From Chloroflexota bacterium (lineage in GTDB: Bacteria; Chloroflexota; Anaerolineae; B4-G1; DUEL01): 58,483 nt of DNA. The stretch lies in assembly GCA_011388675.1 (NCBI GenBank), contig DROW01000204.1, forward strand, positions 1-58,483, written 5' to 3'. This document shows positions 1 through 58,483 of this stretch, piece by piece. The notes beneath the pieces are model-generated. The model ran no database searches, was not told the DNA's origin, and was given only the letters and a program-made list of their open reading frames with translations. The translations under genes were made by a program, and so were the position numbers. Numbering within the stretch: position 1 is the stretch's first letter; each line of letters starts with the position of its first letter.

Positions 1-1063
1 CGCCGACCTTGTGCTGGGCCCAGTCGGGGTGGTACCAGTCCTTGTGTCCCAGGTCCACCCGCGCGCCGGTAACCCGCCAGTACTGCATCCCGGAGACGTG
101 GTCCTTCTTGTGGAACTCCCGGTAGTCGAAATCGCCGGGGTACCCCCAATCGGCCGACCAGACCTGCATCCCGGTCCGGTTGTTCCGCCCGATGACCGCC
201 ACCCCGGAGTGCTCCGCCTCCACCCCCGGCGTGGTGTTCACCACGTAGTAGGGCCGGTAGGTGGTTCGCGGGCGCTCCGGCCGCTCGAACTCCTCCAGCG
301 GGACCACGTAGTTCCGCCGGATAGCACCGTAGGGGCCGATCGCGTCCCCGGCCGCCTTCCCCACCGGCCGCCCGCCCTCGATGGTGTGCGTTTCGGCGAA
401 GAAGCAGCCCAGGCCCTCCGCCGCCAGGAAGGTCTCCAGCCCCGGACGCACCCGTCCGTCCTCCGTGATGTACGCGGGGCGGTAAGCACACTCGGGAAGC
501 CAGATCGCCTTCGGGGCGCGGCCGAAGTGGCGACGATAGGAGGAGACACCGGCCCTCAACTGCCCGCGGATGGCCTCGTCGGTCCCCAGAAGAGGGAGGT
601 AGCCGTGGGTGGCGGCCGAGGTGACGATCTCGATCACACCCGCATCCTGAAGCCGTCGGAAGCCGCCCAGCAAGTCCCGGCCGTACCACTCGCGGAACGA
701 GCGGAGGATGCCGGCGTACCAATCTCTGTAGAAGGTGGCCAGATAGGCCGCGTGAGGATTGCCCTCCTGCCGAAAACGAGGGATGTCCCCCTCGGCAGCA
801 GCCATCTTCTCCTCGACGTAGGCCTCAAAGTGATCTTTCACCAATGGATCGGCCAACTGCTCGCACAGGACAGGGGTGAGGCCCAAAGTGAGATGGACAG
901 GAAGCCCCTCCTCGTGCAGGTCGGTGAGGGCGTTGAGGAGGGGGATGTAGGTCTCAGCCATCGCCTCGTGCAACCACTCCTCCCCGTGAGGCCAGCGACC
1001 AGCCCGGCGGCAGTAAGGGAGGTGGCTGTGGAGGACGAAAGTGAACGCACCGAGAGGGGCCAT
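1..1063 (-). CDS. GH57-family 1,4-alpha-glucan branching enzyme, N-terminal ~354 codons (3' end lies outside the window)
   Basis: Absent from the ORF track because no stop falls inside the window. Reverse-complement translation from ATG 1063 gives MAPLGAFTFVLHSHLPYCRRAGRWPHGEEWLHEAMAETYIPLLNALTDLHEEGL... and stays open to position 1. The FVLHSHLPY/HGEEW N-terminus is typical of GH57 branching enzymes. This gene explains the antisense ORF 11..1102. Confidence 0.75.
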   Translation of the reverse strand, partial: MAPLGAFTFVLHSHLPYCRRAGRWPHGEEWLHEAMAETYIPLLNALTDLHEEGLPVHLTLGLTPVLCEQLADPLVKDHFEAYVEEKMAAAEGDIPRFRQEGNPHAAYLATFYRDWYAGILRSFREWYGRDLLGGFRRLQDAGVIEIVTSAATHGYLPLLGTDEAIRGQLRAGVSSYRRHFGRAPKAIWLPECAYRPAYITEDGRVRPGLETFLAAEGLGCFFAETHTIEGGRPVGKAAGDAIGPYGAIRRNYVVPLEEFERPERPRTTYRPYYVVNTTPGVEAEHSGVAVIGRNNRTGMQVWSADWGYPGDFDYREFHKKDHVSGMQYWRVTGARVDLGHKDWYHPDWAQHKVG

Positions 1064-1067
1064 CGCC

Positions 1068-1226
1068 CTACCTCTCCAACACGGCCACGGGAGTCCAAGT
1101 AGGAGTCGGCGTCACGCGGGGGGTGCGGGGAGTGAAAGAGACGAAGAGGCTGATCCCCATACTGAGGACGACCAACAGGCTGATGATCCACAAGGCCCGC
1201 TGATACCGTGACGGTTTTCGCTTCAT
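1068..1226 (-). CDS. small hypothetical membrane protein (52 aa)
   Basis: Internal ATG of ORF 1068..1328 gives MKRKPSRYQRALWIISLLVVLSMGISLFVSF... with one TM helix. An AAGAGGTG RBS lies 5 nt upstream. The stop is 4 nt before the GH57 start. Confidence 0.4.
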   Translation of the reverse strand: MKRKPSRYQRALWIISLLVVLSMGISLFVSFTPRTPRVTPTPTWTPVAVLER

Positions 1227-1450
1227 ATCGAACACCTCTTTGATCCCGAAGTCGCCACCTTGAGGCGACCTAGCATTATAACACACCGTTGGGGAAGCGC
1301 AACGGCTCCCCCGGAGCGGGTAGGGCAATCACATTTTTGCACGAATGGCTGTCGAGCCCTCCGTCCCGCTTCTTGCCACCCTCCCCGGTTGTGCTACAAT
1401 CCCCTCGTCGGAACGGCTGAACCTACAGCGATACTTTGAGAGGAGGGGGT

Positions 1451-3181
1451 ATGGACCTGCTTCAGCGGCTTGCCATTGCCCGTGGAGATGAACCGGCCGA
1501 CCTGGTGCTCAAGGGCGGACGGGTGGTCAACGTCTTTACCGGCGAGATCGTGGAGGCGGAGGTCGCGCTGGCCGGTGGGTGGATCGTCGGCGTGGGAGGC
1601 GGGTACGTCGGCCGCCAGGAGATCGATCTGAAAGGACGGTACATCTGCCCCGGCCTCATCGACGCCCACGTCCACATCGAATCCTCAATGGTCATCCCCT
1701 TCCAGTTCGCCCGCGCCGTCGTCCCGCGGGGCACGACCACCGTGGTCTGCGACCCCCACGAGATCGCCAACGTGGTCGGCGCGGAGGGGGTCCGATACAT
1801 CCTCGCCGCCTCCGAGGGGCTCCCGCTGACCGTCTACGTCAACCTCCCCTCCTGTGTCCCTGCCACGCCGATGGGCACGGCAGGGGCGGAATTGGGGGCG
1901 GACGACCTGCTGGCCCTGGCCGACCACCCCCGCGTCCTCGGCCTGGCGGAGATGATGAACGTGCCGGGGCTGGTCCTCGGCGTGCCGGACGTGGTGAAGA
2001 AGGTGGAGGCCTTCCAGGGCCGGGTCATCGACGGGCACGCGCCGGGTTTCGGTGGGAAGTGGCTCCAGGCCTACGTCGGCGCGGGGGTCGGCTCCGACCA
2101 CGAATGCACCACCGTCCCCGAGATGCTGGAGAAACTCCGGCTGGGGATGTACGTCTTCATCCGGGAGGCGACCGGGGCGAAGAACCTGCGGGACCTGCTC
2201 CCCGGCCTCACCCCTTACAACAGCCGCCGGTGCGCCTTCTGCACCGACGACCGCCACCCGGCCGACCTGCTGGACGAGGGACACATCGACCACCTGATCC
2301 GGCTGGCGGTGGCGGAGGGGCTGGACCCGCTGACGGCGATCCGGATGGCGACCCTCAACGCGGCCGAGTACTTCCGGCTGTACGACCGGGGGGCGGTCGC
2401 GCCGGGGAAGCGAGCCGACCTGGTGGTCTTTTCCGACCTGAAGAACTTCCGCGCGGAGATGGTCTTCGCCGCCGGTCGGCTGGTGGCGCAGGCCGGCGAG
2501 CCGGTGGGGGAGTGGGCGGAGCCCCAGGCGGACGACACGGCCGTCCGTGGTACGGTCCACGTGGATTGGGACCACCTCCGCTTCGACATCCCGGCCCCCG
2601 ATCCCGCTGCCGGTTCCGTGCGCGTGCGGGTCATCGGCATCGTGCCCGACCAGATCACCACCGAGCACCTGGTCGAAGACCTGCCGGTGCAGGGTGGGCA
2701 GGTCGTGGCGGATGTGGAGCGGGACCTGCTGAAGATCGCTGTGATCGAGCGGCACCGCGGGACCGGCAACGTGGGCCTGGGGTTCGTCCACGGGCTGGGG
2801 CTGAAGCGGGGCGCGCTGGCTGGCAGCGTCGGCCACGATGCCCACAACCTGATCGTCGCCGGGTGCGACGACGCCTCGATGATGACCGCCGCGCGGGCCG
2901 TGGCGGACCTGGGCGGAGGGCTGGTCGCCGCCGCGGGCGACGAGGTCCTGGCCTCCGTCCCCCTCCCCGTCGCCGGCCTGATGTCCGATCAGCCCGTCGA
3001 GACGGTCCGCCACCAGATGGACCGGCTGATCGAGGCGGCCCGGTCGCTGGGGTCCCCCCTGCACGACCCCTTTATGACGCTGGGCTTCCTCGCCCTGGAG
3101 GTCATCCCCGCCCTGCGGCTGACCGACCAGGGGCTGGTGGACGTGGAGAAGTTCGACTTCGTCCCGTTGTTTGCGGGGTGA
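1451..3181 (+). CDS. ade: adenine deaminase
   Basis: MDLLQRLAIARGDEPADLVLKGGRVVNVFTGEI...CPGLIDAHVHIESS (amidohydrolase HxH) at full adenine-deaminase length. GGAGG lies 6 nt before ATG 1451; the track start at 1436 is a TTG. Confidence 0.9.
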   Translation: MDLLQRLAIARGDEPADLVLKGGRVVNVFTGEIVEAEVALAGGWIVGVGGGYVGRQEIDLKGRYICPGLIDAHVHIESSMVIPFQFARAVVPRGTTTVVCDPHEIANVVGAEGVRYILAASEGLPLTVYVNLPSCVPATPMGTAGAELGADDLLALADHPRVLGLAEMMNVPGLVLGVPDVVKKVEAFQGRVIDGHAPGFGGKWLQAYVGAGVGSDHECTTVPEMLEKLRLGMYVFIREATGAKNLRDLLPGLTPYNSRRCAFCTDDRHPADLLDEGHIDHLIRLAVAEGLDPLTAIRMATLNAAEYFRLYDRGAVAPGKRADLVVFSDLKNFRAEMVFAAGRLVAQAGEPVGEWAEPQADDTAVRGTVHVDWDHLRFDIPAPDPAAGSVRVRVIGIVPDQITTEHLVEDLPVQGGQVVADVERDLLKIAVIERHRGTGNVGLGFVHGLGLKRGALAGSVGHDAHNLIVAGCDDASMMTAARAVADLGGGLVAAAGDEVLASVPLPVAGLMSDQPVETVRHQMDRLIEAARSLGSPLHDPFMTLGFLALEVIPALRLTDQGLVDVEKFDFVPLFAG

Positions 3182-3196
3182 GATAGGGTTTTTCTA

Positions 3197-3267
3197 CCAC
3201 AGAGACACAGAGGGCACAGAGGACGCTCTATTCTTGAGAAAACTCTGTGTCCTCCGTGTCTCTGTGG
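3197..3267. repeat. palindromic intergenic element, copy 1 (CCACAGAGACACAGAGGGCACAGAG ... CTCTGTGTCCTCCGTGTCTCTGTGG)
   Basis: Two 25-nt arms are reverse complements at 23/25 positions around a ~20-nt loop. It lies between the convergent stops of ade (3181) and the hydantoinase gene (3273). Confidence 0.85.
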
Positions 3268-3272
3268 TTAAG

Positions 3273-4649
3273 CTACCCGCGGCGGGGGATGAACTGGCCT
3301 CGGCCCTTGCGCCCGAGGAACCGTCCCTCCCGGTAGATGACCTGCCCGCGGGAGAGGGTGGCCTTGACCTCCCCCTGGACGCGCATTCCTTCGTAGGGGG
3401 TGTAGCCCGCCAGGTAGTGGAGGTCCTCCGTGCGGACGCTCTTCTCCGGCCGCGGGTCGTACACGACGATGTCCGCGTCGGCCCCGGGGAGGAGGTTCCC
3501 CTTCCGGGGCCACAGCCCCCAGACGCGGGCCGGATTGGCGGAGAGCAGCCCGGCCAGTTGGGGCAGGGTGAGCCGCCCCTCGGCGACCCCGTAGGTGTAC
3601 ATCAGGGGCAGCAACGTCTCCAATCCCGGCAGTCCCCCCGGCGTGCGGGTGAAATCGTCCTGAGCGACCTTCTGGTCCTTTGTGTAGTCGCAATGATCGG
3701 TGGCGATGAGGTCCACCGCACCCGCCTCCACCAGTGCCCAGAGGGCGGCCGGCTCCTCCGGGTCGCGGAGTGGCGGCTGGAGGATGTACCGCCACGGCTC
3801 AGGCCCCTCGTAGGCCGTGTTGTCCAGCAGAAGATACTGAGGGCAAGTCTCGCAGGTGACCTCCTGGCCGTTATCGCGCGCCTCGGCGACCAGGGCGACG
3901 GAGCGGGCGGTGGAGCAGTGGCAGATGTGGACGGGGCACCCGGCGGCCTCGGCGAGGAAGAGGATGCGTTGGACAGCCTCCTGCTCGGCGAGGGCCGGGC
4001 GGGATTGACCGTGGAACCGCCAGCCGATCTGGCCGGCGTCGACCAGCGCCTGGGTCTGGGCGGTGACCAGGTCGTCGTTCTCGCAGTGGATGAGGGGGCG
4101 GATCCCCAGGTCGGCGGCGGCGGTCAGCAACCGGAGGATGGTGGCGTCGTCGGCGTAGTAGTTGGGCCGGTAGGTGGTGTACAGTTTGATGCTCGGCGTG
4201 CCCAGGTCCACCAGATCGGCCAGTTCCCCCTCCCGGCCGGGAGGGAGATCGGTGACCATCACGTGGAAGGCGTAGTCGATGACCGCGTCTTCGGCTTCCC
4301 TCAACCGGTTCTCCACCGCCTCACGGAGGGTCTGACCGGGGAACTGAGTGGCGAAATCCACCACCGTGGTCACCCCGCCGCAGGCCGCGGCCCGCGTGCC
4401 GATGAACCAGTCGTCGGGGGTCTGGTAGATGCCCGTGTCGAGGGCGATGTGGACGTGGGCGTCGATCACGCCGGGCAGCACGATGCAGCCCTCGGCGTCG
4501 ATGACCTGCGTGTCGTGGGCCAGGGGCAGATTGCGGCCAATGGCCTTGACCCGCTCCCCCTGCACCAGCAGGTCCGCTTCCAGTGTTCCCTCCGGCAGGA
4601 CCAACGTTCCGCCTCGGATCAACAGCGTCGCAGTCGAGGTTCGTCTCAC
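3273..4649 (-). CDS. D-hydantoinase/dihydropyrimidinase (cyclic amidohydrolase)
   Basis: LPGVIDAHVHI, GTPSIKLYTTY (carbamyl-Lys region), LIHCEND and IATDHCDY. GTG start with GAGGAGG 7 nt upstream. Confidence 0.85.
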   Translation of the reverse strand: MRRTSTATLLIRGGTLVLPEGTLEADLLVQGERVKAIGRNLPLAHDTQVIDAEGCIVLPGVIDAHVHIALDTGIYQTPDDWFIGTRAAACGGVTTVVDFATQFPGQTLREAVENRLREAEDAVIDYAFHVMVTDLPPGREGELADLVDLGTPSIKLYTTYRPNYYADDATILRLLTAAADLGIRPLIHCENDDLVTAQTQALVDAGQIGWRFHGQSRPALAEQEAVQRILFLAEAAGCPVHICHCSTARSVALVAEARDNGQEVTCETCPQYLLLDNTAYEGPEPWRYILQPPLRDPEEPAALWALVEAGAVDLIATDHCDYTKDQKVAQDDFTRTPGGLPGLETLLPLMYTYGVAEGRLTLPQLAGLLSANPARVWGLWPRKGNLLPGADADIVVYDPRPEKSVRTEDLHYLAGYTPYEGMRVQGEVKATLSRGQVIYREGRFLGRKGRGQFIPRRG

Positions 4650-4887
4650 CGTGCGACCTCCTCTCGTTTTTCGTCCCGGGCTTCCTGCCCTGTGGCGTAC
4701 TCAATGATACACCCGAAAGGCCGTTTTGAGAACCGAAGCACCCGCGCTGACTGTTCAGATCGCCCATCTTGAGGTATACTTATCATTCGCCGTTTCTTTC
4801 CCCAATCGCCTGCACGGGGCTTGCAAGAATCAGCGGGGGAGGAGAACGAACCCGCGTGCTCAGTGTGGACCCGGTTAGGAGGTCATT

Positions 4888-5271
4888 ATGAAGAAGTTGT
4901 TGATCCGGTGGATTATCTCCGCCTTGTCCCTTTTCGTCGCCGCCTGGCTGCTGCCTGGGATCGAGGTAAGCGGTACGGCGTGGGTGGCCTACGCCGTGAT
5001 GGCCGTCGTGTTGGGGTTCGCCAACGCGGTGATCCGCCCCATCCTCAAGTTCCTCACCTGTCCCCTGATCATCCTCACCCTGGGCCTCTTCACCCTGGTC
5101 ATCAACGGAGTGGTGCTGTGGCTTTCCGCCGAACTGTCCACCTGGCTGGCCCACGCGCTGGACCTGGGGGTCGGCTATCACATTCGGGATTTCTGGTCGG
5201 CCCTGTTGGGGGCCATCATCGTCAGTGTTGTCACGGTGATCCTGTCGGCGCTGTTCGTGGATGAGGACTGA
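4888..5271 (+). CDS. DUF360 / holin superfamily-IV-like 4-TM membrane protein
   Basis: MKKLLIRWIISALSLFVAAWLLPGIEV...ANAVIRPILKFLTCPLIILTLGLFTLVINGVVLWL is typical of the family. AGGAGG RBS. Confidence 0.8.
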   Translation: MKKLLIRWIISALSLFVAAWLLPGIEVSGTAWVAYAVMAVVLGFANAVIRPILKFLTCPLIILTLGLFTLVINGVVLWLSAELSTWLAHALDLGVGYHIRDFWSALLGAIIVSVVTVILSALFVDED

Positions 5272-5276
5272 CCCTT

Positions 5277-6644
5277 ATGTCGCAGAGCACGACGACGGCC
5301 CCGGTGGACATCGACGCGGTCCTCGCAGAGGTCCGAGCCGCCCTCGCCGAGGGGGACTGGGAACGGGCGGTCACCCTGATCGAATCGCTCCGTCCGCCGG
5401 ACCAGGCGGACGTCTTTGAGGAACTGCCGCCCGAGGCACAGGACCAGTTGCTGCCCCGCCTCGACCTGGAGGACTCCGCCGACATCCTAGAGGAGTTGGA
5501 GGAGGAGGACGCGGCCGAGGTCGCCGCGCGGCTGAAGGTGGCCGACCTGGCCCGCATCCTGGACGAGATGGAGCCGGACGAGGCGGCCGACCTCCTGGGC
5601 GACATCCCGCCGGAGCGGGCAGCGAAAGCCCTGGCGAAGATGGAGGAGGCGGAGGAGGTCCGCCCCCTCCTGGCCCACGCCGACGACACCGCCGGCGGAT
5701 TGATGACCTCGGCAGAGGTCCTTCTGCACAAGGATATGACCGCCGAGGAAGCCATCGCCTACCTCCGCTCCATCGCCCCGGACACGGAGACGGTCTATTA
5801 CCTTTTCGTCGTGGACGAGGATATGCGGTTGGTGGGCGTGGTCTCCCTGCGCCAGTTGGTGATCGCGCCGCCGGATGCCCGCATCGAGGAGATTATGGAC
5901 CCGGACGTCATCCACGTGCGGGCGGACGCCGATCAGGAGGAAGCGGCCCGGCTGATGAGCCGGTACGACCTCCTGGCCCTGCCCGTCGTGGACGAGGACG
6001 GCCGCCTCCTGGGCCTCATCACCCACGACGACCTGGTCGAAGTGCTGGAAGAGGAGGCGACGGAGGACATCTACCGCCTGGGCGGTGTGCCCGAGGAGCA
6101 GCCGATCGACGTGCCGGTCCCTGCCGCCCTGCGCACGCGGTTGCCCTGGCTGGTGTTGAATCTGGGCACGGCAATGGCCTCCGCCACCGTCCTCAGTGTA
6201 TTTGAGAGCACCATCGCCCGGATAGCCGCCCTGGCCGCTTTCTTCCCCATCGTCGCCGGCGTCAGCGGCAGTGCGGGGACCCAGACCCTTACCGTCATCG
6301 TGCGGGGGCTGGCGTTGGGGGAACTGGATCCCAGGGATGGCCTCCGGGCACTGGCCCGAGAGGTCCTCATCGGCCTGGCCAACGGGCTGGTCGTCGGGGG
6401 CCTCGTCGCTTTGATCGCGGCGGTTTGGAAGGGAACGCCGGCACTGGGGCTCGTCGTCGGGCTTGCGACCCTGCTGAATATGCTGAGCGCGGGCATCGCT
6501 GGCGTGCTGGTTCCCCTGGGGATGCAGATCCTGCGCATAGATCCTGCGCTGGCCTCGCCCATCCTGGTCACGACGATCACCGACACAATGGGGTACCTCA
6601 TTTATCTGGGCCTGGCCACCGCGACCCTGACAAGGTTCTCGTGA
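5277..6644 (+). CDS. mgtE: magnesium transporter MgtE
   Basis: Acidic N-domain, tandem CBS ([34 protein letters not shown]) and a C-terminal 5-TM channel domain. Confidence 0.9.
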
Positions 6645-7777
6645 TGTACCCGCCGTCCTTCACCCTCGTTCGCTCGCAGGAGCAACTGACGACCCTTTTA
6701 GAGCGACTTCTCTCCCGTCCCACCGTCGCCGTGGACACCGAGTCCAATTCTCTCTACGCCTACCACGAGCGGGTCTGTCTGATCCAGTTCTCCACGGAGG
6801 AGGCCGACTTCATCGTGGACCCTCTGGCGGGAATCGACCTGAGCCCGCTGGGGGACCTGTTCGCGAACCCGACCATCCAGAAGGTCTTCCACGCCGCCGA
6901 GCAGGACGTCGCCAACCTGAAGCGGGACTTCGGCTTCCGCTTCGCCAACCTGTTCGACACGATGTGGGCCGCCCGCATCCTGGGCTGGCCGCGGGTCGGC
7001 CTGGCGGACGTCCTGGAGGAGACGTTCGGCGTGCACACCGACAAGCGGTATCAGCGGTACAACTGGGGCAAGCGCCCTCTCCCACCGGAGGCTCTGAGGT
7101 ACGCCAGCCGGGACACCCATTACCTGCTGCCGCTGCGGGACCTGCAGGCAGAGGCGCTGGAGAGGAGCGGGCGGATGGAGGAGGCGGGGGAGGTGTTCGC
7201 TCAGTTGGCCGAGACGGGGCCTGCCTCCAATCCGTTCGGCCCGTCCGCTTTCTGGCGGCTCAAGGGATTGGACGACCTCCCACCGCGGGAGCGCGCCGTC
7301 CTCTACGAGTTGTTCCTCTGGCGGGACCGGGAGGCCGCCCGGCGGGACGTGCCTCCCTTCCGGGTGATGGGGGAGCGAACGATGCGAATCCTGGCCCACC
7401 TCCGGCCGCACACCCTCGACGATCTCTCGCGCGTGCGCGCGCTGCGTCCGAAAACCCTGCACCGCTACGGGGAGGCCATCCTGGAGGCCATCGCCCGTGG
7501 GGAGCGAAGGCCCCCCCCGGAGCCCCCGCCCTCCCCGCCGCCGCCTGCCGAACCGGTCCTGCAACGATACCACGCCCTCCGCGCCTGGCGGCGGGAGGTC
7601 GCTGCCCGGCGAGGGGTGGAGAACGACGTCGTGCTGCCCAACGCGGTGCTGTGGGCCCTGGCGGAGCGCAATCCGACCTCGCTGGGCGAACTGGCGGACG
7701 TCCCGGGCCTCGGCCCGTGGAAGCGCAAGACCTACGGCCCGGCGATCCTGGAAGTTCTCGCAACCAGCGATCGATAA
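6644..7777 (+). CDS. rnd: ribonuclease D (DEDD 3'-5' exonuclease + HRDC)
   Basis: [33 protein letters not shown] and two HRDC-like segments. ATG 6644 overlaps the mgtE TGA; the track ORF 6425.. is an upstream extension. Confidence 0.8.
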
Positions 7778-7809
7778 CCAGCAACCGGTTTTCAGGGGGG
7801 ACATTCGTC

Positions 7810-8599
7810 GTGAAGATCAAGTTCCTGGGCGCAACCCAGACCGTTACCGGCTCTCAGCATCTGATCTCGGTCAACGGGAGCCGGATCCTCCTGGAGTGCG
7901 GGCTTTTCCAGGGGCGGCGGAGGGAGAGTTATGAGCGGAACCGCCGCCGTCGGCCGCACGCAGGAGATCGTCTACGCGCTACACCGGCTCCACCTAGCCG
8001 GTCAGATCCCCGACGTGCCCATCTTCGTGGACAGCCCTCTGGCGGTGGACGTGACCGAGATCTTCCGCCTCCACCCCGAGTGTTACGACGAGGACCTGCA
8101 GGACTTCATCGCCCGGGACCGACATCCCGACCCCTTCGGCTTCGACCGGCTGCGGTACATCCGGAACGTGGAGGATTCCAAAGCGCTCAACGATCTGGAG
8201 GGGCCGGCGGTGATCATCAGCGCGTCCGGGATGTGCGAGCACGGCCGGGTCCTCCACCACCTCAAGCACACCCTCTGGAGCCCCCGCAACGCGGTGCTGA
8301 TTGTGGGGTGGCAAGCCCCCAACACCCTGGGTCGCCGGTTGGTGGAGGGTCACAAGAGCGTGCGCGTCCTCGGCGAGGAGGTCCCGGTGCGGGCGCGGGT
8401 GGAGGTGATCAACGGCTACTCCGCCCACGCCGACCGGGCCGCCCTCCTGGCCTGGGCCCGGCCCATCCTGCGCCGCTTGCAACGGGTCTTCGTCGTCCAC
8501 GGCGATCCGAAGCCGGCCGCCGCCCTGGCTGAGGGGCTGCGGGAGGCCGGGGCGAAGTGGGTGGCGATCCCCGCCGAGGGCGACTCTTTCGAAATGTAG
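7810..8599 (+). pseudogene. beta-CASP / metallo-beta-lactamase RNase with internal deletion and frameshift
   Basis: GTG 7810 gives [44 protein letters not shown], a typical beta-CASP N-terminus; that frame then turns R/P-rich. A different frame (ATG 7931) carries [14 protein letters not shown]...[11 protein letters not shown]...VVHGD. The HxHxDH MBL core expected between them is missing. Confidence 0.6.
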
Positions 8600-8615
8600 C
8601 GCAGAGGAGGTGAGA

Positions 8616-9161
8616 ATGCCCACGATGAATCTCTGGAAGGAACTCCCGCCGGGGCCGGACGTGCCTCGGGTCATCTACGTGGTGGTCGAGATCCCCAAGC
8701 GATCGCGGAACAAGTACGAGTACGACGAACAGGGCGGTTTTATCAAATTGGACCGCGTCCTCTACTCCTCACTCCACTATCCAGGCGACTACGGCTTCAT
8801 CCCCCGCACCCTCCACGACGACGGCGACCCGCTGGACGTGCTGGTGATGACCAACGAACCGACCTTCGCCGGGTGCGTCATCGAGGCCCGGCCGTTGGGG
8901 ATCTTCCACCTGGAGGACAAGGGGAAGTTGGACGACAAGATCCTCGCCGTCCCCCACACCGACCCCCTGTTCGACGATTTCCACACCCTGAAAGACGTGC
9001 CCGCCCACTTCCTGGAGGAGGTGACCCACTTCTTCAGCGTGTACAAGGACCTGGAACAGGCGGAGACGAAACCTCGAGGATGGGAAGGAGTGAAGCGGGC
9101 CTACGAGGAGATCGAGCGGGCGATCGAGATGTACGTCCGCCTGCTGCGGACGGAGAGATAG
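8616..9161 (+). CDS. ppa: inorganic pyrophosphatase (family I)
   Basis: EIPKRSRNKYEYD, YPGDYGFIPRT and DGDPLDVLV. GAGGAGG lies 6 nt before ATG 8616; the track start at 8610 is a GTG. Confidence 0.9.
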   Translation: MPTMNLWKELPPGPDVPRVIYVVVEIPKRSRNKYEYDEQGGFIKLDRVLYSSLHYPGDYGFIPRTLHDDGDPLDVLVMTNEPTFAGCVIEARPLGIFHLEDKGKLDDKILAVPHTDPLFDDFHTLKDVPAHFLEEVTHFFSVYKDLEQAETKPRGWEGVKRAYEEIERAIEMYVRLLRTER

Positions 9162-9189
9162 GGTAACGGTCACCCACAAAAAGAAAACA

Positions 9190-9243
9190 CCACAGAGACA
9201 CGGGGAGCACAGAGGAATCTCTGTGCCCCCCGTGCCTCCGCGG
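9190..9243. repeat. palindromic intergenic element, copy 2 (short loop, degenerate right arm)
   Basis: CCACAGAGACACGGGGAGCACAGAG-gaat-CTCTGTGCCCCCCGTGCCTCCGCGG, between the convergent stops of ppa (9161) and the cohesin gene (9294). Confidence 0.7.
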
Positions 9244-9293
9244 TGAAACCGTGGAAGTCCTGTCCCCCCAAAGGCGACCGTCACCAGACCGCG

Positions 9294-10745
9294 CTAGGGG
9301 ATGCACAGCACCTGCCCGGCGAGGATGTAGTGCAGGTTGTAGATGCGGTTGGCCTCGGCGATGGCCCACATACTCACCCCGTACCGCAGAGAGATGCGGA
9401 AGAGGTTCTCCCCCCACTGGACCGTGTGGTAATAACGACAGGTGGGCGTCGGCCCCCAGCCGAACTGGGGCACAGCCGTCGGGCCGGGCGGGACGGGGAC
9501 CCAGGGCACGTTGGGGATCGCCAGAACCGATCCAGCGTAAATGAGATTGGGGTTGACGATGCCGTTGCAGAGGGCAATGGCATCGGGGCGGACGGAGTAG
9601 GCGCGGCCGATGGCGTACAGGGTCTCTCCCCACCGAACCACGTGGTGCCCCAGGATATCCGTACATTCCCCACCAGGCTGCGGCGTCGGCGTCGGCGTCT
9701 CCGTCGGCGTCTCCGTCGCTCCGACGACCTGGATGGTCGCGCCCTGGGTGGCAACCTCCAGCGGCCCCCCGTTGGGATCGGATAGCAATGCGTCACCGAT
9801 CTCCACCGAGTACGTGCCGGGCTCGCGCCCAACGAACGTGAACGTGATCAGGTCGCACGCGCCCTCGAAGGGGGAACTGGGGGCCTGGAGGCTCGCCGCG
9901 TACCCCACCCCCTGATCCTCCGGTGAGGGACCCACGAGGACGTCGGCGATACACCCCTGCCCCTCGTAGCCGACCCAATCAAGGCCGGCCCCGTAGGTGA
10001 TGTGGACCTCCACCCCGTACAGGTTAGATGCGTTGGCGACGTGAAGCGTCACCCTTGCCAGGTCCCCCAGAGCCACCGAGGAGGACGAGGGAAGCAGGGA
10101 GAGGACCGCACCCGTGGCGGGAGTTTGCGTCGGCGTGGGCGTCGCGGTGGGGGACGGCGTCACGGTAGGAGACGGTGTCGCGGTAGGCGTCGGTGTCTCC
10201 GTGGGTGTCGGCGTCTCCCCAACCTGCACCGTCACCTGCCCGTTCTCCGTCTCGACGGGGATCTGGCTGCCGATCGCGTCGGCGAGGAGGACCTGGGTGA
10301 AGGTGAGCGGAGAGACACCGGCGGCTTTCGCCCGGAAGGTGATCGTCGCCACCACGCCGCTCCCACTGACCGGTGCGTGGTTCATCTGAGCGTAGCCAAA
10401 GTCGATATGCCCCGTCCCCTGGTCGACCTCGTTCTTGGGGACGTAATCGGGGCTGGCGAACGGCCCGAGCGCTACCTGTATCCCGGCCATTCCGGCATCG
10501 GCGTCCACCACCTCCAGCACCGAGGGGTCGAACACCAGATGCACCTCGACCCCCTGAAGGTTAGAGACGTTCTCCACCACGATCTCCACGGCGACGGTCT
10601 CCCCTTCCCCAATCGTCGCCGCCGTCGGGTTGAGGTAGACCCGCGCTCCCCCGCCCTGAGCGGAGACCGGCACCGCGAGGATCAGCAGGAGCAGTACGAC
10701 GGGCAGACACAGGCCGCGGAGGATCGGCATTTCCCTCCTTCTCAT
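9294..10745 (-). CDS. secreted scaffoldin-like protein: signal peptide, cohesin, PT linker, cohesin, PT linker, 2x LysM
   Basis: MRRREMPILRGLCLPVVLLLLILAVPVSAQ signal. Two cohesin-like modules (GETVAVEIVVENVSNLQGVEVHLVFDPSVLEVVD..; LARVTLHVANASNLYGVEVHITY..). TPTPTETPTPT linkers. Two LysM (HVVRWGETLYAIGRAY..; HTVQWGENLFRISLRYGV..). The upstream part of track ORF 9294..10874 is rejected. Confidence 0.8.
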   Translation of the reverse strand: MRRREMPILRGLCLPVVLLLLILAVPVSAQGGGARVYLNPTAATIGEGETVAVEIVVENVSNLQGVEVHLVFDPSVLEVVDADAGMAGIQVALGPFASPDYVPKNEVDQGTGHIDFGYAQMNHAPVSGSGVVATITFRAKAAGVSPLTFTQVLLADAIGSQIPVETENGQVTVQVGETPTPTETPTPTATPSPTVTPSPTATPTPTQTPATGAVLSLLPSSSSVALGDLARVTLHVANASNLYGVEVHITYGAGLDWVGYEGQGCIADVLVGPSPEDQGVGYAASLQAPSSPFEGACDLITFTFVGREPGTYSVEIGDALLSDPNGGPLEVATQGATIQVVGATETPTETPTPTPQPGGECTDILGHHVVRWGETLYAIGRAYSVRPDAIALCNGIVNPNLIYAGSVLAIPNVPWVPVPPGPTAVPQFGWGPTPTCRYYHTVQWGENLFRISLRYGVSMWAIAEANRIYNLHYILAGQVLCIP

Positions 10746-10779
10746 TGTACACCTCCCCAATGGTTGACTCGACGAAGAT

Positions 10780-11397
10780 CTAGAATACGCGCTTCCTGGG
10801 CCACGCGACCAGCCCCATCCCCAGCGCGCCCAAGAGCAGCGCGCCAGCGGGGTTGCAGGAGTGGAGCGGTGCACTTTCTACCACTATGGCGACCCGGCCG
10901 GCTGCCACTTCGGCCGGGATCGGGGCCCCGTTGGGGTCGGCCAGAAGGACGTCCTGCAGGACCAGCGTCCCTTCCCCCTGCCCCCTGGCCCGCAGCGTGA
11001 TCGACGCCAGCGGGCCGTTCCCGCTGGCTGGCTCGTGCGGCGGCATCCTCGCCACAGCGTAATCGATGCGCCCCGCGTCCAGATCGACCTGGTTTTGGGC
11101 GACGAAGTCGGCCGGGAGGAACCCGCCGTGGGCGATCTGAACCCCTTCCGTCTCCGGGTCGGCATCGACCACCTCCAGCAGGTCGGCGTCGTACTCCAGG
11201 TGGACCTCCGCCCCGGCCAGGTCGGTTACCCCTTCTATCCGAATGGTCACCTCCGCCGTCTCCCCAGGCTGGAGCGTGAGCACGTCCGGCTCCAGTCGAA
11301 CGACCGTCCCGCCCGCGGCAAACGCGGTGACCAGCGGGACGACGAGCAGAATCACTACCCCCAGGACGAAACCGGTTCTCAAGGACAATTGGTACAT
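10780..11397 (-). CDS. secreted single-cohesin protein with C-terminal hydrophobic anchor/sorting-like tail
   Basis: Signal peptide, cohesin-like module (GETAEVTIRIEGVTDLAGAEVHLEYDADLLEVVD) and the tail ..HSCNPAGALLLGALGMGLVAWPRKRVF. Confidence 0.75.
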   Translation of the reverse strand: MYQLSLRTGFVLGVVILLVVPLVTAFAAGGTVVRLEPDVLTLQPGETAEVTIRIEGVTDLAGAEVHLEYDADLLEVVDADPETEGVQIAHGGFLPADFVAQNQVDLDAGRIDYAVARMPPHEPASGNGPLASITLRARGQGEGTLVLQDVLLADPNGAPIPAEVAAGRVAIVVESAPLHSCNPAGALLLGALGMGLVAWPRKRVF

Positions 11398-12464
11398 AGG
11401 CCGAAGTTCTCCGCTGTCATCGTGAGATCGAAGATATTCACCCGGCAGTCGCCGTTGACATCCGAGGCCGGCGCAATCGAACCCAGCGCGTTCCCGCCGG
11501 GGCAGGGGGTGAAGGGGACGAAACAGGACTCATCGACGCTCTCCCCGAAGTCGCTGATGATACGCACGATGTCGAAGATGTTGATGCACCCATCGCCGTT
11601 CACGTCTCCCCCCTCCAGCGTGTGCCATCCGACGTTCACCGTCGTCTCGTCCAGCGGCTCCCAGTAGCACTCGCTCCCGTAGTTGGGAAAATCCAGCCGG
11701 ATGTAGGCCCATTCGTAGGGGCCAGGAGGGGGCGGATCGGCCGGAAGGGGGAGACCGGCCGGGGGAAGCGCCCCTTCCGCTGGTACCTCCAGATAGAAGT
11801 TCCCCGCCTCGTCGGTGCAGGTACGCGCCCAGGCAACGGGGTAGGGGCCGGAGGTGGGGTAGAAGAGGACCGTGACCGCCGTGCGACCGTAGTGGGTGGT
11901 CCCCTCCCGCGTGATCCATCCCTTCAGTCCGGTCGTCGTCGGCGGCACACGGATCGCCCCGCCTTCCGCATCCCCCACCGTCAGCGGCGTCCCGTCGGGA
12001 TCGAACAGATGGACCGAGGCAGGTTCGAAGGCGATCGGGTAGGTGCCCGGCGCGGCTCCGTCCCGCACGCGGAAGGTCACGGCGGCGAGAACCCCGTCCC
12101 CCGCGAAAGGACCGGCATCCGGCGCACGCTGGGCCACCCAGCGGACGGTGCCCTCCTCGGCGCGGTTCTCCGGGGTGCAACCGCCAGCGAAGACGGGACC
12201 GACCTCCAACTGCACCCCGTCACGCCCCGGATCGCTGTCCAGGGGCTCCAGCACCTCGTCCGGGTACGTGGCGACGAACTCCACGCGATCCAGCCCGACC
12301 GCCCCCTCCACCCGGATCTCGAACCGAACCGTATCCCCGGGACGTGCCGTGACGAGGCCGGGGGCGAAGTAGATGTCGGCGGTGGGAGACGTCGGAGGGA
12401 GGGACGGGGCGAGGTAGGAGAGCACCCAGAGGACGAGAGCCCCCCACAGAAGTGTCCCGCGCAT
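11379..12464 (-). CDS. secreted cohesin - Ig/CarboxypepD_reg-like - dockerin protein
   Basis: Signal peptide and cohesin-like module (GDTVRFEIRVEGAVGLDRVEFVATYPDEVLEPLD). Type-I dockerin duplicated Ca loops GDVNGDGCINIFDIVRIISDFG and SDVNGDCRVNIFDLTMTAENFG. Confidence 0.8.
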   Translation of the reverse strand: MRGTLLWGALVLWVLSYLAPSLPPTSPTADIYFAPGLVTARPGDTVRFEIRVEGAVGLDRVEFVATYPDEVLEPLDSDPGRDGVQLEVGPVFAGGCTPENRAEEGTVRWVAQRAPDAGPFAGDGVLAAVTFRVRDGAAPGTYPIAFEPASVHLFDPDGTPLTVGDAEGGAIRVPPTTTGLKGWITREGTTHYGRTAVTVLFYPTSGPYPVAWARTCTDEAGNFYLEVPAEGALPPAGLPLPADPPPPGPYEWAYIRLDFPNYGSECYWEPLDETTVNVGWHTLEGGDVNGDGCINIFDIVRIISDFGESVDESCFVPFTPCPGGNALGSIAPASDVNGDCRVNIFDLTMTAENFGLCTNCP

Positions 12465-12506
12465 CGTCTTCTCCCCCCCGGCGATCCCGTGTGGTCCGGT
12501 CGGCCC

Positions 12507-13577
12507 CTACGGCGCCCAGGTCGTCGGTCCGCAGCGGTCAAAGTTCCCCGCCGCCAGCGTCAGGTCCAGGATGTTAATGGTGCCGTCGTCGTTGATGTCT
12601 TCCGGATCGCTGGTCGGCAGGCCACTCATACCGAACTTGCCAATGATGGAGACGATGTCGAGGATGTTGACGCAGTTGTCGTTGTTCGTATCCCCGCCCC
12701 ACAGGGTCGTGGTCCCGATGTCCACCGTCGCCCCGACCACGTAGACGGAGGACTTCTGGGCGTCGAGATAGCCGTTGTAGGAAGCCTGGACGGTGTAGGT
12801 GCCGCCCAGGGGAACCGAGAGGCTGAAGGAGCCGTCGGCAGCGGTGGTGGTGGCGGCGATGACGCCGTTGCCGGTGGAGAGGGCGACGACGTCCACGTTG
12901 GCGTGGTCGGTCATCGTGCCCTGTCGCTGAACGACCCCCTGGATGATCCCGGCGTCGATGACGTTGATCGTCGGTACGGAGACGCTGTTGATGGGGATGG
13001 GCTGGCCGTTGGCGTCGGAGAGGACGGTGCCCGGGGGGTCCCCGGTGCCGACCAGGGCCACGCCGATCCCCGTTGAGCCGGTCGCCAGCCCGGCCCAGGT
13101 GATGGTGGCCACCGATCCGGTCCGGTTCGTCACCCCGCCGGAGCCGCCAGTGTGGCTAACGGCGATGTGGATGCAGGCGGAGGTATCGCACTCGGTCGGA
13201 TGGGGGATCGAGGGGGCAGAATAGAAGACTTCGTTGGCTCCGACGACGAGGCTCCCGTCGAAGAAGCCGTAGGTGATCTCCACCTGGGTGCCGTTGGCCG
13301 GGTTGTCGTCGTAGTCGTCCACATCCACCACGGTGGCGTCGAAGGGGATCCACAGTTCGACCCCCATCACGCCCACCTCGGGGGTGGCGTTGTTGGTCAC
13401 CGAGATCACCACGTCGGTCGTAAAGGTGGAACCGACGACCGGCGCGCCGGAGACGATGTCGGTGATGATGACCGATGTGTACGTGTTCGGTCCATCGGCC
13501 TGGACCGGCGCGCTCGAAAGGGGGACCCACAGGAACATCAGAGCCAGCGCAAGCCCCGCCCGGAAACCTTTGCCCAT
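12507..13577 (-). CDS. secreted cohesin-like - CarboxypepD_reg-like - dockerin protein
   Basis: Start at MGKGFRAGLALALMFLWVPLSSAPVQA (ATG 13577, GAAGGAGG RBS). VMGVELWIPFDATVVDVDD cohesin-like region, DGSFSLSVPLGGTYTVQASYNGY beta-sandwich, and dockerin repeats GDTNNDNCVNILDIVSIIGKFG and EDINDDGTINILDLTLAAGNFD. Confidence 0.75.
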   Translation of the reverse strand: MGKGFRAGLALALMFLWVPLSSAPVQADGPNTYTSVIITDIVSGAPVVGSTFTTDVVISVTNNATPEVGVMGVELWIPFDATVVDVDDYDDNPANGTQVEITYGFFDGSLVVGANEVFYSAPSIPHPTECDTSACIHIAVSHTGGSGGVTNRTGSVATITWAGLATGSTGIGVALVGTGDPPGTVLSDANGQPIPINSVSVPTINVIDAGIIQGVVQRQGTMTDHANVDVVALSTGNGVIAATTTAADGSFSLSVPLGGTYTVQASYNGYLDAQKSSVYVVGATVDIGTTTLWGGDTNNDNCVNILDIVSIIGKFGMSGLPTSDPEDINDDGTINILDLTLAAGNFDRCGPTTWAP

Positions 13578-13648
13578 CTCGCACCTCCTTCGGAATCGTG
13601 GCAGAAAACCGAGCCCGCAAGCGGCATTGGAAACCCCGCGTCGCTTCC

Positions 13649-13691
13649 ACTGTAACACGTTCTCCACCAAAGTGGGTTACAGGTGGGTTAC
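13649..13691 (-). promoter_or_regulatory. putative activator-dependent promoter: 2 x GTAACCCAC direct repeats (11-bp phase) overlapping -35, TGtTACAGT extended -10
   Basis: The minus strand reads CCGTAACCCACCTGTAACCCACTTTGGTGGAGAACGTGTTACAGT. TACAGT is complement(13649..13654). The repeats are at 13671..13691. It lies ~65 nt upstream of ATG 13577. Confidence 0.4.
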
Positions 13692-13764
13692 GGGAATGTA
13701 GCCCGTCTTTGTCGTCGGGGAGAGGCGAAGATCGGAGGGAGAATGGGTACTCGAAAGGGTGCCT

Positions 13765-14994
13765 CTACAGGTCCGCCGCCTGGCGCAGGATCTGCTCGAT
13801 CCGTTGTGCCGCGGCCTGTAGCGAATAGCGCTCCTGCACGGCCCGATAGCCAGCCTCCCCCATCCTCGCCAGACGTTCCGGCTGCTCCTTCAGTTGCCGC
13901 AGGGCATCCGCCAGCGCCGCAGGGTTCTCCGGCTCCACGAAGACCCCTGCCCCGACCTGCTCCAGCAAGTGGCGCGCCTCCCCGTCCACCGTGATGAGGG
14001 TGGGCGTGCGGCAGGCCCAGGCGTCGAACATCTTGGTGGGGAGCGCACCCCGGAAGAGGTCCAGACGGCGCAAGGGAACCAGCGCCACGTCGGCCATCGA
14101 GAGATAGGGGGCCATCCGCTCCAGCGGTTGTCCGGGCAGTAGGCGCAGATTGTCCAGGCTGTACTGCTCCTTCAGCGCCAGCAGGGCCGCTTTGCGCGGC
14201 CCCTCCCCCACGAAGAGGAACTGGATGTCCGGGTCGTCTCTCAGCAGGCGGGCCGCCTCGACGACTGTCTCCAGGCCCTGGGCAATGCCGTGGATGCCGC
14301 CGTACAGGACCACGAACCGCCCCTCCAGCCCCAGTTGGGCCCGCAGGCGCGCACCTTCCTCCGGTGCCGGGCGGAAGATGGCTGTGTTGGAGCCGTTTGG
14401 GACCAGCGCCAGTTTACTCTCCGCCACGCCGCGCGCCCGCAGCCGGTCGTAGATGCCACGGGTCACGGCGATCACCCGTCGCGCCCGGTGGTAGCAGCGC
14501 ATCTCGAACCACTCGGCGAGGCGGATAAAATACGGGTTCCTGAGTTCCCCCAGCACCACCGCCGACTCCGGCCACAGGTCCTGCACCTCCATCACGAAGG
14601 GAACTCGCCGCACCGTGCTGACGACCCAACCGGCGATGGCGACGAACAGGGGAGGGGAGTTGGCAAAGATGGCGTCTACCTTTCCCCTCACCAGCAAGCC
14701 GGCGACGATGGCACCCAGCATATAACTGAGGTAAAAGGCCATGCGCGTCCGAAAGGTCTTCACCGGCGACGTTTTGACCCATAGGTGCAACACATCCACG
14801 CCATCGCGGGTCTCGCGCACCCACAGTTTACGCCGGTAGCCAGGCTGCACGATCCCCGAGGGATGGTTCGGGACTTCGGTCAGCACGGTGACACGGTGCC
14901 CCGCCTCCGCCAGCGTTCGGGCGACGGTCATCGCCCGCACCTGCACCGCGCCCGCCTCCGGGGGGAAGTATTGGCTCAGATGCAGGATCCTCAT
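13765..14994 (-). CDS. GT4-family glycosyltransferase (WbuB-like)
   Basis: MRILHLSQYFPPEAGAVQVRAMTVARTLAEAGHRVTVLT... with GT-B architecture. ATG 14994 overlaps the wecB TGA (ATGA). Confidence 0.8.
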   Translation of the reverse strand: MRILHLSQYFPPEAGAVQVRAMTVARTLAEAGHRVTVLTEVPNHPSGIVQPGYRRKLWVRETRDGVDVLHLWVKTSPVKTFRTRMAFYLSYMLGAIVAGLLVRGKVDAIFANSPPLFVAIAGWVVSTVRRVPFVMEVQDLWPESAVVLGELRNPYFIRLAEWFEMRCYHRARRVIAVTRGIYDRLRARGVAESKLALVPNGSNTAIFRPAPEEGARLRAQLGLEGRFVVLYGGIHGIAQGLETVVEAARLLRDDPDIQFLFVGEGPRKAALLALKEQYSLDNLRLLPGQPLERMAPYLSMADVALVPLRRLDLFRGALPTKMFDAWACRTPTLITVDGEARHLLEQVGAGVFVEPENPAALADALRQLKEQPERLARMGEAGYRAVQERYSLQAAAQRIEQILRQAADL

Positions 14995-16049
14995 ACGCGG
15001 GCCTCCAGGATGCGGACAATGGCCTGGCTGGTCTTGCCATCGCCGTAGAGGGGAGGGTGATCCTCCGGAGGGCGGAAGGTCCGCACCGCCTCGACGATCC
15101 GATCCGTGTGTGCGCCGACCAGTTTGTTCCATCCCACCTCGACCGTCTCCACCCACTCGGTCTGCTCGCGCAGGGTGATGCAAGGCGTACCCAGGCAGTA
15201 GGCCTCCTTCTGGATGCCACCGGAGTCGGTGAGGATGAGACGGGCGTGTTTCTCCAGCACCAGCATATCGAAGTAACTCTGCGGCTCGACCACCCGCACA
15301 TACGGCGTCGGACGCCAGCCCACTTCGTTCAGGCGGTTGCGGGTACGCGGGTGGACAGGGAAGAGAACCGGCTCGCGCAACCGATTGACGGCCTCCAGAA
15401 TGGCCTCCAGGTTCTCACGAATATCGGTGTTCTCGGCGCGGTGGATGGTCAGGAGAAGATAGCCCTCCGGCGATAACCCTAACCGCGTCAAGACGTCCGA
15501 CTGCGCTTCGGCCAGTGGCAGGTTGTACAGGATGGCCTCGTACATCACGTCCCCTACCAGGTGTACCCCCTCGGTAATCCCCTCTGCGGCCAGATTCTCG
15601 ACGGCGGTGGAAGTGGGGCAGAAGAGGAGGTCGGAGACGTGGTCGACGACCACGCGGTTGATCTCTTCCGGCATCCAGCGGTTGAAACTCCGCAGGCCGG
15701 CCTCGATGTGCCCGACAGGGATGTGCAGTTTCGCCGCAGCCAGCGCGCCCGCCAGCGTAGAGTTGGTGTCCCCACGGACCAGCACCCAGTCCGGTTTTTC
15801 TTTTAGCATCACCTCTTCCAACCGTGCCAGCATCTGACCGGTCTGCCAGCCGTGCGGCCCGGAGCCGACTCCCAGGTTGTAATCGGGCGGAGGCAGCCCC
15901 AGTTGCTCGAAGAAGACGGCCGACATCTCATAATCGTAGTGCTGGCCGGTATGGACGAGTACCTCGCGGTGGCGAGGGCGGAGCGCCCGACTGACGGGGG
16001 CAGCCTGGATGAATTCCGGCCGCGTTCCGACGATAGAGACAATCTTCAT
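14991..16049 (-). CDS. wecB: UDP-N-acetylglucosamine 2-epimerase (non-hydrolysing)
   Basis: MKIVSIVGTRPEFIQAAPV...HTGQHYDYEMS...GDTNSTLAGALAAAKLHIPVGHIEAGLRS...HPRT. Confidence 0.9.
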   Translation of the reverse strand: MKIVSIVGTRPEFIQAAPVSRALRPRHREVLVHTGQHYDYEMSAVFFEQLGLPPPDYNLGVGSGPHGWQTGQMLARLEEVMLKEKPDWVLVRGDTNSTLAGALAAAKLHIPVGHIEAGLRSFNRWMPEEINRVVVDHVSDLLFCPTSTAVENLAAEGITEGVHLVGDVMYEAILYNLPLAEAQSDVLTRLGLSPEGYLLLTIHRAENTDIRENLEAILEAVNRLREPVLFPVHPRTRNRLNEVGWRPTPYVRVVEPQSYFDMLVLEKHARLILTDSGGIQKEAYCLGTPCITLREQTEWVETVEVGWNKLVGAHTDRIVEAVRTFRPPEDHPPLYGDGKTSQAIVRILEARV

Positions 16050-16115
16050 TAGGACCTCGCTTTCGGGCAGGATTGGCAACCCGCGAGACGAAAGCCTCCC
16101 AGTGTTCCCAGGAGG

Positions 16116-16144
16116 ACTTTACCAAAACTCATGTCGTTCGTCAA
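16116..16144 (-). promoter_or_regulatory. sigma70-like promoter for wecB-GT4 (TTGACG-17-TAAAGT with TGg)
   Basis: The minus strand reads CTTGACGAACGACATGAGTTTTGGTAAAGT. It lies ~60 nt upstream of ATG 16049. Confidence 0.45.
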
Positions 16145-16351
16145 GCCCCTGTAGGTGGGGGGTTTCGAAGTGGAAGGCAAGAGACCGGCACTTTCAGCCT
16201 CCTCAGGGGCAATCGCGGGGCGAGGTTCGGACAAGAATACAGACACCCCGATCCGTCCTGCCACACACCGGCAGGGGCTGACGGGGAACCGGTCCGGCAT
16301 CGGCGCTTCGGGCCGCTGCCCCCTCGGAGGAGGATTCGGCCGTCGGTGGGT

Positions 16352-17317
16352 TCAGATCGGCGGCAGGACCCCTACCGCCTGCAGCACACGCCGTCCTGAT
16401 TGCAGAATGAGATACTTCCCCGCCAGTGCGGCATACCTTGCCCGCTCGGACGGGGACATCGGGCCCAGATCAGCCAGGCCGTAGCCCAACTCGACCAACA
16501 ACGGCCCCGCCACACGCTGTACCAGCCTGAGATCGGCGGGGGACATCTCCCGCCGCCAGCGGCCGACCCGGCCGGGATTCGGCGGCTGGCGGACCGGGTC
16601 GTGGAAGTCGCCGGGCCGGATGCGCTTCCGGGCCAGGCGATGGTGCTGGGCCATCTCGGGCAGGTACGGCTCGTTCAGGAACGCGCAGATGGCCCGCAGT
16701 TCCTTCTCCGGATCCAGCACCAGGTCCTCGTAGCGCAGTTCGTGGTAGAGGCGCGGCCCCAGCCGCGCCCCGGCCGCGCGGGCCTGTCGGATGCGGCGGA
16801 CCCAGGTACGGGCGGCGAAGTAAACGTCTATATGGAATTCCCTCCGCCCCCACTTCTCCAACATCGAAAGCGCCACATCCCGCCCGTCCCGAATGATGTG
16901 GATGAACTGGGCCTCGGGAAATATCCGGTGGATCAGATCGACGTAACTGGTATAGATCGGTGTCTTATCCCCCCACCGCACAGCCCCATACTGGCGCGCG
17001 TACATCCGGTAGAGGGTTTCCAGGAACCCCGCCGGCGTTGGGGCTGGCATCTCGTGGAAGAAACGAGCGGGGTCCGGTGGCTCCCCCTGCCACTCCTTCA
17101 CGAATCGGTAGCGGGTGAAGATGATGTGCAGGATCTTCCGCACACGCGATTCGTTCAGCGGAGCGAGGGGGGCGCGACCAAAGAAGCGGGGGATGAAATC
17201 GGACTCGGGGGGGATGTAGATACGGGGGCTGCTGCTGAGCATGTAGCGCAGCAGGGTCGTCCCCGAGCGGTGAACACCGATGATGAAGATGGGATTGCTC
17301 GAACCGGTCTCTCTCAC
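16352..17317 (-). CDS. PAPS-dependent sulfotransferase family protein
   Basis: FIIGVHRSGTTLL (5'-PSB) and IIRDGRDVALSM (3'-PB). GTG 17317 overlaps the upstream TGA (GTGA). The longer track ORF to 17608 is rejected. Confidence 0.75.
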   Translation of the reverse strand: MRETGSSNPIFIIGVHRSGTTLLRYMLSSSPRIYIPPESDFIPRFFGRAPLAPLNESRVRKILHIIFTRYRFVKEWQGEPPDPARFFHEMPAPTPAGFLETLYRMYARQYGAVRWGDKTPIYTSYVDLIHRIFPEAQFIHIIRDGRDVALSMLEKWGRREFHIDVYFAARTWVRRIRQARAAGARLGPRLYHELRYEDLVLDPEKELRAICAFLNEPYLPEMAQHHRLARKRIRPGDFHDPVRQPPNPGRVGRWRREMSPADLRLVQRVAGPLLVELGYGLADLGPMSPSERARYAALAGKYLILQSGRRVLQAVGVLPPI

Positions 17318-18333
17318 GGCCCTTCCTCTTCCAGGGGATATCCGAGAGCACGGATCAGATCCCCGAGAATTTCCTGAACCTGCCGCTTCTCCTCTGGATT
17401 GAACTCCCGCTTCCATCGCCCGCTGTGGGAACGGGAGAGATCGATCTGGAGCATCCTCTCGTGGAAGGGGATTTCCGCGAACAGACAGATCTCCTGGAGG
17501 ACCTCCTTCGGCTCCCGCACGAACCGCTCCAGGCTGACCTCGTAGAGGCTGTGCGGTGGAAGGGAGGAGCGGATCTCGAACCAGCGGCTCATCATCGACC
17601 GGTACCACAGGGCCCCCTGAACCTTGTCACGCGGGCTCCATCGCTGTCGACTGAAGGAAGCGACAACGTCTCTCGGATCGCGGTAGATGTGAACGATGCG
17701 AGCCTGGGGGAGGATCTCCAGGATCTCCCGGGCCAAGAGGACGTTCCACGTGTTGTCCTCCACAAAAAACGCTTTCCCCGTCTCTTTGAGGAGATCCCCT
17801 ATGACATTGTGGATGAATTTCCTCAAAATAGGAGCCAACTCCTCTCTGGAGCGAGGAGGGGAATGGTAGATGCGGGGGTGGAGGGTGTATCCCTCCGTGC
17901 CCACCCAGCAGGCGGGGAAGGAGAACGCGATGAGTTCGGACATCAGGGTATCGACGTGATGCTCAAACCGGGGCAGATGGCGATTCAACTCCCACCCGTG
18001 GTAGGCCCTTGGTGAGAGGAGGCGTCCTCTGGGGTCGAACCATTGAATCAGGCGGCCGGCGAGGCGGTGATACCACGGCTCTCGGGCAAGGGTCCTCAGA
18101 AACCGCTCCAGCCGCTTCAGGCGACGGTCCGCGATGTAAGGGGACCAGACGGCGGTGAAGCCGGCGTAGAAATCGACGATGCCGTCGGGGTCGATGATGA
18201 AACGATACTCGAAGGGAAGGCTGGCGGCTTGTGGGTGAAGGGCCAACGTCTCCTTCAAAATGCTTGTCCCGCTCCGTCCCGTTCCTCCCACCAGAATGAT
18301 CTTCACCATCGTCCCCCCTATGGAATCACCCAT
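17314..18333 (-). CDS. PAPS-dependent sulfotransferase family protein
   Basis: ILVGGTGRSGTSIL and IYRDPRDVVASF. The start is ATG 18333 or 18309 (MVKIILVGG). Confidence 0.75.
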   Translation of the reverse strand: MGDSIGGTMVKIILVGGTGRSGTSILKETLALHPQAASLPFEYRFIIDPDGIVDFYAGFTAVWSPYIADRRLKRLERFLRTLAREPWYHRLAGRLIQWFDPRGRLLSPRAYHGWELNRHLPRFEHHVDTLMSELIAFSFPACWVGTEGYTLHPRIYHSPPRSREELAPILRKFIHNVIGDLLKETGKAFFVEDNTWNVLLAREILEILPQARIVHIYRDPRDVVASFSRQRWSPRDKVQGALWYRSMMSRWFEIRSSLPPHSLYEVSLERFVREPKEVLQEICLFAEIPFHERMLQIDLSRSHSGRWKREFNPEEKRQVQEILGDLIRALGYPLEEEGP

Positions 18334-18959
18334 CGGACCACGTGGAACGCCTCCGCGTAGTCCACTCCTGCCTGGGCGCCCCGCACGCGGGCGAGGCCCC
18401 GGATCAGGTCCTCACGCCAGTACTTCCGGTGCCGCTGCGAACGGTAGTGGCGGAGCGCTCTCAATTTCTCCTCAAGATGGCGCTCCTCCAGGTGGACGAA
18501 AGCGGAGGCGGTGAAGGTGAGGTTGTTCCAGGGGAGTTCGTATCCCAGAATGCTGACATGCTTGAAGGCCCGTATCCCCTCCTGGCACACGATCTGGTGA
18601 TCCTGGTGCACGTCCGTAGGGGCGGGAAGGAGAACCAGAGACGGCTGCAATTCCCTCCGTATTTGTACCAGATACTCCAGGATTTCCTGTCGGTACTGAG
18701 GGAAGTGGCGGACGGGATAGCGAAGGATCGTCAGATGGTCGATAGGAATGTTGAGGGAACCACAGGCCGCCCGCAACTCGGTGACCAGGATGTCGCGGGG
18801 GAAGCCTTCCGGCACCGATTCCTCACAAATGGAGAAGGCGACGTAATAAACCTCTGCCCCCCTCTCGATAAGTTTGACCAGGGTTCCTCCGCATCCCAGT
18901 TCCCCGTCGTCCGGATGGGCCGCCAAGACGAGGACGCGCTCGTTGTGCATTTTCATCAT
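18318..18959 (-). CDS. PIG-L/LmbE-family N-acetylglucosaminyl deacetylase
   Basis: VLVLAAHPDDGELGCGG and TDVHQDHQ. The start overlaps the upstream GT4 stop (ATGA). Confidence 0.8.
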   Translation of the reverse strand: MMKMHNERVLVLAAHPDDGELGCGGTLVKLIERGAEVYYVAFSICEESVPEGFPRDILVTELRAACGSLNIPIDHLTILRYPVRHFPQYRQEILEYLVQIRRELQPSLVLLPAPTDVHQDHQIVCQEGIRAFKHVSILGYELPWNNLTFTASAFVHLEERHLEEKLRALRHYRSQRHRKYWREDLIRGLARVRGAQAGVDYAEAFHVVRWVIP

Positions 18960-20077
18960 CGGGACAACACCTCTTCGTAGAGCCCTACCAGTTTCCGGCT
19001 TTCCTGCTCCCAGTTATACTTGTCACGGATCGCCTGCCGGGCGTTCCGCCCCATCACGCGACGGGCGTCGGGGCGGTTCAGAAGGTCGTCGATGGCCTCG
19101 GCAATCCGACGGGGCGAGGTGGGGTCCACCGTGACACCGCACTCGTTGCCCTCGACGATCTCCCTCCATAGATCGAAGTTCGAGGCAATCACCGGCAGGC
19201 CCGCTGCCATATACTCGAACAGTTTGTTGGGCAGAGCGAACTGGTACCCGTGCACCGGCTGATTGCACACCAGCCCCACGGCCGCTTCGTTCAGGTATCG
19301 ATACATTTCCCTGTACGGGACCTTCCCCAGATACTCCACCCGTTCGTACCCGGGCAACTCGCGGGCGGCTTCTGCCAGCCGGGGGGAGGACATACTGCCC
19401 AGGAGGACCAATCTGGCCTGCGGGACCGTCACATAACCCAGCGCCTGTACGATTTGGTAAACTCCCCGGTAAACGGTCCATCCCCCGGTGTAAATAAGGG
19501 TGTAGTTCCCTTCGTATCGCCGACGGTCCTCCGAGACCCACTGCGTAACGGAGAGCGAGGGGTAATTCCTCACCACCCGGGTCTTATCTGGGGGAAACCG
19601 TCGCGCGATCGTCTCTGTAGCCGCCACGAAGCCGTCAAGTCGTCTACAGGCCCTTTTCTCCAGCCTCTCGACCAGCCGCGCGGCCCCCCCTCGCAGAGAG
19701 CGGGGGAGCCATTCCTTGGCGGCAAACAACCGCGGATAGTCCTCGTGCACATCGTAAATCACGGGAGCCGAGGTGCTCCGCTTTAGCAAGAGCCCCACCG
19801 GGAGCAGTTCCGGGTCGTGAAAGTGATACAGGTCTCCCCGCAGGCGGTGTACGATCCACCCAGCGACCCAGGCCCCCCACCCCATCCGCACGAGCCGATT
19901 GGGGAACCGAGGCAGAGGGACGATCTCCACCCCGTCCACCACTTCCCGCCGGGTGTGGGGCGCGACCAGGGCTACCCGGTATCCTTCCCGGACCAGGGTG
20001 CGACACTCTTTCTGAAAGATGCGGGTATCGAAAGGGCGATGAACCACGGTGAAGTGAACAACTTTAGCCCCAGCCAC
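18956..20077 (-). CDS. GT4-family glycosyltransferase
   Basis: GT-B layout with the C-domain motif ALPNKLFEYMAAGLPVIASN. GTG start. Confidence 0.75.
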   Translation of the reverse strand: MAGAKVVHFTVVHRPFDTRIFQKECRTLVREGYRVALVAPHTRREVVDGVEIVPLPRFPNRLVRMGWGAWVAGWIVHRLRGDLYHFHDPELLPVGLLLKRSTSAPVIYDVHEDYPRLFAAKEWLPRSLRGGAARLVERLEKRACRRLDGFVAATETIARRFPPDKTRVVRNYPSLSVTQWVSEDRRRYEGNYTLIYTGGWTVYRGVYQIVQALGYVTVPQARLVLLGSMSSPRLAEAARELPGYERVEYLGKVPYREMYRYLNEAAVGLVCNQPVHGYQFALPNKLFEYMAAGLPVIASNFDLWREIVEGNECGVTVDPTSPRRIAEAIDDLLNRPDARRVMGRNARQAIRDKYNWEQESRKLVGLYEEVLSR

Positions 20078-20095
20078 GTGGACACTCCCGTTCCG

Positions 20096-21244
20096 TTACG
20101 TTTCCCATCGGCGGTACAGATCGAGCAGTTTCGCGCTTTCCCGTTCCCACGTGAAGATCGCGGCCGCGCGGAGGGCGTTGGCGCGAAGACGGGCGTACCC
20201 CTCGGGATCGCCCAGCAGGCGACGCAGCGCGTCGGCCACCGCCTGCGGGTCCTCCGGATCCACGACCACTCCCACCTGGTACGTCCGGATCACCCTGGCG
20301 ATCTCAGGCAGATCGCTCCCTATCACCGGGATGCCGGCCTGAAGGTACTCGAAGATCTTGTTGGGCAGGGCGAAGTAGTAACTACGACACGTGTTCTGGA
20401 TCAGTGAAAGGCCGACGTCGGCGGAGGCGGTGTAGGAGGGCAGTTCCGATAGGGGGACTTTGCCCGGCAGGTACATACGGGGCCACTCGCCGGAAGCGGC
20501 CCGTGCGCGGTATTCCTCCAGGGCAGGCCCATCGCCCAGGATGACCCCCGCCACGTCCGGCAACTGCCGCACAGCGGCGGCCATTGTCTCCAACCCCCGC
20601 CCCGGTGCCACCAGACCCTGGTAGAGCGCGATCCTCTGGTGAACGGGGATGGACAAGGTTCTCCTCAGCCGGTCGGAAGAAGCAGGTCGTGCCGTCCTCT
20701 CCGGACAGTTCATCACCACCACCGGCCTAGGTATGCCGTACAATCGGACCAGTTCGTCGGCGATGCCGTCGCACACGGTGATGACAGCGTCGGCACGACG
20801 GATAAAAAGCCGCTCCGGCAACGCCCATAGGCGGCGGTAGATACCCGATAGGCGGGTGCCGCCGAAGTTGCGCCCCGTCTCCAACTCGTGCGCGTCGTAC
20901 ACCAAACGCGCGCCGGTGCGACGAGCCGCAAGCCAGCCGAGGGGAAGGGTGTTGGCGTCGTGCGCGTGGACGACGTGGGGGGCAGCACGGATCAGGAGAG
21001 ACAGGGCGCGGAGGGTGAACTCCAGATACTTCACCAGCGGCGCGATCCCTCCACCCCGCCAGCGACGGCTATGGAGAGGGACACGCTGGATTCGGTATCC
21101 GGACCGCTCCTCCTCACGGGGCAGCCCCTCTTTCCACAGCGCGTACACCACCACACGGTGCCCGGCTGCAGCCAACGTTTTGGCCTCCTTGTGGACGCGG
21201 GCGTCGTGGGTGAAGTTGGAGAGAAGGAGCATTGAGATCTTCAT
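20096..21244 (-). CDS. GT4-family glycosyltransferase
   Basis: MKISMLLLSNFTHDARVHKEAKTLAAAGHRV...ALPNKIFEYLQAGIPVIGSD. ATG 21244 overlaps the upstream stop. Confidence 0.75.
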   Translation of the reverse strand: MKISMLLLSNFTHDARVHKEAKTLAAAGHRVVVYALWKEGLPREEERSGYRIQRVPLHSRRWRGGGIAPLVKYLEFTLRALSLLIRAAPHVVHAHDANTLPLGWLAARRTGARLVYDAHELETGRNFGGTRLSGIYRRLWALPERLFIRRADAVITVCDGIADELVRLYGIPRPVVVMNCPERTARPASSDRLRRTLSIPVHQRIALYQGLVAPGRGLETMAAAVRQLPDVAGVILGDGPALEEYRARAASGEWPRMYLPGKVPLSELPSYTASADVGLSLIQNTCRSYYFALPNKIFEYLQAGIPVIGSDLPEIARVIRTYQVGVVVDPEDPQAVADALRRLLGDPEGYARLRANALRAAAIFTWERESAKLLDLYRRWET

Positions 21245-22668
21245 ATAGACTCCCTCTGAAGGCGGCTCAGTTCGGCCAGAACCTCCTGGCAGATCCTCGC
21301 CCACGGACGCTCAATCTCCCGCAACAAAGTGGGGTGCCATACCAGCGAGAACACCCCTTCCACCTGGCGACAGCGACGGGCCAGTGAAAGGATGCGCTCT
21401 TTTCCTTCCGCTGGACTCATCCTACGGTACCCCTTCAACGTCGCATCCATCACGATGAGCGGCCGCTCGACGATGTTCAGCACCCGATTTTGCAGACAAT
21501 CGAAGGGGTGAAAAGGGTGACAGGTCCCGCAGCGAAACCCCTCGTGATCCGCATATCCCATCGTCGCATCGTAGGTCAGACCGACCCTTTCCCCATCCCG
21601 CCACGTACCCGGCACCCGAAAGCGGAGGTAGTGCTGCCGCCCTCCATACTTATCGGTGCCCAGCACCGCGTCCAGCCGCGCCTTCTCATCCCGCAGGCGC
21701 GCCGGATCGTTCAACGTGTAGTATCCGGCGTGGAGACCGATCTCAAACCCCCGCTGCCGGAGACGTTCGATAAGCCTTCGGACCAGCGGCGAGGCGGGGT
21801 CGTACCCGCTGTCGAACGGGGAGGGATCGGACGCCTTGAAGTAGAAAGCCGCGTCCAGCCCGTAGTGGGCGGCCAGTTGGGCCAGGTATTCAATTCCCCG
21901 TATCTCACTTGTTTGGGCGGGACGGAAAGCCTGCATCACCAGTTCGCGCGCCGTCCCCCACGCCCGCCAAAGGCTGCGGCGCTTGAACAGGTCCCCACCC
22001 AACACGCGGATTCCCTGCCCCCAGGTAGGAAACGGACGAACGTGGTCCACGTCCGAACCGAGATGGACTCTGAACCGGTGACGTCGGGGGCGATGGCGGG
22101 GCAGGAGGGCCATCAACCAGGCCCGCAAGACAAGGGCGTACTCGTCCACGATGGGACGGTCCAGAAAACCCTGCTTGTAGGCCACACTGGCGGTGGCGGG
22201 GAAGCGGTCGTGCTCGTCACGAACGGCGACGACGGTCTCTTCCCAGCGGGAGAGCATAAAGAAGGTGGCGGCGATGATGTCGGCGTGGAAGACCAGGAGA
22301 CCATCGGGGTGGCGTTCGGCGAAGGGAAGGCCCCCATCTTCACACCCCGCCCCCCAGAACAGCACCGGCAGCGGATCGGTCAGGGGGGAAGGGACGCCGG
22401 GCGGCAGGACCCGGCTCAGCGGCAAAATCTGCAACGAACCAGAGGGACGATGTAACAGGGATTCGAACGCATCGAGGGCGCAGGGGGTCACCACCACGCC
22501 GCCGAAGTCCGTGGGGGCACGGGTGGGATCGCCGTACCACAGAGGTATGTCAGGTTCGAAACCGGCACGCTGAAGGACCTGCTCCCAGGCGTAGGCGGTT
22601 GCCTCCGGCGTCAGGGGAGGCGCGAGGTTATCGGTCTGGATGCTTACGGGCACAGATCCCTCCGGCAT
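21241..22668 (-). CDS. polysaccharide-deacetylase-like protein (475 aa) with an N-terminal domain of unknown function
   Basis: VHLGSDVDHV...GLHAGYYT...MGYADHEGFRCGTCHPFHPF resembles the large deacetylase-family proteins found in EPS loci. The assignment is from memory of the family only. Confidence 0.45.
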   Translation of the reverse strand: MPEGSVPVSIQTDNLAPPLTPEATAYAWEQVLQRAGFEPDIPLWYGDPTRAPTDFGGVVVTPCALDAFESLLHRPSGSLQILPLSRVLPPGVPSPLTDPLPVLFWGAGCEDGGLPFAERHPDGLLVFHADIIAATFFMLSRWEETVVAVRDEHDRFPATASVAYKQGFLDRPIVDEYALVLRAWLMALLPRHRPRRHRFRVHLGSDVDHVRPFPTWGQGIRVLGGDLFKRRSLWRAWGTARELVMQAFRPAQTSEIRGIEYLAQLAAHYGLDAAFYFKASDPSPFDSGYDPASPLVRRLIERLRQRGFEIGLHAGYYTLNDPARLRDEKARLDAVLGTDKYGGRQHYLRFRVPGTWRDGERVGLTYDATMGYADHEGFRCGTCHPFHPFDCLQNRVLNIVERPLIVMDATLKGYRRMSPAEGKERILSLARRCRQVEGVFSLVWHPTLLREIERPWARICQEVLAELSRLQRESI

Positions 22669-22674
22669 ACCGCC

Positions 22675-23583
22675 TTATCCATCCTGTGCAAGGGAATATC
22701 CCAATCGAGAGGCCGTCTCAGCGGTGAAACGGGCCAGGTTGGCCCGCAGGTCCGCCTGATCGGCCTCGGAGAAGGGAGGGGCGCTCTTCTTTTGCGCGTT
22801 CAACCTCTTCCGGAGGATCGAGCGCACCCTTCTCATCGACGGCATCGGTGCCCCGGCGAACGCATAGAGGCGCTTCAGCGTCTCATAGTCTCCAGCGAAG
22901 ATCTCCTCCGCCTTGAGGCAAAGGGCCTGTTCCGGCGGAAGGGTCGACAGGAACTCCAATATCCAGCGGTTCGTGGCGTCCCACAGCCACAGGTTCTTCT
23001 GAACGACCGAGTAGGTTGCCCATCGATCGGCGTCCTCCGTGCCGGGGCGCGGGGTGATCCGGGTCGGGTCGCGGTGGTGGCCTGCGTACCAGCGCCGCCG
23101 CACTCCGGAGCGGACGACCGCGACCGGGTGGCGGGTGAGGTGGATGAAGCGGGCGTTGGGAAGGAGACGCAGGATGGCCGGGGCGAGGAAGGTGAGGTGA
23201 GGGCTAGTTTCGGCGTAGCCGCGTCCACAGGAGAGAGCGTACTCTAGGAGTTCCTGACGGGCGGTGGCGAAGGCCGCGGTCAGGATCTCATCGGCGGGTG
23301 AAGAATCGCCGTACAGATAAGCCAGCCGCGAGAGCGCGAACAACTTGGGACGCGGTTCGTGATACGCAAAGAGATTGCCGCTCAGCCCCAACAGGGCAGC
23401 CAGCGTCTTCGTCCCGGTCCGCCCAGTGGAGAGGGCGAAAATGCAAGGGTGCTCCTCATCAAAGGTGCTCAACCGCTCACGCCCCGACAACCGGTAGCGC
23501 AAGCGATGGTAGACCTGACGCGGACTGAGGTCGGGCAAGACGCGCAAGCGAGAGCCGATTGAGCGCACTAATCTCTGAGGCAC
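22675..23583 (-). CDS. sulfotransferase family protein
   Basis: FALSTGRTGTKTLA (P-loop-like PSB), FIHLTRHPVAVVRS and a conserved W-rich core. Confidence 0.6.
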   Translation of the reverse strand: MPQRLVRSIGSRLRVLPDLSPRQVYHRLRYRLSGRERLSTFDEEHPCIFALSTGRTGTKTLAALLGLSGNLFAYHEPRPKLFALSRLAYLYGDSSPADEILTAAFATARQELLEYALSCGRGYAETSPHLTFLAPAILRLLPNARFIHLTRHPVAVVRSGVRRRWYAGHHRDPTRITPRPGTEDADRWATYSVVQKNLWLWDATNRWILEFLSTLPPEQALCLKAEEIFAGDYETLKRLYAFAGAPMPSMRRVRSILRKRLNAQKKSAPPFSEADQADLRANLARFTAETASRLGYSLAQDG

Positions 23584-24722
23584 TGCTCCTCCTCCAGGTA
23601 ACGGAGCAAGATAGCACGCATACGTTTGGCGAAGATCTTTTCATCAAAGTTGGCTACAACGTGTTCCTGCAGCCGTCTTACCAGCGAGCAACGTTCGGAT
23701 TCACCCATCCTTTCCAGTTCGGAAAGGACAGCCGGCACCTCTTGGAAGGAGCGGTACCGCAGCGCTGCTTCGATAACGATCTCCCGCTGTCCACCTGAAT
23801 CGTGGACAACGGGCAGACATCCAGCAGCGATAGCCTGCACAGTGGTGATGCCAAACGGCTCATTGATGGTGGTATGCAGAAAATAGCGAGCACTTTGCAA
23901 CAACGGAAGCATTTCCGCGAAAGGCAAGTCCGGGCGCAAGTGCACATTCCTTACATCATGCTCTTCGATATAGCGGCGACAATTCTGGTAATATGGATTG
24001 TTGCCCGCGAAACCGACGATGTGGAAAGGGATATGTGGCACCCGTTCCGCTATTTGGATTTGTTCTAATTGACGTTTATCTGGAGTGAAACGCCCAAGCG
24101 TGATAACCGAGAGGGGACGAGCGTGAGGACTAGCACGGAAGCGGTCGATCTCCACGGGGGGATAGACTACCGGTAAATCGCTGGGGAGATCATAGACCGC
24201 ACGTAAGGCCTCGCGGGTAAACCGAGTCATACACACAATAGTGTGCTTCGGGTCCGGCTTACTGAGATGGTATAAGGGACGGAGAATCAAACGTTGAAGT
24301 CTGTGCCGTGACCAGAGGGGGAGCCGCTTCCCCGGTAGATGGATGCTAACATCTGGAGTGATCAGGCGGGCCTTCCGTGGAAAGAACATATATGTCAGCA
24401 CATTCTGGCTTCTCGGCAGAAATAACAGGCTATTCCCTGTATTGATGAGGAGTGCGTATGACCGACCATACCACCAAAGGGAGATGTTAAACAAAACCGT
24501 CAGCGTGTCAACAGGAAGGCGCGGGACACCAGGCAGCAATCGAAAATGGGCTCGTATAGGGCGACCATACCATTCTACAACCTGCGCCGGGTCGAACCTA
24601 ATGCGCGCCGCCAGGATGTCGGGCACAATCCCGGCCTCGTTGAGAACCTCAACGATCCCTAGGATGACACGAAGGCGACCTCCCAAGATGACGGTTGGTT
24701 GGCAGATGGCAACTCTGTTCAT
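23568..24722 (-). CDS. GT4-family glycosyltransferase (in low-GC island)
   Basis: TINEPFGITTVQAIAAGCLPVVHDSGG (EX7E-type C-domain). It is visibly more AT-rich than its flanks. Confidence 0.7.
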   Translation of the reverse strand: MNRVAICQPTVILGGRLRVILGIVEVLNEAGIVPDILAARIRFDPAQVVEWYGRPIRAHFRLLPGVPRLPVDTLTVLFNISLWWYGRSYALLINTGNSLLFLPRSQNVLTYMFFPRKARLITPDVSIHLPGKRLPLWSRHRLQRLILRPLYHLSKPDPKHTIVCMTRFTREALRAVYDLPSDLPVVYPPVEIDRFRASPHARPLSVITLGRFTPDKRQLEQIQIAERVPHIPFHIVGFAGNNPYYQNCRRYIEEHDVRNVHLRPDLPFAEMLPLLQSARYFLHTTINEPFGITTVQAIAAGCLPVVHDSGGQREIVIEAALRYRSFQEVPAVLSELERMGESERCSLVRRLQEHVVANFDEKIFAKRMRAILLRYLEEEQCLRD

Positions 24723-25441
24723 ACAACCTTTTTTATAAAACGATAGCCTATCCTATTTCCGAACCATGGAAGGAGTCTCGATAATGGATTGAGTACTCGA
24801 TCGAACAGATAGGCAATTTGCGCACTTCCCCGGAACCGCGGGCGAAATCCCCAATAATAAATCGCCCCTCCCGTAGTTGCTTCGATTTCCATCTCTTTTG
24901 TTTCCATCACCCATCGCTTTAACTCAATTGGGCTCAACCGCCGCATCGGTGGCCGGTAACGGTCCCAGATGCGATTCAGCCAGCTCCATGCATTGTCAAC
25001 TGTGATGAGCATTTTTCCCCCTGGTTTGGTAACGCGGACCATTTCTCTCACCCAAGCTCGCTGCAAAGCGCGGTCAGGCAAGTGTTCAATGGCTGAAAAG
25101 CTCGTGACCACATCGAAGGAATTGTCAGGAAAAGCCAACCTCGTTGCATCACACTGCACGAAAGTTGTCTTATCAGGCAACAGGGTAGATGGAATAGGGC
25201 GTAAGTCAACAAGATATATACGCCTTATCCCCTTCATTTTACTCAAGATAAGGGCATCCAAGGGTATATGACACCCCACATCCAATGCAATACCTGAGAA
25301 ATCATGCCATAAATTCCAATCGATCTGTTTCATCTCTAGATAACGATGAATATAACGTGTATTGGTCGGCTTTAGACCAGGACGTTTTGCAAGAAGCTCG
25401 GACAATTGTTGGTATAGAGGTGACCCTTTTTCAATTCGCAT
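24719..25441 (-). CDS. class I SAM-dependent methyltransferase
   Basis: IALDVGCH... and FDVVTSFSAIEHLPD...TKPGGKMLI (Methyltransf_11-like). Confidence 0.7.
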   Translation of the reverse strand: MRIEKGSPLYQQLSELLAKRPGLKPTNTRYIHRYLEMKQIDWNLWHDFSGIALDVGCHIPLDALILSKMKGIRRIYLVDLRPIPSTLLPDKTTFVQCDATRLAFPDNSFDVVTSFSAIEHLPDRALQRAWVREMVRVTKPGGKMLITVDNAWSWLNRIWDRYRPPMRRLSPIELKRWVMETKEMEIEATTGGAIYYWGFRPRFRGSAQIAYLFDRVLNPLSRLLPWFGNRIGYRFIKKVV

Positions 25442-25460
25442 AGCCCACCTTCTCCAAACC

Positions 25461-26123
25461 TCATTGATGCACAGTCCACTCGAAAGACCCTTCCCACAAC
25501 ATACGTGTATAAGTGAACCGCCTTAGGACAAGCCATAGACGGACTAGGGTTCGGCGAACAGCAACTAGCAAGTAATGCCAAGGCTTACGACAACCATAGC
25601 TAAACGCAAGAACATTTTTCCCCGCCAACTGGGCAGGGACATTATAGAAATAAAAGCTGAAAAATAGGATTTGATACCATCTGGGGTTTTGTTGGCTCGA
25701 CTTTTTCTCAAAAACTAACATGTTGTTACGAAGAGAAACAAACCATTTATGGAATGGTTGGGGACGCAGTTTCTCAGCCAGTTTACTGGGGGTTTCCAAA
25801 TATCCCCTAGAAGCAATGCGGTTTAATTCGGAACAAAAACTTTCAACATTCTCAATATGCTCCGCCACATGTGAACATATAACAAAATCGAATGCGCGAT
25901 CTTTAAAAGGTAACGCACACGCATCTGCTATGACAAAAGCTTTGTCTGGAGGCAACACGATGGTTTGACCTGAACGCTCTCTGTCGTCGTTCAGAAAGCG
26001 GTCTACCAAGACATTCGCACGTGGGTGTGGATGATGACCACTTCCGATGTCAAGCACCCGCCAATCGCTACTGTATCCGACTCGAGTATGTGAATTTCCC
26101 GTGGGAAAATACTCCATCGTCAT
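25461..26123 (-). CDS. class I SAM-dependent methyltransferase
   Basis: RVLDIGSGHHP, ALPFKDRAFDFVICSHVAEHI and ASRGYLETP. Confidence 0.7.
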   Translation of the reverse strand: MTMEYFPTGNSHTRVGYSSDWRVLDIGSGHHPHPRANVLVDRFLNDDRERSGQTIVLPPDKAFVIADACALPFKDRAFDFVICSHVAEHIENVESFCSELNRIASRGYLETPSKLAEKLRPQPFHKWFVSLRNNMLVFEKKSSQQNPRWYQILFFSFYFYNVPAQLAGKNVLAFSYGCRKPWHYLLVAVRRTLVRLWLVLRRFTYTRMLWEGSFEWTVHQ

Positions 26124-26144
26124 AGTGGTATACCCTTTCAGGTT

Positions 26145-27710
26145 TCATACCTTCTTTGAGCGATATTCCTGTTTTGAGAGCAGCGAACGACGCACCTCGG
26201 ATACCATCTCCAGCAACCGGCGGCGCTCCAGCGCCAGTAGAACCGAGCCGTACACAACAGTAAAGGACATCACTTTTGCCAGACCCGATGTCCAACCAGA
26301 GGCAGTCACGGCGGACAGGCTACCCATGCCGTACCCCAGCAACCCCCCTACCGCCAACGCCATCCCTGGAGCGGCAAACAGCCGCCCCACCGAGCAATCC
26401 ACGTACGCCCTTGCCATCCAGAACAGTAGGACGATGCCCACTACCAGCATCAAGTCCACCGCCAAGGCCACGCCGGCGATGCCAAAGGGCAGACCCAGCA
26501 GGAACAGCCCTCCTACCATCACCGCCAGTTGAACCGCCCGTGCCCAGACGACCTGCTCCGGCCTCCCCATCGCAATGAACAGGTTGGCAATCGTCACTTT
26601 CATCGGATCGAACAGGGTGAAAACCAGCATCAGTCGGAAAGCGGTCAGCATAGGGAGCCATTTATCTCCCAACAGTAAACGGACAAACTCCGGAGCGATC
26701 AGCCACAACACTCCCGCAAACAGGAAACCGCTTCGAACCAGAAAAGCGTTCACCCGAAAAAAGGCCTGGGAGAGCCGCCGCCGGTCGCCCTTCAACTCGG
26801 CGTACATCCCGGTGGTAACCTGATTGACGGGTGCCGCCAGCACTCCTCGAGGATAGGTGGCGAAAGTGTACGCGCGGGAGTAGAAGCCCAGCGGCGATTT
26901 CCCCAGAAAAACCCCCGTCCACAGATCGTCCAGGCGATCCAGCGCGCGCAGCAACACCGCTCCTACCAGATTACGACTGCCAAAGCGAAGGAAGTAGCGC
27001 ACCACCGGAGGGGACCAGGCCAGGCGGGGTCGCCATACCGGTCGCCAGATGTACAGAGCGACGGTGTGCAACAAGAACGTGACCAGGTCCGTCGCCAGCA
27101 GGGCCCACAACGTTGCCCCACGCCAAGCCAATCCCAGCGCGACGGCAGTGGTGAGTAGAGCGTTGAGCATCTGGATGAGGGCCAGTCGTTGATGCATCAC
27201 CCGGCGCATCAGGATCAGGCGCGGGGTCTGGCTCAACTCCGTCCCACCCGTCGCAAGGACCAGCACCAGCAGTGCCAGCCGCGTCTCGCCAGCGGTAAAG
27301 GAGAGGGCTCCACCTATTAGGAGGACCGTCCAAAGAAGGGTGAAGAGGAGTTTCAACGTGAAATGGACCGCTGCTGCCTGCGCTTCGTCTTCTGTTTCGG
27401 GGGCGCGATGCAGGAAGGCTCCCCACATTCCGAAGCCGGGCAGCATCTTCGTCAGCCCGATCACCGACCCGGCCAGGGCATAGACGCCGAACACCTCCAC
27501 CGGCAGCAAGCGGGCCAGCATCACCGAGCGGACGAAGAGGATGAGGATTCGGCTCGTGTTGGCGACGACGTTCCACGAGATCGAGACAACGCTGCGACGC
27601 GCGAGATCCGAGCCTTCGTCCAACCTCCCCCCTCCGACCGGCCTTGCTCGCCCGGTGTGTCCGTTCAGCCGTCCCTCCGCGTCCCAACCCCTATCCTTCG
27701 GCACACCCAC
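26145..27710 (-). CDS. Wzx-like polysaccharide flippase (MOP/Polysacc_synt family)
   Basis: About 12-14 hydrophobic segments with flippase-like loops (ARLLPVEVFGVYALA.., FGSRNLVGAVLLR..). The start is uncertain: 27710 overlaps the upstream gene by 46 nt. Confidence 0.7.
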   Translation of the reverse strand: MGVPKDRGWDAEGRLNGHTGRARPVGGGRLDEGSDLARRSVVSISWNVVANTSRILILFVRSVMLARLLPVEVFGVYALAGSVIGLTKMLPGFGMWGAFLHRAPETEDEAQAAAVHFTLKLLFTLLWTVLLIGGALSFTAGETRLALLVLVLATGGTELSQTPRLILMRRVMHQRLALIQMLNALLTTAVALGLAWRGATLWALLATDLVTFLLHTVALYIWRPVWRPRLAWSPPVVRYFLRFGSRNLVGAVLLRALDRLDDLWTGVFLGKSPLGFYSRAYTFATYPRGVLAAPVNQVTTGMYAELKGDRRRLSQAFFRVNAFLVRSGFLFAGVLWLIAPEFVRLLLGDKWLPMLTAFRLMLVFTLFDPMKVTIANLFIAMGRPEQVVWARAVQLAVMVGGLFLLGLPFGIAGVALAVDLMLVVGIVLLFWMARAYVDCSVGRLFAAPGMALAVGGLLGYGMGSLSAVTASGWTSGLAKVMSFTVVYGSVLLALERRRLLEMVSEVRRSLLSKQEYRSKKV

Positions 27711-28999
27711 CCTCTCGCCCGCACCCCTTCCACCGGAAACACCTCTCGTCCGTCCACCAGCACCGGCCGACGGACCACCCGGCGCAACCGCTCCAGATCC
27801 ATCTCCCGGTACTCATCGTGTGCCACCATCACCACCACCGCGTCGCATCCTCGCACCCGCTCCTCCAGGTCCCCCCGGTACGCGGGCACCCATGGGTCGT
27901 GGATCACCACCTCAGCCCCCATCTCCCGCAGCCGCCGCACCAGCACCTCCGAGGGGCTGTTCCGGGTGTCGTCGGTGTTCTCCCGGTAGGCGTACCCCAG
28001 CACAGCCACCCGCGATCCCTCGATCCCCACGCCCGCCTCTCGCAGCCCGTCCACCACCAATTCGGCCACGTGGAGCGGCATCCCGTCGTTGACCGCCCGC
28101 GCCGCCGGGATCAGCCGAGGCGTGAATCTCTCGCCCGCGTTGGCGATGAGCAACCAGGGGTCCTTGGGAATGCAGTGCCCCCCTACCCCTGCGCCCGGCA
28201 GGTGCATATCCCGCCCCGGCGACTTGTTCACCAACTCCCGCACCCGCCACACGTCCGCCCCCATCGTCTCGCACAACAGCGCCACCTCGTTGGCGAAAGC
28301 GATCTGCACGTCCCGGTAGGCGTTCTCCGCCGTCTTCACCAACTCCGCCGTCAGGCAGTCGGTGGGGTCCAGGTCCCCTTCCACGATGTGCCGGTACAGG
28401 GCCACCGCCACCTCTGCGGCCTCAAGGGGCATTCCCCCCACCACGCGGGACATATGCCGCAGGTTGTACAGCAGTCGCCCCGGCATCACCCGCTCCGGGC
28501 AGTGGACCAAATAGAGATCTTCCCCAACCCGCAGGCCCGACTTCTCCTCCAGCAGCGGTCGGACCAGTCGGTCCATCGTCCCCGGGGCGAGGGTGGATTC
28601 GACGATGACCATCGTGTTGGGGGAGAGGTGCGCCGCCAGCGAGGTCAGCGCGCCGCGCAGGGCCTCGTAGCGCGGCTTGTGCGTCTCCGGGTCCACCGGC
28701 GTCTCCACCACCACGAGGACCACCTGCGCGTCCCGGCAGACGGCGTAGTCGGTGGTCGTCGTGAGCCGCTTCTCGGCCATCACGCGGGCGACCAATTCGG
28801 GCAGGCCCGGCTCCTCCCCCTCAATGGGGCACTCCCCGCGCCCGATCCGGCGCACCTTCTCCTCGTCCCGATCCAGCCCCCACACCCGAAACCCCACCTC
28901 GGCGAACCGACAGGCCACGGGGAGCCCCACGTACCCCAGGCCGAGGACGACGATCTTCGCCGATTTCCGCTCGATTGCACGCAGGAGACGTTCTTTCAT
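27665..28999 (-). CDS. UDP-N-acetyl-hexosamine 6-dehydrogenase (WbpA/WecC-like nucleotide-sugar dehydrogenase)
   Basis: KIVVLGLGYVGLPVA Rossmann fold, GGHCIPKDP catalytic Cys and YRENTDDTRNSP. Confidence 0.8.
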   Translation of the reverse strand: MKERLLRAIERKSAKIVVLGLGYVGLPVACRFAEVGFRVWGLDRDEEKVRRIGRGECPIEGEEPGLPELVARVMAEKRLTTTTDYAVCRDAQVVLVVVETPVDPETHKPRYEALRGALTSLAAHLSPNTMVIVESTLAPGTMDRLVRPLLEEKSGLRVGEDLYLVHCPERVMPGRLLYNLRHMSRVVGGMPLEAAEVAVALYRHIVEGDLDPTDCLTAELVKTAENAYRDVQIAFANEVALLCETMGADVWRVRELVNKSPGRDMHLPGAGVGGHCIPKDPWLLIANAGERFTPRLIPAARAVNDGMPLHVAELVVDGLREAGVGIEGSRVAVLGYAYRENTDDTRNSPSEVLVRRLREMGAEVVIHDPWVPAYRGDLEERVRGCDAVVVMVAHDEYREMDLERLRRVVRRPVLVDGREVFPVEGVRARGWVCRRIGVGTRRDG

Positions 29000-30015
29000 C
29001 CCTCGCCGTCCAGTTCGATCACGCGCCCCTCACGACCCGATCGGACCAGCGCGTGGGCCAGTCGAAGAGCGGAAAGGCCGTCCTCCCCCGTGACGATCCC
29101 GGCTGGCTCCTGCCGGACCGCCTTCACGAACGTCTCCAGTTCGACGCGCAACGGCTCCCGCCGGTGGAGCCGCAGACGGACCATCCGACCCTCGCTCACC
29201 CCGCGCAGCAACCGCAGGTGGTTCCAGTCGAGCCCCCCCGCCTCCTCGTTCTCGTAGAAATAGAGGTCCTGCGTGAGCAGATTGGCCAGGAACATCCCCC
29301 GCTGCCCGGTAACCGTGATCTCCCGCACCTTGGTGGGCGTGAGCCAGTTGATGGTCAACACGCCGACCACTCCGTTCTCGAAGCGGAGCAACCCGGCGAA
29401 AAGGTCTTCGTGGTCGGTGTGGATCTCCTGCTCCGTCTCGGCGTAGAGACGACGGACCCGGCTTCCCGTCAGGTAGCGCATAATGTCCAGGTCGTGCGGG
29501 GCCAGATCGACCACAACGCCCACGTCCCGCACGCGGGCCGGGAAGGGGCCCAGCCGCCGGGCGTGGATCTGGAAGATCTGCCCCAGTTCCCCCGCGTCTA
29601 ACCGCCGCTTCAGTTCGATGACGGCCGGGTTGTACCGCTCGATGTGACCAATCGCCAGCACCCGCCCCAGTTCGGCCGCCCGCTCGATCAGCCTCTGCCC
29701 CTCCTCCAGGGTCGCGGTGATCGGTTTCTCCACCAGCACGTGGCAGCCGGCCTCCATCACCTCCACCGCCACCGAGAAATGGTGCTGCGTGGGGACGGCG
29801 ACGGAGACGATCTCGGGACGAACCTCCTCCAGCATCCGCCGGTAGTCGGTATAGGGCCGGGCACCGTACAGTCGGGCGGTCTCCTGGACCCGTGCGGAGT
29901 CCAGGTCGGCCGCCGCGACCAGATCGACGTCCGGGATCTCGTTGTACACCCGGGCGTGGTTGCGCCCCATCGCGCCCACGCCGATGACGGCAGCACGAAG
30001 TGGTCGTTGGTCCAT
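28996..30015 (-). CDS. Gfo/Idh/MocA oxidoreductase (WbpB-like)
   Basis: MDQRPLRAAVIGVGAMGRNHARVY...VLVEKPI. ATG 30015; the track ORF to 30498 is an R/P-rich extension. Confidence 0.75.
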   Translation of the reverse strand: MDQRPLRAAVIGVGAMGRNHARVYNEIPDVDLVAAADLDSARVQETARLYGARPYTDYRRMLEEVRPEIVSVAVPTQHHFSVAVEVMEAGCHVLVEKPITATLEEGQRLIERAAELGRVLAIGHIERYNPAVIELKRRLDAGELGQIFQIHARRLGPFPARVRDVGVVVDLAPHDLDIMRYLTGSRVRRLYAETEQEIHTDHEDLFAGLLRFENGVVGVLTINWLTPTKVREITVTGQRGMFLANLLTQDLYFYENEEAGGLDWNHLRLLRGVSEGRMVRLRLHRREPLRVELETFVKAVRQEPAGIVTGEDGLSALRLAHALVRSGREGRVIELDGEG

Positions 30016-30023
30016 CTCGCCCC

Positions 30024-31094
30024 CTACAGCCGGTTCACCGCTTCGACGATCCGTTCCAGGTCGGCCTGGCTCAGCGCCGGATGCACCGGCAGGGAGATGA
30101 CCTCCCTGGAGAGTCGCTCCGCCACCGGCAGGTGGACCTCCCCCACCACCCGTCGGATGTGGTCGTAATGGTGGGCCGGCCTGGGGTAGAAAACCCCCGT
30201 TCCGATCCCGGCCTCGTTCAGCCGCCGGACCGCCTCGTCCCGATCTCGCCCGCCGTTCACCCGTACCGTGTATTGGTGCCAGACGTGGCCGTACCCCTCC
30301 CGCACCGTCGGCGTGATCACGGAGCGGAGGTGTTCGGAAAGGTAAGCCGCGTTGGCCCGGCGTCGGGCGGTGAACTCCTCCAGCCGGTCCATCTGCACCA
30401 GCCCGATGGCGGCGTGGAGGTCGCTCATCCGGAAGTTGTACCCCAGGAGTTCGTACTGGTACCGCTCCCGCATCCCGTGGTTGCGCAGCATCCGACATCG
30501 CTCGGCGATCTCAGGATCGTCGGTGGTGATCATCCCTCCCTCGCCGGCCATTACGTTCTTCGTCGCGTAGAGGCTAAAGCAAGCGGTGCCGAAACTCCCT
30601 ACAGGCCGGCCCTTGTAGGTGGCCCCGACGGCCTGGGCGGCGTCCTCGATCACCGCCAGGCCGTGCCGCCGCGCGATCTCCAGGATGGGGTCCATATCAC
30701 ACGGATAGCCGTAGAGATGGACCGGGATGATGGCCCGCGTGCGAGGGGTCACCGCCGCCTCGATCTGTGCCGGGTCGATGTTGAAGGTGTCCTCCTCAAC
30801 GTCCACCAAGACCGGCTTCGCGCCGACGAACAGGATGGCGTTGACCGTGGCGATGAAGGTGAAGGGCGTGGTGATCACCTCGTCGCCGGGGCCGATGCCG
30901 TGGGCCAGCAAGGCCAGGTGAAGCGCCGTCGTCCCCGAAGAGGTTGCGATCGCGTACCGGGTTCCGCACAATTGGGCGAACCGCTCCTCCAATTGGGCGA
31001 CTCGCGGTCCCTGGGCCAATCGCCCCGACTCCAGCACCTCGACGACGGCTCTCTTTTCCGCCTCTCCGATGATCGGTTTTGAAATCGGAATCAT
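30024..31094 (-). CDS. DegT/DnrJ/EryC1 PLP aminotransferase (WbpE-like)
   Basis: MIPISKPIIGEAEKRAVVEVLESG..., FSLYATKNVMAGEGG (PLP Lys) and GYNFRMSDLHAAIG. ATG 31094 overlaps the upstream stop (ATGA). Confidence 0.85.
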   Translation of the reverse strand: MIPISKPIIGEAEKRAVVEVLESGRLAQGPRVAQLEERFAQLCGTRYAIATSSGTTALHLALLAHGIGPGDEVITTPFTFIATVNAILFVGAKPVLVDVEEDTFNIDPAQIEAAVTPRTRAIIPVHLYGYPCDMDPILEIARRHGLAVIEDAAQAVGATYKGRPVGSFGTACFSLYATKNVMAGEGGMITTDDPEIAERCRMLRNHGMRERYQYELLGYNFRMSDLHAAIGLVQMDRLEEFTARRRANAAYLSEHLRSVITPTVREGYGHVWHQYTVRVNGGRDRDEAVRRLNEAGIGTGVFYPRPAHHYDHIRRVVGEVHLPVAERLSREVISLPVHPALSQADLERIVEAVNRL

Positions 31095-31723
31095 TCGACT
31101 CGCTCCCAATCCTTTCGATCTACATCGATCTCCGTGCCACAGGCCGGACACCGCAGCCGTACCTTACCTCCTGCTCCCTGCTCCCTCGCTCCCCTGCCTC
31201 CTGCTCTCTCCAACCGATGCCCGCACGGGCAAACGAACCCTCGCAGTCGGGCTGGATTTCCCCACACCAGACCGTAGTCCGGCACATCGCGGGAGACCAC
31301 CGAGCCAGCGCCGACCATCGCCCACTCACCAATGGTCACCCCGCAGACGATGACGGCGTTGGCCCCGATGGAGGCCCCGCGCCCGACCCGGGTCTCGACC
31401 ACCTCCCAATCGTCGGCCGCCTTGAGGGACCCATCTGGGTTGATCGCCCGTGGACGTTTGTCGTTGGTGAAGACGCAGTGGGGGCCGCAGAAGACACCGT
31501 CCTCAATGGTGACGCCGTGATAGATCGAAACGTAGTTCTGCACCTTGACGTTGTCTCCGATGACCACTCCGGCGTCCACATAGACCCCCTTGCCCAGGAT
31601 GCAGTTCCGTCCGATCCGGGCCCCCTCCCGCACCTGAGCCTGATGCCAGATCGACGTCCCCTCCCCGATCTGGGCCTGTGGGGACACCTCTGCCGTGGGA
31701 TGGATTCTGACTCCCTTGTGCAC
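31091..31723 (-). CDS. left-handed beta-helix N-acetyltransferase (WbpD/WxcM-like) with C-terminal CxxC..CxxC ribbon
   Basis: Hexapeptide repeats (IGEGTSIWHQAQVREGARIGRNCILGKGVYVDAGVVIGDNVKV) and the C-terminus FVCPCGHRL[ERAGGRGAREQGAGGK]VRLRCPACG. Confidence 0.75.
   Translation of the reverse strand: MHKGVRIHPTAEVSPQAQIGEGTSIWHQAQVREGARIGRNCILGKGVYVDAGVVIGDNVKVQNYVSIYHGVTIEDGVFCGPHCVFTNDKRPRAINPDGSLKAADDWEVVETRVGRGASIGANAVIVCGVTIGEWAMVGAGSVVSRDVPDYGLVWGNPARLRGFVCPCGHRLERAGGRGAREQGAGGKVRLRCPACGTEIDVDRKDWERVE
31165..31212 (-). repeat. 7-8-nt periodic purine-rich array (GCARGGR units) inside the acetyltransferase ORF
   Basis: The minus strand reads GAGAGCAGGAGGCAGGGGAGCGAGGGAGCAGGGAGCAGGAGGTAAGG, translated as ERAGGRGAREQGAGGK. 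Confidence 0.7.
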
Positions 31724-31726
31724 GTT

Positions 31727-32644
31727 TCACCCCCCTAATCGTTCAAGGCCCTCCTCCAGCCCGACCTGTGCGGTCCATCCCAGCGTCTCCCGGATCCGCC
31801 GCACGTCCGCCAGCGAGTGAAGGACCTCGCCGGGGCGAGGTGGGGCAAAGGCGGGCCTCAGGTGGGTCCCTAACGTATGGTTGAGAACAGTTACCAATTT
31901 TAGCACACTCGTCTGTGCCCCGCCAGCGACGTTGAACACCTCTCCCACCGCCTCTTCCCGTTCCACGGCCCGCACCACCGCCTCCACCACATCGGTCACG
32001 TACACGAAGTCCCGCGTCTGGTGTCCGTCCCCGTACACCACCGGCGGCAGCCCCCGCCGCATCCGGTCGACGAAGATGCTGACCACCCCCGAGTATGGGC
32101 TGTGGGGGACCTGCCGCGGGCCGTACACGTTGAAGAAACGCAGCACCACCGTCGGCAGCCCATAGGAGGCACAGTAAGCCCGGCAAAGGGCCTCTCCCGC
32201 CACCTTGCAGGCCGCGTAAGGGGAGAGGGGTCTTAAGGGCAGGTCCTCCCGCAGCGGCAACTCCTCGTGGTCGCCGTAAACCGCCGCCGAGGAGGCGAAG
32301 ACGAACCGGCGCACCCCTCCCGTCCGCGCCGCCTCCAACAGGTTCAGCGTCCCGTCGACGTTGACCGCCCAAACCCGCTTCGGGTCCTCCAGCGACGCTT
32401 GCACCGAGGCCACCGCGGCCAGGTGGGCGACCACCTCGACCCCCTCCATCGCCCGCGTCACCACCGTCGGGTCCCTAACGTCCCCCTCCATCACCTCCAC
32501 CCGGCCCCGCACCGCCGCCAGGTTCTCCCACCGGCCGGTGGAGAAGTCGTCCAGCACCCGCACCCGCTCCCCCCGCGCCACCAGCGTTTCGACCAGATGC
32601 GAGCCGATGAACCCCGCCCCCCCCGTCACCAGCCAGAGCGTCAC
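31727..32644 (-). CDS. NAD-dependent sugar epimerase/dehydratase (extended SDR)
   Basis: VTLWLVTGGAGFIGSHL and YAACK (YxxxK). GTG 32644 overlaps the GT2 TGA (GTGA). The track ORF to 33214 is rejected. Confidence 0.8.
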   Translation of the reverse strand: MTLWLVTGGAGFIGSHLVETLVARGERVRVLDDFSTGRWENLAAVRGRVEVMEGDVRDPTVVTRAMEGVEVVAHLAAVASVQASLEDPKRVWAVNVDGTLNLLEAARTGGVRRFVFASSAAVYGDHEELPLREDLPLRPLSPYAACKVAGEALCRAYCASYGLPTVVLRFFNVYGPRQVPHSPYSGVVSIFVDRMRRGLPPVVYGDGHQTRDFVYVTDVVEAVVRAVEREEAVGEVFNVAGGAQTSVLKLVTVLNHTLGTHLRPAFAPPRPGEVLHSLADVRRIRETLGWTAQVGLEEGLERLGG

Positions 32645-33372
32645 TCTCCTGCTCCCCTGCTCCTTTGCCCCTTTGCCCCTCTGCTCCCCGACAGGAACCG
32701 ATACCGCACCAGCGTCCAGATCGCCACGATCCCGTCCCGCCAGTGGATCTTCTTCCCTTCCTCGCGGGTCCGCGGGCGGTAGGAGATCGGGACCTCGACG
32801 ATGCGGATCCCGCGGCGCAGGATCTTCGCCGTCACCTCGGGACAGAACTCGAAACCGTCGGCCTCCCACTGCAAACTGCGGAAGAGGTCGGCGCGGAAGG
32901 CCTTGTACCCGGTCGCCTCGTCGGTGATCCGGGTGCCGTAGAGGAGGCTGACCAGCCAGCTGAGCAGCCGCCCGCCCCAGTAGAAGACCCACGAAGAGCG
33001 AGGGTTCCGCTGCAGGTTGCGGGAGCCGTAGACCACCTGGACCTCCGGGGAGGCGAAGGGGGCCAGGAGGCGGGGGTAGTCCGCCGGATCGTACTCCAGG
33101 TCGGCGTCCTGGGTGATGACCACGTCTCCGGTGATGTGGGGGACCGCCGTGCGCAGGGCGGCTCCCTTTCCCCGGTTCCGCTCGTGCCGCAGCGGTTTCA
33201 CCACGCCGGGCCAACGGGCCGCCAACGTCTGGACCACCTTCCAGGTGCCGTCGGTGGAGCCGTCATCGATGATCAGCACCTCCTTGTCGACGTCCACCGC
33301 CATCACGCGCTCCACGACCTGGGCCAGGGTGGAGACCTCGTTGTAGACCGGGATCAGCACCGAGACCTTCAC
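32641..33372 (-). CDS. GT2-family glycosyltransferase (polyprenyl-phosphate glycosyltransferase-like)
   Basis: MKVSVLIPVYNEVSTL...IIDDGSTDGT...NRGKGAALR...VITQDADLEYDP. Confidence 0.8.
   Translation of the reverse strand: MKVSVLIPVYNEVSTLAQVVERVMAVDVDKEVLIIDDGSTDGTWKVVQTLAARWPGVVKPLRHERNRGKGAALRTAVPHITGDVVITQDADLEYDPADYPRLLAPFASPEVQVVYGSRNLQRNPRSSWVFYWGGRLLSWLVSLLYGTRITDEATGYKAFRADLFRSLQWEADGFEFCPEVTAKILRRGIRIVEVPISYRPRTREEGKKIHWRDGIVAIWTLVRYRFLSGSRGAKGQRSRGAGE
32645..32689 (-). repeat. 8-nt periodic purine-rich array (RRGGRGCA x5-6) forming the GT2 C-terminal tail
   Basis: The minus strand reads GGGGAGCA GAGGGGCA AAGGGGCA AAGGAGCA GGGGAGCA GGAGA, translated as GSRGAKGQRSRGAGE. It ends at the next gene's GTG. 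Confidence 0.75.
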
Positions 33373-34040
33373 GTTTCCTCCCTTCGACGGGATGCCTCCC
33401 GGCCGAGGAGGCCGCGAATGCGGGCGGCAACCATCTCAATGGCGACCTCGTTGAACCCTCCCTCCGGGATGATCACGTCGGCGTACCGTTTGCTGGGTTC
33501 GACGAACTCCAGGTGCATCGGACGGACCGTCCTCAGGTACTGCTCGATCACCGATTCGAAGGTGCGCCCCCGCTCCTGCACGTCCCGTCGGATGCGCCGG
33601 ATCAGACGAATGTCGGCGTCGGTGTCGACGAAGAGTTTGACGTCGAACATCTCCCGCAGCGCCGGTTCGGCGAAGACCAGAATCCCTTCCACCAGGATGA
33701 CCGGTGCGGGCTCGACCCGCCGCGTCTCCTTCGTCCGCGTGTGGGTCGTGAAGTCGTACACGGGGATCTCCACGGGTTCGCCAGCCCGTAGCCGACGGAG
33801 GTGCTCGATGAGCAGTTCGGTCTCCAGGGAATCGGGGTGGTCGAAGTTGACCCGCGCTCGCTCCTCCGGCGGGAGATGGCTGAGGTCCCGATAGTAGGCG
33901 TCGTGAGGGATGTACGCGATATGCTCCGCGCCCACCCGCTCCAGGATCCGCATCGCCACCGTGGTCTTACCCGAGCCGGTCCCACCGGCCACTCCGATGA
34001 TGATCGGCCTGCTGCCCACGTCCTCTCTCCTTTCCTCCAA
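33369..34040 (-). CDS. udk: uridine kinase
   Basis: IIGVAGGTGSGKTT, NFDHPDSLE, YDFTTHTR and VDTDADIRLIRRIRRD. An alternative GTG start is at 34019. Confidence 0.9.
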   Translation of the reverse strand: MEERREDVGSRPIIIGVAGGTGSGKTTVAMRILERVGAEHIAYIPHDAYYRDLSHLPPEERARVNFDHPDSLETELLIEHLRRLRAGEPVEIPVYDFTTHTRTKETRRVEPAPVILVEGILVFAEPALREMFDVKLFVDTDADIRLIRRIRRDVQERGRTFESVIEQYLRTVRPMHLEFVEPSKRYADVIIPEGGFNEVAIEMVAARIRGLLGREASRRREET

Positions 34041-35388
34041 AGATCAGATACATCCCGATGCCCACCGCAGCCAACACCGTGAACGCGATCTGGAGGGAAG
34101 AACCTCGCCAGAGCACACCGCCGCGCAGGAGGCTGTAGAGCGCGCTCCCCGATGCGAGGGCGGCCGCTGCACCGGCCGCCGCACGAACGGCCTGCCACGC
34201 CCGTCCTCCCTTCCCCCGCCACACCCTGGGCAGGTCGCCCGCGCCGACCAGTTGTCCCTGATCGACCCGGAGCCACAGCCGCCGCACCGGCCAGAACCCC
34301 CACCCCAGCATCGCCACGCCGATCAGCGCCAGGGCCAGCACCTTCAGCCAGTAGCCGGGATCGCGGACGGCCAGCAGCAAGGGGTACGCCCCCTGCGCGA
34401 TGTGGATGTCCAGTTCCTCGACCGCGAGGGTGGTCGCCTCCCCACTCGCCGTCCCCTCCCACACCAGTCTCCCCGAAGGGCTGCGGAAGACCTGAACCTG
34501 GAGGTCCATCCCGGGACGGAAGGGGGTCTCCGGCCTCGGCGCGATGCGGACGATCAACCCGGCATCGGGGATGGCGAAGTAGGCGTCCCGTTCCTCCTCC
34601 GTGAGCCGGAAGTAGAGAATGGAGGAGGGGGAGTCGCTGGCTGATTGTTGCAGCCCTAAGGGATTCCCCGCCGAGTCCACGGCGGAGACGGTGAGTTCGG
34701 GGCCTGACCCGACGGGGTAGACGCGCACGCCGGGTCGGTCGGCCGCCCATCCAGCGGCGGTCTTCACGAGGGTGAACACGCCGTCCCCCGGCACGCTTAC
34801 CGTCCTGCCCGCCTCTCCGACGACGCCCTCCACCTTCCACCCCGCCGCCTCGCCGACCAGAAGGCCGAGCAGGAGCAACAACGGTGCCAGGTTGGCCAGC
34901 AACGCCGTCAACTCAGCCCAGGGCCACCGATCGGCCTGTAGGACGTGGCCCTTCACGACCCGCCGGGTGCGGTAGCCGCGCCGGGATAGCCAGCGGGCCA
35001 TCTCCTCCAGCGTCCCCTCGTCCAGCCGCGTCCACTCCCCGTGCCCCCGCCCCGCCCGCCGCCCCTGCCACAGCCGCTCGGCCCAGGCGACGGTGCGCAC
35101 GAGGAGGAGGAAGGCCAGCATCGCCAGGATGGCCCGATAGAAGGGAGAGCGTAAGAGGGTGAAGAGGCCCAGGCTGCGGAGGGGACCGGTGAGCGCGCCG
35201 AAGCGGGCCTCCGCCCGAATCATCCACCGCCCCAGCCCCAGAGGGTCGGGCGGGGCCTGGGGGATGAGGAGGAGCAGCACCCAGCAGAGGGCCAGGGCCA
35301 GCAAGACAGCGGCGAGCGCAACGTCCCCGGTCGCGAACTCCCAGAGGGCATGCCAGAATGTCCGTTGGGACCTGGATTCAGCGGGCAT
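33967..35388 (-). CDS. ResB/Ccs1-like membrane protein (cytochrome c biogenesis family), tentative
   Basis: The N-terminus FWHALWEFATGDVALAAVLLALALCWVLLLLIPQ resembles ResB. It has a large central soluble region and C-terminal TM helices. No ccsA/resC is adjacent. Confidence 0.4.
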   Translation of the reverse strand: MPAESRSQRTFWHALWEFATGDVALAAVLLALALCWVLLLLIPQAPPDPLGLGRWMIRAEARFGALTGPLRSLGLFTLLRSPFYRAILAMLAFLLLVRTVAWAERLWQGRRAGRGHGEWTRLDEGTLEEMARWLSRRGYRTRRVVKGHVLQADRWPWAELTALLANLAPLLLLLGLLVGEAAGWKVEGVVGEAGRTVSVPGDGVFTLVKTAAGWAADRPGVRVYPVGSGPELTVSAVDSAGNPLGLQQSASDSPSSILYFRLTEEERDAYFAIPDAGLIVRIAPRPETPFRPGMDLQVQVFRSPSGRLVWEGTASGEATTLAVEELDIHIAQGAYPLLLAVRDPGYWLKVLALALIGVAMLGWGFWPVRRLWLRVDQGQLVGAGDLPRVWRGKGGRAWQAVRAAAGAAAALASGSALYSLLRGGVLWRGSSLQIAFTVLAAVGIGMYLIFGGKERGRGQQADHHRSGRWDRLG

Positions 35389-35397
35389 CTTTCACAC

Positions 35398-35422
35398 AAA
35401 AGGCCCCGTTGCCGCCGGGGCC
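35398..35422 (-). terminator. intrinsic terminator downstream of tRNA-Thr
   Basis: The minus strand reads GGCCCCG-gcggcaa-CGGGGCC followed by TTTTGTGTG. Confidence 0.55.
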
Positions 35423-35434
35423 GTCGATATGGTA

Positions 35435-35507
35435 AGCCACCCGTCGGACTCGAACCGACAACCGACCGCTTACGAGGCGGTTGCTCTGCCGCTTGAGCTA
35501 GGGTGGC
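35435..35507 (-). tRNA. tRNA-Thr (anticodon CGT)
   Basis: GCCACCC TA GCTC AAGCGGCA GAGC A ACCGC CTCGTAA GCGGT CGGTT GTCGG TTCGAGT CCGAC GGGTGGC T is a 73-nt cloverleaf with all stems Watson-Crick. CCA is not encoded at the canonical position. Confidence 0.9.
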
Positions 35508-35516
35508 GCGGGGGTG

Positions 35517-35544
35517 ATTATACCATATTGGGGACTTTTGGCAA
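35517..35544 (-). promoter_or_regulatory. tRNA-Thr promoter (TTGCCA-16-TGgTATAAT)
   Basis: The minus strand reads TTGCCAAAAGTCCCCAATATGGTATAAT. The tRNA 5' end is 9 nt after the hexamer. Confidence 0.6.
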
Positions 35545-35721
35545 CCAGCCCCTCCTCGGTGTTCGAAGCGAATCAGGCTACCCGGGAGGTGACCGGCACT
35601 TTCCCCAGACGTGCATCTCGGCCCCTTCGTAGCGACTTTCAACGCCGACCGGTTGACTCCGGAAAGGCGGAAGTACCGGTCACCTCTGGGGTTGGTAAGC
35701 CCCGCCAACGGCTGGAGAAAG

Positions 35722-35750
35722 TTGACGGGACGAGCGAGACGTGGTATAAT
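35722..35750 (+). promoter_or_regulatory. tetR promoter (TTGACG-17-TATAAT with TGg extended -10)
   Basis: GTTGACGGGACGAGCGAGACGTGGTATAAT, 46 nt upstream of ATG 35796. Confidence 0.65.
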
Positions 35751-35752
35751 CT

Positions 35753-35770
35753 ATACCGACCGGTCGGTAT
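35753..35770. promoter_or_regulatory. perfect 18-bp palindromic operator ATACCGACCGGTCGGTAT
   Basis: It starts 2 nt after the -10 hexamer and covers the predicted transcription start. This is the classic TetR autoregulation geometry. Confidence 0.6.
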
Positions 35771-35795
35771 GTAACCCAAGATCAAGGACACGGAA

Positions 35796-36419
35796 ATGAC
35801 GCGAGGAGAGCAGACGCGCGAGCGCATTCTGGAGGCGGCGGAGGTGTGCTTCGCCCGCAACGGGTACGACGGCACGGGGGTGGCCGAGATCTGCCAGCGG
35901 GCCGGGGTGACCAAGGGGGGCTTCTACCACCACTTCCCCAGCAAGCAGGCCCTCTTCCTGGAACTCCTGGAACGGTGGCTGGAAACCCTCGACGAGCAAC
36001 TGGCCGGGCTCCGCGCCGAAGCGGGAAGCGTCCCGGAGACGCTCTCGATGATGGCCGGAATGGCCGGCCGCATCCTCGAAGAGGGGCGTGGTCGCCTGCC
36101 GATGTTCCTGGAGTTTTGGAGCCAGGCCGCCCGCGACCCCGCCATCTGGCGGCGCACCATCGCCCCCTACCGCCGCTACCGCGCCTTCTTCACCGGCCTG
36201 ATCGAATCGGGGATCGCCGAGGGCACCCTTCGGCCCGTGGATCCCGAGGCCGTGGCGGGCGTCCTGGTCTCCCTCGCCGTCGGCGTGATGATGCAGGGGC
36301 TGATGGACCCCCAGGGGGCCGATTGGGGAAAAGTAGTCGAGGAGGGGGTCCGGTTGATCCTCTCCGCGCTGGAGGATGAAAAGCGCAGAGACGCAGAGAA
36401 CGCAGAGATTTCTCCTTAA
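35796..36419 (+). CDS. TetR/AcrR-family transcriptional regulator
   Basis: RERILEAAEVCFARNGYDGTGVAEICQRAGVTKGGFYHHFPSKQALF (HTH). The last ~12 codons (KRRDAENAEISP) are encoded by the palindromic element. Confidence 0.85.
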   Translation: MTRGEQTRERILEAAEVCFARNGYDGTGVAEICQRAGVTKGGFYHHFPSKQALFLELLERWLETLDEQLAGLRAEAGSVPETLSMMAGMAGRILEEGRGRLPMFLEFWSQAARDPAIWRRTIAPYRRYRAFFTGLIESGIAEGTLRPVDPEAVAGVLVSLAVGVMMQGLMDPQGADWGKVVEEGVRLILSALEDEKRRDAENAEISP

Positions 36420-36453
36420 TCTTCCACTCTCTGTGTCCTCCGTGTCTCCGTGG
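36383..36453. repeat. palindromic intergenic element, copy 3
   Basis: GCGCAGAGACGCAGAGAACGCAGAG - atttctccttaatcttccact - CTCTGTGTCCTCCGTGTCTCCGTGG, followed by TAATAT. Confidence 0.85.
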
Positions 36454-36479
36454 TAATATTTGAGGAGGTTAGCAGGACG

Positions 36480-37499
36480 ATGAAAGTGTTGTTGACCGGC
36501 GCGTTTGGAAACGTGGGCACGAGCACGTTGGAGGCGTTGATGGAACGCGGGCACACCGTGCGCTGCTTCGACCTGGAGACGAAACCGAACCGAGAGGCCG
36601 CCAAGCGGCTGGCCCATCGGTACGGCGACCGGATCGAGTTCGCCTGGGGAGACCTGCGCCGCCCGGAGGACGTCGCCCGTGCAGTGAAGGGGCAAGACGT
36701 GGTGATCCACCTCGCCTTCATCATCCCCAAACTCTCCCGCACCGGCATCGAATCGGAGGAACAACCGGACCTCGCCCGCGAGGTCAACGTGGGGGGGACG
36801 ATGAACCTGCTCACGGCGATGAAGGCCCAGCCCCGTCCGCCCCGCATCATCTTCGCCTCTTCCTACCACGTCTTCGGTCGAACCCAGGACCAGCCCCCGC
36901 CCCGCCGGCCGTCCGATCCCGTCTCCCCCATCGAGCACTACTCCCTCCACAAGATCACCTGCGAGGAGATGGTGAAGGCCTCGGGGTTGGAGTGGGCCAT
37001 CCTGCGCCTCTCGGCGGTGTTCCCGCTCGACCTTCGACTCGACCCGGCGATGTTCGACGTGCCGCTGAACAACCGGATGGAGTTCGTCCACACGCGGGAC
37101 GTGGGAGTGGCGTTCGCCAACGCAGTGACCTGCGACGAGGTCTGGGGAAAGGTGCTCCTCATCGGCGGTGGACCCCGCTGCCAGTTGTATTACCGGGACA
37201 TCGTGCGGGGTATCCTGGAGGCGATGGGGATCGGTATGCTGCCGGAAGAGGCGTTCACCACCGTCCCCTTCCCCACCGACTGGGTGGATTCGACGGAAAG
37301 CCAGCGGCTCCTGCAGTATCAACAACGCGACTTCGACGACTACGTGCAGGAGATGGTCGATCTTTTGGGCTTCCGACGACACCTCATCCGCTGGTTCCGT
37401 CCCTTCGTCCGCCGCGCGCTCCTGCGGCGATCCCCCTACTGGAGGGCTCGACAGGCGAAGGGGGCATACCGGCTACGGGAGGCGGCAGGGCACGGGTAG
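36480..37499 (+). CDS. NAD(P)-dependent epimerase/dehydratase-family protein (atypical SDR)
   Basis: MKVLLTGAFGNVGTSTLEALMERGH and a YSLHK (YxxxK) motif. GAGGAGG RBS. The track start at 36450 lies within the repeat. Confidence 0.75.
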   Translation: MKVLLTGAFGNVGTSTLEALMERGHTVRCFDLETKPNREAAKRLAHRYGDRIEFAWGDLRRPEDVARAVKGQDVVIHLAFIIPKLSRTGIESEEQPDLAREVNVGGTMNLLTAMKAQPRPPRIIFASSYHVFGRTQDQPPPRRPSDPVSPIEHYSLHKITCEEMVKASGLEWAILRLSAVFPLDLRLDPAMFDVPLNNRMEFVHTRDVGVAFANAVTCDEVWGKVLLIGGGPRCQLYYRDIVRGILEAMGIGMLPEEAFTTVPFPTDWVDSTESQRLLQYQQRDFDDYVQEMVDLLGFRRHLIRWFRPFVRRALLRRSPYWRARQAKGAYRLREAAGHG

Positions 37500-37611
37500 C
37501 CCCTTGAGGTAAGAGCGAACTGCCGTCCGACCCCGGACACCTCACACTTGCGCCCCCCGAAAAAGCACATAAAATGCTCCCGGCACATCGCAGTTTTCGA
37601 CGGGAGTTCCT

Positions 37612-39300
37612 ATGAGCCATTGCCCCAGTTGTGGACGATACGTCGGCCCCTACGAAGCCTGTCCCCACTGTGGCGCGTCCATTGGGGATCGGCTCCCCAT
37701 CCGAACGGCAAAGGCCGCCGCCATCCTGCTGGCAGCCTTGGGGCTCGCCGCCCTCTGGTTCGTCGCCGTTCGCTCCCCCATCCCCACGGTCCAGGCCGGC
37801 CAGGTCGGTGCAACGATGAACTTCGCCTACGTGCGGATCGAGGGCCAGGTAGTCCGTGGCCCCTTCTACTATCCCGACTCCGGCTACCTCTCGTTCACCC
37901 TGGCCGACGACACCGGCGAGGTGCGCGTCGCTGCCTACCGGACCACGGCGGAGGCCCTCCGCGCTGAAGGGCGGGTCCCCGCCTTCGGCGACCACGTCTC
38001 CGTGGCTGGCACCCTGCGCGTTCAGGGGGAGAGCACCTCCCTCACCATCAACGTCCCGGAGCACGTGGAGACCTTCCGCCCGGAGGCGGAGCCGCGCGCC
38101 CTCGGCTCCCTCACCCCGGACGACTACCTCCGCCGGGTCCGAGTGCGGGGCCAGGTCTGGTCGGTCCGCCAGCCCTCCGCGGGCCTGACCCTTATCACCC
38201 TCCGCGATACCAGCGGTGCGGCGGAGATCGCCGTCCCCCGGAGCCTCGAACTCCTCACCGGCGAACTCCTCCCCCTGGAGCCAGGGCAGTCGGTGGAGGT
38301 GGTGGGGACGGTGGACCTGTATCGGGACACCCCCCAGATCGTCCCGGCGTCGGTGATGGACGTGGTCCTCCTGCCGGAGGAGGTGCCGGTGGCGGAGCCG
38401 GTGCAGGTCGGGATGCTGACCGATGCGGACGTGGGCCGGATGGTGGAGATCTCCGGCACCGTCACCTGGGCCGGCCCCTTCTCGGCGGGCTTCAAGTTCG
38501 GCCTGGACGACGGCAGCGGGGAGGTGACGGTGCTCCTGTGGCAAGACACCTACGAGGGTCTCTCCGATCCCGCCGCGCTGGCGGCTGGTGCGCAGGTTCG
38601 GGTGACGGGAGAGGTCTCTATCTACCGGGGGAAGATCGAGGTGGTCCCATCCCGCGCGATGGATGTGGAGGTGCTGACACCGGGATCCGGGGGGACAACA
38701 GAGTCCACCGCGCCGGAGGTCCCGCTCTCCGCCCTGACCCCCGACCGGATCGGGGAGACGGTGGCGGTGCGAGGGACGGTGGTGGACACGGCCTCCTTCT
38801 CCGGCGGCTTCAAGTTCACGCTGGACGACGGGGCCGGGCAGGTGGTGCTTCTCCTGTGGCTTGCCACCTACGACGACCTGGCCGACCCGGCCGGACTGAA
38901 CCTCTCCGCGCAGGTACGGGCCACCGGCCGCTTGGAGGCGTACGAGGGGACGTTGCAGGTCGTCCCGGCCTCCGGCGCAGACGTGGAGGTGCTCGCCCCA
39001 GGCCGGGCACAGGCCCCCCTGCGGGGGACCGGCTCCCTCGCCGCCGACGACGCAGGAACGCGGGTGGCGGTGGAGGGGGCGATCACCCGCGTCGAGCCCT
39101 TCTCCGGCGGCCGACGGGTCTGGATCGACGACGGCACCGGCGAGGTACTGGTCCTGCTGTGGGACAACGTCCATCAGCGGGTCCCCGGGAGAGACCAGAT
39201 GGTCCCCGGCGCGTGGGTGCAGGTGATAGGCATCGTAGAGGAGTACCGGGGGACGCTGGAAGTGGTGCCGGTGCTGCCGCAGGACGTGGAAGTGAGGTAA
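37612..39300 (+). CDS. zinc-ribbon / single-TM protein with five tandem OB-fold-like repeats
   Basis: N-terminus MSHCPSCGRYVGPYEACPHCG and TM AAAILLAALGLAALWFVAV. Then five ~95-aa repeats follow the pattern V.V.G.V...FSGGFKF.LDDG.G.V.VLLW....L......G..V.V.G.V..Y.G.L.VVP....DVEVL. Confidence 0.7.
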   Translation: MSHCPSCGRYVGPYEACPHCGASIGDRLPIRTAKAAAILLAALGLAALWFVAVRSPIPTVQAGQVGATMNFAYVRIEGQVVRGPFYYPDSGYLSFTLADDTGEVRVAAYRTTAEALRAEGRVPAFGDHVSVAGTLRVQGESTSLTINVPEHVETFRPEAEPRALGSLTPDDYLRRVRVRGQVWSVRQPSAGLTLITLRDTSGAAEIAVPRSLELLTGELLPLEPGQSVEVVGTVDLYRDTPQIVPASVMDVVLLPEEVPVAEPVQVGMLTDADVGRMVEISGTVTWAGPFSAGFKFGLDDGSGEVTVLLWQDTYEGLSDPAALAAGAQVRVTGEVSIYRGKIEVVPSRAMDVEVLTPGSGGTTESTAPEVPLSALTPDRIGETVAVRGTVVDTASFSGGFKFTLDDGAGQVVLLLWLATYDDLADPAGLNLSAQVRATGRLEAYEGTLQVVPASGADVEVLAPGRAQAPLRGTGSLAADDAGTRVAVEGAITRVEPFSGGRRVWIDDGTGEVLVLLWDNVHQRVPGRDQMVPGAWVQVIGIVEEYRGTLEVVPVLPQDVEVR

Positions 39301-39302
39301 AG

Positions 39303-40685
39303 ATGAGCACCGCCGATTTCATCACCGGTCTCCTCTTCGCCGTGGGAGGGGCGCTGATCGCCTCGGCCCTCTCCCTCGTCCCCGCCCTGCACATCTACAA
39401 CATCGCCGGGTTCCTCATCCTGGGCACGGCAGCCCTGGGGCCGTTCCTTCCCCCCGAACACCTGGCGATGCTGTTCCTCGGAATGGTCACCTCCTACTCC
39501 ATCCTCAACACCATCCCCAGCATCTTCCTCTCCGTCCCGGACGACTCCACCGTCTTCGTGGTCCTCCCAGGCCAGAAGTACCTGATGCAGCGGCGGGGGT
39601 ACGAGGCGGCGGTCCTCACCGGCGTCGGTGGACTGGGCGGAGTCGCCGCCCTCGCTCTCCTGACCCCCATCGCGCCTCGCCTCTTCCCCGCCCTGCGGGC
39701 CATCCTCCAGCGGCACATCCATTGGCTCCTCTGGACCGTCATCGCCTATATGCTCCTATCGGAGTGGCCCAAAGGGACCGATCGGCAGCCGCCCGGGTGG
39801 CGACGGTGGTGGGACGGCTGGAAGAGCCTGACGGCGGGGTTGGTGACCTTTTTCCTCTCCGGACTCCTGGGCTTCGTCCTGATGTACCGGTCGATCCTCC
39901 CCCCGGCCTCCGCCTACCAGAACCTCCTTCCCGCCTTCGTGGGTCTGTTCGCCGTCCCCTGGGTGCTGCAGAACCTGCTGGCACGGGTGGAACTGCCGGA
40001 GCAGCACGTCGCCCGAAGCATAGACATCACCCCCTGGCTGGTGCTGCGGGGGACCGTCGCCGGGGCGCTGGGGGGTCTCTTCGCCGCCTTCTTCCCGGTG
40101 GTGACCGGCGGGATCGGCGGTTTCATCGCCGGGCACGCCACCGCCCAGCGGGACGACCGGCTGTTCATCGTCTCCCAGGGGGTCTCCAAAGTGGTCTACT
40201 ACGTCGGCGGCTTCCTGCTCTTCTTCGTACCGGGTCTCCACCTCACACGGGGTGGAATGGCCTGGATGGTGAGCACCCTCTGGCGGCCCCACACCCCCCA
40301 CGACTACTACCTGGCCGTCGCCGCGGTGGTGGCGACGGGCGCGCTTTCGTTCTTCCTCCTGCTACGGCTGACCCGGCTGGCGATCCGGCTGGTGGCGCGG
40401 GTCCACTACCGGCGGATCAGCCTGGCGACGCTGGTGTTGCTGTTGCTCATCGTGGCAGCGGTCCCGACGGCGGGGGAATGGATCGGCGGGGGGACGCCGG
40501 CCTCTGCCCTTCGCGCCGGGCTGGATGGGCTGCTCATCTGCGGCGTCGCCACCGGCATCGGCCTCATCCCCGTGCTCTGGGGGTCACGCCGGATGAACTG
40601 TATGGGGGTCCTCCTCCTCCCCATCGGCCTCAATATGATCGGCGCGGGGGCGACAGTGGCCGGCTGGCTGGGGTTGATCCCGTAG
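39303..40685 (+). CDS. TctA-family (DUF112) polytopic membrane protein
   Basis: About 11-12 TM segments. SVPDDSTVFVVLPGQKYLMQRRGYEAAVLTGVGGLGG and FFPVVTGGIGGFIAGHATAQRDD resemble the duplicated TctA motifs. The ATG is 2 nt after the upstream TAA. Confidence 0.55.
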   Translation: MSTADFITGLLFAVGGALIASALSLVPALHIYNIAGFLILGTAALGPFLPPEHLAMLFLGMVTSYSILNTIPSIFLSVPDDSTVFVVLPGQKYLMQRRGYEAAVLTGVGGLGGVAALALLTPIAPRLFPALRAILQRHIHWLLWTVIAYMLLSEWPKGTDRQPPGWRRWWDGWKSLTAGLVTFFLSGLLGFVLMYRSILPPASAYQNLLPAFVGLFAVPWVLQNLLARVELPEQHVARSIDITPWLVLRGTVAGALGGLFAAFFPVVTGGIGGFIAGHATAQRDDRLFIVSQGVSKVVYYVGGFLLFFVPGLHLTRGGMAWMVSTLWRPHTPHDYYLAVAAVVATGALSFFLLLRLTRLAIRLVARVHYRRISLATLVLLLLIVAAVPTAGEWIGGGTPASALRAGLDGLLICGVATGIGLIPVLWGSRRMNCMGVLLLPIGLNMIGAGATVAGWLGLIP

Positions 40686-40691
40686 GGTGAA

Positions 40692-40763
40692 TCACAGAGA
40701 CACAGAGGACACAGAGATTTCTCCATAAACTTTGAGACCTCTGTGCCCTCTGCGCCTCTGTGG
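40692..40763. repeat. palindromic intergenic element, copy 4
   Basis: TCACAGAGACACAGAGGACACAGAG - atttctccataaactttgagac - CTCTGTGCCCTCTGCGCCTCTGTGG, followed by TAAAAT. Confidence 0.85.
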
Positions 40764-40780
40764 TAAAATCGAAGAGGTCT

Positions 40781-41914
40781 ATGAAAGAACATCGCTTCGT
40801 GACCACGGTACGAGGACATCGGCTGGCGGTAGTGGGGCGGCCGGGGGTGTGGTCGTGGGACCGGCTGAACCCCGGTACGGCCGCGCTCCTGGAGACGGCA
40901 GTGCTGGAGCCGGAGGACCGGGTGCTGGACCTGGGTTGCGGGACCGGCGTCATCGGGGCAGCCGTGGCGACGGAAGTGCGCGAGGTCGTGCTCGTCGACT
41001 GCAACGTAGCGGCGGTCGAGTGCGCCCGCCGGACCCTCCGGGCCAACCGAATCTCCAATGCCACGGTCCACCTGTCCGATGGTTGCGCCGACCTGGAACC
41101 GGCATCCTTTGACGTCGTCCTCTGCCACCTGCCGCGCGAGCGGGCGGTCCAGGAGGAACTCCTCCGCGGCGCGGCGGCGGTCCTCCGCCCCGGCGGCACC
41201 CTCTACCTGGTCGCCCACCGGGACGCGGGGGTCCGCACCGCCATTCGCACCGCCCAGGCGATCTTCGGCCGCTGCGGGGTGATCCGCCGCAAGAAGGGGT
41301 ACCACGTGGCGATGGCGGTCCGTCCACCCGACCGGGAGTACAACCTCCCTGCGCCGACCTACGCGGCCCGCGCCGTCGTCGTGGACGGGGTGGAGACGAC
41401 GGTGGTGGGCAAGCCGGGAGTCTTCGCCTGGGACCGGCTGGACGCGGGGACGGCGGCCCTCATCGGGGCGATGGAGATCGGCCCGGCGGACCAGGTACTG
41501 GATCTGGGATGCGGGACCGGGCTGGTGGGCGTGGCGGCGGCGCGCCGCGCGCCGGATGGTCGCGTGGTGCTGGTGGACGCCGACCTGCGGGCGGTGGAGG
41601 CGGCCCGGCGAACGCTGGAGGCCAACGGGATCGCCAACGCCGAGGTTCATCTCTCCGACTGCGGCGAGGACCTCCCCCCGGCCTCCTTCGACGTGGTGGC
41701 GACCAACCCACCCTTCCACGTGGACGTGGAGGTGGATCGGGCGATCGCCCACCGGTTCATCGAGGCGGCGCAGCGGCTTCTCCGCGCCGGTGGGCGACTC
41801 TACCTGGTCGCCAACCGGTTCCTCCCTTACGAGCCGTGGCTACAGGAAGCCTTCCCCCACGTGGAAGTGACCTGGGAGGACAAGCGGTATCGCGTCTGGC
41901 GCTGCACCCGCTGA
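40781..41914 (+). CDS. RsmC/RsmD-like 16S rRNA (guanine-N2) methyltransferase with duplicated MTase fold
   Basis: There are two halves, each with VLDLGCGTG(V/L)(I/V)G. Only the C-terminal half has the catalytic VATNPPFH. The track start at 40760 lies in the repeat. Confidence 0.7.
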   Translation: MKEHRFVTTVRGHRLAVVGRPGVWSWDRLNPGTAALLETAVLEPEDRVLDLGCGTGVIGAAVATEVREVVLVDCNVAAVECARRTLRANRISNATVHLSDGCADLEPASFDVVLCHLPRERAVQEELLRGAAAVLRPGGTLYLVAHRDAGVRTAIRTAQAIFGRCGVIRRKKGYHVAMAVRPPDREYNLPAPTYAARAVVVDGVETTVVGKPGVFAWDRLDAGTAALIGAMEIGPADQVLDLGCGTGLVGVAAARRAPDGRVVLVDADLRAVEAARRTLEANGIANAEVHLSDCGEDLPPASFDVVATNPPFHVDVEVDRAIAHRFIEAAQRLLRAGGRLYLVANRFLPYEPWLQEAFPHVEVTWEDKRYRVWRCTR

Positions 41915-41926
41915 TTTGTCGACTCG

Positions 41927-42799
41927 CTACTTCACCGCTTTCGCTATCGCCGCGATGTGCTCCGGTGTAGAGCCACAGCAGGCTCCCACGATCCGCACAT
42001 CCAGTTCATCCACCAGGCGGCGGGCGTACTCCGCCATCTGCTCCGGCGTGGCGTCGTACACCACCTGCCCCTTCTCCATCCGGGGCATCCCGGCGTTCGG
42101 CTTGACGATGAGGGGGGTTTCCGGCGCGACCTCCCGCATCTTCCGCGCCGCCTCCTCCGTCATCTCCAGGCTTCGTCCGCAGTTGGCCCCCAGCCCGTCC
42201 ACGCCCAACTCCAGAAGCGTCTGCGCCGCCTGCTCGGGGCGGACCCCCATACTGGTGCGGCCCTTCGTGTCGAAGGAGAGGGTCGCCGTGAGGGGCAGGT
42301 CCGGCGCGACACGGCGGCACGCCTCCACTGCTGCACGCACCTCCTCCAGAGCGGACATCGTCTCGATGTAGAGCACGTCGACACCGGCCTCGGCCAGCGC
42401 GGCCGCCTGCTCGGCGAAGATCTCCACCGCCTCCTCGTAGGTCCGTTTCCCCAGGGGGGCCAGCAACTCCCCCAGCGGGCCGATGTCGCCAGCGACGAAG
42501 GCCCGGTCGCCAGCGACTTTCCGGGCGATCTCCACCGCCCTGCGGTTGATCTCGGGCACGCGGTCAGCCAGGCCGGCGTGGGCAAGCCGCGCCCGCGTCC
42601 CGCCGAAGGTGCAGGTGAGGATCAACTCCGCCCCGGCGTCGATGTACGCCTGGTGCACCTCAGCGATCCGTTCCGGCTGCTCCAGCACCCAGGCTTCGCC
42701 GGGCATCCCGGGGGGCAAGCCCTTCTGCTGCAACATCGTTCCCATTGCTCCGTCGGCCACCAGAACCGGACCGGACTTCAAACGAGCCAGAAAATCCAT
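41927..42799 (-). CDS. homocysteine S-methyltransferase domain protein
   Basis: ADGAMGTMLQ..., GLGANCG and IVGACCGSTPEHI (Zn-binding Cys triad). ATG 42799; the track ORF to 42982 is rejected. Confidence 0.8.
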   Translation of the reverse strand: MDFLARLKSGPVLVADGAMGTMLQQKGLPPGMPGEAWVLEQPERIAEVHQAYIDAGAELILTCTFGGTRARLAHAGLADRVPEINRRAVEIARKVAGDRAFVAGDIGPLGELLAPLGKRTYEEAVEIFAEQAAALAEAGVDVLYIETMSALEEVRAAVEACRRVAPDLPLTATLSFDTKGRTSMGVRPEQAAQTLLELGVDGLGANCGRSLEMTEEAARKMREVAPETPLIVKPNAGMPRMEKGQVVYDATPEQMAEYARRLVDELDVRIVGACCGSTPEHIAAIAKAVK

Positions 42800-42996
42800 C
42801 GTTCCTCCCTCGTATCCAGGACTCACTGCCTCGGTCGGACGGACTTTATGGTAACACCAAAGTCCGCCCCTGTCCAGCACACCCAGCCGGGTCGCCAGGG
42901 CTGTCGCGTTCCTGCAGGAACGACTGTTGGGCCCCCCTTCCCTACCCTTCCCCCGTAAGCAGGAGGAAAGGGAGAGGTGCAAAGGACGAACGCGAT

Positions 42997-43025
42997 TTGA
43001 CTTTCACCAAACGCCGTGATACAAT
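42997..43025 (+). promoter_or_regulatory. near-consensus sigma70 promoter TTGACT-17-TACAAT
   Basis: GATTTGACTTTCACCAAACGCCGTGATACAATATC, ~220 nt upstream of rpsA. Confidence 0.6.
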
Positions 43026-43159
43026 ATCAGCCAGACATTATTCTTAGGTCCGCCCCGTGATAGACGGTACGCCGAGTCGGAATCTGTGCCGGTCCTTCAT
43101 TGGAGGAGGCGCAACGAGAGGATTCGACAGGTTGCCGATGCTGGGCAAAAGCCCAAAGA

Positions 43160-43210
43160 CCCGGCATCGTCTGCGCGGCGGCATACAGCGTCGGCGATGA
43201 CGGGTTTTTT
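43160..43210 (+). terminator. terminator-like hairpin + U6 inside the rpsA leader (attenuator or sRNA end)
   Basis: CCCGGCATCGTC...GGCGATGACGGG forms a 12-bp stem with 1 mismatch and 1 GU, followed by TTTTTT at 43205-43210. Confidence 0.45.
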
Positions 43211-43246
43211 CTTGTGGGGCAGGACCCGATGGGAGAGGTCATAGGT

Positions 43247-44629
43247 ATGGAGAAAGAGCCGACCCACGAAGGTCAGGAACAGACCGAGCCGGTAACAGAT
43301 ATGGAAACCCTTCTGGAGGAGCATTTCGACTATGCCCCTCCCCGGCCGGGAGATATCTGCACGGGGACAGTCCTCAAGATCGACGAACAGGGCGCCCTGA
43401 TAGACATCGGCTACAAGCGAGAGGGCTTCGTCTCGCGGGAGGACCTGGACCGGATGCGCCGTGCCCAGATGGAGCCGGTGCGTGAAGGCGATCAGGTACC
43501 GGTACTGGTCCTCCGCACGAAAGAGGGCAACGAATACGTTCCCCTTTCCATCTACAAGGCCCGCCTGGCCGAAGACTGGCTGCGGGCCGAGGAGATGCTG
43601 GAGAAGCGGGAGATCTACGAGACGGAGGTCGTCGGGTACAATCGGGGCGGGCTGATCGTCCATTTCGGGCGCATCCGGGGGTTCGTCCCCATCTCCCACA
43701 TCGTCGGCCTGCCCCGCCGCCTTTCCGAAGCCGAACGGAAAGAACGCCTGCGCGAGATGGTGGGCCAGACCATCGGCCTGCGGGTCATCGAGGTGGACCG
43801 CCGCCGTCGTCGCCTGATCTTCTCCCAGCGGCAGGCGTACAGAACGTGGCAGCGGATGCGGAAGCAACGGCTGCTGGAGGAACTCCAGGTCGGTGAACGA
43901 CGTCGGGGGGTGATCTCCAGCATCGTCGATTTCGGCGTCTTCGTCGACCTGGGAGGCGCGGACGGCCTGGTCCACATCTCGGAACTCTCGTGGGGGCGCG
44001 TCGATGACCCGCGCGAGGTAGTGCAGGTCGGCGACGAGGTCGAGGTCGTCGTGCTGGACGTGGACCGCCAGCAGGGGCGGATCGCGCTCAGCATCAAGAA
44101 AACCCAGGAAGACCCCTGGGAAACGGTCGACCAGCGGTATCACGAGGGACAACTGGTCGAAGGGACGGTTACCCAGGTCTCCAGCCTCGGCGCGTTCGTG
44201 GAACTGGAGCCTGGAGTGGAGGGGCTGCTGCACGCCAGCGAGTTGGTCGGGGCCCCGGCCGTCGTGCCGGAAGAGGTGCTGCAGCCGGGGGATCGGGTGC
44301 TGGTGAAGGTCATCCGGGTTGAGAAGCATCGCCGCCGCATCGGCCTCAGCGCTCGGCGGGTTCGTCGAGAGGAATGGGAAGCGTGGGCAGCCGAACAGGC
44401 CGCACGCCTTGAAGAAGAGGCCGCCGAAGTCGAACCCGGAGAGGCGGCAGCCGAACCGGCCGCCCCCACCGCAGCACCCCCGGAGGCGACCGAGGAGCCG
44501 ACCGTAGGCGACGAAACACCTGCGGAACCGGAGCCCGCCCCCGAGGACGAATCCCCCTCTGGAACGCCAGAGGAAGCAGCCGACGAGGCCCAAGACGTCA
44601 CCGACCAGGAAACCGACCAAGAAGGGTAG
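43247..44629 (+). CDS. rpsA: 30S ribosomal protein S1
   Basis: Four S1/OB repeats ([21 protein letters not shown].., [17 protein letters not shown].., [26 protein letters not shown].., [27 protein letters not shown]) and an acidic tail. An alternative ATG is at 43229. The TTG 43100 extension is rejected. Confidence 0.9.
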
Positions 44630-44637
44630 TGAGTCCG

Positions 44638-44880
44638 ATGGGTGGTAAAGAAGGGAAGATCGAGGTCGAGGGGACGGTCATCGAAGCCCTGCCCGGGACA
44701 CAGTTCCGAGTGAAACTGGACACCGGGCACGAGGTGCTGGCCTACCTCTCCGGCAGGATGAGAAAATACTACATCCGCATCCTGCTGGGAGACCGGGTGA
44801 AGGTAGAACTTTCCCCCTACGATCCCACCCGAGGGCGCATCGTCTACCGCTACAAACGGACGATGGCGGAGCCGGAGTGA
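44638..44880 (+). CDS. infA: translation initiation factor IF-1
   Basis: [68 protein letters not shown]. Confidence 0.9.
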
Positions 44881-44913
44881 GCGTGATCGCCATCGCGATG
44901 AGCAAGAGGAACG

Positions 44914-44950
44914 AACGGCGCACGAGTCTTCGCCCGTGCGCCGTTTTCTA
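44914..44950 (+). terminator. intrinsic terminator after infA
   Basis: AACGGCGCACG - agtcttcgcc - CGTGCGCCGTT, followed by TTTC. Confidence 0.6.
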
Positions 44951-44979
44951 TCCCTCCCCCGCCCTCCGGCAATCCGCGC

Positions 44980-45008
44980 TGGACAAATTCTACGAAATCG
45001 TGTATCAT
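44980..45008 (+). promoter_or_regulatory. candidate promoter TGGACA-17-TATCAT for the M42 peptidase-atp unit
   Basis: CTGGACAAATTCTACGAAATCGTGTATCAT, 42 nt upstream of ATG 45050. Confidence 0.35.
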
Positions 45009-45049
45009 TTTCCCCGTTCGAGCGGGCCAGCGAGGCCTGAGGAGTGAGA

Positions 45050-46120
45050 ATGGACAACACCGAGCGCCTGCTGAAGGAACTAACAGAAGCCCACGGTGTC
45101 CCCGGATACGAAGAAGAGATTCGCTCCCTCGTCCGCACCTATCTTGAGCCCCTAGGCGTCATCGAGGAAGATCGGATCGGCAGCCTGATCTGCCGCCAGG
45201 GAGAGGCCGGCCCGCGGGTGATGCTAGCCGCCCATATGGATGAGATCGGGTTTATGATCCACCACATCACCGAAGAGGGGTTCCTGAAGTTCGTTCCCCT
45301 GGGCGGGTGGTGGGATCAGGTCCTCCTGGGGCAACGGGTCGTCGTGAAGACGCACAAGGGGGACGTGGTCGGCGTGATCGGGGCCAAGCCCCCTCACCTC
45401 CTGCCGCCGGACGAGCGGAAGAAAGTGGTGGAGAAGAAAGCGATGTACATCGACATCGGAGCCACCTCCAAAGAGGAGGTCGAAGCGGCTGGCGTGCGGC
45501 TGGGGGACCCGGTCGTGCCGCTGGCTCCCTTCCGCGTTCTGGCAGGAGGGAAAACCCTCCTGGGCAAGGCCTTCGACGACCGGGTCGGGTTGGCGCTGCT
45601 CATCGACGCGTTGCAACACTTCGCCCAAGCCCCCCACCCCAACGCCCTGTACGGCGTCGCCACCGTGATGGAGGAGGTCGGGCTGCGAGGGGCGAAAACC
45701 AGTGCCGAGGTCGTCAACCCCGACGTAGCCGTCATCCTGGAATCCGACATCGCGGGGGACGTGCCCGGGATTAAGCCGGAGGAGTCGGCCGTCAAGTTGG
45801 GCGGCGGGCCGACCCTGGTCCTGGTCGACGCCCAGATGATCCCCAACCTGAAACTACGGGACCTGGTGATCGAGACGGCGGAGGAACTGGACATTCCCCT
45901 CCAGTTCTCGGCCCTGCTGGGGGGCGCGACGGATGGCGGAGCGATCCACCTCCACCACACCGGCGTGCCAACCGTCGTCCTGGGAATCCCCGCCCGCCAC
46001 ATCCACAGCCACTCGGCCATCATCCACCGCGACGACTACGACCGGGCACTGCGGCTTCTGATCGCCGTGATCGAGAAACTGGATGAAGAAACGGTGGCCA
46101 GCCTGGCCCCGGCGGCGTGA
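45050..46120 (+). CDS. M42-family metallo-aminopeptidase (FrvX/PepA-like)
   Basis: LKELTEAHGVPGYEEEIR, MLAAHMDEIGFMI, KAFDDRVG and TVMEEVGLRGA. Confidence 0.85.
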   Translation: MDNTERLLKELTEAHGVPGYEEEIRSLVRTYLEPLGVIEEDRIGSLICRQGEAGPRVMLAAHMDEIGFMIHHITEEGFLKFVPLGGWWDQVLLGQRVVVKTHKGDVVGVIGAKPPHLLPPDERKKVVEKKAMYIDIGATSKEEVEAAGVRLGDPVVPLAPFRVLAGGKTLLGKAFDDRVGLALLIDALQHFAQAPHPNALYGVATVMEEVGLRGAKTSAEVVNPDVAVILESDIAGDVPGIKPEESAVKLGGGPTLVLVDAQMIPNLKLRDLVIETAEELDIPLQFSALLGGATDGGAIHLHHTGVPTVVLGIPARHIHSHSAIIHRDDYDRALRLLIAVIEKLDEETVASLAPAA

Positions 46121-46147
46121 ACACCCCAAGAAAACCTGGAGAGAGCG

Positions 46148-47812
46148 ATGGCAGGAAATCCACCCAACCAACGGATGGAAGAGATCCTCGCTACCCTGCG
46201 CGAGCGCATCGAGCAGTTCAAACCCACCGTGGAAGCGCGGGACGTCGGCACGGTCATCGAGGTGGGAGACGGGATCGCGCGCGTCTCCGGCCTCTCCAAC
46301 GTCCGGATGAGCGAACTGGTCGAGTTCCCCTCCGGCGTCCTGGGGATGGCCTTCAGCCTGGAGGTGGACAACGTCGGTATCATCGTGATGGGCGATTATA
46401 CCGACATCGAGGAGGGAGACGAGGTCCGCCGCACCGGTCGGATCGTCTCCGTGCCGGTAGGGGACGCCCTTCTGGGGCGGGTGGTCGATGCGCTGGGCCG
46501 CCCCATCGACGGCAAGGGGCCGATCCTCACCGACAAGTACCGGCCCGTCGAGCGGATCGCCCCGGGCGTGGTGGAGCGGCAGAACGTGGACACGCCGGTC
46601 CAGACCGGCATCAAGGCCATCGACGCGATGATCCCCATCGGCCGCGGACAGCGGGAGTTGATCATCGGCGACCGGCAGACCGGGAAGACGGCGATCGCCA
46701 TCGACACCATCATCAACCAGAAGGGGAAGGATCTCCTCTGCATCTACGTCGCTATCGGTCAGAAGCGGGCTCAGGTGCGGCAGGTGGTGGCGACGCTGGA
46801 GCGGTACGGCGCGATGGAGCACACGGTGGTGGTCGCGGCCACCGCCTCCGAGCCAGCCGCCCTCCAGTACATCGCCCCCTACGCCGGCTGCGCCATCGGC
46901 GAGGAGTTCATGGAGACGGGGCGGGACGCGCTGGTGATCTACGATGACCTCTCCAAGCACGCCTGGGCCTACCGGCAGGTGAGCCTCCTCCTGCGCCGTC
47001 CCCCCGGCCGGGAGGCCTACCCCGGCGACATCTTCTACCTCCACTCCCGGCTTCTGGAGCGGGCCGCCCGGCTGGCCTACCACTACATCATCGTTCCCAA
47101 GGACGCCCCCGAGGGCGTCACGGAGGGAGTAGATGGCAAGTCCTATGTCGGCCCCCTAGGTTACAAAGAGGCCGAGCAGAAACTGGCGGAGTTGGGCGAG
47201 GGGTACGAGATCCGCAAGAAGCCGGGCACCGGCGGCAGTCTCACCGCCCTGCCCATCGTGGAGACGTTGCTGGGCGACGTGACCGCCTACATCCCCACCA
47301 ACGTCATCTCCATCACCGACGGGCAGATCTATCTGGAGACCGACCTGTTCAACGCCGGCATCCGCCCGGCCATCAACGTCGGTATCTCCGTCTCCCGCGT
47401 GGGCGGCGACGCGCAGACCAAAGCGATGAAACAGGTGGCCGGCGGCCTGCGGCTGGATATGGCCAGTTACCAGGAGTTGGCCGCCTTCGCCCAGTTCGGC
47501 TCCAGCGTGGACGAGGCCACCCAACGCCGGTTGGACCGTGGGCGGAGGCTGACGGAGATCCTGAAGCAGCCGCAGTACGAACCGGTGCCGCTGGAGGAAG
47601 AGGTCATCATCATCTACGCCGGCACCCACGGCTACTGCGACCACGTGCCGGTGAGCAAGATGCGCGAGTACGAGGTAGCGCTGCTCGAGTTTATGCGCAC
47701 GGAGCATCCGGAGATCGGCACCGACATCGCCACGCGCAAGGAGATCACGGAGGAAACGGAAAAGGCGTTGCAGGCAGCGCTGGAAGAGTTCAACCGCCGG
47801 TGGAAGCCGTGA
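46148..47812 (+). CDS. atpA: F1 ATP synthase alpha subunit (with ~40-50 aa insertion)
   Basis: [18 protein letters not shown] (P-loop), [28 protein letters not shown] and [11 protein letters not shown]. It is 554 aa, versus about 500-515 aa for most homologues I recall. Confidence 0.95.
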
Positions 47813-47822
47813 GGTCGGGGCC

Positions 47823-48731
47823 GTGGAGACACTACGCGAGATCCGACGCCGTATCCGAAGTATCCAAAACCTCTCCCAGGTAACGAGGGCACTGGAGGCG
47901 GTCTCCGCCTCCAACGTCCAGCGGGCACAAGCAGCGGTCCAGGCTACCCGGCCGTATGCCCACCGAGCCTGGGAGGTGATCGTCAACCTGTCCAGCATCC
48001 ACGGGACGCCGCTCCATCCCCTTCTGGAACACCGCGATCCACCCCGGTCGGCGTTGATCGTCCTCTTCACCAGCGACCGGGGGTTGTGCGGCGCGTACAA
48101 CACCCACATCATCGAGGTCGCCACCGACTTCGCCCGCAAACTGGGCATCCCGGTGCGATACATCGCCGTGGGACGTCGGGGGCGGGACGTGCTGTGGCGG
48201 ATGAAGGCGGACCTGGTAGCCGAGTTCACCGGCCTCCCCGCCGTGCCTGGCTTCCTCGACGTCTCCCCTGTGGCGCGGGCAGCGATCGAGGAGTTCCTCG
48301 AAGGGCGCGTTGACGAGGTCTTTCTGGCTTACACCGACTACATCAACCTGTTACGCCAGCGCCCGGTGGTTCGACGTCTGCTCCCCCTCCGACCGACCCG
48401 GCTGGACGAGCAGGCGGTCAGCGAGTACGTGGTCGACATGCAGCCCGCCCCGGTGGCCGATTACATCTACGAGCCGGACCCGGAGACGGTGCTCAGCACG
48501 GTCCTTCCCCGCTTCACCGAACTCCAGGTCTACCAGGCCGCGCTGGAGGCAGCGACCAGCGAACACGCGGCGCGACAGGTAGCGATGCGCAACGCCACCG
48601 ACAACGCGGAGGACCTGCTACGCGACCTCACGCTGACCCGCAACAAGGCCCGCCAGCGAATGATCACGCGGGAACTGCTGGACATCGCCGGCGGAGCGGA
48701 AGCGTTACGGCAGTTAGAGGAGAGACAGTAG
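47823..48731 (+). CDS. atpG: F1 ATP synthase gamma subunit
   Basis: LREIRRRIRSIQNLSQVTRALEAVSA...SDRGLCGAYN...EHAARQVAMRNATDNA...LTRNKARQRMITRELLDI. GTG start. Confidence 0.9.
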   Translation: METLREIRRRIRSIQNLSQVTRALEAVSASNVQRAQAAVQATRPYAHRAWEVIVNLSSIHGTPLHPLLEHRDPPRSALIVLFTSDRGLCGAYNTHIIEVATDFARKLGIPVRYIAVGRRGRDVLWRMKADLVAEFTGLPAVPGFLDVSPVARAAIEEFLEGRVDEVFLAYTDYINLLRQRPVVRRLLPLRPTRLDEQAVSEYVVDMQPAPVADYIYEPDPETVLSTVLPRFTELQVYQAALEAATSEHAARQVAMRNATDNAEDLLRDLTLTRNKARQRMITRELLDIAGGAEALRQLEERQ

Positions 48732-48738
48732 TCCCCGG

Positions 48739-49071
48739 ATGCAAGGGGCCGAGGTGGACAAACAGAGCACGAGGTTGGAACAGGAACTGAACCGAGTTGT
48801 GGGCCAACTGCGGGCATTGGGAGCACGCCGAATTATCCTTTTTGGCTCGCTGGCCCGCGGGCGACCGCGCCTCGGCAGCGACCTTGACTTGCTCGCGATC
48901 TTCGAAGACGGCCTTACTTTCAAAGAGAGAATGCGATACGTTTACACCCACCTGGATGCCGATGTCGATGTAGATGTGTTGGCTTATAACCGAGAGGAAT
49001 TTGAACGGTTGAAACATCGTTCGTTTTTCCGGCGCATCCTTCGAGAAGGGAAGGTGGTGTATGAGGCCTGA
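48739..49071 (+). CDS. minimal nucleotidyltransferase (MNT/MntA-like antitoxin)
   Basis: RIILFGSLARGRPRLGSDLDLLAIF (GSxxRG...DxD). The ATG is 7 nt after the atpG stop. Confidence 0.8.
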   Translation: MQGAEVDKQSTRLEQELNRVVGQLRALGARRIILFGSLARGRPRLGSDLDLLAIFEDGLTFKERMRYVYTHLDADVDVDVLAYNREEFERLKHRSFFRRILREGKVVYEA

Positions 49072-49468
49072 TCTCGAGGAAGAGGCCAGGTGGTGGCTAG
49101 CCCAGGCCCGCTCGGATTTCTCGGCGCTAGATGTGTTATTTCGAGCCGGGAAGTACGACCTGGTCTGCTTCCTTTCCCAGCAGGTTGCCGAAAAGGCCCT
49201 AAAAGCCTATCTGATCGCTCAGGGTGAGGAATTAATTCTATCCCATTCGGTCGCTCGACTTTGCTCGATGGCTGCCGAGTTCGATCCGGCGTTTTCCGAT
49301 CTTCGTAGAGAGATCAAGGCCCTGACACCCTATTACGTGGAAGCACGTTACCCAAACGCACTGGAAGAAATACCTGCGGTCTTCTTCGACGAGAACGATG
49401 CCCAAGAAGCGATGGAGATGGCCGAGAAAGCGCTCCGCTTTGTAGAACGACGGTTCGAAAAGACTTAA
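49061..49468 (+). CDS. HEPN-domain protein (partner of MNT)
   Basis: WWLAQARSDFSALDVLFRAGKYDLVCFLSQQVAEKALKAYL...LTPYYVEARYP is the HEPN-family pattern. It overlaps the MNT gene by 11 nt. Confidence 0.75.
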   Translation: MRPDLEEEARWWLAQARSDFSALDVLFRAGKYDLVCFLSQQVAEKALKAYLIAQGEELILSHSVARLCSMAAEFDPAFSDLRREIKALTPYYVEARYPNALEEIPAVFFDENDAQEAMEMAEKALRFVERRFEKT

Positions 49469-49471
49469 TAA

Positions 49472-50896
<1,425 letters not shown>

Positions 50897-50912
50897 GAAC
50901 GGGCAGGAAGCG

Positions 50913-51350
50913 ATGGGACTGCAGTTGAGCATCGTGACGCCGGAACGGGAACTGTTCGCCGGAGAGGTGGACTCCCTCCTAGCCCCTGGGAAGGACGGGG
51001 AGATGGGGGTCCTCCCTCACCACGCCCCCTTGATCGCTGTGCTGAAAGAGGGGGTGCTGATCGCGCGGCAGGGGGAGGAAGAGTTGGTCTTCGCCGTCCA
51101 CGGCGGCTATATGCAGGTGCTGCCCGACCGGGTCATCGTCCTGGCAGACGTGGCGGAGCGGGCGGAGGAGATCGATGTGGAGCGGGCAGAAGCGGCACGG
51201 CGTCGCGCCGAGGAGTTGTTGAAGAAGGAACCCCCACCCGAGGTTCGGGCGGAGGCGGCCGCCGCGCTACGCCGCTCCCTGGTGCGACTACGGGTCGCCC
51301 GCCGCCGCCGATACCGAATCGAATCGGAGAGACCGGAGCCGTCCGACTGA
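50913..51350 (+). CDS. atpC: F1 ATP synthase epsilon subunit
   Basis: LQLSIVTPERELFAGEVDSLLAPGKDGEMGVLPHHAPLIAVL... plus a C-terminal helical hairpin. Confidence 0.85.
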   Translation: MGLQLSIVTPERELFAGEVDSLLAPGKDGEMGVLPHHAPLIAVLKEGVLIARQGEEELVFAVHGGYMQVLPDRVIVLADVAERAEEIDVERAEAARRRAEELLKKEPPPEVRAEAAAALRRSLVRLRVARRRRYRIESERPEPSD

Positions 51351-51364
51351 AAACCCTCTTAAAA

Positions 51365-51389
51365 CTCTGCGCCCTCTGTGTCTCTGTGG
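51365..51389. repeat. palindromic element, right-arm-only copy
   Basis: CTCTGCGCCCTCTGTGTCTCTGTGG follows a loop-like CCCTCTTAAAA. No left arm is present (the atpC stop is at 51350). It is followed by TTATCT. Confidence 0.65.
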
Positions 51390-51413
51390 TTATCTTCCGT
51401 CGCGGAGGAGGAA

Positions 51414-52424
51414 TTGCTGGGTAAAGAGATCGGAATCGACCTGGGCACGGTCAACGTGCTCGTGTACGTCAAGGGAAAAGGGATCGTCCTGCAAGAGCCC
51501 TCGCTGGTCGCCATCTCCGTCGAGGAGGACAAGATCGTCGCCGTGGGGGAAGAGGCACGGGCGATGATGGGCCGGACGCCGGGGGCATTCGAGGTGATCC
51601 GGCCGCTGCGGGACGGCGTCATCGCCGACTACTTGGTTACCGAGCGAATGCTCTACTACTTCCTCCACAAGGCAGGGGGCCTCTCCCGACTGTTCAAACC
51701 CCGCGTGATGATCAGCGTTCCCTATGGGGTGACGAGTGTGGAGCGACGAGCGGTGCGGGAGGCCGCGCTGGACGCCGGGGCCGGACGGGCCCATCTGATC
51801 CCGGAGCCTATCGCTGCCGCCCTCGGAGCCGGCCTTCCCATCGACACACCGTCCGGCAACATGGTGGTCGACCTGGGCGGGGGAGCCAGCGAGGCGGCGG
51901 TCATCGCCGTCAACGGCATCGTCGCCGCCAACTCCGTCCGCGTGGGCGGAGTTCGGCTGGACGAGGCCATCGTGGCCTACGTCCGCCGGAAGTACAACCT
52001 GCTCATCGGTCAGCCCACCGCCGAGGAGGTCAAGATCCGCATCGGCAGCGCGCTCCCGCTGGAGGAGCCGCTGACGATGGAGGTACAGGGCCGCGACCAG
52101 GTCAGTGGGTTGCCACGGACCATCGAACTGACCTCCGATGAGGTGACCGAGGCGCTGAAGGAGCCGCTGGCAGCGATGGTCAACGTGGTCAAGGCTGTCC
52201 TGGAACGCACCCCCCCGGAACTCGCCTCCGACATCATCGAGCGGGGGATCGCCCTGGTGGGCGGCACAGCGCTACTGCGCAAGATCGACGAACTGATCTC
52301 CCAGGAAACGGGCGTGCCGGCCTGGGTGGCGGAGGCTCCGATGGCCTGCGTGGCCCTGGGCGCTGGGAAAGCGCTGGAACAGTACGAGATCCTGCGGCGG
52401 AGTATTCCGGATATGGATGCGTAG
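51414..52424 (+). CDS. mreB: rod-shape-determining protein MreB
   Basis: [44 protein letters not shown] and [14 protein letters not shown]. The start is probably TTG 51414 or CTG 51417 after GGAGGAGG. The track start at 51378 lies in the repeat. Confidence 0.85.
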
Positions 52425-52432
52425 GAGAAAAC

Positions 52433-52496
52433 AGGAAGCAAGGAAGTAAGGAAGCAGGGAAGCAAGGAAGCAAGGAAGCAGGGAAGCAGGGAAAAG
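52433..52496 (+). repeat. 8-bp tandem array (RGGAAGCA x8)
   Basis: AGGAAGCA AGGAAGTA AGGAAGCA GGGAAGCA AGGAAGCA AGGAAGCA GGGAAGCA GGGAAAAG. It is intergenic, between mreB and the GNAT gene. Confidence 0.9.
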
Positions 52497-52596
52497 GGGT
52501 ATGAGGTGCTGGGTGAGGATGGCTCGCCTGGCACCTTTTGCATCCTGCGTCCTGTATCTTGCTGCTCGCATTCGGTATCTTCTGCGAGGTAGGCTT

Positions 52597-53037
52597 ATGA
52601 CCGAGACCATCCGTCTTCTCACCACTGAGGATTACGACACGCTATTGGATCTGTGGCGACGGGCTGGCCTGCACTCTCTGCGCCCGAAGGGGCGGGATAG
52701 CCGGGAGGCGATCGCCCGCCAGTTGGAAAGCGGGGTGGCAGCCTTGCTGGGGCTGGAGGTGGACGGCCGGCTGGTCGGCGTGGTCCTTGCGACGCACGAC
52801 AGCCGTAAGGGATGGATCAACCGGCTGGCGGTGGACCCCGCCTACCGTCGGCGGGGATACGGCCTGCGGCTGGTCGAGGCGGCGGAGAGGTGGCTGCGGG
52901 ACCAAGGGATGCAGATCACCGCAGCCCTCGTAGAAAGCGACAACCCGGCCTCCCTCGCCCTCTTCCGGAAGGCCGGGTACGTCGAGATCGATCCGGGGAT
53001 CCACTATCTGACAAAGCGGGAAAGCCCGGAAGTGTAG
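52597..53037 (+). CDS. GNAT-family N-acetyltransferase
   Basis: MTETIRLLTTEDYDTLLDLW...RLAVDPAYRRRGYGLRLVEAAERW (acetyl-CoA motif A). Confidence 0.8.
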   Translation: MTETIRLLTTEDYDTLLDLWRRAGLHSLRPKGRDSREAIARQLESGVAALLGLEVDGRLVGVVLATHDSRKGWINRLAVDPAYRRRGYGLRLVEAAERWLRDQGMQITAALVESDNPASLALFRKAGYVEIDPGIHYLTKRESPEV

Positions 53038-53042
53038 CCGCC

Positions 53043-53996
53043 CTAACGGTATTTGTGGTACCGTTTGAATACCTCGCCGACGCTGCGTCCCTCGTGGACC
53101 CGACGGATCACCTCCCCGAGGAGCGGCGCGACGGAGAGGACCGTCAGCCGGGGTAACTGCTTCTCCGGCGGGATGGGGATCGAGTTGGTGGTGATGAACT
53201 CCTTCACGTCCAGTTCCCGCAGCCGCTCGGCAGCCGGTGGCGAGAGGACAGGGTGAGCGAAACAGACATAGATATCCCGTGCCCCGTGATCCCGCGCCGT
53301 CTTCACAGCGTTGACGATCGTGCTGCCCGTGTCCACCTCGTCGTCGACGATGACGACATCGTGCCCTGCCACCTCGCCCACGAGGGTTAGGGCCTCGGTG
53401 TCCTCCCCCACGCGACGCTTCTCCACCATCGCTAGAGGGCGTTCCAACTCCTCCGCCAGGTTCCGCGCCTTCTTGGCGAACCCCAGATCGGCCGCGACGA
53501 CCACCGCGTTCTCCAGCCGCTTCTCCCTCAGATAATCGGAAAGGATGGAGAAAGCGGTCAGCGTATCGCCCGGGATGCTGAAGAACCCCTGGATCTGATC
53601 GGCGTGAAGGTCAAGGGGGATGTACCGGTTCGCTCCGGCGATGGTGATCATATCGGCGATCAGACGAGCGGTGATCGGGACGCGCGGCTGATCTTTCTTA
53701 TCCGACCGGCCGTAGGCCAGGTAGGGGATCACCGCCGTGATTCGGTCGGGGGACGCCCGCCGCAGGGCGTCCAGAAAGATCAACAACTCCATAATGTTCT
53801 CATTGACGGGCGACGAAGTGGTCTGGATCAAGAAGACATCCTGGCCCCGAACGCTCTCGTGGAGGCGGACGAAGATGTTTTCGTTGGGGAAGCGGATGAC
53901 ATCCCGGCCGGAGAGCGGGACCCCCAGGTACTCGCTGATCTCCTGGGCAAGCGGTATGCAACCGGTTCCGCTGAACAGTTTGATCTCTCCGTGCAT
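53043..53996 (-). CDS. prs: ribose-phosphate pyrophosphokinase
   Basis: IKLFSGTGCIPLAQEI, PYLAYGRSDKK, DLHADQIQGFF and VIVDDEVDTGSTI. Confidence 0.9.
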   Translation of the reverse strand: MHGEIKLFSGTGCIPLAQEISEYLGVPLSGRDVIRFPNENIFVRLHESVRGQDVFLIQTTSSPVNENIMELLIFLDALRRASPDRITAVIPYLAYGRSDKKDQPRVPITARLIADMITIAGANRYIPLDLHADQIQGFFSIPGDTLTAFSILSDYLREKRLENAVVVAADLGFAKKARNLAEELERPLAMVEKRRVGEDTEALTLVGEVAGHDVVIVDDEVDTGSTIVNAVKTARDHGARDIYVCFAHPVLSPPAAERLRELDVKEFITTNSIPIPPEKQLPRLTVLSVAPLLGEVIRRVHEGRSVGEVFKRYHKYR

Positions 53997-54022
53997 CGTC
54001 TCCCCTTTTTGACCGAAGGTAT

Positions 54023-54562
54023 TTATCGCTGCTGTTCCTCCCACTCAGAGCGGAGGATGCTCATTATCAACTGGTCGCGATACGCTCCCTCTCGGAAGAC
54101 CATATCGCGCAGCGTCCCTTCCCGCCGGAAACCGCATTTCTCGTAGCAGCGGATGCCGCGCAGATTGTCGACGTCCACCCGCAACTGGACACGGTGGAGG
54201 TTCATCTCCTCGAACGCCACCCGCAGGAGGGTGCGGATGGCATCGGTGCCGTACCCCTGATCCCAGTACTCCTTCTCGCCGATGGCGATCCCCAGTTCCG
54301 CGTTCCGGTCCTTCCAGTTGATCCGATGCAGGCCGATGTTGCCGATATGGACCCCCTCCAGCGTCTCGATAGCCAGGACCAGGTCCTCGTTGCGGGCCAG
54401 CCGTTCCTGTAAGCGCTCAAACCACCGTTCCTCCTGGGCAAGGGAGGGGGGCAGATAGAAGGAGAGATGGCGGCGGACCTCCGGATCGCCGAACCAGCGG
54501 ACGAAGCGGGGGAGGTCTTCGCGCTCGATGGGGCGGAGCCGTACTTTTTCGCCTCGGAGCAT
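54023..54562 (-). CDS. GNAT-family acetyltransferase (RimJ/RimL-like)
   Basis: VRLRPIEREDLPRFVRWFGDPEV...YWDQGYGTDAIRTLLRVAFEEMNLHRVQLRVDVDNLRGIRCYEKCGF. Confidence 0.8.
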   Translation of the reverse strand: MLRGEKVRLRPIEREDLPRFVRWFGDPEVRRHLSFYLPPSLAQEERWFERLQERLARNEDLVLAIETLEGVHIGNIGLHRINWKDRNAELGIAIGEKEYWDQGYGTDAIRTLLRVAFEEMNLHRVQLRVDVDNLRGIRCYEKCGFRREGTLRDMVFREGAYRDQLIMSILRSEWEEQQR

Positions 54563-54591
54563 CTTCTCCTCCCGACGTTCGGGCCGGTCCC

Positions 54592-55191
54592 TTACTCGAC
54601 GAAGTGGCCCGTCTCCTCGTCGCACCGCCAGAGGCTGCCCGTGCCGAGATCGTACACCCAGCCGTGGAGCGTCAGCCGTCCTTCCCGGAGTGCCTGGGCA
54701 ACGCAGGGATAGGTACGGAGATGGCGGAGTTGGAGGCGCACATTCGCTTCGACGACGGCCCGATGACGAGCCTCACCGGTCAGATCGGGGGGGATTTCCT
54801 GCAGAGCGGGACGGATGTAGGCCAACCAGCGGGTGATGTGGGGTTCGCGGTGGGGATCGAGGGATGCATCAAGGGCGTGCACGCCCCCGCAATCCAGGTG
54901 ACCGCAGACGACGATGTGAGGGACTTTCAGGTGCACCACGGCGTATTCAATGACGGCTCCCACGGCGGATTCACCCGCGTCGGCCGGAGGGACAACGTTG
55001 GCGACGTTGCGCATCACGAAGACGTCGCCTGGCCTGGCACCCAGCACTCGGCTGGGCATCACCCGGGAGTCCGAGCAGCCGATGAAAAGCACAGAGGGGG
55101 ATTGGCCTTCTCGGGCCAGCCGTTCCATTAGACTCCACTCGCTGACAAAGGCCGCTTGCGCCGCCCGACGAGCGTTCTCGTACAGCGCCAT
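54592..55191 (-). CDS. beta-class carbonic anhydrase
   Basis: LFIGCSDSRV, FVMRNVANVV and VCGHLDCGG (Cys-His-Cys Zn ligands). Confidence 0.85.
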   Translation of the reverse strand: MALYENARRAAQAAFVSEWSLMERLAREGQSPSVLFIGCSDSRVMPSRVLGARPGDVFVMRNVANVVPPADAGESAVGAVIEYAVVHLKVPHIVVCGHLDCGGVHALDASLDPHREPHITRWLAYIRPALQEIPPDLTGEARHRAVVEANVRLQLRHLRTYPCVAQALREGRLTLHGWVYDLGTGSLWRCDEETGHFVE

Positions 55192-55215
55192 TCTGCACCT
55201 CCTCCTGCGTGGAAC

Positions 55216-56160
55216 TTACTCGGGCCGCTCCAGCAGCGATTCGACCGCTGTGTAGACGTCCACCTCGCGGGCTACGATGCGTCCCACCCAGCGATCGATT
55301 TCCGCCTCTCCCACCTGCTCGATCAATCGATCCAGCATCTCCCGGTGCAACGCCTGCATCAGATCGGCACGAACCCGCTCCTGCTCCTTCTGGACCCAAA
55401 GGCCGCTTTGTTGGAGGAACGCCCTGTGCGCATCAATGGCCTCCACGACCGCCTCCACACCGGTTCCATCCAGCGCGACGGTCTTGAGGATGGGGGGGCG
55501 CCACCCGTCGGCAGCGTTGGAGTTGTTCCACCCTAGGCCCAACGTGGCCTCCAGCGCGAGGGCCGTCTGCCCGGCTCCAGGTCGATCCGCCTTGTTCACC
55601 ACCAGGATGTCGGCGATCTCCAGGAGCCCGGCCTTCAACGCCTGGACGTCGTCCCCGAGCCCCGGTGCCTCCACGACCACGACGGTGTGCGCGGTACGGG
55701 CGACGTCCACCTCCGCCTGCCCCACACCGACCGTCTCCACCAGAATCGTCTGGAACCCCACGGCGTCCAGCACCTTCACCGCGTCGCCCGTGGCGCGGGC
55801 CAGCCCGCCCAGGCTCCCACGGGTCGCCATACTGCGGATGAAAATGCCGGGGTCGCCCGCCAGATCCCGCATCCGCACCCGGTCCCCCAAGATCGCGCCG
55901 CCGGTGAAGGGGCTGGTGGGGTCCACAGCGACGATGCCGACGGTGGTTCCCCGGGCGCGGAGCCGCTTGGCGAGTTCGTTGACCAGGGTGGACTTTCCCG
56001 TGCCCGGAGCGCCGGTCACGCCGACGATGTGGGCGCGGCCGGTGTGGGGGTGGAGGACCGCCAGGGCCTCCTGAGCCTGCGGACTGTCATCTTCAACGAG
56101 GGAGAGGAGCCGGGCCAGCGCGCGTCGGTCCCCGGCCAGAGCCTTCTCTACCAGGTCCAC
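55216..56160 (-). CDS. meaB: methylmalonyl-CoA mutase accessory GTPase MeaB/ArgK
   Basis: IVGVTGAPGTGKSTLV, AVDPTSPFTGGAILGDR, LVETVGVGQ and VVNKAD. The GTG start is 1 nt after the upstream stop. Confidence 0.85.
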   Translation of the reverse strand: MDLVEKALAGDRRALARLLSLVEDDSPQAQEALAVLHPHTGRAHIVGVTGAPGTGKSTLVNELAKRLRARGTTVGIVAVDPTSPFTGGAILGDRVRMRDLAGDPGIFIRSMATRGSLGGLARATGDAVKVLDAVGFQTILVETVGVGQAEVDVARTAHTVVVVEAPGLGDDVQALKAGLLEIADILVVNKADRPGAGQTALALEATLGLGWNNSNAADGWRPPILKTVALDGTGVEAVVEAIDAHRAFLQQSGLWVQKEQERVRADLMQALHREMLDRLIEQVGEAEIDRWVGRIVAREVDVYTAVESLLERPE

Positions 56161-56161
56161 G

Positions 56162-56569
56162 TCATCCCCCGGCCAGGTGTCGATGGAAGGCCTCGACGAT
56201 GGTCTGGGTGGAGGTGCCGGGGCCGAAGATCTCGACGACCCCCATCTCCTTGAGGGCCTCAGCGTCCTCGTCGGGGATGATGCCGCCGACGAAGACCTTG
56301 ACGTCTTCCAGGCCGGCCTCGCGGAGCCCCTCCAGGACACGCGGGACCAGGGTCATATGGGCACCGGAGAGGATGCTCAGCCCGACGGCGTCCACGTCCT
56401 CCTGCAGGGCAGCCTCGACGATCATCTCCGGCGTCTGTCGGAGGCCGGTGTAGATGACCTCCATCCCGGCGTCCCGCAAAGCCCGCGCGACCACTTTAGC
56501 CCCCCGATCGTGGCCATCCAGGCCCGGCTTGGCGATGAGGACACGGAATTGCTTGCTCACCGACATCAC
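56162..56569 (-). CDS. cobalamin-binding domain of methylmalonyl-CoA mutase (small chain)
   Basis: [40 protein letters not shown] (DxHxxG B12 motif) and GLSILSGAH. Confidence 0.85.
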
Positions 56570-56610
56570 TCCTTGTGGTCGAATCTGGCCGACTCCCGCC
56601 TCGGGAGGGG

Positions 56611-56639
56611 ATTATACCCCAAGTCGGAGAGATTGGGAA
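56611..56639 (-). promoter_or_regulatory. candidate promoter TTCCCA-17-TATAAT for the mutase/meaB unit
   Basis: The minus strand reads CTTCCCAATCTCTCCGACTTGGGGTATAAT. It is followed by a CTCCCG-aggc-GGGAG hairpin in the leader. Confidence 0.35.
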
Positions 56640-56642
56640 GGT

Positions 56643-57545
56643 TTATCCGCGACTTTCCAGGCACAAACGGCGCAACAACATACACCGCAGGAAATGGTAC
56701 ATCGCGTAGCACTCCAGCGCGAAGGGAGGAAAGCCCAGCATCCCCAGGATCGGCATTCGAAAGTAGTGAATGCCGAAATCGAGCGGCCACGGAAGGGTAT
56801 ATCGCCATCCAGCCGTGGCCCAGAAGTTCCAGAACTCCCACAGTAGACCACAGACACCGCCCGCTGCAAGGAAAAGGTAGAGGGGACGGGGGTCCCCCTC
56901 CTCCAGCGACCGGTAGACGGACGGCGCTCCCAGAGCACGGTTGAGCGGCTCGAGGAAAAGGACGAACCCCACCCAGACGAAGGCGAAGGTGTATCGAGCG
57001 ATCCGGACGGGCAACAGCGGCGGAATCGATAAGAAAGCGATGCCGAGAAGGAACGAGAGGGAAAGCCAGGTGGAGGACATCCGACGTGGCCGAACGCGGG
57101 CGCTTCGGAACAGACCAAGACCCTCCAGCACGGACGCCGTCTCGAAGACGCCGGGGAAGATGGTGGCGAATGACCACAGGTAGGCCAGGTTCCGTACCCA
57201 GGGATTCTCCGGCACGCCGACGTAGTACCAGTTCCACAGCCGCATATTGTACGCCTCGAAGAGCAGCCAGCAGCCCACGGAGAGCCAGGCCATCAACAGG
57301 ACCTCGCGGGGGCGGTCGTGGATCAGGGAATGCCCCCGCAGACGGAAGGCCAGACCGTCGGCGAATAGGATGTAGCCGGTCCAGACGATGGGAGTGAACC
57401 ACCGGCTGACGAAGGGCTGACGGGCGAAGAGGAGGATCTCCGCAAGGATGACGACGGCAGCGCCCAGCCAGCCGTACCAGGGAAAGTGACGTGTGTTGCG
57501 TGGTGCGTGATATGCGTTGGGAACCGCCCGTTTCTGGTCAGGCAT
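56643..57545 (-). CDS. hypothetical polytopic membrane protein (~8 TM, Trp-rich)
   Basis: FPWYGWLGAAVVILAEILLF.., WNWYYVGVPENPW and LLWEFWNFWATAGWRY. I recognise no family. The start overlaps the upstream gene's stop by 8 nt. Confidence 0.55.
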   Translation of the reverse strand: MPDQKRAVPNAYHAPRNTRHFPWYGWLGAAVVILAEILLFARQPFVSRWFTPIVWTGYILFADGLAFRLRGHSLIHDRPREVLLMAWLSVGCWLLFEAYNMRLWNWYYVGVPENPWVRNLAYLWSFATIFPGVFETASVLEGLGLFRSARVRPRRMSSTWLSLSFLLGIAFLSIPPLLPVRIARYTFAFVWVGFVLFLEPLNRALGAPSVYRSLEEGDPRPLYLFLAAGGVCGLLWEFWNFWATAGWRYTLPWPLDFGIHYFRMPILGMLGFPPFALECYAMYHFLRCMLLRRLCLESRG

Positions 57546-58483
57546 ACCTCACCTCCTCCAGAGATCGGTCGTATCGGGGAGCCACGTCCCTCCAGTCGAA
57601 GCGGGCCATCGCCTCCCGCAAGGGAGCGGCAGCCTGGCGGGCCTCGTCGGGGTGGGTCAGCGCCCACCGCAGCCGCTCCAACAGTCCATCAAAATCCTCG
57701 TAGAGACAGAGGTCGTGGTGGGTCGGGGGAACGATCTCCGGGTAGGAGAGCCGGCGGGGAAGGACGGGGAAACAACCGCAGTAGATCGCTTCGACGACGG
57801 CGACGCCGAAGAACTCGTGGATCGCGGTGCTCACCACCACGTCCGCCTGCCAGAGGAGGCGGGCGTAGGTCGATTCGTCGGCGTGGCCGAAGTGGACCAC
57901 CCGCTCCCCCAACCGGTCCCGCGCCGCTTCGAACTCCTCCGGCTGCTGGCGGACGTTGTACCCAGCCAACGCCACCCGAAACTCCACCCCTTCTTCCATC
58001 AGCGCATCCAGCGCCCGGAAGAAAGTCCGCGGATCTTTGTCGTACTCCCATCGCTGGTTCCAGAGGATCACCGGCGGCCCGTCCGCGCCCTCTCCGCCCC
58101 CTAGACGGTCCAGCCGGGCCAGGTCGATCCCCACCGGCAGCACCGCCGATCTGGCGCGCACTTCTCCGATACGATGAACGTGGGTGTAGTCGGGAAAATG
58201 CTTCAGAAGCCGGGGGAGTTCGTCAAACCAGTCCTCTAGGTGGTACGCCGAGTTGAAGAGGACCCGGTCGGCGGCGAGCATCGAGAGCCAGTTGATCATC
58301 CCGTAGGTCAGATCCCGCTTTTCGCCTGGGGGCAGCGGATAGGTCAATTGGTTCTCGTGGCAATAGAGGGCCACCGGCACGTCCGCCAGGAGGTGGCGGG
58401 TGAGCCCCAGGAAGGCGGGGAGGTTCAGCATATCTGTGACCAGCAGGAGGTCGGGACGGATGCCCATCCGCAGGACCTCCTCC
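57538..58483 (-). CDS. GTDC1/QTMAN-like glycosyltransferase (DUF3524 + GT-B C-domain); N-terminus outside the window
   Basis: LYCHENQLTYPLPPGEKRDLTYGMINWLSMLAADRVLFNS, VILWNQRWEYDKDPRTFF and VVSTAIHEFFGVAVVEAIYCGCFPVLPRRLSYPEIVP. From memory these match the human GTDC1 blocks HENQLIYP, WPHRWEHDKDP and [25 protein letters not shown]. The frame stays open to 58483. Confidence 0.75.
   Translation of the reverse strand, partial: EEVLRMGIRPDLLLVTDMLNLPAFLGLTRHLLADVPVALYCHENQLTYPLPPGEKRDLTYGMINWLSMLAADRVLFNSAYHLEDWFDELPRLLKHFPDYTHVHRIGEVRARSAVLPVGIDLARLDRLGGGEGADGPPVILWNQRWEYDKDPRTFFRALDALMEEGVEFRVALAGYNVRQQPEEFEAARDRLGERVVHFGHADESTYARLLWQADVVVSTAIHEFFGVAVVEAIYCGCFPVLPRRLSYPEIVPPTHHDLCLYEDFDGLLERLRWALTHPDEARQAAAPLREAMARFDWRDVAPRYDRSLEEVRYA

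Follow-up and report, generated by a model that had tools for sequence, protein, structure and literature searches.

The closest known system to the locus analyzed here is the C-terminus of CipA from C. thermocellum, a CohI9-X-DocII segment bound to SdbA, OlpB or Orf2p (PDB 2B59, 3KCP and 4FL4). The same order of cohesin, X-module and dockerin is found in protein D of our locus and, more loosely, in protein C, and this segment is the best structural match; the C. thermocellum type II anchoring cohesins, including that of SdbA, are closest to the cohesins of proteins A and B. The logic is apparently shared as well, in that the X-dockerin of an adaptor would plug into a cell-bound cohesin. There are, however, several differences. 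The anchors of our locus are LysM domains and a transmembrane (TM) helix rather than SLH domains, its adaptors carry one cohesin instead of nine and no CBM, and its dockerins contain conserved cysteines, unlike that of CipA. A profile alignment shows one more shared trait, hydrophobic residues at dockerin positions 10–11 (NILD/NIFD, compared with NLLD in CipA DocII). Sequence identity to the solved cellulosomal proteins is only 15–25%. Whereas C. thermocellum is a cellulolytic Firmicute, the host is a member of the Chloroflexota from hydrothermal vents, and no dockerin-bearing CAZymes were found for the Anaerolineae cassette, either in the window (the whole stretch of 58,483 nucleotides that was analyzed) or among the 25 X-dockerin proteins scanned.

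A second comparison is offered by Ruminococcus flavefaciens ScaE, a small single-cohesin cell-bound anchor whose partners, ScaB, CttA and a cysteine peptidase, include a scaffoldin as well as non-cellulase proteins and dock through X-dockerin dyads. The anchorage of ScaE is covalent, through sortase, as opposed to the LysM or TM helix of our locus, and ScaE is part of a very large fibre-degrading cellulosome. The peptidase uses its X-dockerin dyad to bind the surface-anchoring cohesin of ScaE, and in C. thermocellum the double dockerin of an S8 protease targets the cell-bound scaffoldin ScaD and not the enzyme scaffold (PMC12484212). The latter is a precedent for a dockerin-anchored subtilase; one related locus (L009) encodes an S8 protease with cohesin, X-module and dockerin (S8-Coh-X-Doc) beside the cassette. 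The C. thermocellum enzyme, however, belongs to a true cellulosome producer and has a tandem dockerin without a cohesin, whereas the Anaerolineae protease has its own cohesin.

Cohesin and dockerin modules outside cellulose degradation are likewise found in Archaeoglobus fulgidus (2XDH) and in the GH84C cohesin of Clostridium perfringens, and some A. fulgidus proteins unite both module types in a single polypeptide. These cases are isolated proteins or toxin/glycosidase complexes, unlike the cassette. We know of no clade-wide conserved operon with dedicated wall and membrane anchors and X-dockerin adaptors among such non-cellulosomal systems.

Organization and modules of the four-gene locus

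The ORF list of the window placed four consecutive genes at 9294–13577, as the initial annotation had proposed; these genes and all features below lie on the minus strand. The co-oriented genes D, C, B and A are predicted to form one operon. Shine-Dalgarno sequences precede D, C and A, and that of D, at the operon head (13578..13600), is a strong ribosome-binding site (GAAGGAGG) with a 6 nt spacer before the ATG. The start of B overlaps the end of C by 19 nt, an overlap that is conserved across relatives, and a terminator scan identified a strong intrinsic terminator 3' of A (9193..9240), with a stem of 20 bp and a T-rich tail. The source is a hydrothermal-vent member of the Anaerolineae. Beside the locus, the window has a glycan island whose GC content is below that of its surroundings.

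Gene A (9294..10745; 483 aa) encodes a signal peptide (residues 1–29), a cohesin, a PT linker, a second cohesin, a second PT linker and two LysM domains, a pattern supported by Pfam and an alignment of 12 orthologs. A single-sequence Pfam search gave a Cohesin score of 54 bits, and nearly all of 361 homologs, from Chloroflexota, combine cohesin with LysM. Cohesin 1 (residues 34–176; 10218..10646) is type II-like, with PDB profile matches to the ScaB type II cohesins (3L8Q, 1.2e-12) and SdbA (2B59_A, 1.8e-5). Cohesin 2 (residues 214–342; 9720..10106) is divergent, has two invariant cysteines and gave weak Pfam and PDB matches; hhalign related it to cohesin 1 with a probability of 99.8% (E = 2.7e-28). 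It is an optional module, missing from most deep-clade orthologs. The peptidoglycan-binding region (9297..9656) comprises LysM 1 (about residues 364–412) and LysM 2 (residues 440–483), identified by Pfam as two stretches with 86.7 bits; the mean pairwise identity of LysM 2 is 0.80.

Gene B (10780..11397; 205 aa) encodes a signal peptide (residues 1–27), a type II-like cohesin (residues 29–175; Pfam Cohesin 33 bits as a single sequence) and a C-terminal TM helix (about residues 184–199; 10801–10848) which, with its basic tail, is conserved in 13 orthologs. PDB profile matches of the cohesin were to type II cohesins (3L8Q, 6.6e-8; 5G5D_A, 2.8e-5), and its closest paralog by pairwise BLAST is A cohesin 1, at 45% identity. 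The locus therefore has two kinds of anchor, as had been claimed: LysM in A for the wall and a TM helix in B for the membrane.

Gene D (12507..13577; 356 aa) encodes a signal peptide (residues 1–27), a cohesin, an X-module and a dockerin, and is the best-conserved member of the cassette (62–92% identity across loci). Its AF2 model (pLDDT 86.8) had as top Foldseek matches the CipA CohI9-X-DocII structures 4FL4_C and 3KCP_A (E about 1e-17). The cohesin (residues 29–208; 12954..13493) is divergent, with insertions; Foldseek aligned it to cohesins with TM scores of 0.52–0.67, the 3KCP_A profile alignment begins at residue 150, and BLAST against A cohesin 1 gave E = 2e-7. The X-module (residues 209–292; 12702..12953) has an Ig-like/CarboxypepD_reg fold (Pfam CarboxypepD_reg, 36.7 bits) and aligns with the X module of the CipA XDoc dyad (2B59_B) in a profile search. 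The dockerin (residues 293–356; 12510..12701) has a pair of F-hand loops, DTNNDNCVNILD and DINDDGTINILD; a cysteine lies in loop 1 and another in the RCGP at the C-terminus. Its Ca-ligand positions are conserved in 40–44 of 44 homologs. As a single sequence it scored 16.2 bits against Pfam Dockerin_1, under the 22.9 cutoff. The C-terminal half of D nevertheless resembled the CipA X-module and type II dockerin in the PDB profile search (2B59_B, 5.7e-13; 3KCP_A, 6.8e-12), and XDoc dyads superpose on the D model with TM scores of 0.73–0.76 (2.5–3.4 Å).

Gene C (11379..12464; 361 aa) encodes an N-terminal signal/anchor helix, a type I-like cohesin, a middle beta domain and a Cys-rich dockerin. Both Cohesin (28.6 bits) and Dockerin_1 (29.1 bits) were over the Pfam threshold, and the AF2 model (pLDDT 74.6) matched 3KCP_A in Foldseek (E = 6.7e-13). 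The cohesin (residues 28–183; 11916..12383; pLDDT above 92) superposes on type I cohesins (TM 0.79–0.82, 2.3–2.7 Å) and on A. fulgidus 2XDH (TM 0.81), and its PDB profile match was 2VN5_A (E = 9e-7). The C. perfringens GH84C cohesin construct 2W1N was among the fold matches of both D and C. The middle domain (residues 184–282; 11619..11915) has two invariant cysteines and beta strands modeled at a pLDDT of about 80–86; Pfam called no domain in it, but the HMM of the D X-module matches it weakly (E = 5e-5), and it is probably an X-module equivalent. In the dockerin (residues 283–361; 11382..11618) the loops DVNGDGCINIFD and DVNGDCRVNIFD are set apart by a long Cys-containing linker, with six invariant cysteines in all in the homolog alignment. 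This assignment is based solely on sequence because AF2 confidence in the region was low (pLDDT 30–49). C has 29 homologs, and every taxon named as a source belongs to the Anaerolineae/Anaerolineales.

The generic Ca-loop pattern D.[DN].[DN]...[DN]..[DE] has exactly four matches in the whole six-frame translation of the window, all of them the dockerin loops of C and D, which indicates that the dockerin calls are not due to chance. The Ca-coordinating positions, and also the hydrophobic residues at loop positions 10–11 and in the following helix, are invariant or nearly so in 24 C-family and 44 D-family sequences. Together, Pfam, PDB profiles, AF2/Foldseek and hhalign upheld the modules first assigned to the four proteins, including a plug and a socket in each of C and D; the modules missed by Pfam (the cohesin and dockerin of D and cohesin 2 of A) were confirmed by profile, fold or hhalign comparison. 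No CBM or SLH domain was identified by Pfam in any of the four. Pfam, hhalign and family HMMs gave a locus total of five cohesins and two dockerins; beyond these the HMMs detected neither module type anywhere in the 58-kb window nor, in agreement with the initial annotation, any dockerin-bearing enzyme or cargo. The five cohesins have diverged strongly from one another (26–45% identity by pairwise BLAST).

Conservation of the cassette and dockerin-tagged proteins in relatives

The order D-C-B-A was kept in every sufficiently long related locus from Anaerolineae/Thermoflexia MAGs, and 22 contigs of identical size appear in both the D and A match lists. Two more distant relatives (L018 and L019) retain only D and the cohesin-LysM gene, which identifies D and A as the evolutionary core. 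Two others (L016 and L020) still have B and A but only a decayed C, a gene that some lineages can dispense with. A glycan cluster had been reported beside the locus. It is present in the window but is not conserved, its position in relatives being occupied by NYN/CoA-transferase genes, and in the near clade the cassette is surrounded by conserved genes of a housekeeping kind (pyrophosphatase, beta-CASP RNase, RNase D and MgtE) rather than by CAZyme clusters.

A recurrent arrangement is that of an anchor-cohesin gene immediately after an X-dockerin gene, seen as C then B in the window and as D then A in the loci that have only two genes. It was also found in L021 (DUF11-Coh-X-Doc, then signal peptide-cohesin-TM) and L022 (Coh-X-Doc proteins, then signal peptide-cohesin-PT linker-TM). 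The latter, a cargo-type locus, also encodes beta-helix (Pel9A-like) proteins and gave faint GH43/GH130-like signals. In L009 the cassette is adjoined by the subtilase (Peptidase_S8) mentioned above and by a peptidoglycan amidase, Amidase_2-Doc. Elsewhere, D-type XDoc tags occur on Peptidase_C11 (clostripain), beta-helix, LamG/FG-GAP, LRR, CAP and long stalk proteins, one tagged protein being attributed to Ca. Promineifilaceae. No confident glycoside-hydrolase domain was found in the 25 X-dockerin proteins scanned.

A proposed docking platform on the envelope and its alternatives

Based on these data, the explanation we favor, with moderate confidence, is that the operon encodes a cohesin-dockerin docking platform of the cell envelope that is not cellulosomal. 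A would be bound to peptidoglycan through its two LysM domains and present, on PT linkers, a type II-like cohesin and a divergent second one, while B would sit in the membrane by its C-terminal helix and present a cohesin closely related to A cohesin 1. D and C would be secreted adaptors with the architecture seen at the cell-anchoring end of primary scaffoldins in cellulosomes. We propose that the X-dockerin of D binds cohesin 1 of A in a Ca2+-dependent manner, as the ancestral core, and that the C dockerin binds the B cohesin, the translationally coupled C-B pair being nested inside D and A. The free cohesins of D and C and A cohesin 2 may then recruit X-dockerin-tagged secreted proteins encoded elsewhere in the genome, for which proteases, wall hydrolases and adhesin- or stalk-like proteins are better candidates than cellulases. 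Distance-matrix correlations, which are confounded by shared phylogeny, mildly favored the C-dockerin/B-cohesin pair (r = 0.82) and did not single out D-dockerin/A-cohesin (r = 0.63).

The initial annotation had suggested a candidate self-assembling scaffold without enzymes, with D and C chaining or branching on the anchors A and B. In the closed form of this reading A–D bind only each other, with D and C chained head-to-tail or branched, and the product would be a protein surface layer, a fibre, part of a sheath or a connection between cells in these filamentous bacteria, free of enzyme cargo. Modules, anchors and the plug and socket of C and D survive from that interpretation, but a closed scaffold does not fit the module count: two dockerins cannot saturate five cohesins, and three or more sockets remain for partners from outside the locus. 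Unless a dockerin type can pair with more than one cohesin, some sockets would have no plug, and the strong divergence of the cohesins suggests several specificities. The lack of cargo in the window, the lack in D and C of domains beyond cohesin, X and dockerin, and the minimal loci of D and A only are all consistent with a closed scaffold. So is the high mean pairwise identity across cassettes of the D cohesin (0.70) and dockerin (0.80), both far more conserved than the anchor cohesins, as expected of a self-interface; this conservation fits D self-binding or another conserved partner equally as well as D-A binding. However, proteases, an amidase and adhesin-like proteins of relatives, some adjoining the cassette, share the X-dockerin tag, which makes a display platform likelier than a purely structural scaffold, and we consider the closed scaffold unlikely.

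It is quite improbable that the modules do not pair at all and that the operon encodes four independent wall- or membrane-associated proteins, with F-hands that stabilize by binding Ca or that bind carbohydrate or other ligands, and cohesin folds that are generic beta-sandwich spacers. Many dockerin-like and cohesin-like modules without an obvious partner occur, and the sub-threshold Pfam score of the D dockerin and the atypical long Cys-rich linker and low AF2 confidence of the C dockerin would be in keeping with such a role. Against this, a single operon retains both kinds of module throughout the class, the X-dockerin of D and cohesin 1 of A match the two partner chains of the same solved complex (2B59_B and 2B59_A), the X-dockerin/anchor-cohesin gene order recurs in unrelated loci, and the Ca loops, together with the hydrophobic residues at positions 10–11 and in the helix after them, are invariant or nearly so. 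The reading of these genes as the anchoring end of an ordinary cellulosome, with plant-polysaccharide-degrading enzymes and a CBM-bearing scaffoldin elsewhere in the genome, is hardly credible, as the cellulosomal origin of all the nearest solved structures and the Pel9A-like proteins and faint GH43/GH130-like signals of L022 are set against four proteins without CBM or SLH domains, the absence of confident glycoside-hydrolase domains in the X-dockerin proteins scanned (0/25), the protease and peptidoglycan amidase beside the L009 cassette, the housekeeping rather than CAZyme surroundings of the near-clade cassette, and a hydrothermal-vent Anaerolineae source.

As a docking platform, the cassette is probably a small, enzyme-free counterpart of the plug-and-socket anchoring of cellulosomes that displays other secreted proteins. 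Cohesin-dockerin anchoring with LysM and TM anchors, conserved across the Anaerolineae, would probably provide these bacteria with a platform for such proteins.

Layout and module content of the cassette

The initial annotation placed four co-oriented open reading frames on the minus strand, and all of them were present exactly where it had put them: gene A at 9294-10745 (483 aa), gene B at 10780-11397 (205 aa), gene C at 11379-12464 (361 aa) and gene D at 12507-13577 (356 aa), with the operon reading D-C-B-A. The sequence GAAGGAGG precedes the ATG of gene D and, besides this gene, Shine-Dalgarno sequences are present for genes C and A; gene B is without one. The start of gene B lies 19 nt inside gene C, an overlap that is kept in relatives and thus indicates translational coupling of C and B, and a terminator with a 20-bp stem lies 3' of gene A. 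In a vent metagenome, independent Logan contigs cover C-D into the upstream glycosyltransferase gene and others cover A-C, which indicates that the gene arrangement is no assembly chimera. The cassette was found in hydrothermal-vent metagenomes; no RNA run searched for gene D contained it.

An 806-nt joint inside gene A, seen in sequencing runs X2 and X3, was treated as an assembly-graph artefact, its flanks being 21 nt long and within PT-linker-coding repeats. Several contig joints land in these repeats, which differ between samples in both PT-linker coding regions of gene A (9684-9720 and 10134-10189), and in run X3 6 nt are deleted at 9696. This variation is consistent with either linker length polymorphism or assembly-graph tangles.

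When the four proteins were compared with Pfam, the modules named in the initial annotation were borne out for A cohesin 1, the cohesins of B and C, the LysM domains of A and the dockerin of C, but the dockerin of D was below threshold and its cohesin was not called. Matches to the cohesin profile (PF00963, cutoff 24.1 bits) scored 54 bits for A cohesin 1, 33 bits for B and 28.6 bits for C. Searched with the window protein only, Pfam gave no cohesin call for the second module of gene A or the N-terminal domain of gene D, and an NCBIfam scan of proteins A-D added nothing specific. Because Pfam alone failed on the window protein, the second module of A (residues 214-342) was resolved only by profile-profile comparison, as a diverged cohesin (hhalign against A cohesin 1: 99.8%, E=2.7e-28). 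The D cohesin matched A cohesin 1 by BLAST (E=2e-7), and in the AF2 model the N-terminal domain of D superposed on solved cohesins by Foldseek with TM scores of 0.52-0.67. The C cohesin was modelled with a pLDDT above 92 and superposed with TM scores of 0.79-0.82 on type I cohesins (2.3-2.7 A) and on the Archaeoglobus non-cellulosomal cohesin. The predicted models of both C and D thus superpose on solved cohesins, the fold of which is a nine-stranded beta-sandwich (jelly-roll). In total the locus has five cohesins and two dockerins, and family-specific HMMs found cohesin, X, dockerin and LysM modules of the 58-kb window confined to genes A-D.

A cohesin 1 and the B cohesin share 45% identity, and PDB profile searches with both ranked type II anchoring or adaptor cohesins first (ScaB 3L8Q, SdbA 2B59_A and 5G5D_A). 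These type II-like sequences are carried by proteins predicted to be anchored to the cell, by LysM in one case and by a TM helix in the other. Gene A encodes a signal peptide and two LysM domains (86.7 bits, PF01476) that are invariant across orthologs. The C-terminus of B, a TM helix and basic tail, is kept in 13 orthologs. A Cys sorting signal of the MYXO-CTERM/CGP-CTERM kind was considered for this region and rejected, as the Cys occurs only in the near clade of closer relatives and is Trp in the deep clade of more distant ones; NCBIfam, including its CTERM-sorting models, gave no match to it. Judged by its sequence, the B C-terminus has nothing beyond a TM helix and a basic tail.

For the dockerins, which are duplicated F-hands, we looked for two 12-residue Ca-binding loops of the form D-x-[DN]-x-[DN]-x-x-x-[DN]-x-x-[DE] with a helix after either loop. 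A generic Ca-loop pattern had exactly four matches in the six-frame translation of the 58-kb window, two in C and two in D, and the ligand positions of all four loops are invariant or nearly so. In the AF2 models helices follow the loops at residues 305-313 and 336-344 of D and at 297-304 and 344-352 of C, where the dockerin has a pLDDT of 30-49, too low for the model to support it. Pfam Dockerin_1 (PF00404, cutoff 22.9 bits) scored 29.1 bits for C and 16.2 bits for D, such that by single-sequence Pfam D appears as CarboxypepD_reg with a Dockerin_1 below threshold. A profile built from 44 D homologs matched the X-module and type II dockerin dyad of the C. thermocellum scaffoldin CipA (2B59_B, E=5.7e-13) and, starting at D residue 150, the CipA CohI9-X-DocII fragment 3KCP_A. 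The AF2 model of D (pLDDT 86.8, pTM 0.72) had full-length CipA CohI9-X-DocII as its top Foldseek matches (4FL4_C and 3KCP_A, E about 1e-17), and its dyad, with an Ig-like X module packed N-terminal of the dockerin, superposes on five solved XDoc structures (TM 0.73-0.76, 2.5-3.4 A). Together, the profile and model matches identify D as cohesin, X-module and dockerin. The X-dockerin assignment of C is a tentative one: its middle beta domain has moderate AF2 confidence and matches the X module weakly (E=5e-5), and its dockerin is supported at the sequence level by the above-threshold Pfam match, two canonical loops and six invariant cysteines.

These six cysteines lie in the C dockerin at 11382-11618, and the D dockerin (12510-12701) has two conserved ones, in loop 1 (36 of 44 homologs) and in a C-terminal RCGP motif. 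Their conservation suggests disulfide clasps. We know of no description of such clasps in cellulosomal dockerins, and they may go with a thermophilic, extracytoplasmic environment.

Conservation and genomic surroundings

Among 185,579 species genomes, the scan with C gave 14 loci, all of them in MAGs; 13 are titled as Anaerolineae, Anaerolineales or Thermoflexia and one as an unclassified bacterium. The D-C-B-A order is kept in all loci of sufficient length. Conservation is by far the highest for D, with 62-92% identity across loci versus 42-73% for C, and by module the mean pairwise identity was 0.80 for the D dockerin, 0.70 for the D cohesin, 0.57 for A cohesin 1, 0.55 for the B cohesin and 0.48 for the C cohesin. 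The families also differ in size: C has 29 homolog clusters, for which all taxa named by the sources are Anaerolineae/Anaerolineales, and the D family is much larger, at least 140 clusters. The A family has 361 matches, the best 120 of which are nearly all Cohesin+LysM; the only name given to its homologs by the sources is "LysM repeat protein", and all source-named taxa are Chloroflexota.

The match lists of D and A have 22 same-sized contigs in common, which implies that the two genes are on the same contigs. At two loci (L018 and L019) D, at 54-59% identity, forms a two-gene locus with a cohesin-LysM gene alone, and at two others (L016 and L020) C is reduced to a remnant and D, B and A are still present. 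The two-gene loci, the decay of C and the co-occurrence of D and A make D+A the core. A has a single cohesin in most deep-clade loci, and no case of C without B was found among the loci. The D-[C-B]-A order looks like a C-B pair nested within an ancestral D-A pair. Directly upstream of D in L020, an Anaerolineae-type MAG, there are several Flagellin_arch-type/FlaF-like genes and response regulators (1395-5263, minus strand), which may represent a bacterial archaellum-like cluster.

Upstream of the cassette lies a polysaccharide-synthesis island (13765-29000, minus strand) that encodes four GT4 glycosyltransferases, three sulfotransferases, a PIG-L deacetylase, two methyltransferases, a Wzx-type flippase, a UDP-GlcNAc 2-epimerase, a UDP-glucose dehydrogenase and a DUF7033 protein. 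The adjacency of cassette and glycan cluster pointed out in the initial annotation holds for the window but is not conserved, as near-clade relatives carry NYN_YacP and CoA-transferase genes, which were not found in the window, at the position of the island; the adjacency is thus specific to the source genome. The GC content of the island is also below that of the surrounding DNA, reaching 0.62 and, at 24-26 kb, 0.486. On these two grounds we rejected a functional link to the glycan cluster as a conserved feature of the cassette; the island composition points to horizontal acquisition of a sulfated-glycan locus. Between 26000 and 36000 there is a strongly negative GC skew, of -0.10 to -0.15 over about 26-34 kb, with the cumulative curve running steadily down.

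The genes 3' of the cassette, for a pyrophosphatase, a beta-CASP RNase, RNase D and MgtE, are the same in near-clade relatives. The beta-CASP/RMMBL ribonuclease gene (7810-8596, plus strand) has an apparent internal deletion, keeping residues 1-45 (7810-7944, frame 1) and 240-465 (7919-8596, frame 2) of its 466-aa ortholog in L001. Contigs of runs X1 and X3 are joined differently here, at 7872/7933 and 7997/8206. The deletion may reflect a pseudogene, strain variation or misassembly at this spot.

Candidate cargo in related genomes

Scans of the 58-kb window with family HMMs and the Ca-loop pattern found no third dockerin, in agreement with the earlier view that no glycoside hydrolase or other catalytic protein in it bears one. 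In a related Anaerolineales MAG (L009), three extra dockerin genes adjoin the cassette at 3899-9384 on the minus strand: a 769-aa Peptidase_S8 (I9 propeptide)-cohesin-X-dockerin protein, a 566-aa Amidase_2-dockerin protein and a 344-aa cohesin-dockerin protein.

A search of 1.84 billion proteins with the D-type X-dockerin profile gave 58 representatives below 1e-30, and the domain scan covered 25 matches that were not D-like. The domains on these proteins were Peptidase_C11, beta-helix/NosD, LamG+FG-GAP, InlB-type repeats, DUF11, LRR, CAP, SH3 and long CarboxypepD_reg/SdrD stalks; a glycoside-hydrolase domain was found on none of the 25. Cohesin and X-dockerin occur together in seven, usually as a terminal cohesin-X-dockerin triad, and the named source of one protein is Ca. 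Promineifilaceae. In L021 and L022 a small signal peptide-cohesin-(PT linker)-TM gene, of the same architecture as B, lies directly 3' of X-dockerin genes, an order that matches C-then-B in the window and D-then-A in the two-gene loci. Around the cohesin/X-dockerin cluster of L021 (GCA_964389925.1; 3690-6551 and 15015-20745) there are CHAT-TPR, 1308-aa Peptidase_S8-VWA and astacin-ricin lectin proteins, making this neighbourhood a protease-rich secretome setting.

A proposed docking platform and its alternatives

We lean towards the locus encoding a docking platform. A would be the wall anchor and B the membrane anchor, each presenting a type II-like cohesin at the presumed cell surface. The X-dockerin of D would dock on A and the dockerin of C on B, both probably in a calcium-dependent manner, and the cohesins left over (those of D and C, and A cohesin 2) would recruit X-dockerin-tagged exoproteins encoded elsewhere. 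The D-A pairing is proposed because the two genes co-occur throughout the family and because the D XDoc and the A cohesin each resemble one chain of the solved complex 2B59. The C-B pairing is proposed because the two are translationally coupled, C never occurs without B and the same gene order recurs in unrelated loci. A mirror-tree and rate comparison meant to assign the dockerin-cohesin pairs mostly picked up correlation within proteins and the shared phylogeny.

The unusual conservation of both plug and socket in D would also fit a closed structural scaffold or polymer, which we consider rather unlikely. More improbable still is that the modules do not pair with one another. That the locus is a fragment of an ordinary cellulosome is hardly credible, since no CBM family (E<=1), SLH or LPXTG was matched in A-D, the anchors being LysM and a TM helix, dockerin-bearing CAZymes were found neither in the window nor among the 25 scanned X-dockerin proteins, and the L009 cassette has a protease and an amidase as its neighbouring cargo. 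The locus thus lacks the system-level attributes of a cellulosome that were looked for and has the modules, namely cohesin, dockerin, XDoc (in D) and LysM.

The proposed docking platform resembles the cellulosomal anchoring tier in which type II cohesins hold X-dockerins (CipA to SdbA/OlpB). It is also like ScaE of R. flavefaciens, a cellulosomal anchoring cohesin that also takes the X-dockerin of a peptidase (review PMC12484212). Literature searches on cohesins and dockerins with Chloroflexi, LysM or non-cellulosomal roles turned up no account of the operon. We would class it as a cohesin-X-dockerin docking system that is conserved in Anaerolineae, anchored by LysM and TM and not cellulosomal.

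Cohesin-dockerin pairs have been catalogued in all three domains of life, and their non-cellulosomal role has long been an open question. Outside cellulosomes, the locus is a small and conserved case that can be tested directly, with a minimal testable core of two genes, D (Coh-X-Doc) and A (Coh-LysM), and C and B as an optional second pair. The partner predictions are clear, with natural LysM and TM anchors and candidate cargo that is not carbohydrate-active. If they were confirmed, attachment by type II cohesins and X-dockerins would be ancient and general to bacterial envelopes rather than peculiar to cellulosomes, and there would be a way into the poorly known surface biology of the Anaerolineae, abundant filamentous bacteria of vents, sediments and digesters. 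As parts derived from a thermophile with built-in disulfides, the LysM-cohesin/X-dockerin pairs would be useful and orthogonal for surface display and designer scaffolds.

A bolder and rather doubtful extension is that D+A form the core of a Chloroflexota-wide, non-covalent system for sorting proteins to the envelope. The X-dockerin dyad would then be an address tag of general use, doing the job of LPXTG, SLH or PEP-CTERM signals, and would be borne by many unrelated exoproteins, from proteases and amidases to LRR/beta-helix adhesins and giant stalk proteins, with LysM- and TM-anchored type II-like cohesins as receptors. D would be the universal adaptor and may polymerise head-to-tail (dockerin to cohesin), pushing the display layer outward.

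Follow-up and report, generated by a model that had tools for sequence, protein, structure and literature searches.

RaxST and the animal tyrosylprotein sulfotransferases (TPSTs) sulfate protein tyrosines, and in the Nod factor NodB deacetylates one end of the molecule and NodH O-sulfates the other. The characterised bacterial carbohydrate sulfotransferases named in a review (NodH, KpsS and Stf0) are all O-sulfotransferases (PMC11625862). N-sulfated hexosamine polymers have been suggested in bacterial EPS by nitrous-acid assays, the enzyme not being known (PMC7356697). Among deacetylases, the role proposed for VimE is to expose the 2-amine of di-N-acetylglucuronic acid for re-acylation by VimA (PMC7468200). 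Here we describe a locus from a MAG of an uncultured, Anaerolineae-type Chloroflexota bacterium in which three Sulfotransfer_3 genes (ST1, ST2 and ST3), a PIG-L deacetylase gene and the gene of a 475-aa deacetylase are tightly packed within a single minus-strand operon for a Wzx-type glycan.

Gene content and junctions of the glycan operon

The window (the whole stretch of DNA analysed, 58,483 nucleotides) was examined through its open reading frames and Pfam, which showed the five focal genes to be real and to occupy, on the minus strand, the coordinates given by the initial annotation. All of the sulfotransferase and deacetylase motifs quoted there were found in the translations. A diamino-sugar pathway of the Wbp/Vim type forms the context of the operon and had not been recognised. 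The genes of the cluster are:

32641..33372, minus: GT2 glycosyltransferase, AglJ-like (polyprenyl-phosphate sugar transferase type), likely the first gene of the operon; Pfam Glycos_transf_2 1.7e-32; NCBIfam nearest AglJ, 126 bits, below cut-off
31727..32650, minus: SDR nucleotide-sugar epimerase/dehydratase; Pfam Epimerase 3.8e-73; NCBIfam nearest LegB, GalE and TviC, all below cut-off
31091..31723, minus: hexapeptide-repeat sugar N-acetyltransferase, WbpD-like; Pfam Hexapep 1.1e-26; NCBIfam nearest NeuD/PglB/VioB subfamily, 106 bits, below the 160.8 cut-off
30024..31151, minus: DegT-type sugar aminotransferase, WbpE-like; Pfam DegT_DnrJ_EryC1 2.4e-136
28996..30000, minus: Gfo/Idh/MocA sugar 3-dehydrogenase, WbpB-like; Pfam GFO_IDH_MocA 2.6e-31; NCBIfam nearest UDP-GlcNAc 3-dehydrogenase, 320 bits, below the 450 cut-off
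27665..28999, minus: UDP-N-acetylhexosamine 6-dehydrogenase, WbpA/WecC-like; all three UDPG_MGDP_dh domains; passes NCBIfam TIGR03026 (394 bits); nearest UDP-ManNAc dehydrogenase
26145..27590, minus: Wzx/MOP-type flippase; Pfam Polysacc_synt_3 1.1e-41; ten hydrophobic segments
24719..26123, minus: two SAM-dependent methyltransferases; Pfam Methyltransf_11; low-GC stretch (0.49 vs about 0.65 elsewhere)
23568..24722, minus: GT4_b glycosyltransferase, opening the GT4_b-ST3-DUF7033 cassette; Pfam Glycos_transf_1 1.9e-14
22675..23583, minus: ST3, PAPS-type sulfotransferase, partner of DUF7033; Sulfotransfer_3, 55 bits
21241..22668, minus: DUF7033/VimE-like predicted metal-dependent sugar de-N-acetylase, CE4-like fold; DUF7033 1.7e-28, 99 bits; NCBIfam VimE 1e-54
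20096..21244, minus: GT4_c glycosyltransferase; Pfam GT4 domains
18956..20077, minus: GT4_d glycosyltransferase, opening the GT4-PIG-L-ST2 triad; Pfam GT4 domains
18318..18959, minus: PIG-L/LmbE-family (CE14) predicted GlcNAc de-N-acetylase; Pfam PIG-L 5.1e-19, 69.5 bits vs a cut-off of 28.2
17314..18333, minus: ST2, PAPS-type sulfotransferase, partner of PIG-L; Sulfotransfer_3 1.1e-22, 82 bits
16352..17317, minus: ST1, PAPS-type sulfotransferase; Sulfotransfer_3 4.4e-42, 145 bits vs a cut-off of 27
14991..16049, minus: non-hydrolysing UDP-GlcNAc 2-epimerase, WecB/WbpI-like; Pfam Epimerase_2 2e-109; passes NCBIfam wecB, 344 bits vs 210
13765..14994, minus: WcaI-like GT4 glycosyltransferase, the final enzyme gene of the cluster; Pfam GT4 domains; NCBIfam nearest WcaI subfamily, 214 bits, below cut-off

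Orthologues of the WcaI-like GT4 (55-73% identity) lie 3' of the epimerase or of ST2 in Anaerolineales loci. Just downstream of the operon are encoded secreted cohesin/dockerin/LysM proteins. All three sulfotransferases and both deacetylases are soluble, cytoplasmic enzymes, with neither transmembrane segments nor signal peptides.

The junctions between the focal genes are tight. ST2 and ST1 overlap by 4 nt in the string ccGTGAgag, so the GTGA overlap proposed to couple their translation can be read directly in the DNA; the ST1 form that starts at GTG 17317 is absent from the protein collection, and the start of ST1 is uncertain. The TAG stop of PIG-L overlaps the ATG at 18333 of the called ST2. 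A start of ST2 at ATG 18309, 8 nt past the stop of PIG-L and preceded by a GGGGGG run, is more likely, because homologues begin there and two sources call this 331-aa form. Between ST3 and the 475-aa deacetylase the order is TAA, spacer, ATG; the tight packing described before stands, with a spacer of 6 nt in place of 7.

As the initial annotation had stated, the window holds no PAPS-synthesis gene: none was detected there by a motif scan, and Pfam found only housekeeping genes among its remaining open reading frames. PAPS genes do flank the PIG-L-ST2 pair in two other lineages, as a fused ATP-sulfurylase/APS kinase directly upstream of it (L014) and in the order PIG-L-ST2-CysQ-CysN-CysC (L026).

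Recurrence of the two deacetylase-sulfotransferase pairs

The 475-aa protein had been described as deacetylase-like, which its membership of DUF7033 and its relation to VimE bear out (nearest NCBIfam model VimE deacetylase, 186 bits, E 1e-54, below the equivalog cut-off of 440). Its AF2 model (pLDDT 91.5) has a CE4-like fold with polysaccharide and chitin deacetylases as top structural matches, and D206, D208, H313, H346 and H445 are invariant. Its partner ST3 belongs to a family of 219 cluster representatives at E<=1e-30, among them a GT2::ST3-like fusion protein that points to a sugar substrate, and both the 5'-PSB (STGRxGT) and 3'-PB (RDPxxVVRSG) motifs are kept across 9 orthologues. Besides the window, ST3 orthologues (47-72% identity) occur directly upstream of DUF7033 in 8 loci. 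They are preceded by GT4_b orthologues (46-67% identity) in L084, L100, L128 and L168, and a homologue of the methyltransferase MT1 keeps its position in L084, L100 and L168; in L126 a hexapeptide transferase lies directly upstream of ST3. GT4_c orthologues follow DUF7033 in L084 (74%), L105 (60%) and L010 (55%), the position that VimF has after vimE in P. gingivalis.

The gene 5' of DUF7033 is highly variable, even for homologues of more than 50% identity. Across 60 distinct loci it was Acetyltransf_6/FemAB (18), Sulfotransfer_3 (10), PHP (5), Antibiotic_NAT (4), Hexapep (4) or ATP-grasp (3-5). In most other loci the slot is taken by an enzyme that acylates amines (VimA-like, ATP-grasp, NAT or hexapeptide transferase), a pattern consistent with removal of the N-acetyl group and subsequent derivatisation of the amine. 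VimA-like and ATP-grasp genes were found neither in the window nor in any of the 8 ST3-DUF7033 loci. Another sulfotransferase subfamily adjoins VimA-DUF7033 in 6-7 loci, so sulfation and acyl-capping can coexist.

Among solved structures PIG-L is nearest to diacetylchitobiose deacetylase, TT1542 and BshB1, and its HPDD and HxDH metal-site motifs align with theirs. ST2 adopts a sulfotransferase fold in its AF2 model (pLDDT 90.2), and GGxGRxGT, E34 and RDPRDVVAS are invariant in its homologues. Of 77 ST2 loci from GTDB species, 20 have a PIG-L homologue as the immediate upstream neighbour of ST2 on its own strand, the rate falling with ST2 identity from 7/7 (at >=55%) to 9/27 (40-55%), 4/23 (30-40%) and 0/20 (<30%). 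Over 21 pairs, the identity of the PIG-L homologue to its counterpart in the window correlates with that of the ST2 homologue to its own (r = 0.84). All PIG-L-linked ST2 homologues fall within one ST2 clade that spans Bacteria and Archaea (Chloroflexota, Bacteroidales, Lentisphaerae, Desulfobacterales, a CPR bacterium, Methanosarcinales and Nanobdellota). In 12 of the 20 loci PIG-L is preceded by a GT4, and GT4_d itself weakly resembles NCBIfam models of GlcNAc transferases (GlcNAc-PG synthase, MshA and BshA). ST1 orthologues (68-70% identity) follow the cassette in L010 and L087.

Outside the PIG-L clade, the gene upstream of an ST2-family member never encodes a deacetylase, whatever the class, so the family overall needs none; the neighbour is a GT4, Wzt ABC ATPase, flippase, another sulfotransferase, UDP-sugar dehydrogenase or DegT. 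The Wbp-linked sister clade also has a WbpD-like acetyltransferase, which would cap the transaminase-made amine.

Each pair thus forms a compact unit that is conserved in many genomes, and recurrence across many unrelated ones places both pairings beyond chance. The cassettes also occur independently (ST3-DUF7033 without PIG-L-ST2 in L084; PIG-L-ST2 without ST3 in L010) and in small modules with few other genes, namely PAPS synthase-PIG-L-ST2 (L014), GT4-PIG-L-ST2-cysQNC (L026) and MT-Wzx-GT4-ST3-DUF7033 (L168). A search for deacetylase-sulfotransferase fusion proteins, PIG-L::ST2 included, found none.

Proposed assembly line and the site of sulfation

The region may encode a cytoplasmic, Wzx-dependent assembly line whose product would be a sulfated, amino-sugar-rich surface glycan. 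The Wbp-like set (6-dehydrogenase, 3-dehydrogenase, aminotransferase, N-acetyltransferase and 2-epimerase) would yield UDP-2,3-diacetamido-2,3-dideoxy-hexose or its uronic acid. In the first cassette (GT4_b-ST3-DUF7033/VimE-like deacetylase-GT4_c), DUF7033 would strip an N-acetyl group, by analogy with VimE probably the 2-N-acetyl of the diacetamido sugar, and ST3 would then sulfate the product. In the second (GT4_d-PIG-L-ST2, with ST1), GT4_d would attach a GlcNAc-type residue for PIG-L to de-N-acetylate and ST2 to sulfate, and ST1 may contribute a further sulfate. Transfer of sulfate from PAPS to the freed amine by ST2 and/or ST3 would give a GlcNS-like residue before Wzx flipping. Cassette conservation and slot use support this logic of exposing an amine and then derivatising it. 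N-sulfation is our leading reading, and we put a glycan assembly line in which at least one of ST2 and ST3 sulfates the freed amine at slightly short of an even chance.

A serious rival is O-sulfation of the deacetylated sugar by the same coupled cassettes. The GlcN-type residue would be recognised by, or co-decorated with, the partner sulfotransferase; a hydroxyl (e.g. 6-O, 3-O or 4-O) would be esterified and the amine left free, giving a zwitterionic glycan, or methylated by an operon methyltransferase. For all three sulfotransferases, the closest relatives of solved structure are O-sulfating enzymes (TPST, CurM/OLS ST, Stf1/Stf9 and 3-OST), in line with the O-type enzymes of the review (PMC11625862). 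The many ST2-family members without a nearby deacetylase, the coexistence of another sulfotransferase subfamily with VimA-like amine cappers beside DUF7033, and the two SAM methyltransferases of the operon point the same way, and we regard this outcome as a real possibility without thinking it probable. It leaves unexplained, however, why ST3 orthologues take the slot of amine-acylating enzymes only where such enzymes are absent, and why the sulfotransferases linked to PIG-L make up a single clade that travels with it between domains of life. Moreover, a 2,3-diacetamido uronic acid offers a single free hydroxyl, at C4.

The deacetylases and sulfotransferases might instead act on different residues of a complex repeat, as NodB and NodH do on the Nod factor, their adjacency reflecting modular shuffling of the locus. 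The glycan loci compared here are clearly shuffled, the cassettes are found apart, the gene 5' of DUF7033 varies widely even among homologues above 50% identity, and fused proteins were not found. Against these observations stand the same-strand adjacency with overlapping or 6-8-nt junctions across phyla and domains (20/77 ST2 and 8 ST3 loci), the co-varying identities of PIG-L and ST2, and the minimal modules with little around them. We consider uncoupled action improbable. Protein-tyrosine sulfation by at least one sulfotransferase, ST1 above all, with the downstream cohesin/dockerin/LysM proteins as possible targets, is very unlikely. The best solved relatives of ST1 are indeed tyrosylprotein sulfotransferases (E 3e-18), its 3'-PB motif IRDGRDVALSM is TPST-like, and those secreted proteins are encoded after the operon. 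Yet the same PDB search matched ST1 to the CurM ST domain, TPST is merely the best-studied member of Pfam Sulfotransfer_3, ST1 orthologues sit in glycan operons beside ST2 or other sulfotransferases (L010, L087), and the ST3 family includes a GT2::sulfotransferase fusion, a sign of sugar substrates.

Comparison with NDST, Vim and GlcNAc-deacetylase pathways

The initial annotation had likened the pairs to NDST. The sulfotransferase folds are closest to O-sulfating enzymes (TPST, CurM ST and Stf) and not to the NDST sulfotransferase domain, and the fold search placed NDST1 no higher than 32nd to 48th. We therefore reject homology to NDST for the sulfotransferases, which are members of the Sulfotransfer_3 group with TPST and CurM as nearest relatives; PIG-L, a CE14-type enzyme of another fold, is likewise rejected as a relative of the NDST deacetylase. 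The order GT4_d-PIG-L-ST2 mirrors PIG-A/PIG-L, MshA/MshB/MshC and BshA/BshB/BshC. Compared with VimE/VimA, the window keeps a VimE-like DUF7033 and has ST3 in the VimA-like slot. What survives of the NDST comparison, through the recurrent pairs, is a likeness of logic, N-deacetylation plus sulfation, in enzymes that share with NDST neither homology nor fusion, and it makes these cassettes candidates for heparin-like N-sulfated sugars in prokaryotes.

Deacetylase and sulfotransferase genes of the glycan operon

All five deacetylase and sulfotransferase genes were located within a single minus-strand glycan operon that extends from ~33.4 kb down to 13.8 kb and is bordered by housekeeping genes. 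We identify it as a Wbp/Vim-type sulfated-glycan locus with two widespread cassettes, namely a PIG-L deacetylase followed by the sulfotransferase ST2, and the sulfotransferase ST3 followed by a VimE-like deacetylase (DUF7033), neither of which was found described in the literature searched.

Genes of the operon from its upstream end (all minus strand)
1: GT2
2: SDR epimerase/dehydratase
3: hexapeptide N-acetyltransferase
4: DegT aminotransferase
5: Gfo/Idh/MocA 3-dehydrogenase
6: UDP-N-acetylhexosamine 6-dehydrogenase
7: Wzx flippase
8-9: two SAM methyltransferases (one of them MT1)
10: GT4_b
11: 22675-23583, sulfotransferase ST3
12: 21241-22668, 475-aa deacetylase (DUF7033)
13: GT4_c
14: GT4_d
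15: 18318-18959, PIG-L deacetylase
16: 17314-18333, sulfotransferase ST2
17: 16352-17317, sulfotransferase ST1, followed by a 273-nt gap
18: WecB-type 2-epimerase
19: WcaI-like GT4

The proteins of the window are deposited as HHS98079-HHS98091, with the annotations "sulfotransferase" and "PIG-L family deacetylase", and "hypothetical protein" for the 475-aa product. The initial annotation recognized three ORFs with signatures of PAPS-dependent sulfotransferases, and the motifs that it quoted are found in the translations. All three exceed the Pfam Sulfotransfer_3 (PF13469) cut-off of 27 bits (ST1 145.2, ST2 81.8, ST3 54.9), while their Sulfotransfer_1 scores are far lower. The 5'-PSB and 3'-phosphate-binding motifs read GVHRSGTT and RDGRDVALS in ST1, GGTGRSGT and RDPRDVVAS in ST2 (invariant in 27 homologues), and STGRTGT and TRHPVAVVRS in ST3 (conserved in 9 orthologues). 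The AlphaFold model of ST2 (pLDDT 90.2) adopts the PAPS-sulfotransferase fold and retrieved 42 PDB matches at E<=1e-3, those listed being PAP/PAPS-binding sulfotransferases or their relatives. The best matches were tyrosylprotein sulfotransferases (TPST), the CurM and OLS sulfotransferase domains, and mycobacterial Stf9 and Stf1, followed by 3-OST. [quoted passage not shown] Sequence comparison of ST1 and ST3 with solved structures gave the same picture, with matches to TPST and the CurM sulfotransferase, and NDST was never matched in the PDB sequence searches with the three proteins. The ST3 family comprises 219 cluster representatives at E <= 1e-30, and the fusion of one member to a GT2 domain suggests sugar substrates.

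PIG-L scored 69.5 bits against the Pfam PIG-L model (cut-off 28.2) and is closest to diacetylchitobiose deacetylase, TT1542, and BshB1 (CE14-type); its AHPDDGELG and VHQDH motifs align with the HPDD and HxDH motifs of diacetylchitobiose deacetylase. The 475-aa ORF had also been described as deacetylase-like, in agreement with its match above the Pfam DUF7033 cut-off and with its nearest NCBIfam model, the VimE deacetylase (185.8 bits, E 1e-54, 351 residues; below the equivalog cut-off of 440). No solved relative of DUF7033 was found by sequence. Its model (pLDDT 91.5) has a CE4-like fold, with best matches to the putative polysaccharide deacetylases 3rxz (5e-8) and 3s6o and to insect chitin deacetylase, and a weak match to NDST1 (rank 16, E 9e-3, probability 0.72). 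The family includes >1,100 homologues, and the putative metal/catalytic residues Asp206, Asp208, His313, His346, and His445 were invariant in 25 of them. Since ST1, ST2, ST3, PIG-L, and DUF7033 are all devoid of hydrophobic segments and signal peptides, the five enzymes should act in the cytoplasm before flipping by Wzx.

Translational overlap between ST2 and ST1 was confirmed at the junction, which reads ccGTGAgag. The overlap proposed between PIG-L and ST2 stands in part. The PIG-L stop does overlap an ATG at 18333, but the likelier ST2 start is the ATG at 18309, because homologues begin there; this codon lies 8 nt past the PIG-L stop and is preceded by a G-run. Likewise, the 475-aa deacetylase directly follows ST3 (the TAA of ST3, then the ATG of the deacetylase), but the spacer is 6 nt instead of the 7 first reported. 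The start of ST1 is uncertain, as the maximal ORF reaches 17608 (16352-17608) and overlaps ST2 by ~290 nt. The form that starts at GTG 17317 is absent from the protein collection, which implies a different start in the deposited annotation. The statement that PAPS-synthesis genes are missing from the window also held, as motif and Pfam scans detected no sat, cysC, cysDN, or cysQ on this contig of the MAG.

When the operon was scanned for promoters and terminators, counts were no higher than those of shuffled sequence. On the minus strand, a single promoter-like match (16144-16116) is paired with a terminator-like one (16115-16095); both fall in the 273-nt gap (16080-16351) between ST1 and the WecB-like epimerase, and the epimerase and the last GT4 may constitute a separate transcription unit. 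A low-GC stretch (24000-26150; 0.49 versus 0.62-0.70 elsewhere) covers both SAM methyltransferase genes and the first part of GT4_b. Its composition notwithstanding, this stretch was not inserted recently in this genome alone, since an MT1 homologue (51-59% identity) occupies the same place in three homologous loci from other genomes (L084, L100, L168). Directly downstream of the operon, four genes (9294-13670, minus strand) encode secreted proteins that contain cohesin, dockerin, LysM, and CarboxypepD_reg domains as well as linkers rich in Pro and Thr. These could be cell-surface scaffolds that the glycan bears or decorates.

Recurrence of the two cassettes in other genomes

The ST2 family is large (528 matches at E <= 1e-5). 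We fetched 79 loci from GTDB species genomes and pooled them with others retrieved before; without redundancy, 77 ST2-family loci offered 500 bp or more of upstream sequence. In 20 of these 77, the gene directly upstream of ST2 on the same strand encodes a PIG-L homologue, which shares 46-67% identity with the window protein.

Adjacency of PIG-L according to the identity of ST2 to the window protein
ST2 identity; loci; loci with PIG-L adjacent
>=55%; 7; 7
40-55%; 27; 9
30-40%; 23; 4
<30%; 20; 0

The identities of PIG-L and ST2 to the window proteins co-vary (r = 0.84, 21 pairs), and a neighbour-joining tree placed every PIG-L-linked ST2 member in a single clade. Its members derive from Bacteria (Anaerolineales, Bacteroidales, Lentisphaerae, Desulfobacterales, and Nealsonbacteria of the CPR) and from Archaea (one Methanosarcinales and one Nanobdellota), so the pair travels together across domains. 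Yunchengibacter salinarum YC-2023-2 (L047) is a cultured carrier of the adjacent pair. Upstream of PIG-L, 12 of the 20 loci encoded a GT4, three DUF354, and one a fused ATP-sulfurylase/APS kinase, the latter in a Nealsonbacteria locus (L014:4003-7380). In the Methanosarcinales locus (L026:8098-14600), a minimal module of the order GT4-PIG-L-ST2-cysQNC, the cysQ, cysN, and cysC motifs were detected downstream of the pair. Two Lentisphaerae loci (L002:5991-10993 and L003:887-5889) contain a compact module of UDP-sugar dehydrogenase, short-chain dehydrogenase, epimerase, PIG-L, and ST2, which adjoins a pgaABCD-like operon for poly-N-acetylglucosamine that also encodes GGDEF and HD-GYP regulators. 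No Rosetta-stone fusion of PIG-L with ST2 was found, as a concatenated query returned only ~330-aa proteins among the top 120 matches; the only fusion seen was the GT2::ST3-like one.

The genes upstream of 54 ST2 homologues without PIG-L encoded GT4 (9), Wzt-type ABC ATPases (7), flippases (6), other sulfotransferases (6), UDP-sugar dehydrogenases (5), and DegT (4). Replacement of PIG-L by another deacetylase class was not seen among the 25 commonest Pfam families of these neighbours. The seven genes that directly follow a Wzt-type ATPase, which carries a Wzt_C domain, suggest that sulfate marks the chain end of O-antigens exported by ABC transporters. A sister clade of ST2 is found directly after WbpA-like or WbpE-like genes of diamino-sugar pathways, also without PIG-L, in Thermoplasmata, Balneolaceae, Roseovarius, and others (loci L041, L050, L053, and L056 of Thermoplasmata, and L063, L064, L066, and L075). 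Its members may sulfate 2,3-diamino sugars in glycans of both Archaea and Bacteria.

For the second cassette, we scanned the gene immediately upstream of DUF7033 in 60 distinct loci, mostly metagenomic.

Genes immediately upstream of DUF7033
Product; loci out of 60
Acetyltransf_6/FemAB (VimA-like); 18
Sulfotransfer_3; 10
PHP (PHP + PHP_C); 5
aminoglycoside-3-N-acetyltransferase-like; 4
hexapeptide transferase; 4
ATP-grasp; 3-5
flippase; 4

By these counts about half of the upstream neighbours are amine-acylating enzymes. This fits the published proposal that VimE frees an amine which VimA re-acylates. On this reading, the upstream neighbour of DUF7033 determines what is placed on the amine. 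In one locus (L167:7478-11329), a DUF7033 homologue (55-57% identical) lies after genes for a MaoC dehydratase, an HpcH/HpaI lyase, and an aminoglycoside-N-acetyltransferase-like protein, all inside a full Wbp-like cluster, which suggests that the freed amine is re-acylated there with an unusual CoA-derived acyl group.

ST3 orthologues (47-72% identity) were found directly upstream of DUF7033 in L084/L087, L098, L100, L114, L126, L128, L137, and L168, often with GT4_b just upstream and MT1 and Wzx ahead of it, as in the minimal module of L168 (MT-Wzx-GT4-ST3-DUF7033); in L126 a hexapeptide transferase directly precedes ST3. No VimA-like or ATP-grasp gene was present in any ST3-DUF7033 locus, nor in the window when all the DUF7033 upstream-neighbour proteins were searched against it by tblastn. 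Other sulfotransferases form conserved triads just upstream of VimA-DUF7033 (L111, L112, L130, L133, L134, L152) and of ATP-grasp-DUF7033 (L086), so sulfation and acyl-capping can coexist. Were they ST3 orthologues, they would oppose N-sulfation, but they belong to a different subfamily without BLAST similarity (E 0.4). In these triads the sulfate could be placed on a sugar hydroxyl or on the added amino-acyl group.

The two cassettes are independent of each other. L084 has ST3-DUF7033 and a different sulfotransferase where the window has PIG-L-ST2, whereas L010 has the order GT4_b-DUF7033-GT4_c-GT4_d-PIG-L-ST2-ST1-ST1' and lacks ST3.

Proposed N- or O-sulfation of the deacetylated sugar

In the proposed mechanism, the amine would be exposed and then derivatised on cytoplasmic nucleotide- or lipid-linked intermediates. 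That each deacetylase and its sulfotransferase act in a coupled manner on the same sugar is well supported and, counting N- and O-sulfation together, very probable. A lack of direct coupling is improbable. Sulfation of the freed amine by at least one cassette, our leading reading, has close to an even chance. It is favoured by the position of ST3, equivalent to that of amine-acylating enzymes, by the parallel with mycothiol and bacillithiol synthesis (MshABC and BshABC), by the PIG-L-linked sulfotransferases being one clade that moves with PIG-L, and by the single free hydroxyl of a 2,3-diacetamido uronic acid.

On the other hand, all three sulfotransferases have O-sulfotransferases as their nearest characterised relatives, and sulfotransferases occur both without deacetylases and alongside acyl-capping enzymes. 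Sulfation of the deacetylated sugar on oxygen is a serious alternative, somewhat less probable than N-sulfation. ST1, which resembles TPST and is also weakly similar to NoeE, is very unlikely to be a protein tyrosine sulfotransferase.

We know of no prokaryotic enzyme that N-sulfates a sugar. Tentatively, and short of an even chance, we propose that the ST2-type and/or ST3-type enzymes would be the first prokaryotic amino-sugar N-sulfotransferases, forming with their deacetylases soluble, cytoplasmic two-protein analogues of NDST. Their products would be GlcNS-like or 2-N-sulfo-diamino-uronic acid residues, formed while the precursor is linked to a nucleotide or lipid. Horizontal transfer would have distributed the cassettes among Bacteria and Archaea, and they might be the genetic basis of N-sulfated glycosaminoglycan-like polymers from Pontiella, sludge, and anammox granules. 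N-sulfated hexosamine signals have been reported in bacterial exopolymers without known enzymes, and reports cited in the same work describe sulfated polymers resembling glycosaminoglycans in the matrices of granular sludge and anammox granules (PMC7356697). The literature searched made no mention of PIG-L with a sulfotransferase cluster, of DUF7033, or of sulfated diacetamido sugars.

Microbial heparin production is limited because no deacetylase/N-sulfotransferase functional in bacteria is available, and engineering of artificial fusions is under way to fill this gap (PMC13353177). If either cassette N-sulfates, it would provide small, soluble, bacteria-native enzymes for this step, and a gene marker for sulfated-glycan producers in metagenomes. 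Even in the case of O-sulfation, there remain two widespread deacetylase-sulfotransferase gene pairs of which the literature searched yielded no description, and the Wbp/Vim scheme of "deacetylate and re-decorate" would extend well beyond Bacteroidota. The question is directly testable in the cultured Y. salinarum.

Comparison with known pathways

The initial annotation proposed NDST-like chemistry for both pairs. As in NDST, the two proposed steps are removal of the N-acetyl group from a GlcNAc-type residue and transfer of sulfate from PAPS, and the window sulfotransferases share the general PAPS-sulfotransferase fold and a Glu at the TPST/NST-type catalytic base position (E34 in ST2, where it is invariant). 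Both pairings also recur as conserved units in other genomes, and to that extent the proposal stands. However, sequence and fold searches spoke against specific homology to NDST (ranks 32-48 for ST2; a weak match, E 9e-3, for DUF7033), and the resemblance is one of logic only. Deacetylases and sulfotransferases are separate, unfused proteins here, and PIG-L has a CE14-type fold from a different family than the NDST deacetylase. The NST domain belongs to Sulfotransfer_1 with a Lys in the PSB loop, whereas the window enzymes fall in Sulfotransfer_3, have Arg in this 5'-PSB loop, and are nearer to TPST and the CurM sulfotransferase. Furthermore, NDST acts on a polymer in the Golgi, while the window enzymes, as predicted cytoplasmic proteins, would modify a nucleotide- or lipid-linked sugar that has yet to be flipped.

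Glycan clusters with several sulfotransferase genes are also known for sulfated exopolymers. The Wzx/Wzy-type xss cluster of Synechocystis directs synthesis of synechan, which is O-sulfated on neutral hexoses, and deacetylases were not described for it (PMC8205485). The exopolysaccharide of Pontiella was reported to be 75-80% N-sulfated by nitrous acid assay, and PF13469 sulfotransferases lie in a glycosyltransferase-rich cluster for a putative sulfated glycosaminoglycan-like polymer (PMC7356697). Conserved deacetylase-sulfotransferase pairs such as those of the window were described in neither study.

Rhizobial Nod-factor synthesis (the deacetylase NodB, the N-acyltransferase NodA, the sulfotransferases NodH/NoeE, and NodPQ for PAPS synthesis) likewise combines a sugar deacetylase and Sulfotransfer_3-type sulfotransferases in one glycoconjugate pathway. 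In nodA-nodB the deacetylase gene adjoins that of the enzyme which uses the freed amine, but in Nod factors the amine is acylated and the sulfate is placed on an oxygen of another residue. Nod factors thus show that the two activities can share a pathway without N-sulfation. In contrast to Nod factors, neither window deacetylase has an acyltransferase beside it, the adjacent gene being a sulfotransferase.

In GPI (PIG-A/PIG-L), mycothiol (MshA/B/C), and bacillithiol (BshA/B/C) synthesis, a PIG-L deacetylase likewise comes after a GT4, and in the latter two a third enzyme acts on the freed amine. The window reproduces this order and logic of GT4 (GlcNAc transferase), PIG-L, and third enzyme. 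However, its third enzyme is a PAPS sulfotransferase instead of a cysteine ligase, its setting is a Wzx polysaccharide operon instead of thiol or GPI synthesis, and its matches to the models of these pathways are all below the equivalog cut-offs.

The Wbp/Vim pathway of Porphyromonas gingivalis and Tannerella forsythia shares with the window a Wbp-like gene set, a VimE-related DUF7033 protein, and a GT4 directly downstream. All five classes expected for a 2,3-diacetamido sugar (WbpA/B/E/D-type enzymes and 2-epimerase) are found in the operon, although the exact sugar is inferred, since only the dehydrogenase subfamily and wecB models exceed curated cut-offs. VimE has been proposed to free the 2-amine of di-N-acetylglucuronic acid, to which VimA then adds serine or glycine (PMC7468200). 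Removal of the 2-N-acetyl group and placement of another group on the amine are also predicted here. The window differs in its VimE match, below the equivalog cut-off (186 versus 440 bits), and in its host, a member of the Chloroflexota, with no type IX secretion context found in the window. It also lacks a VimA-like aminoacyl transferase, and the sulfotransferase ST3 occupies that slot. Thus, Wbp/Vim is the closest described pathway, with ST3 in the place of VimA, and the GT4/PIG-L pathways come next.
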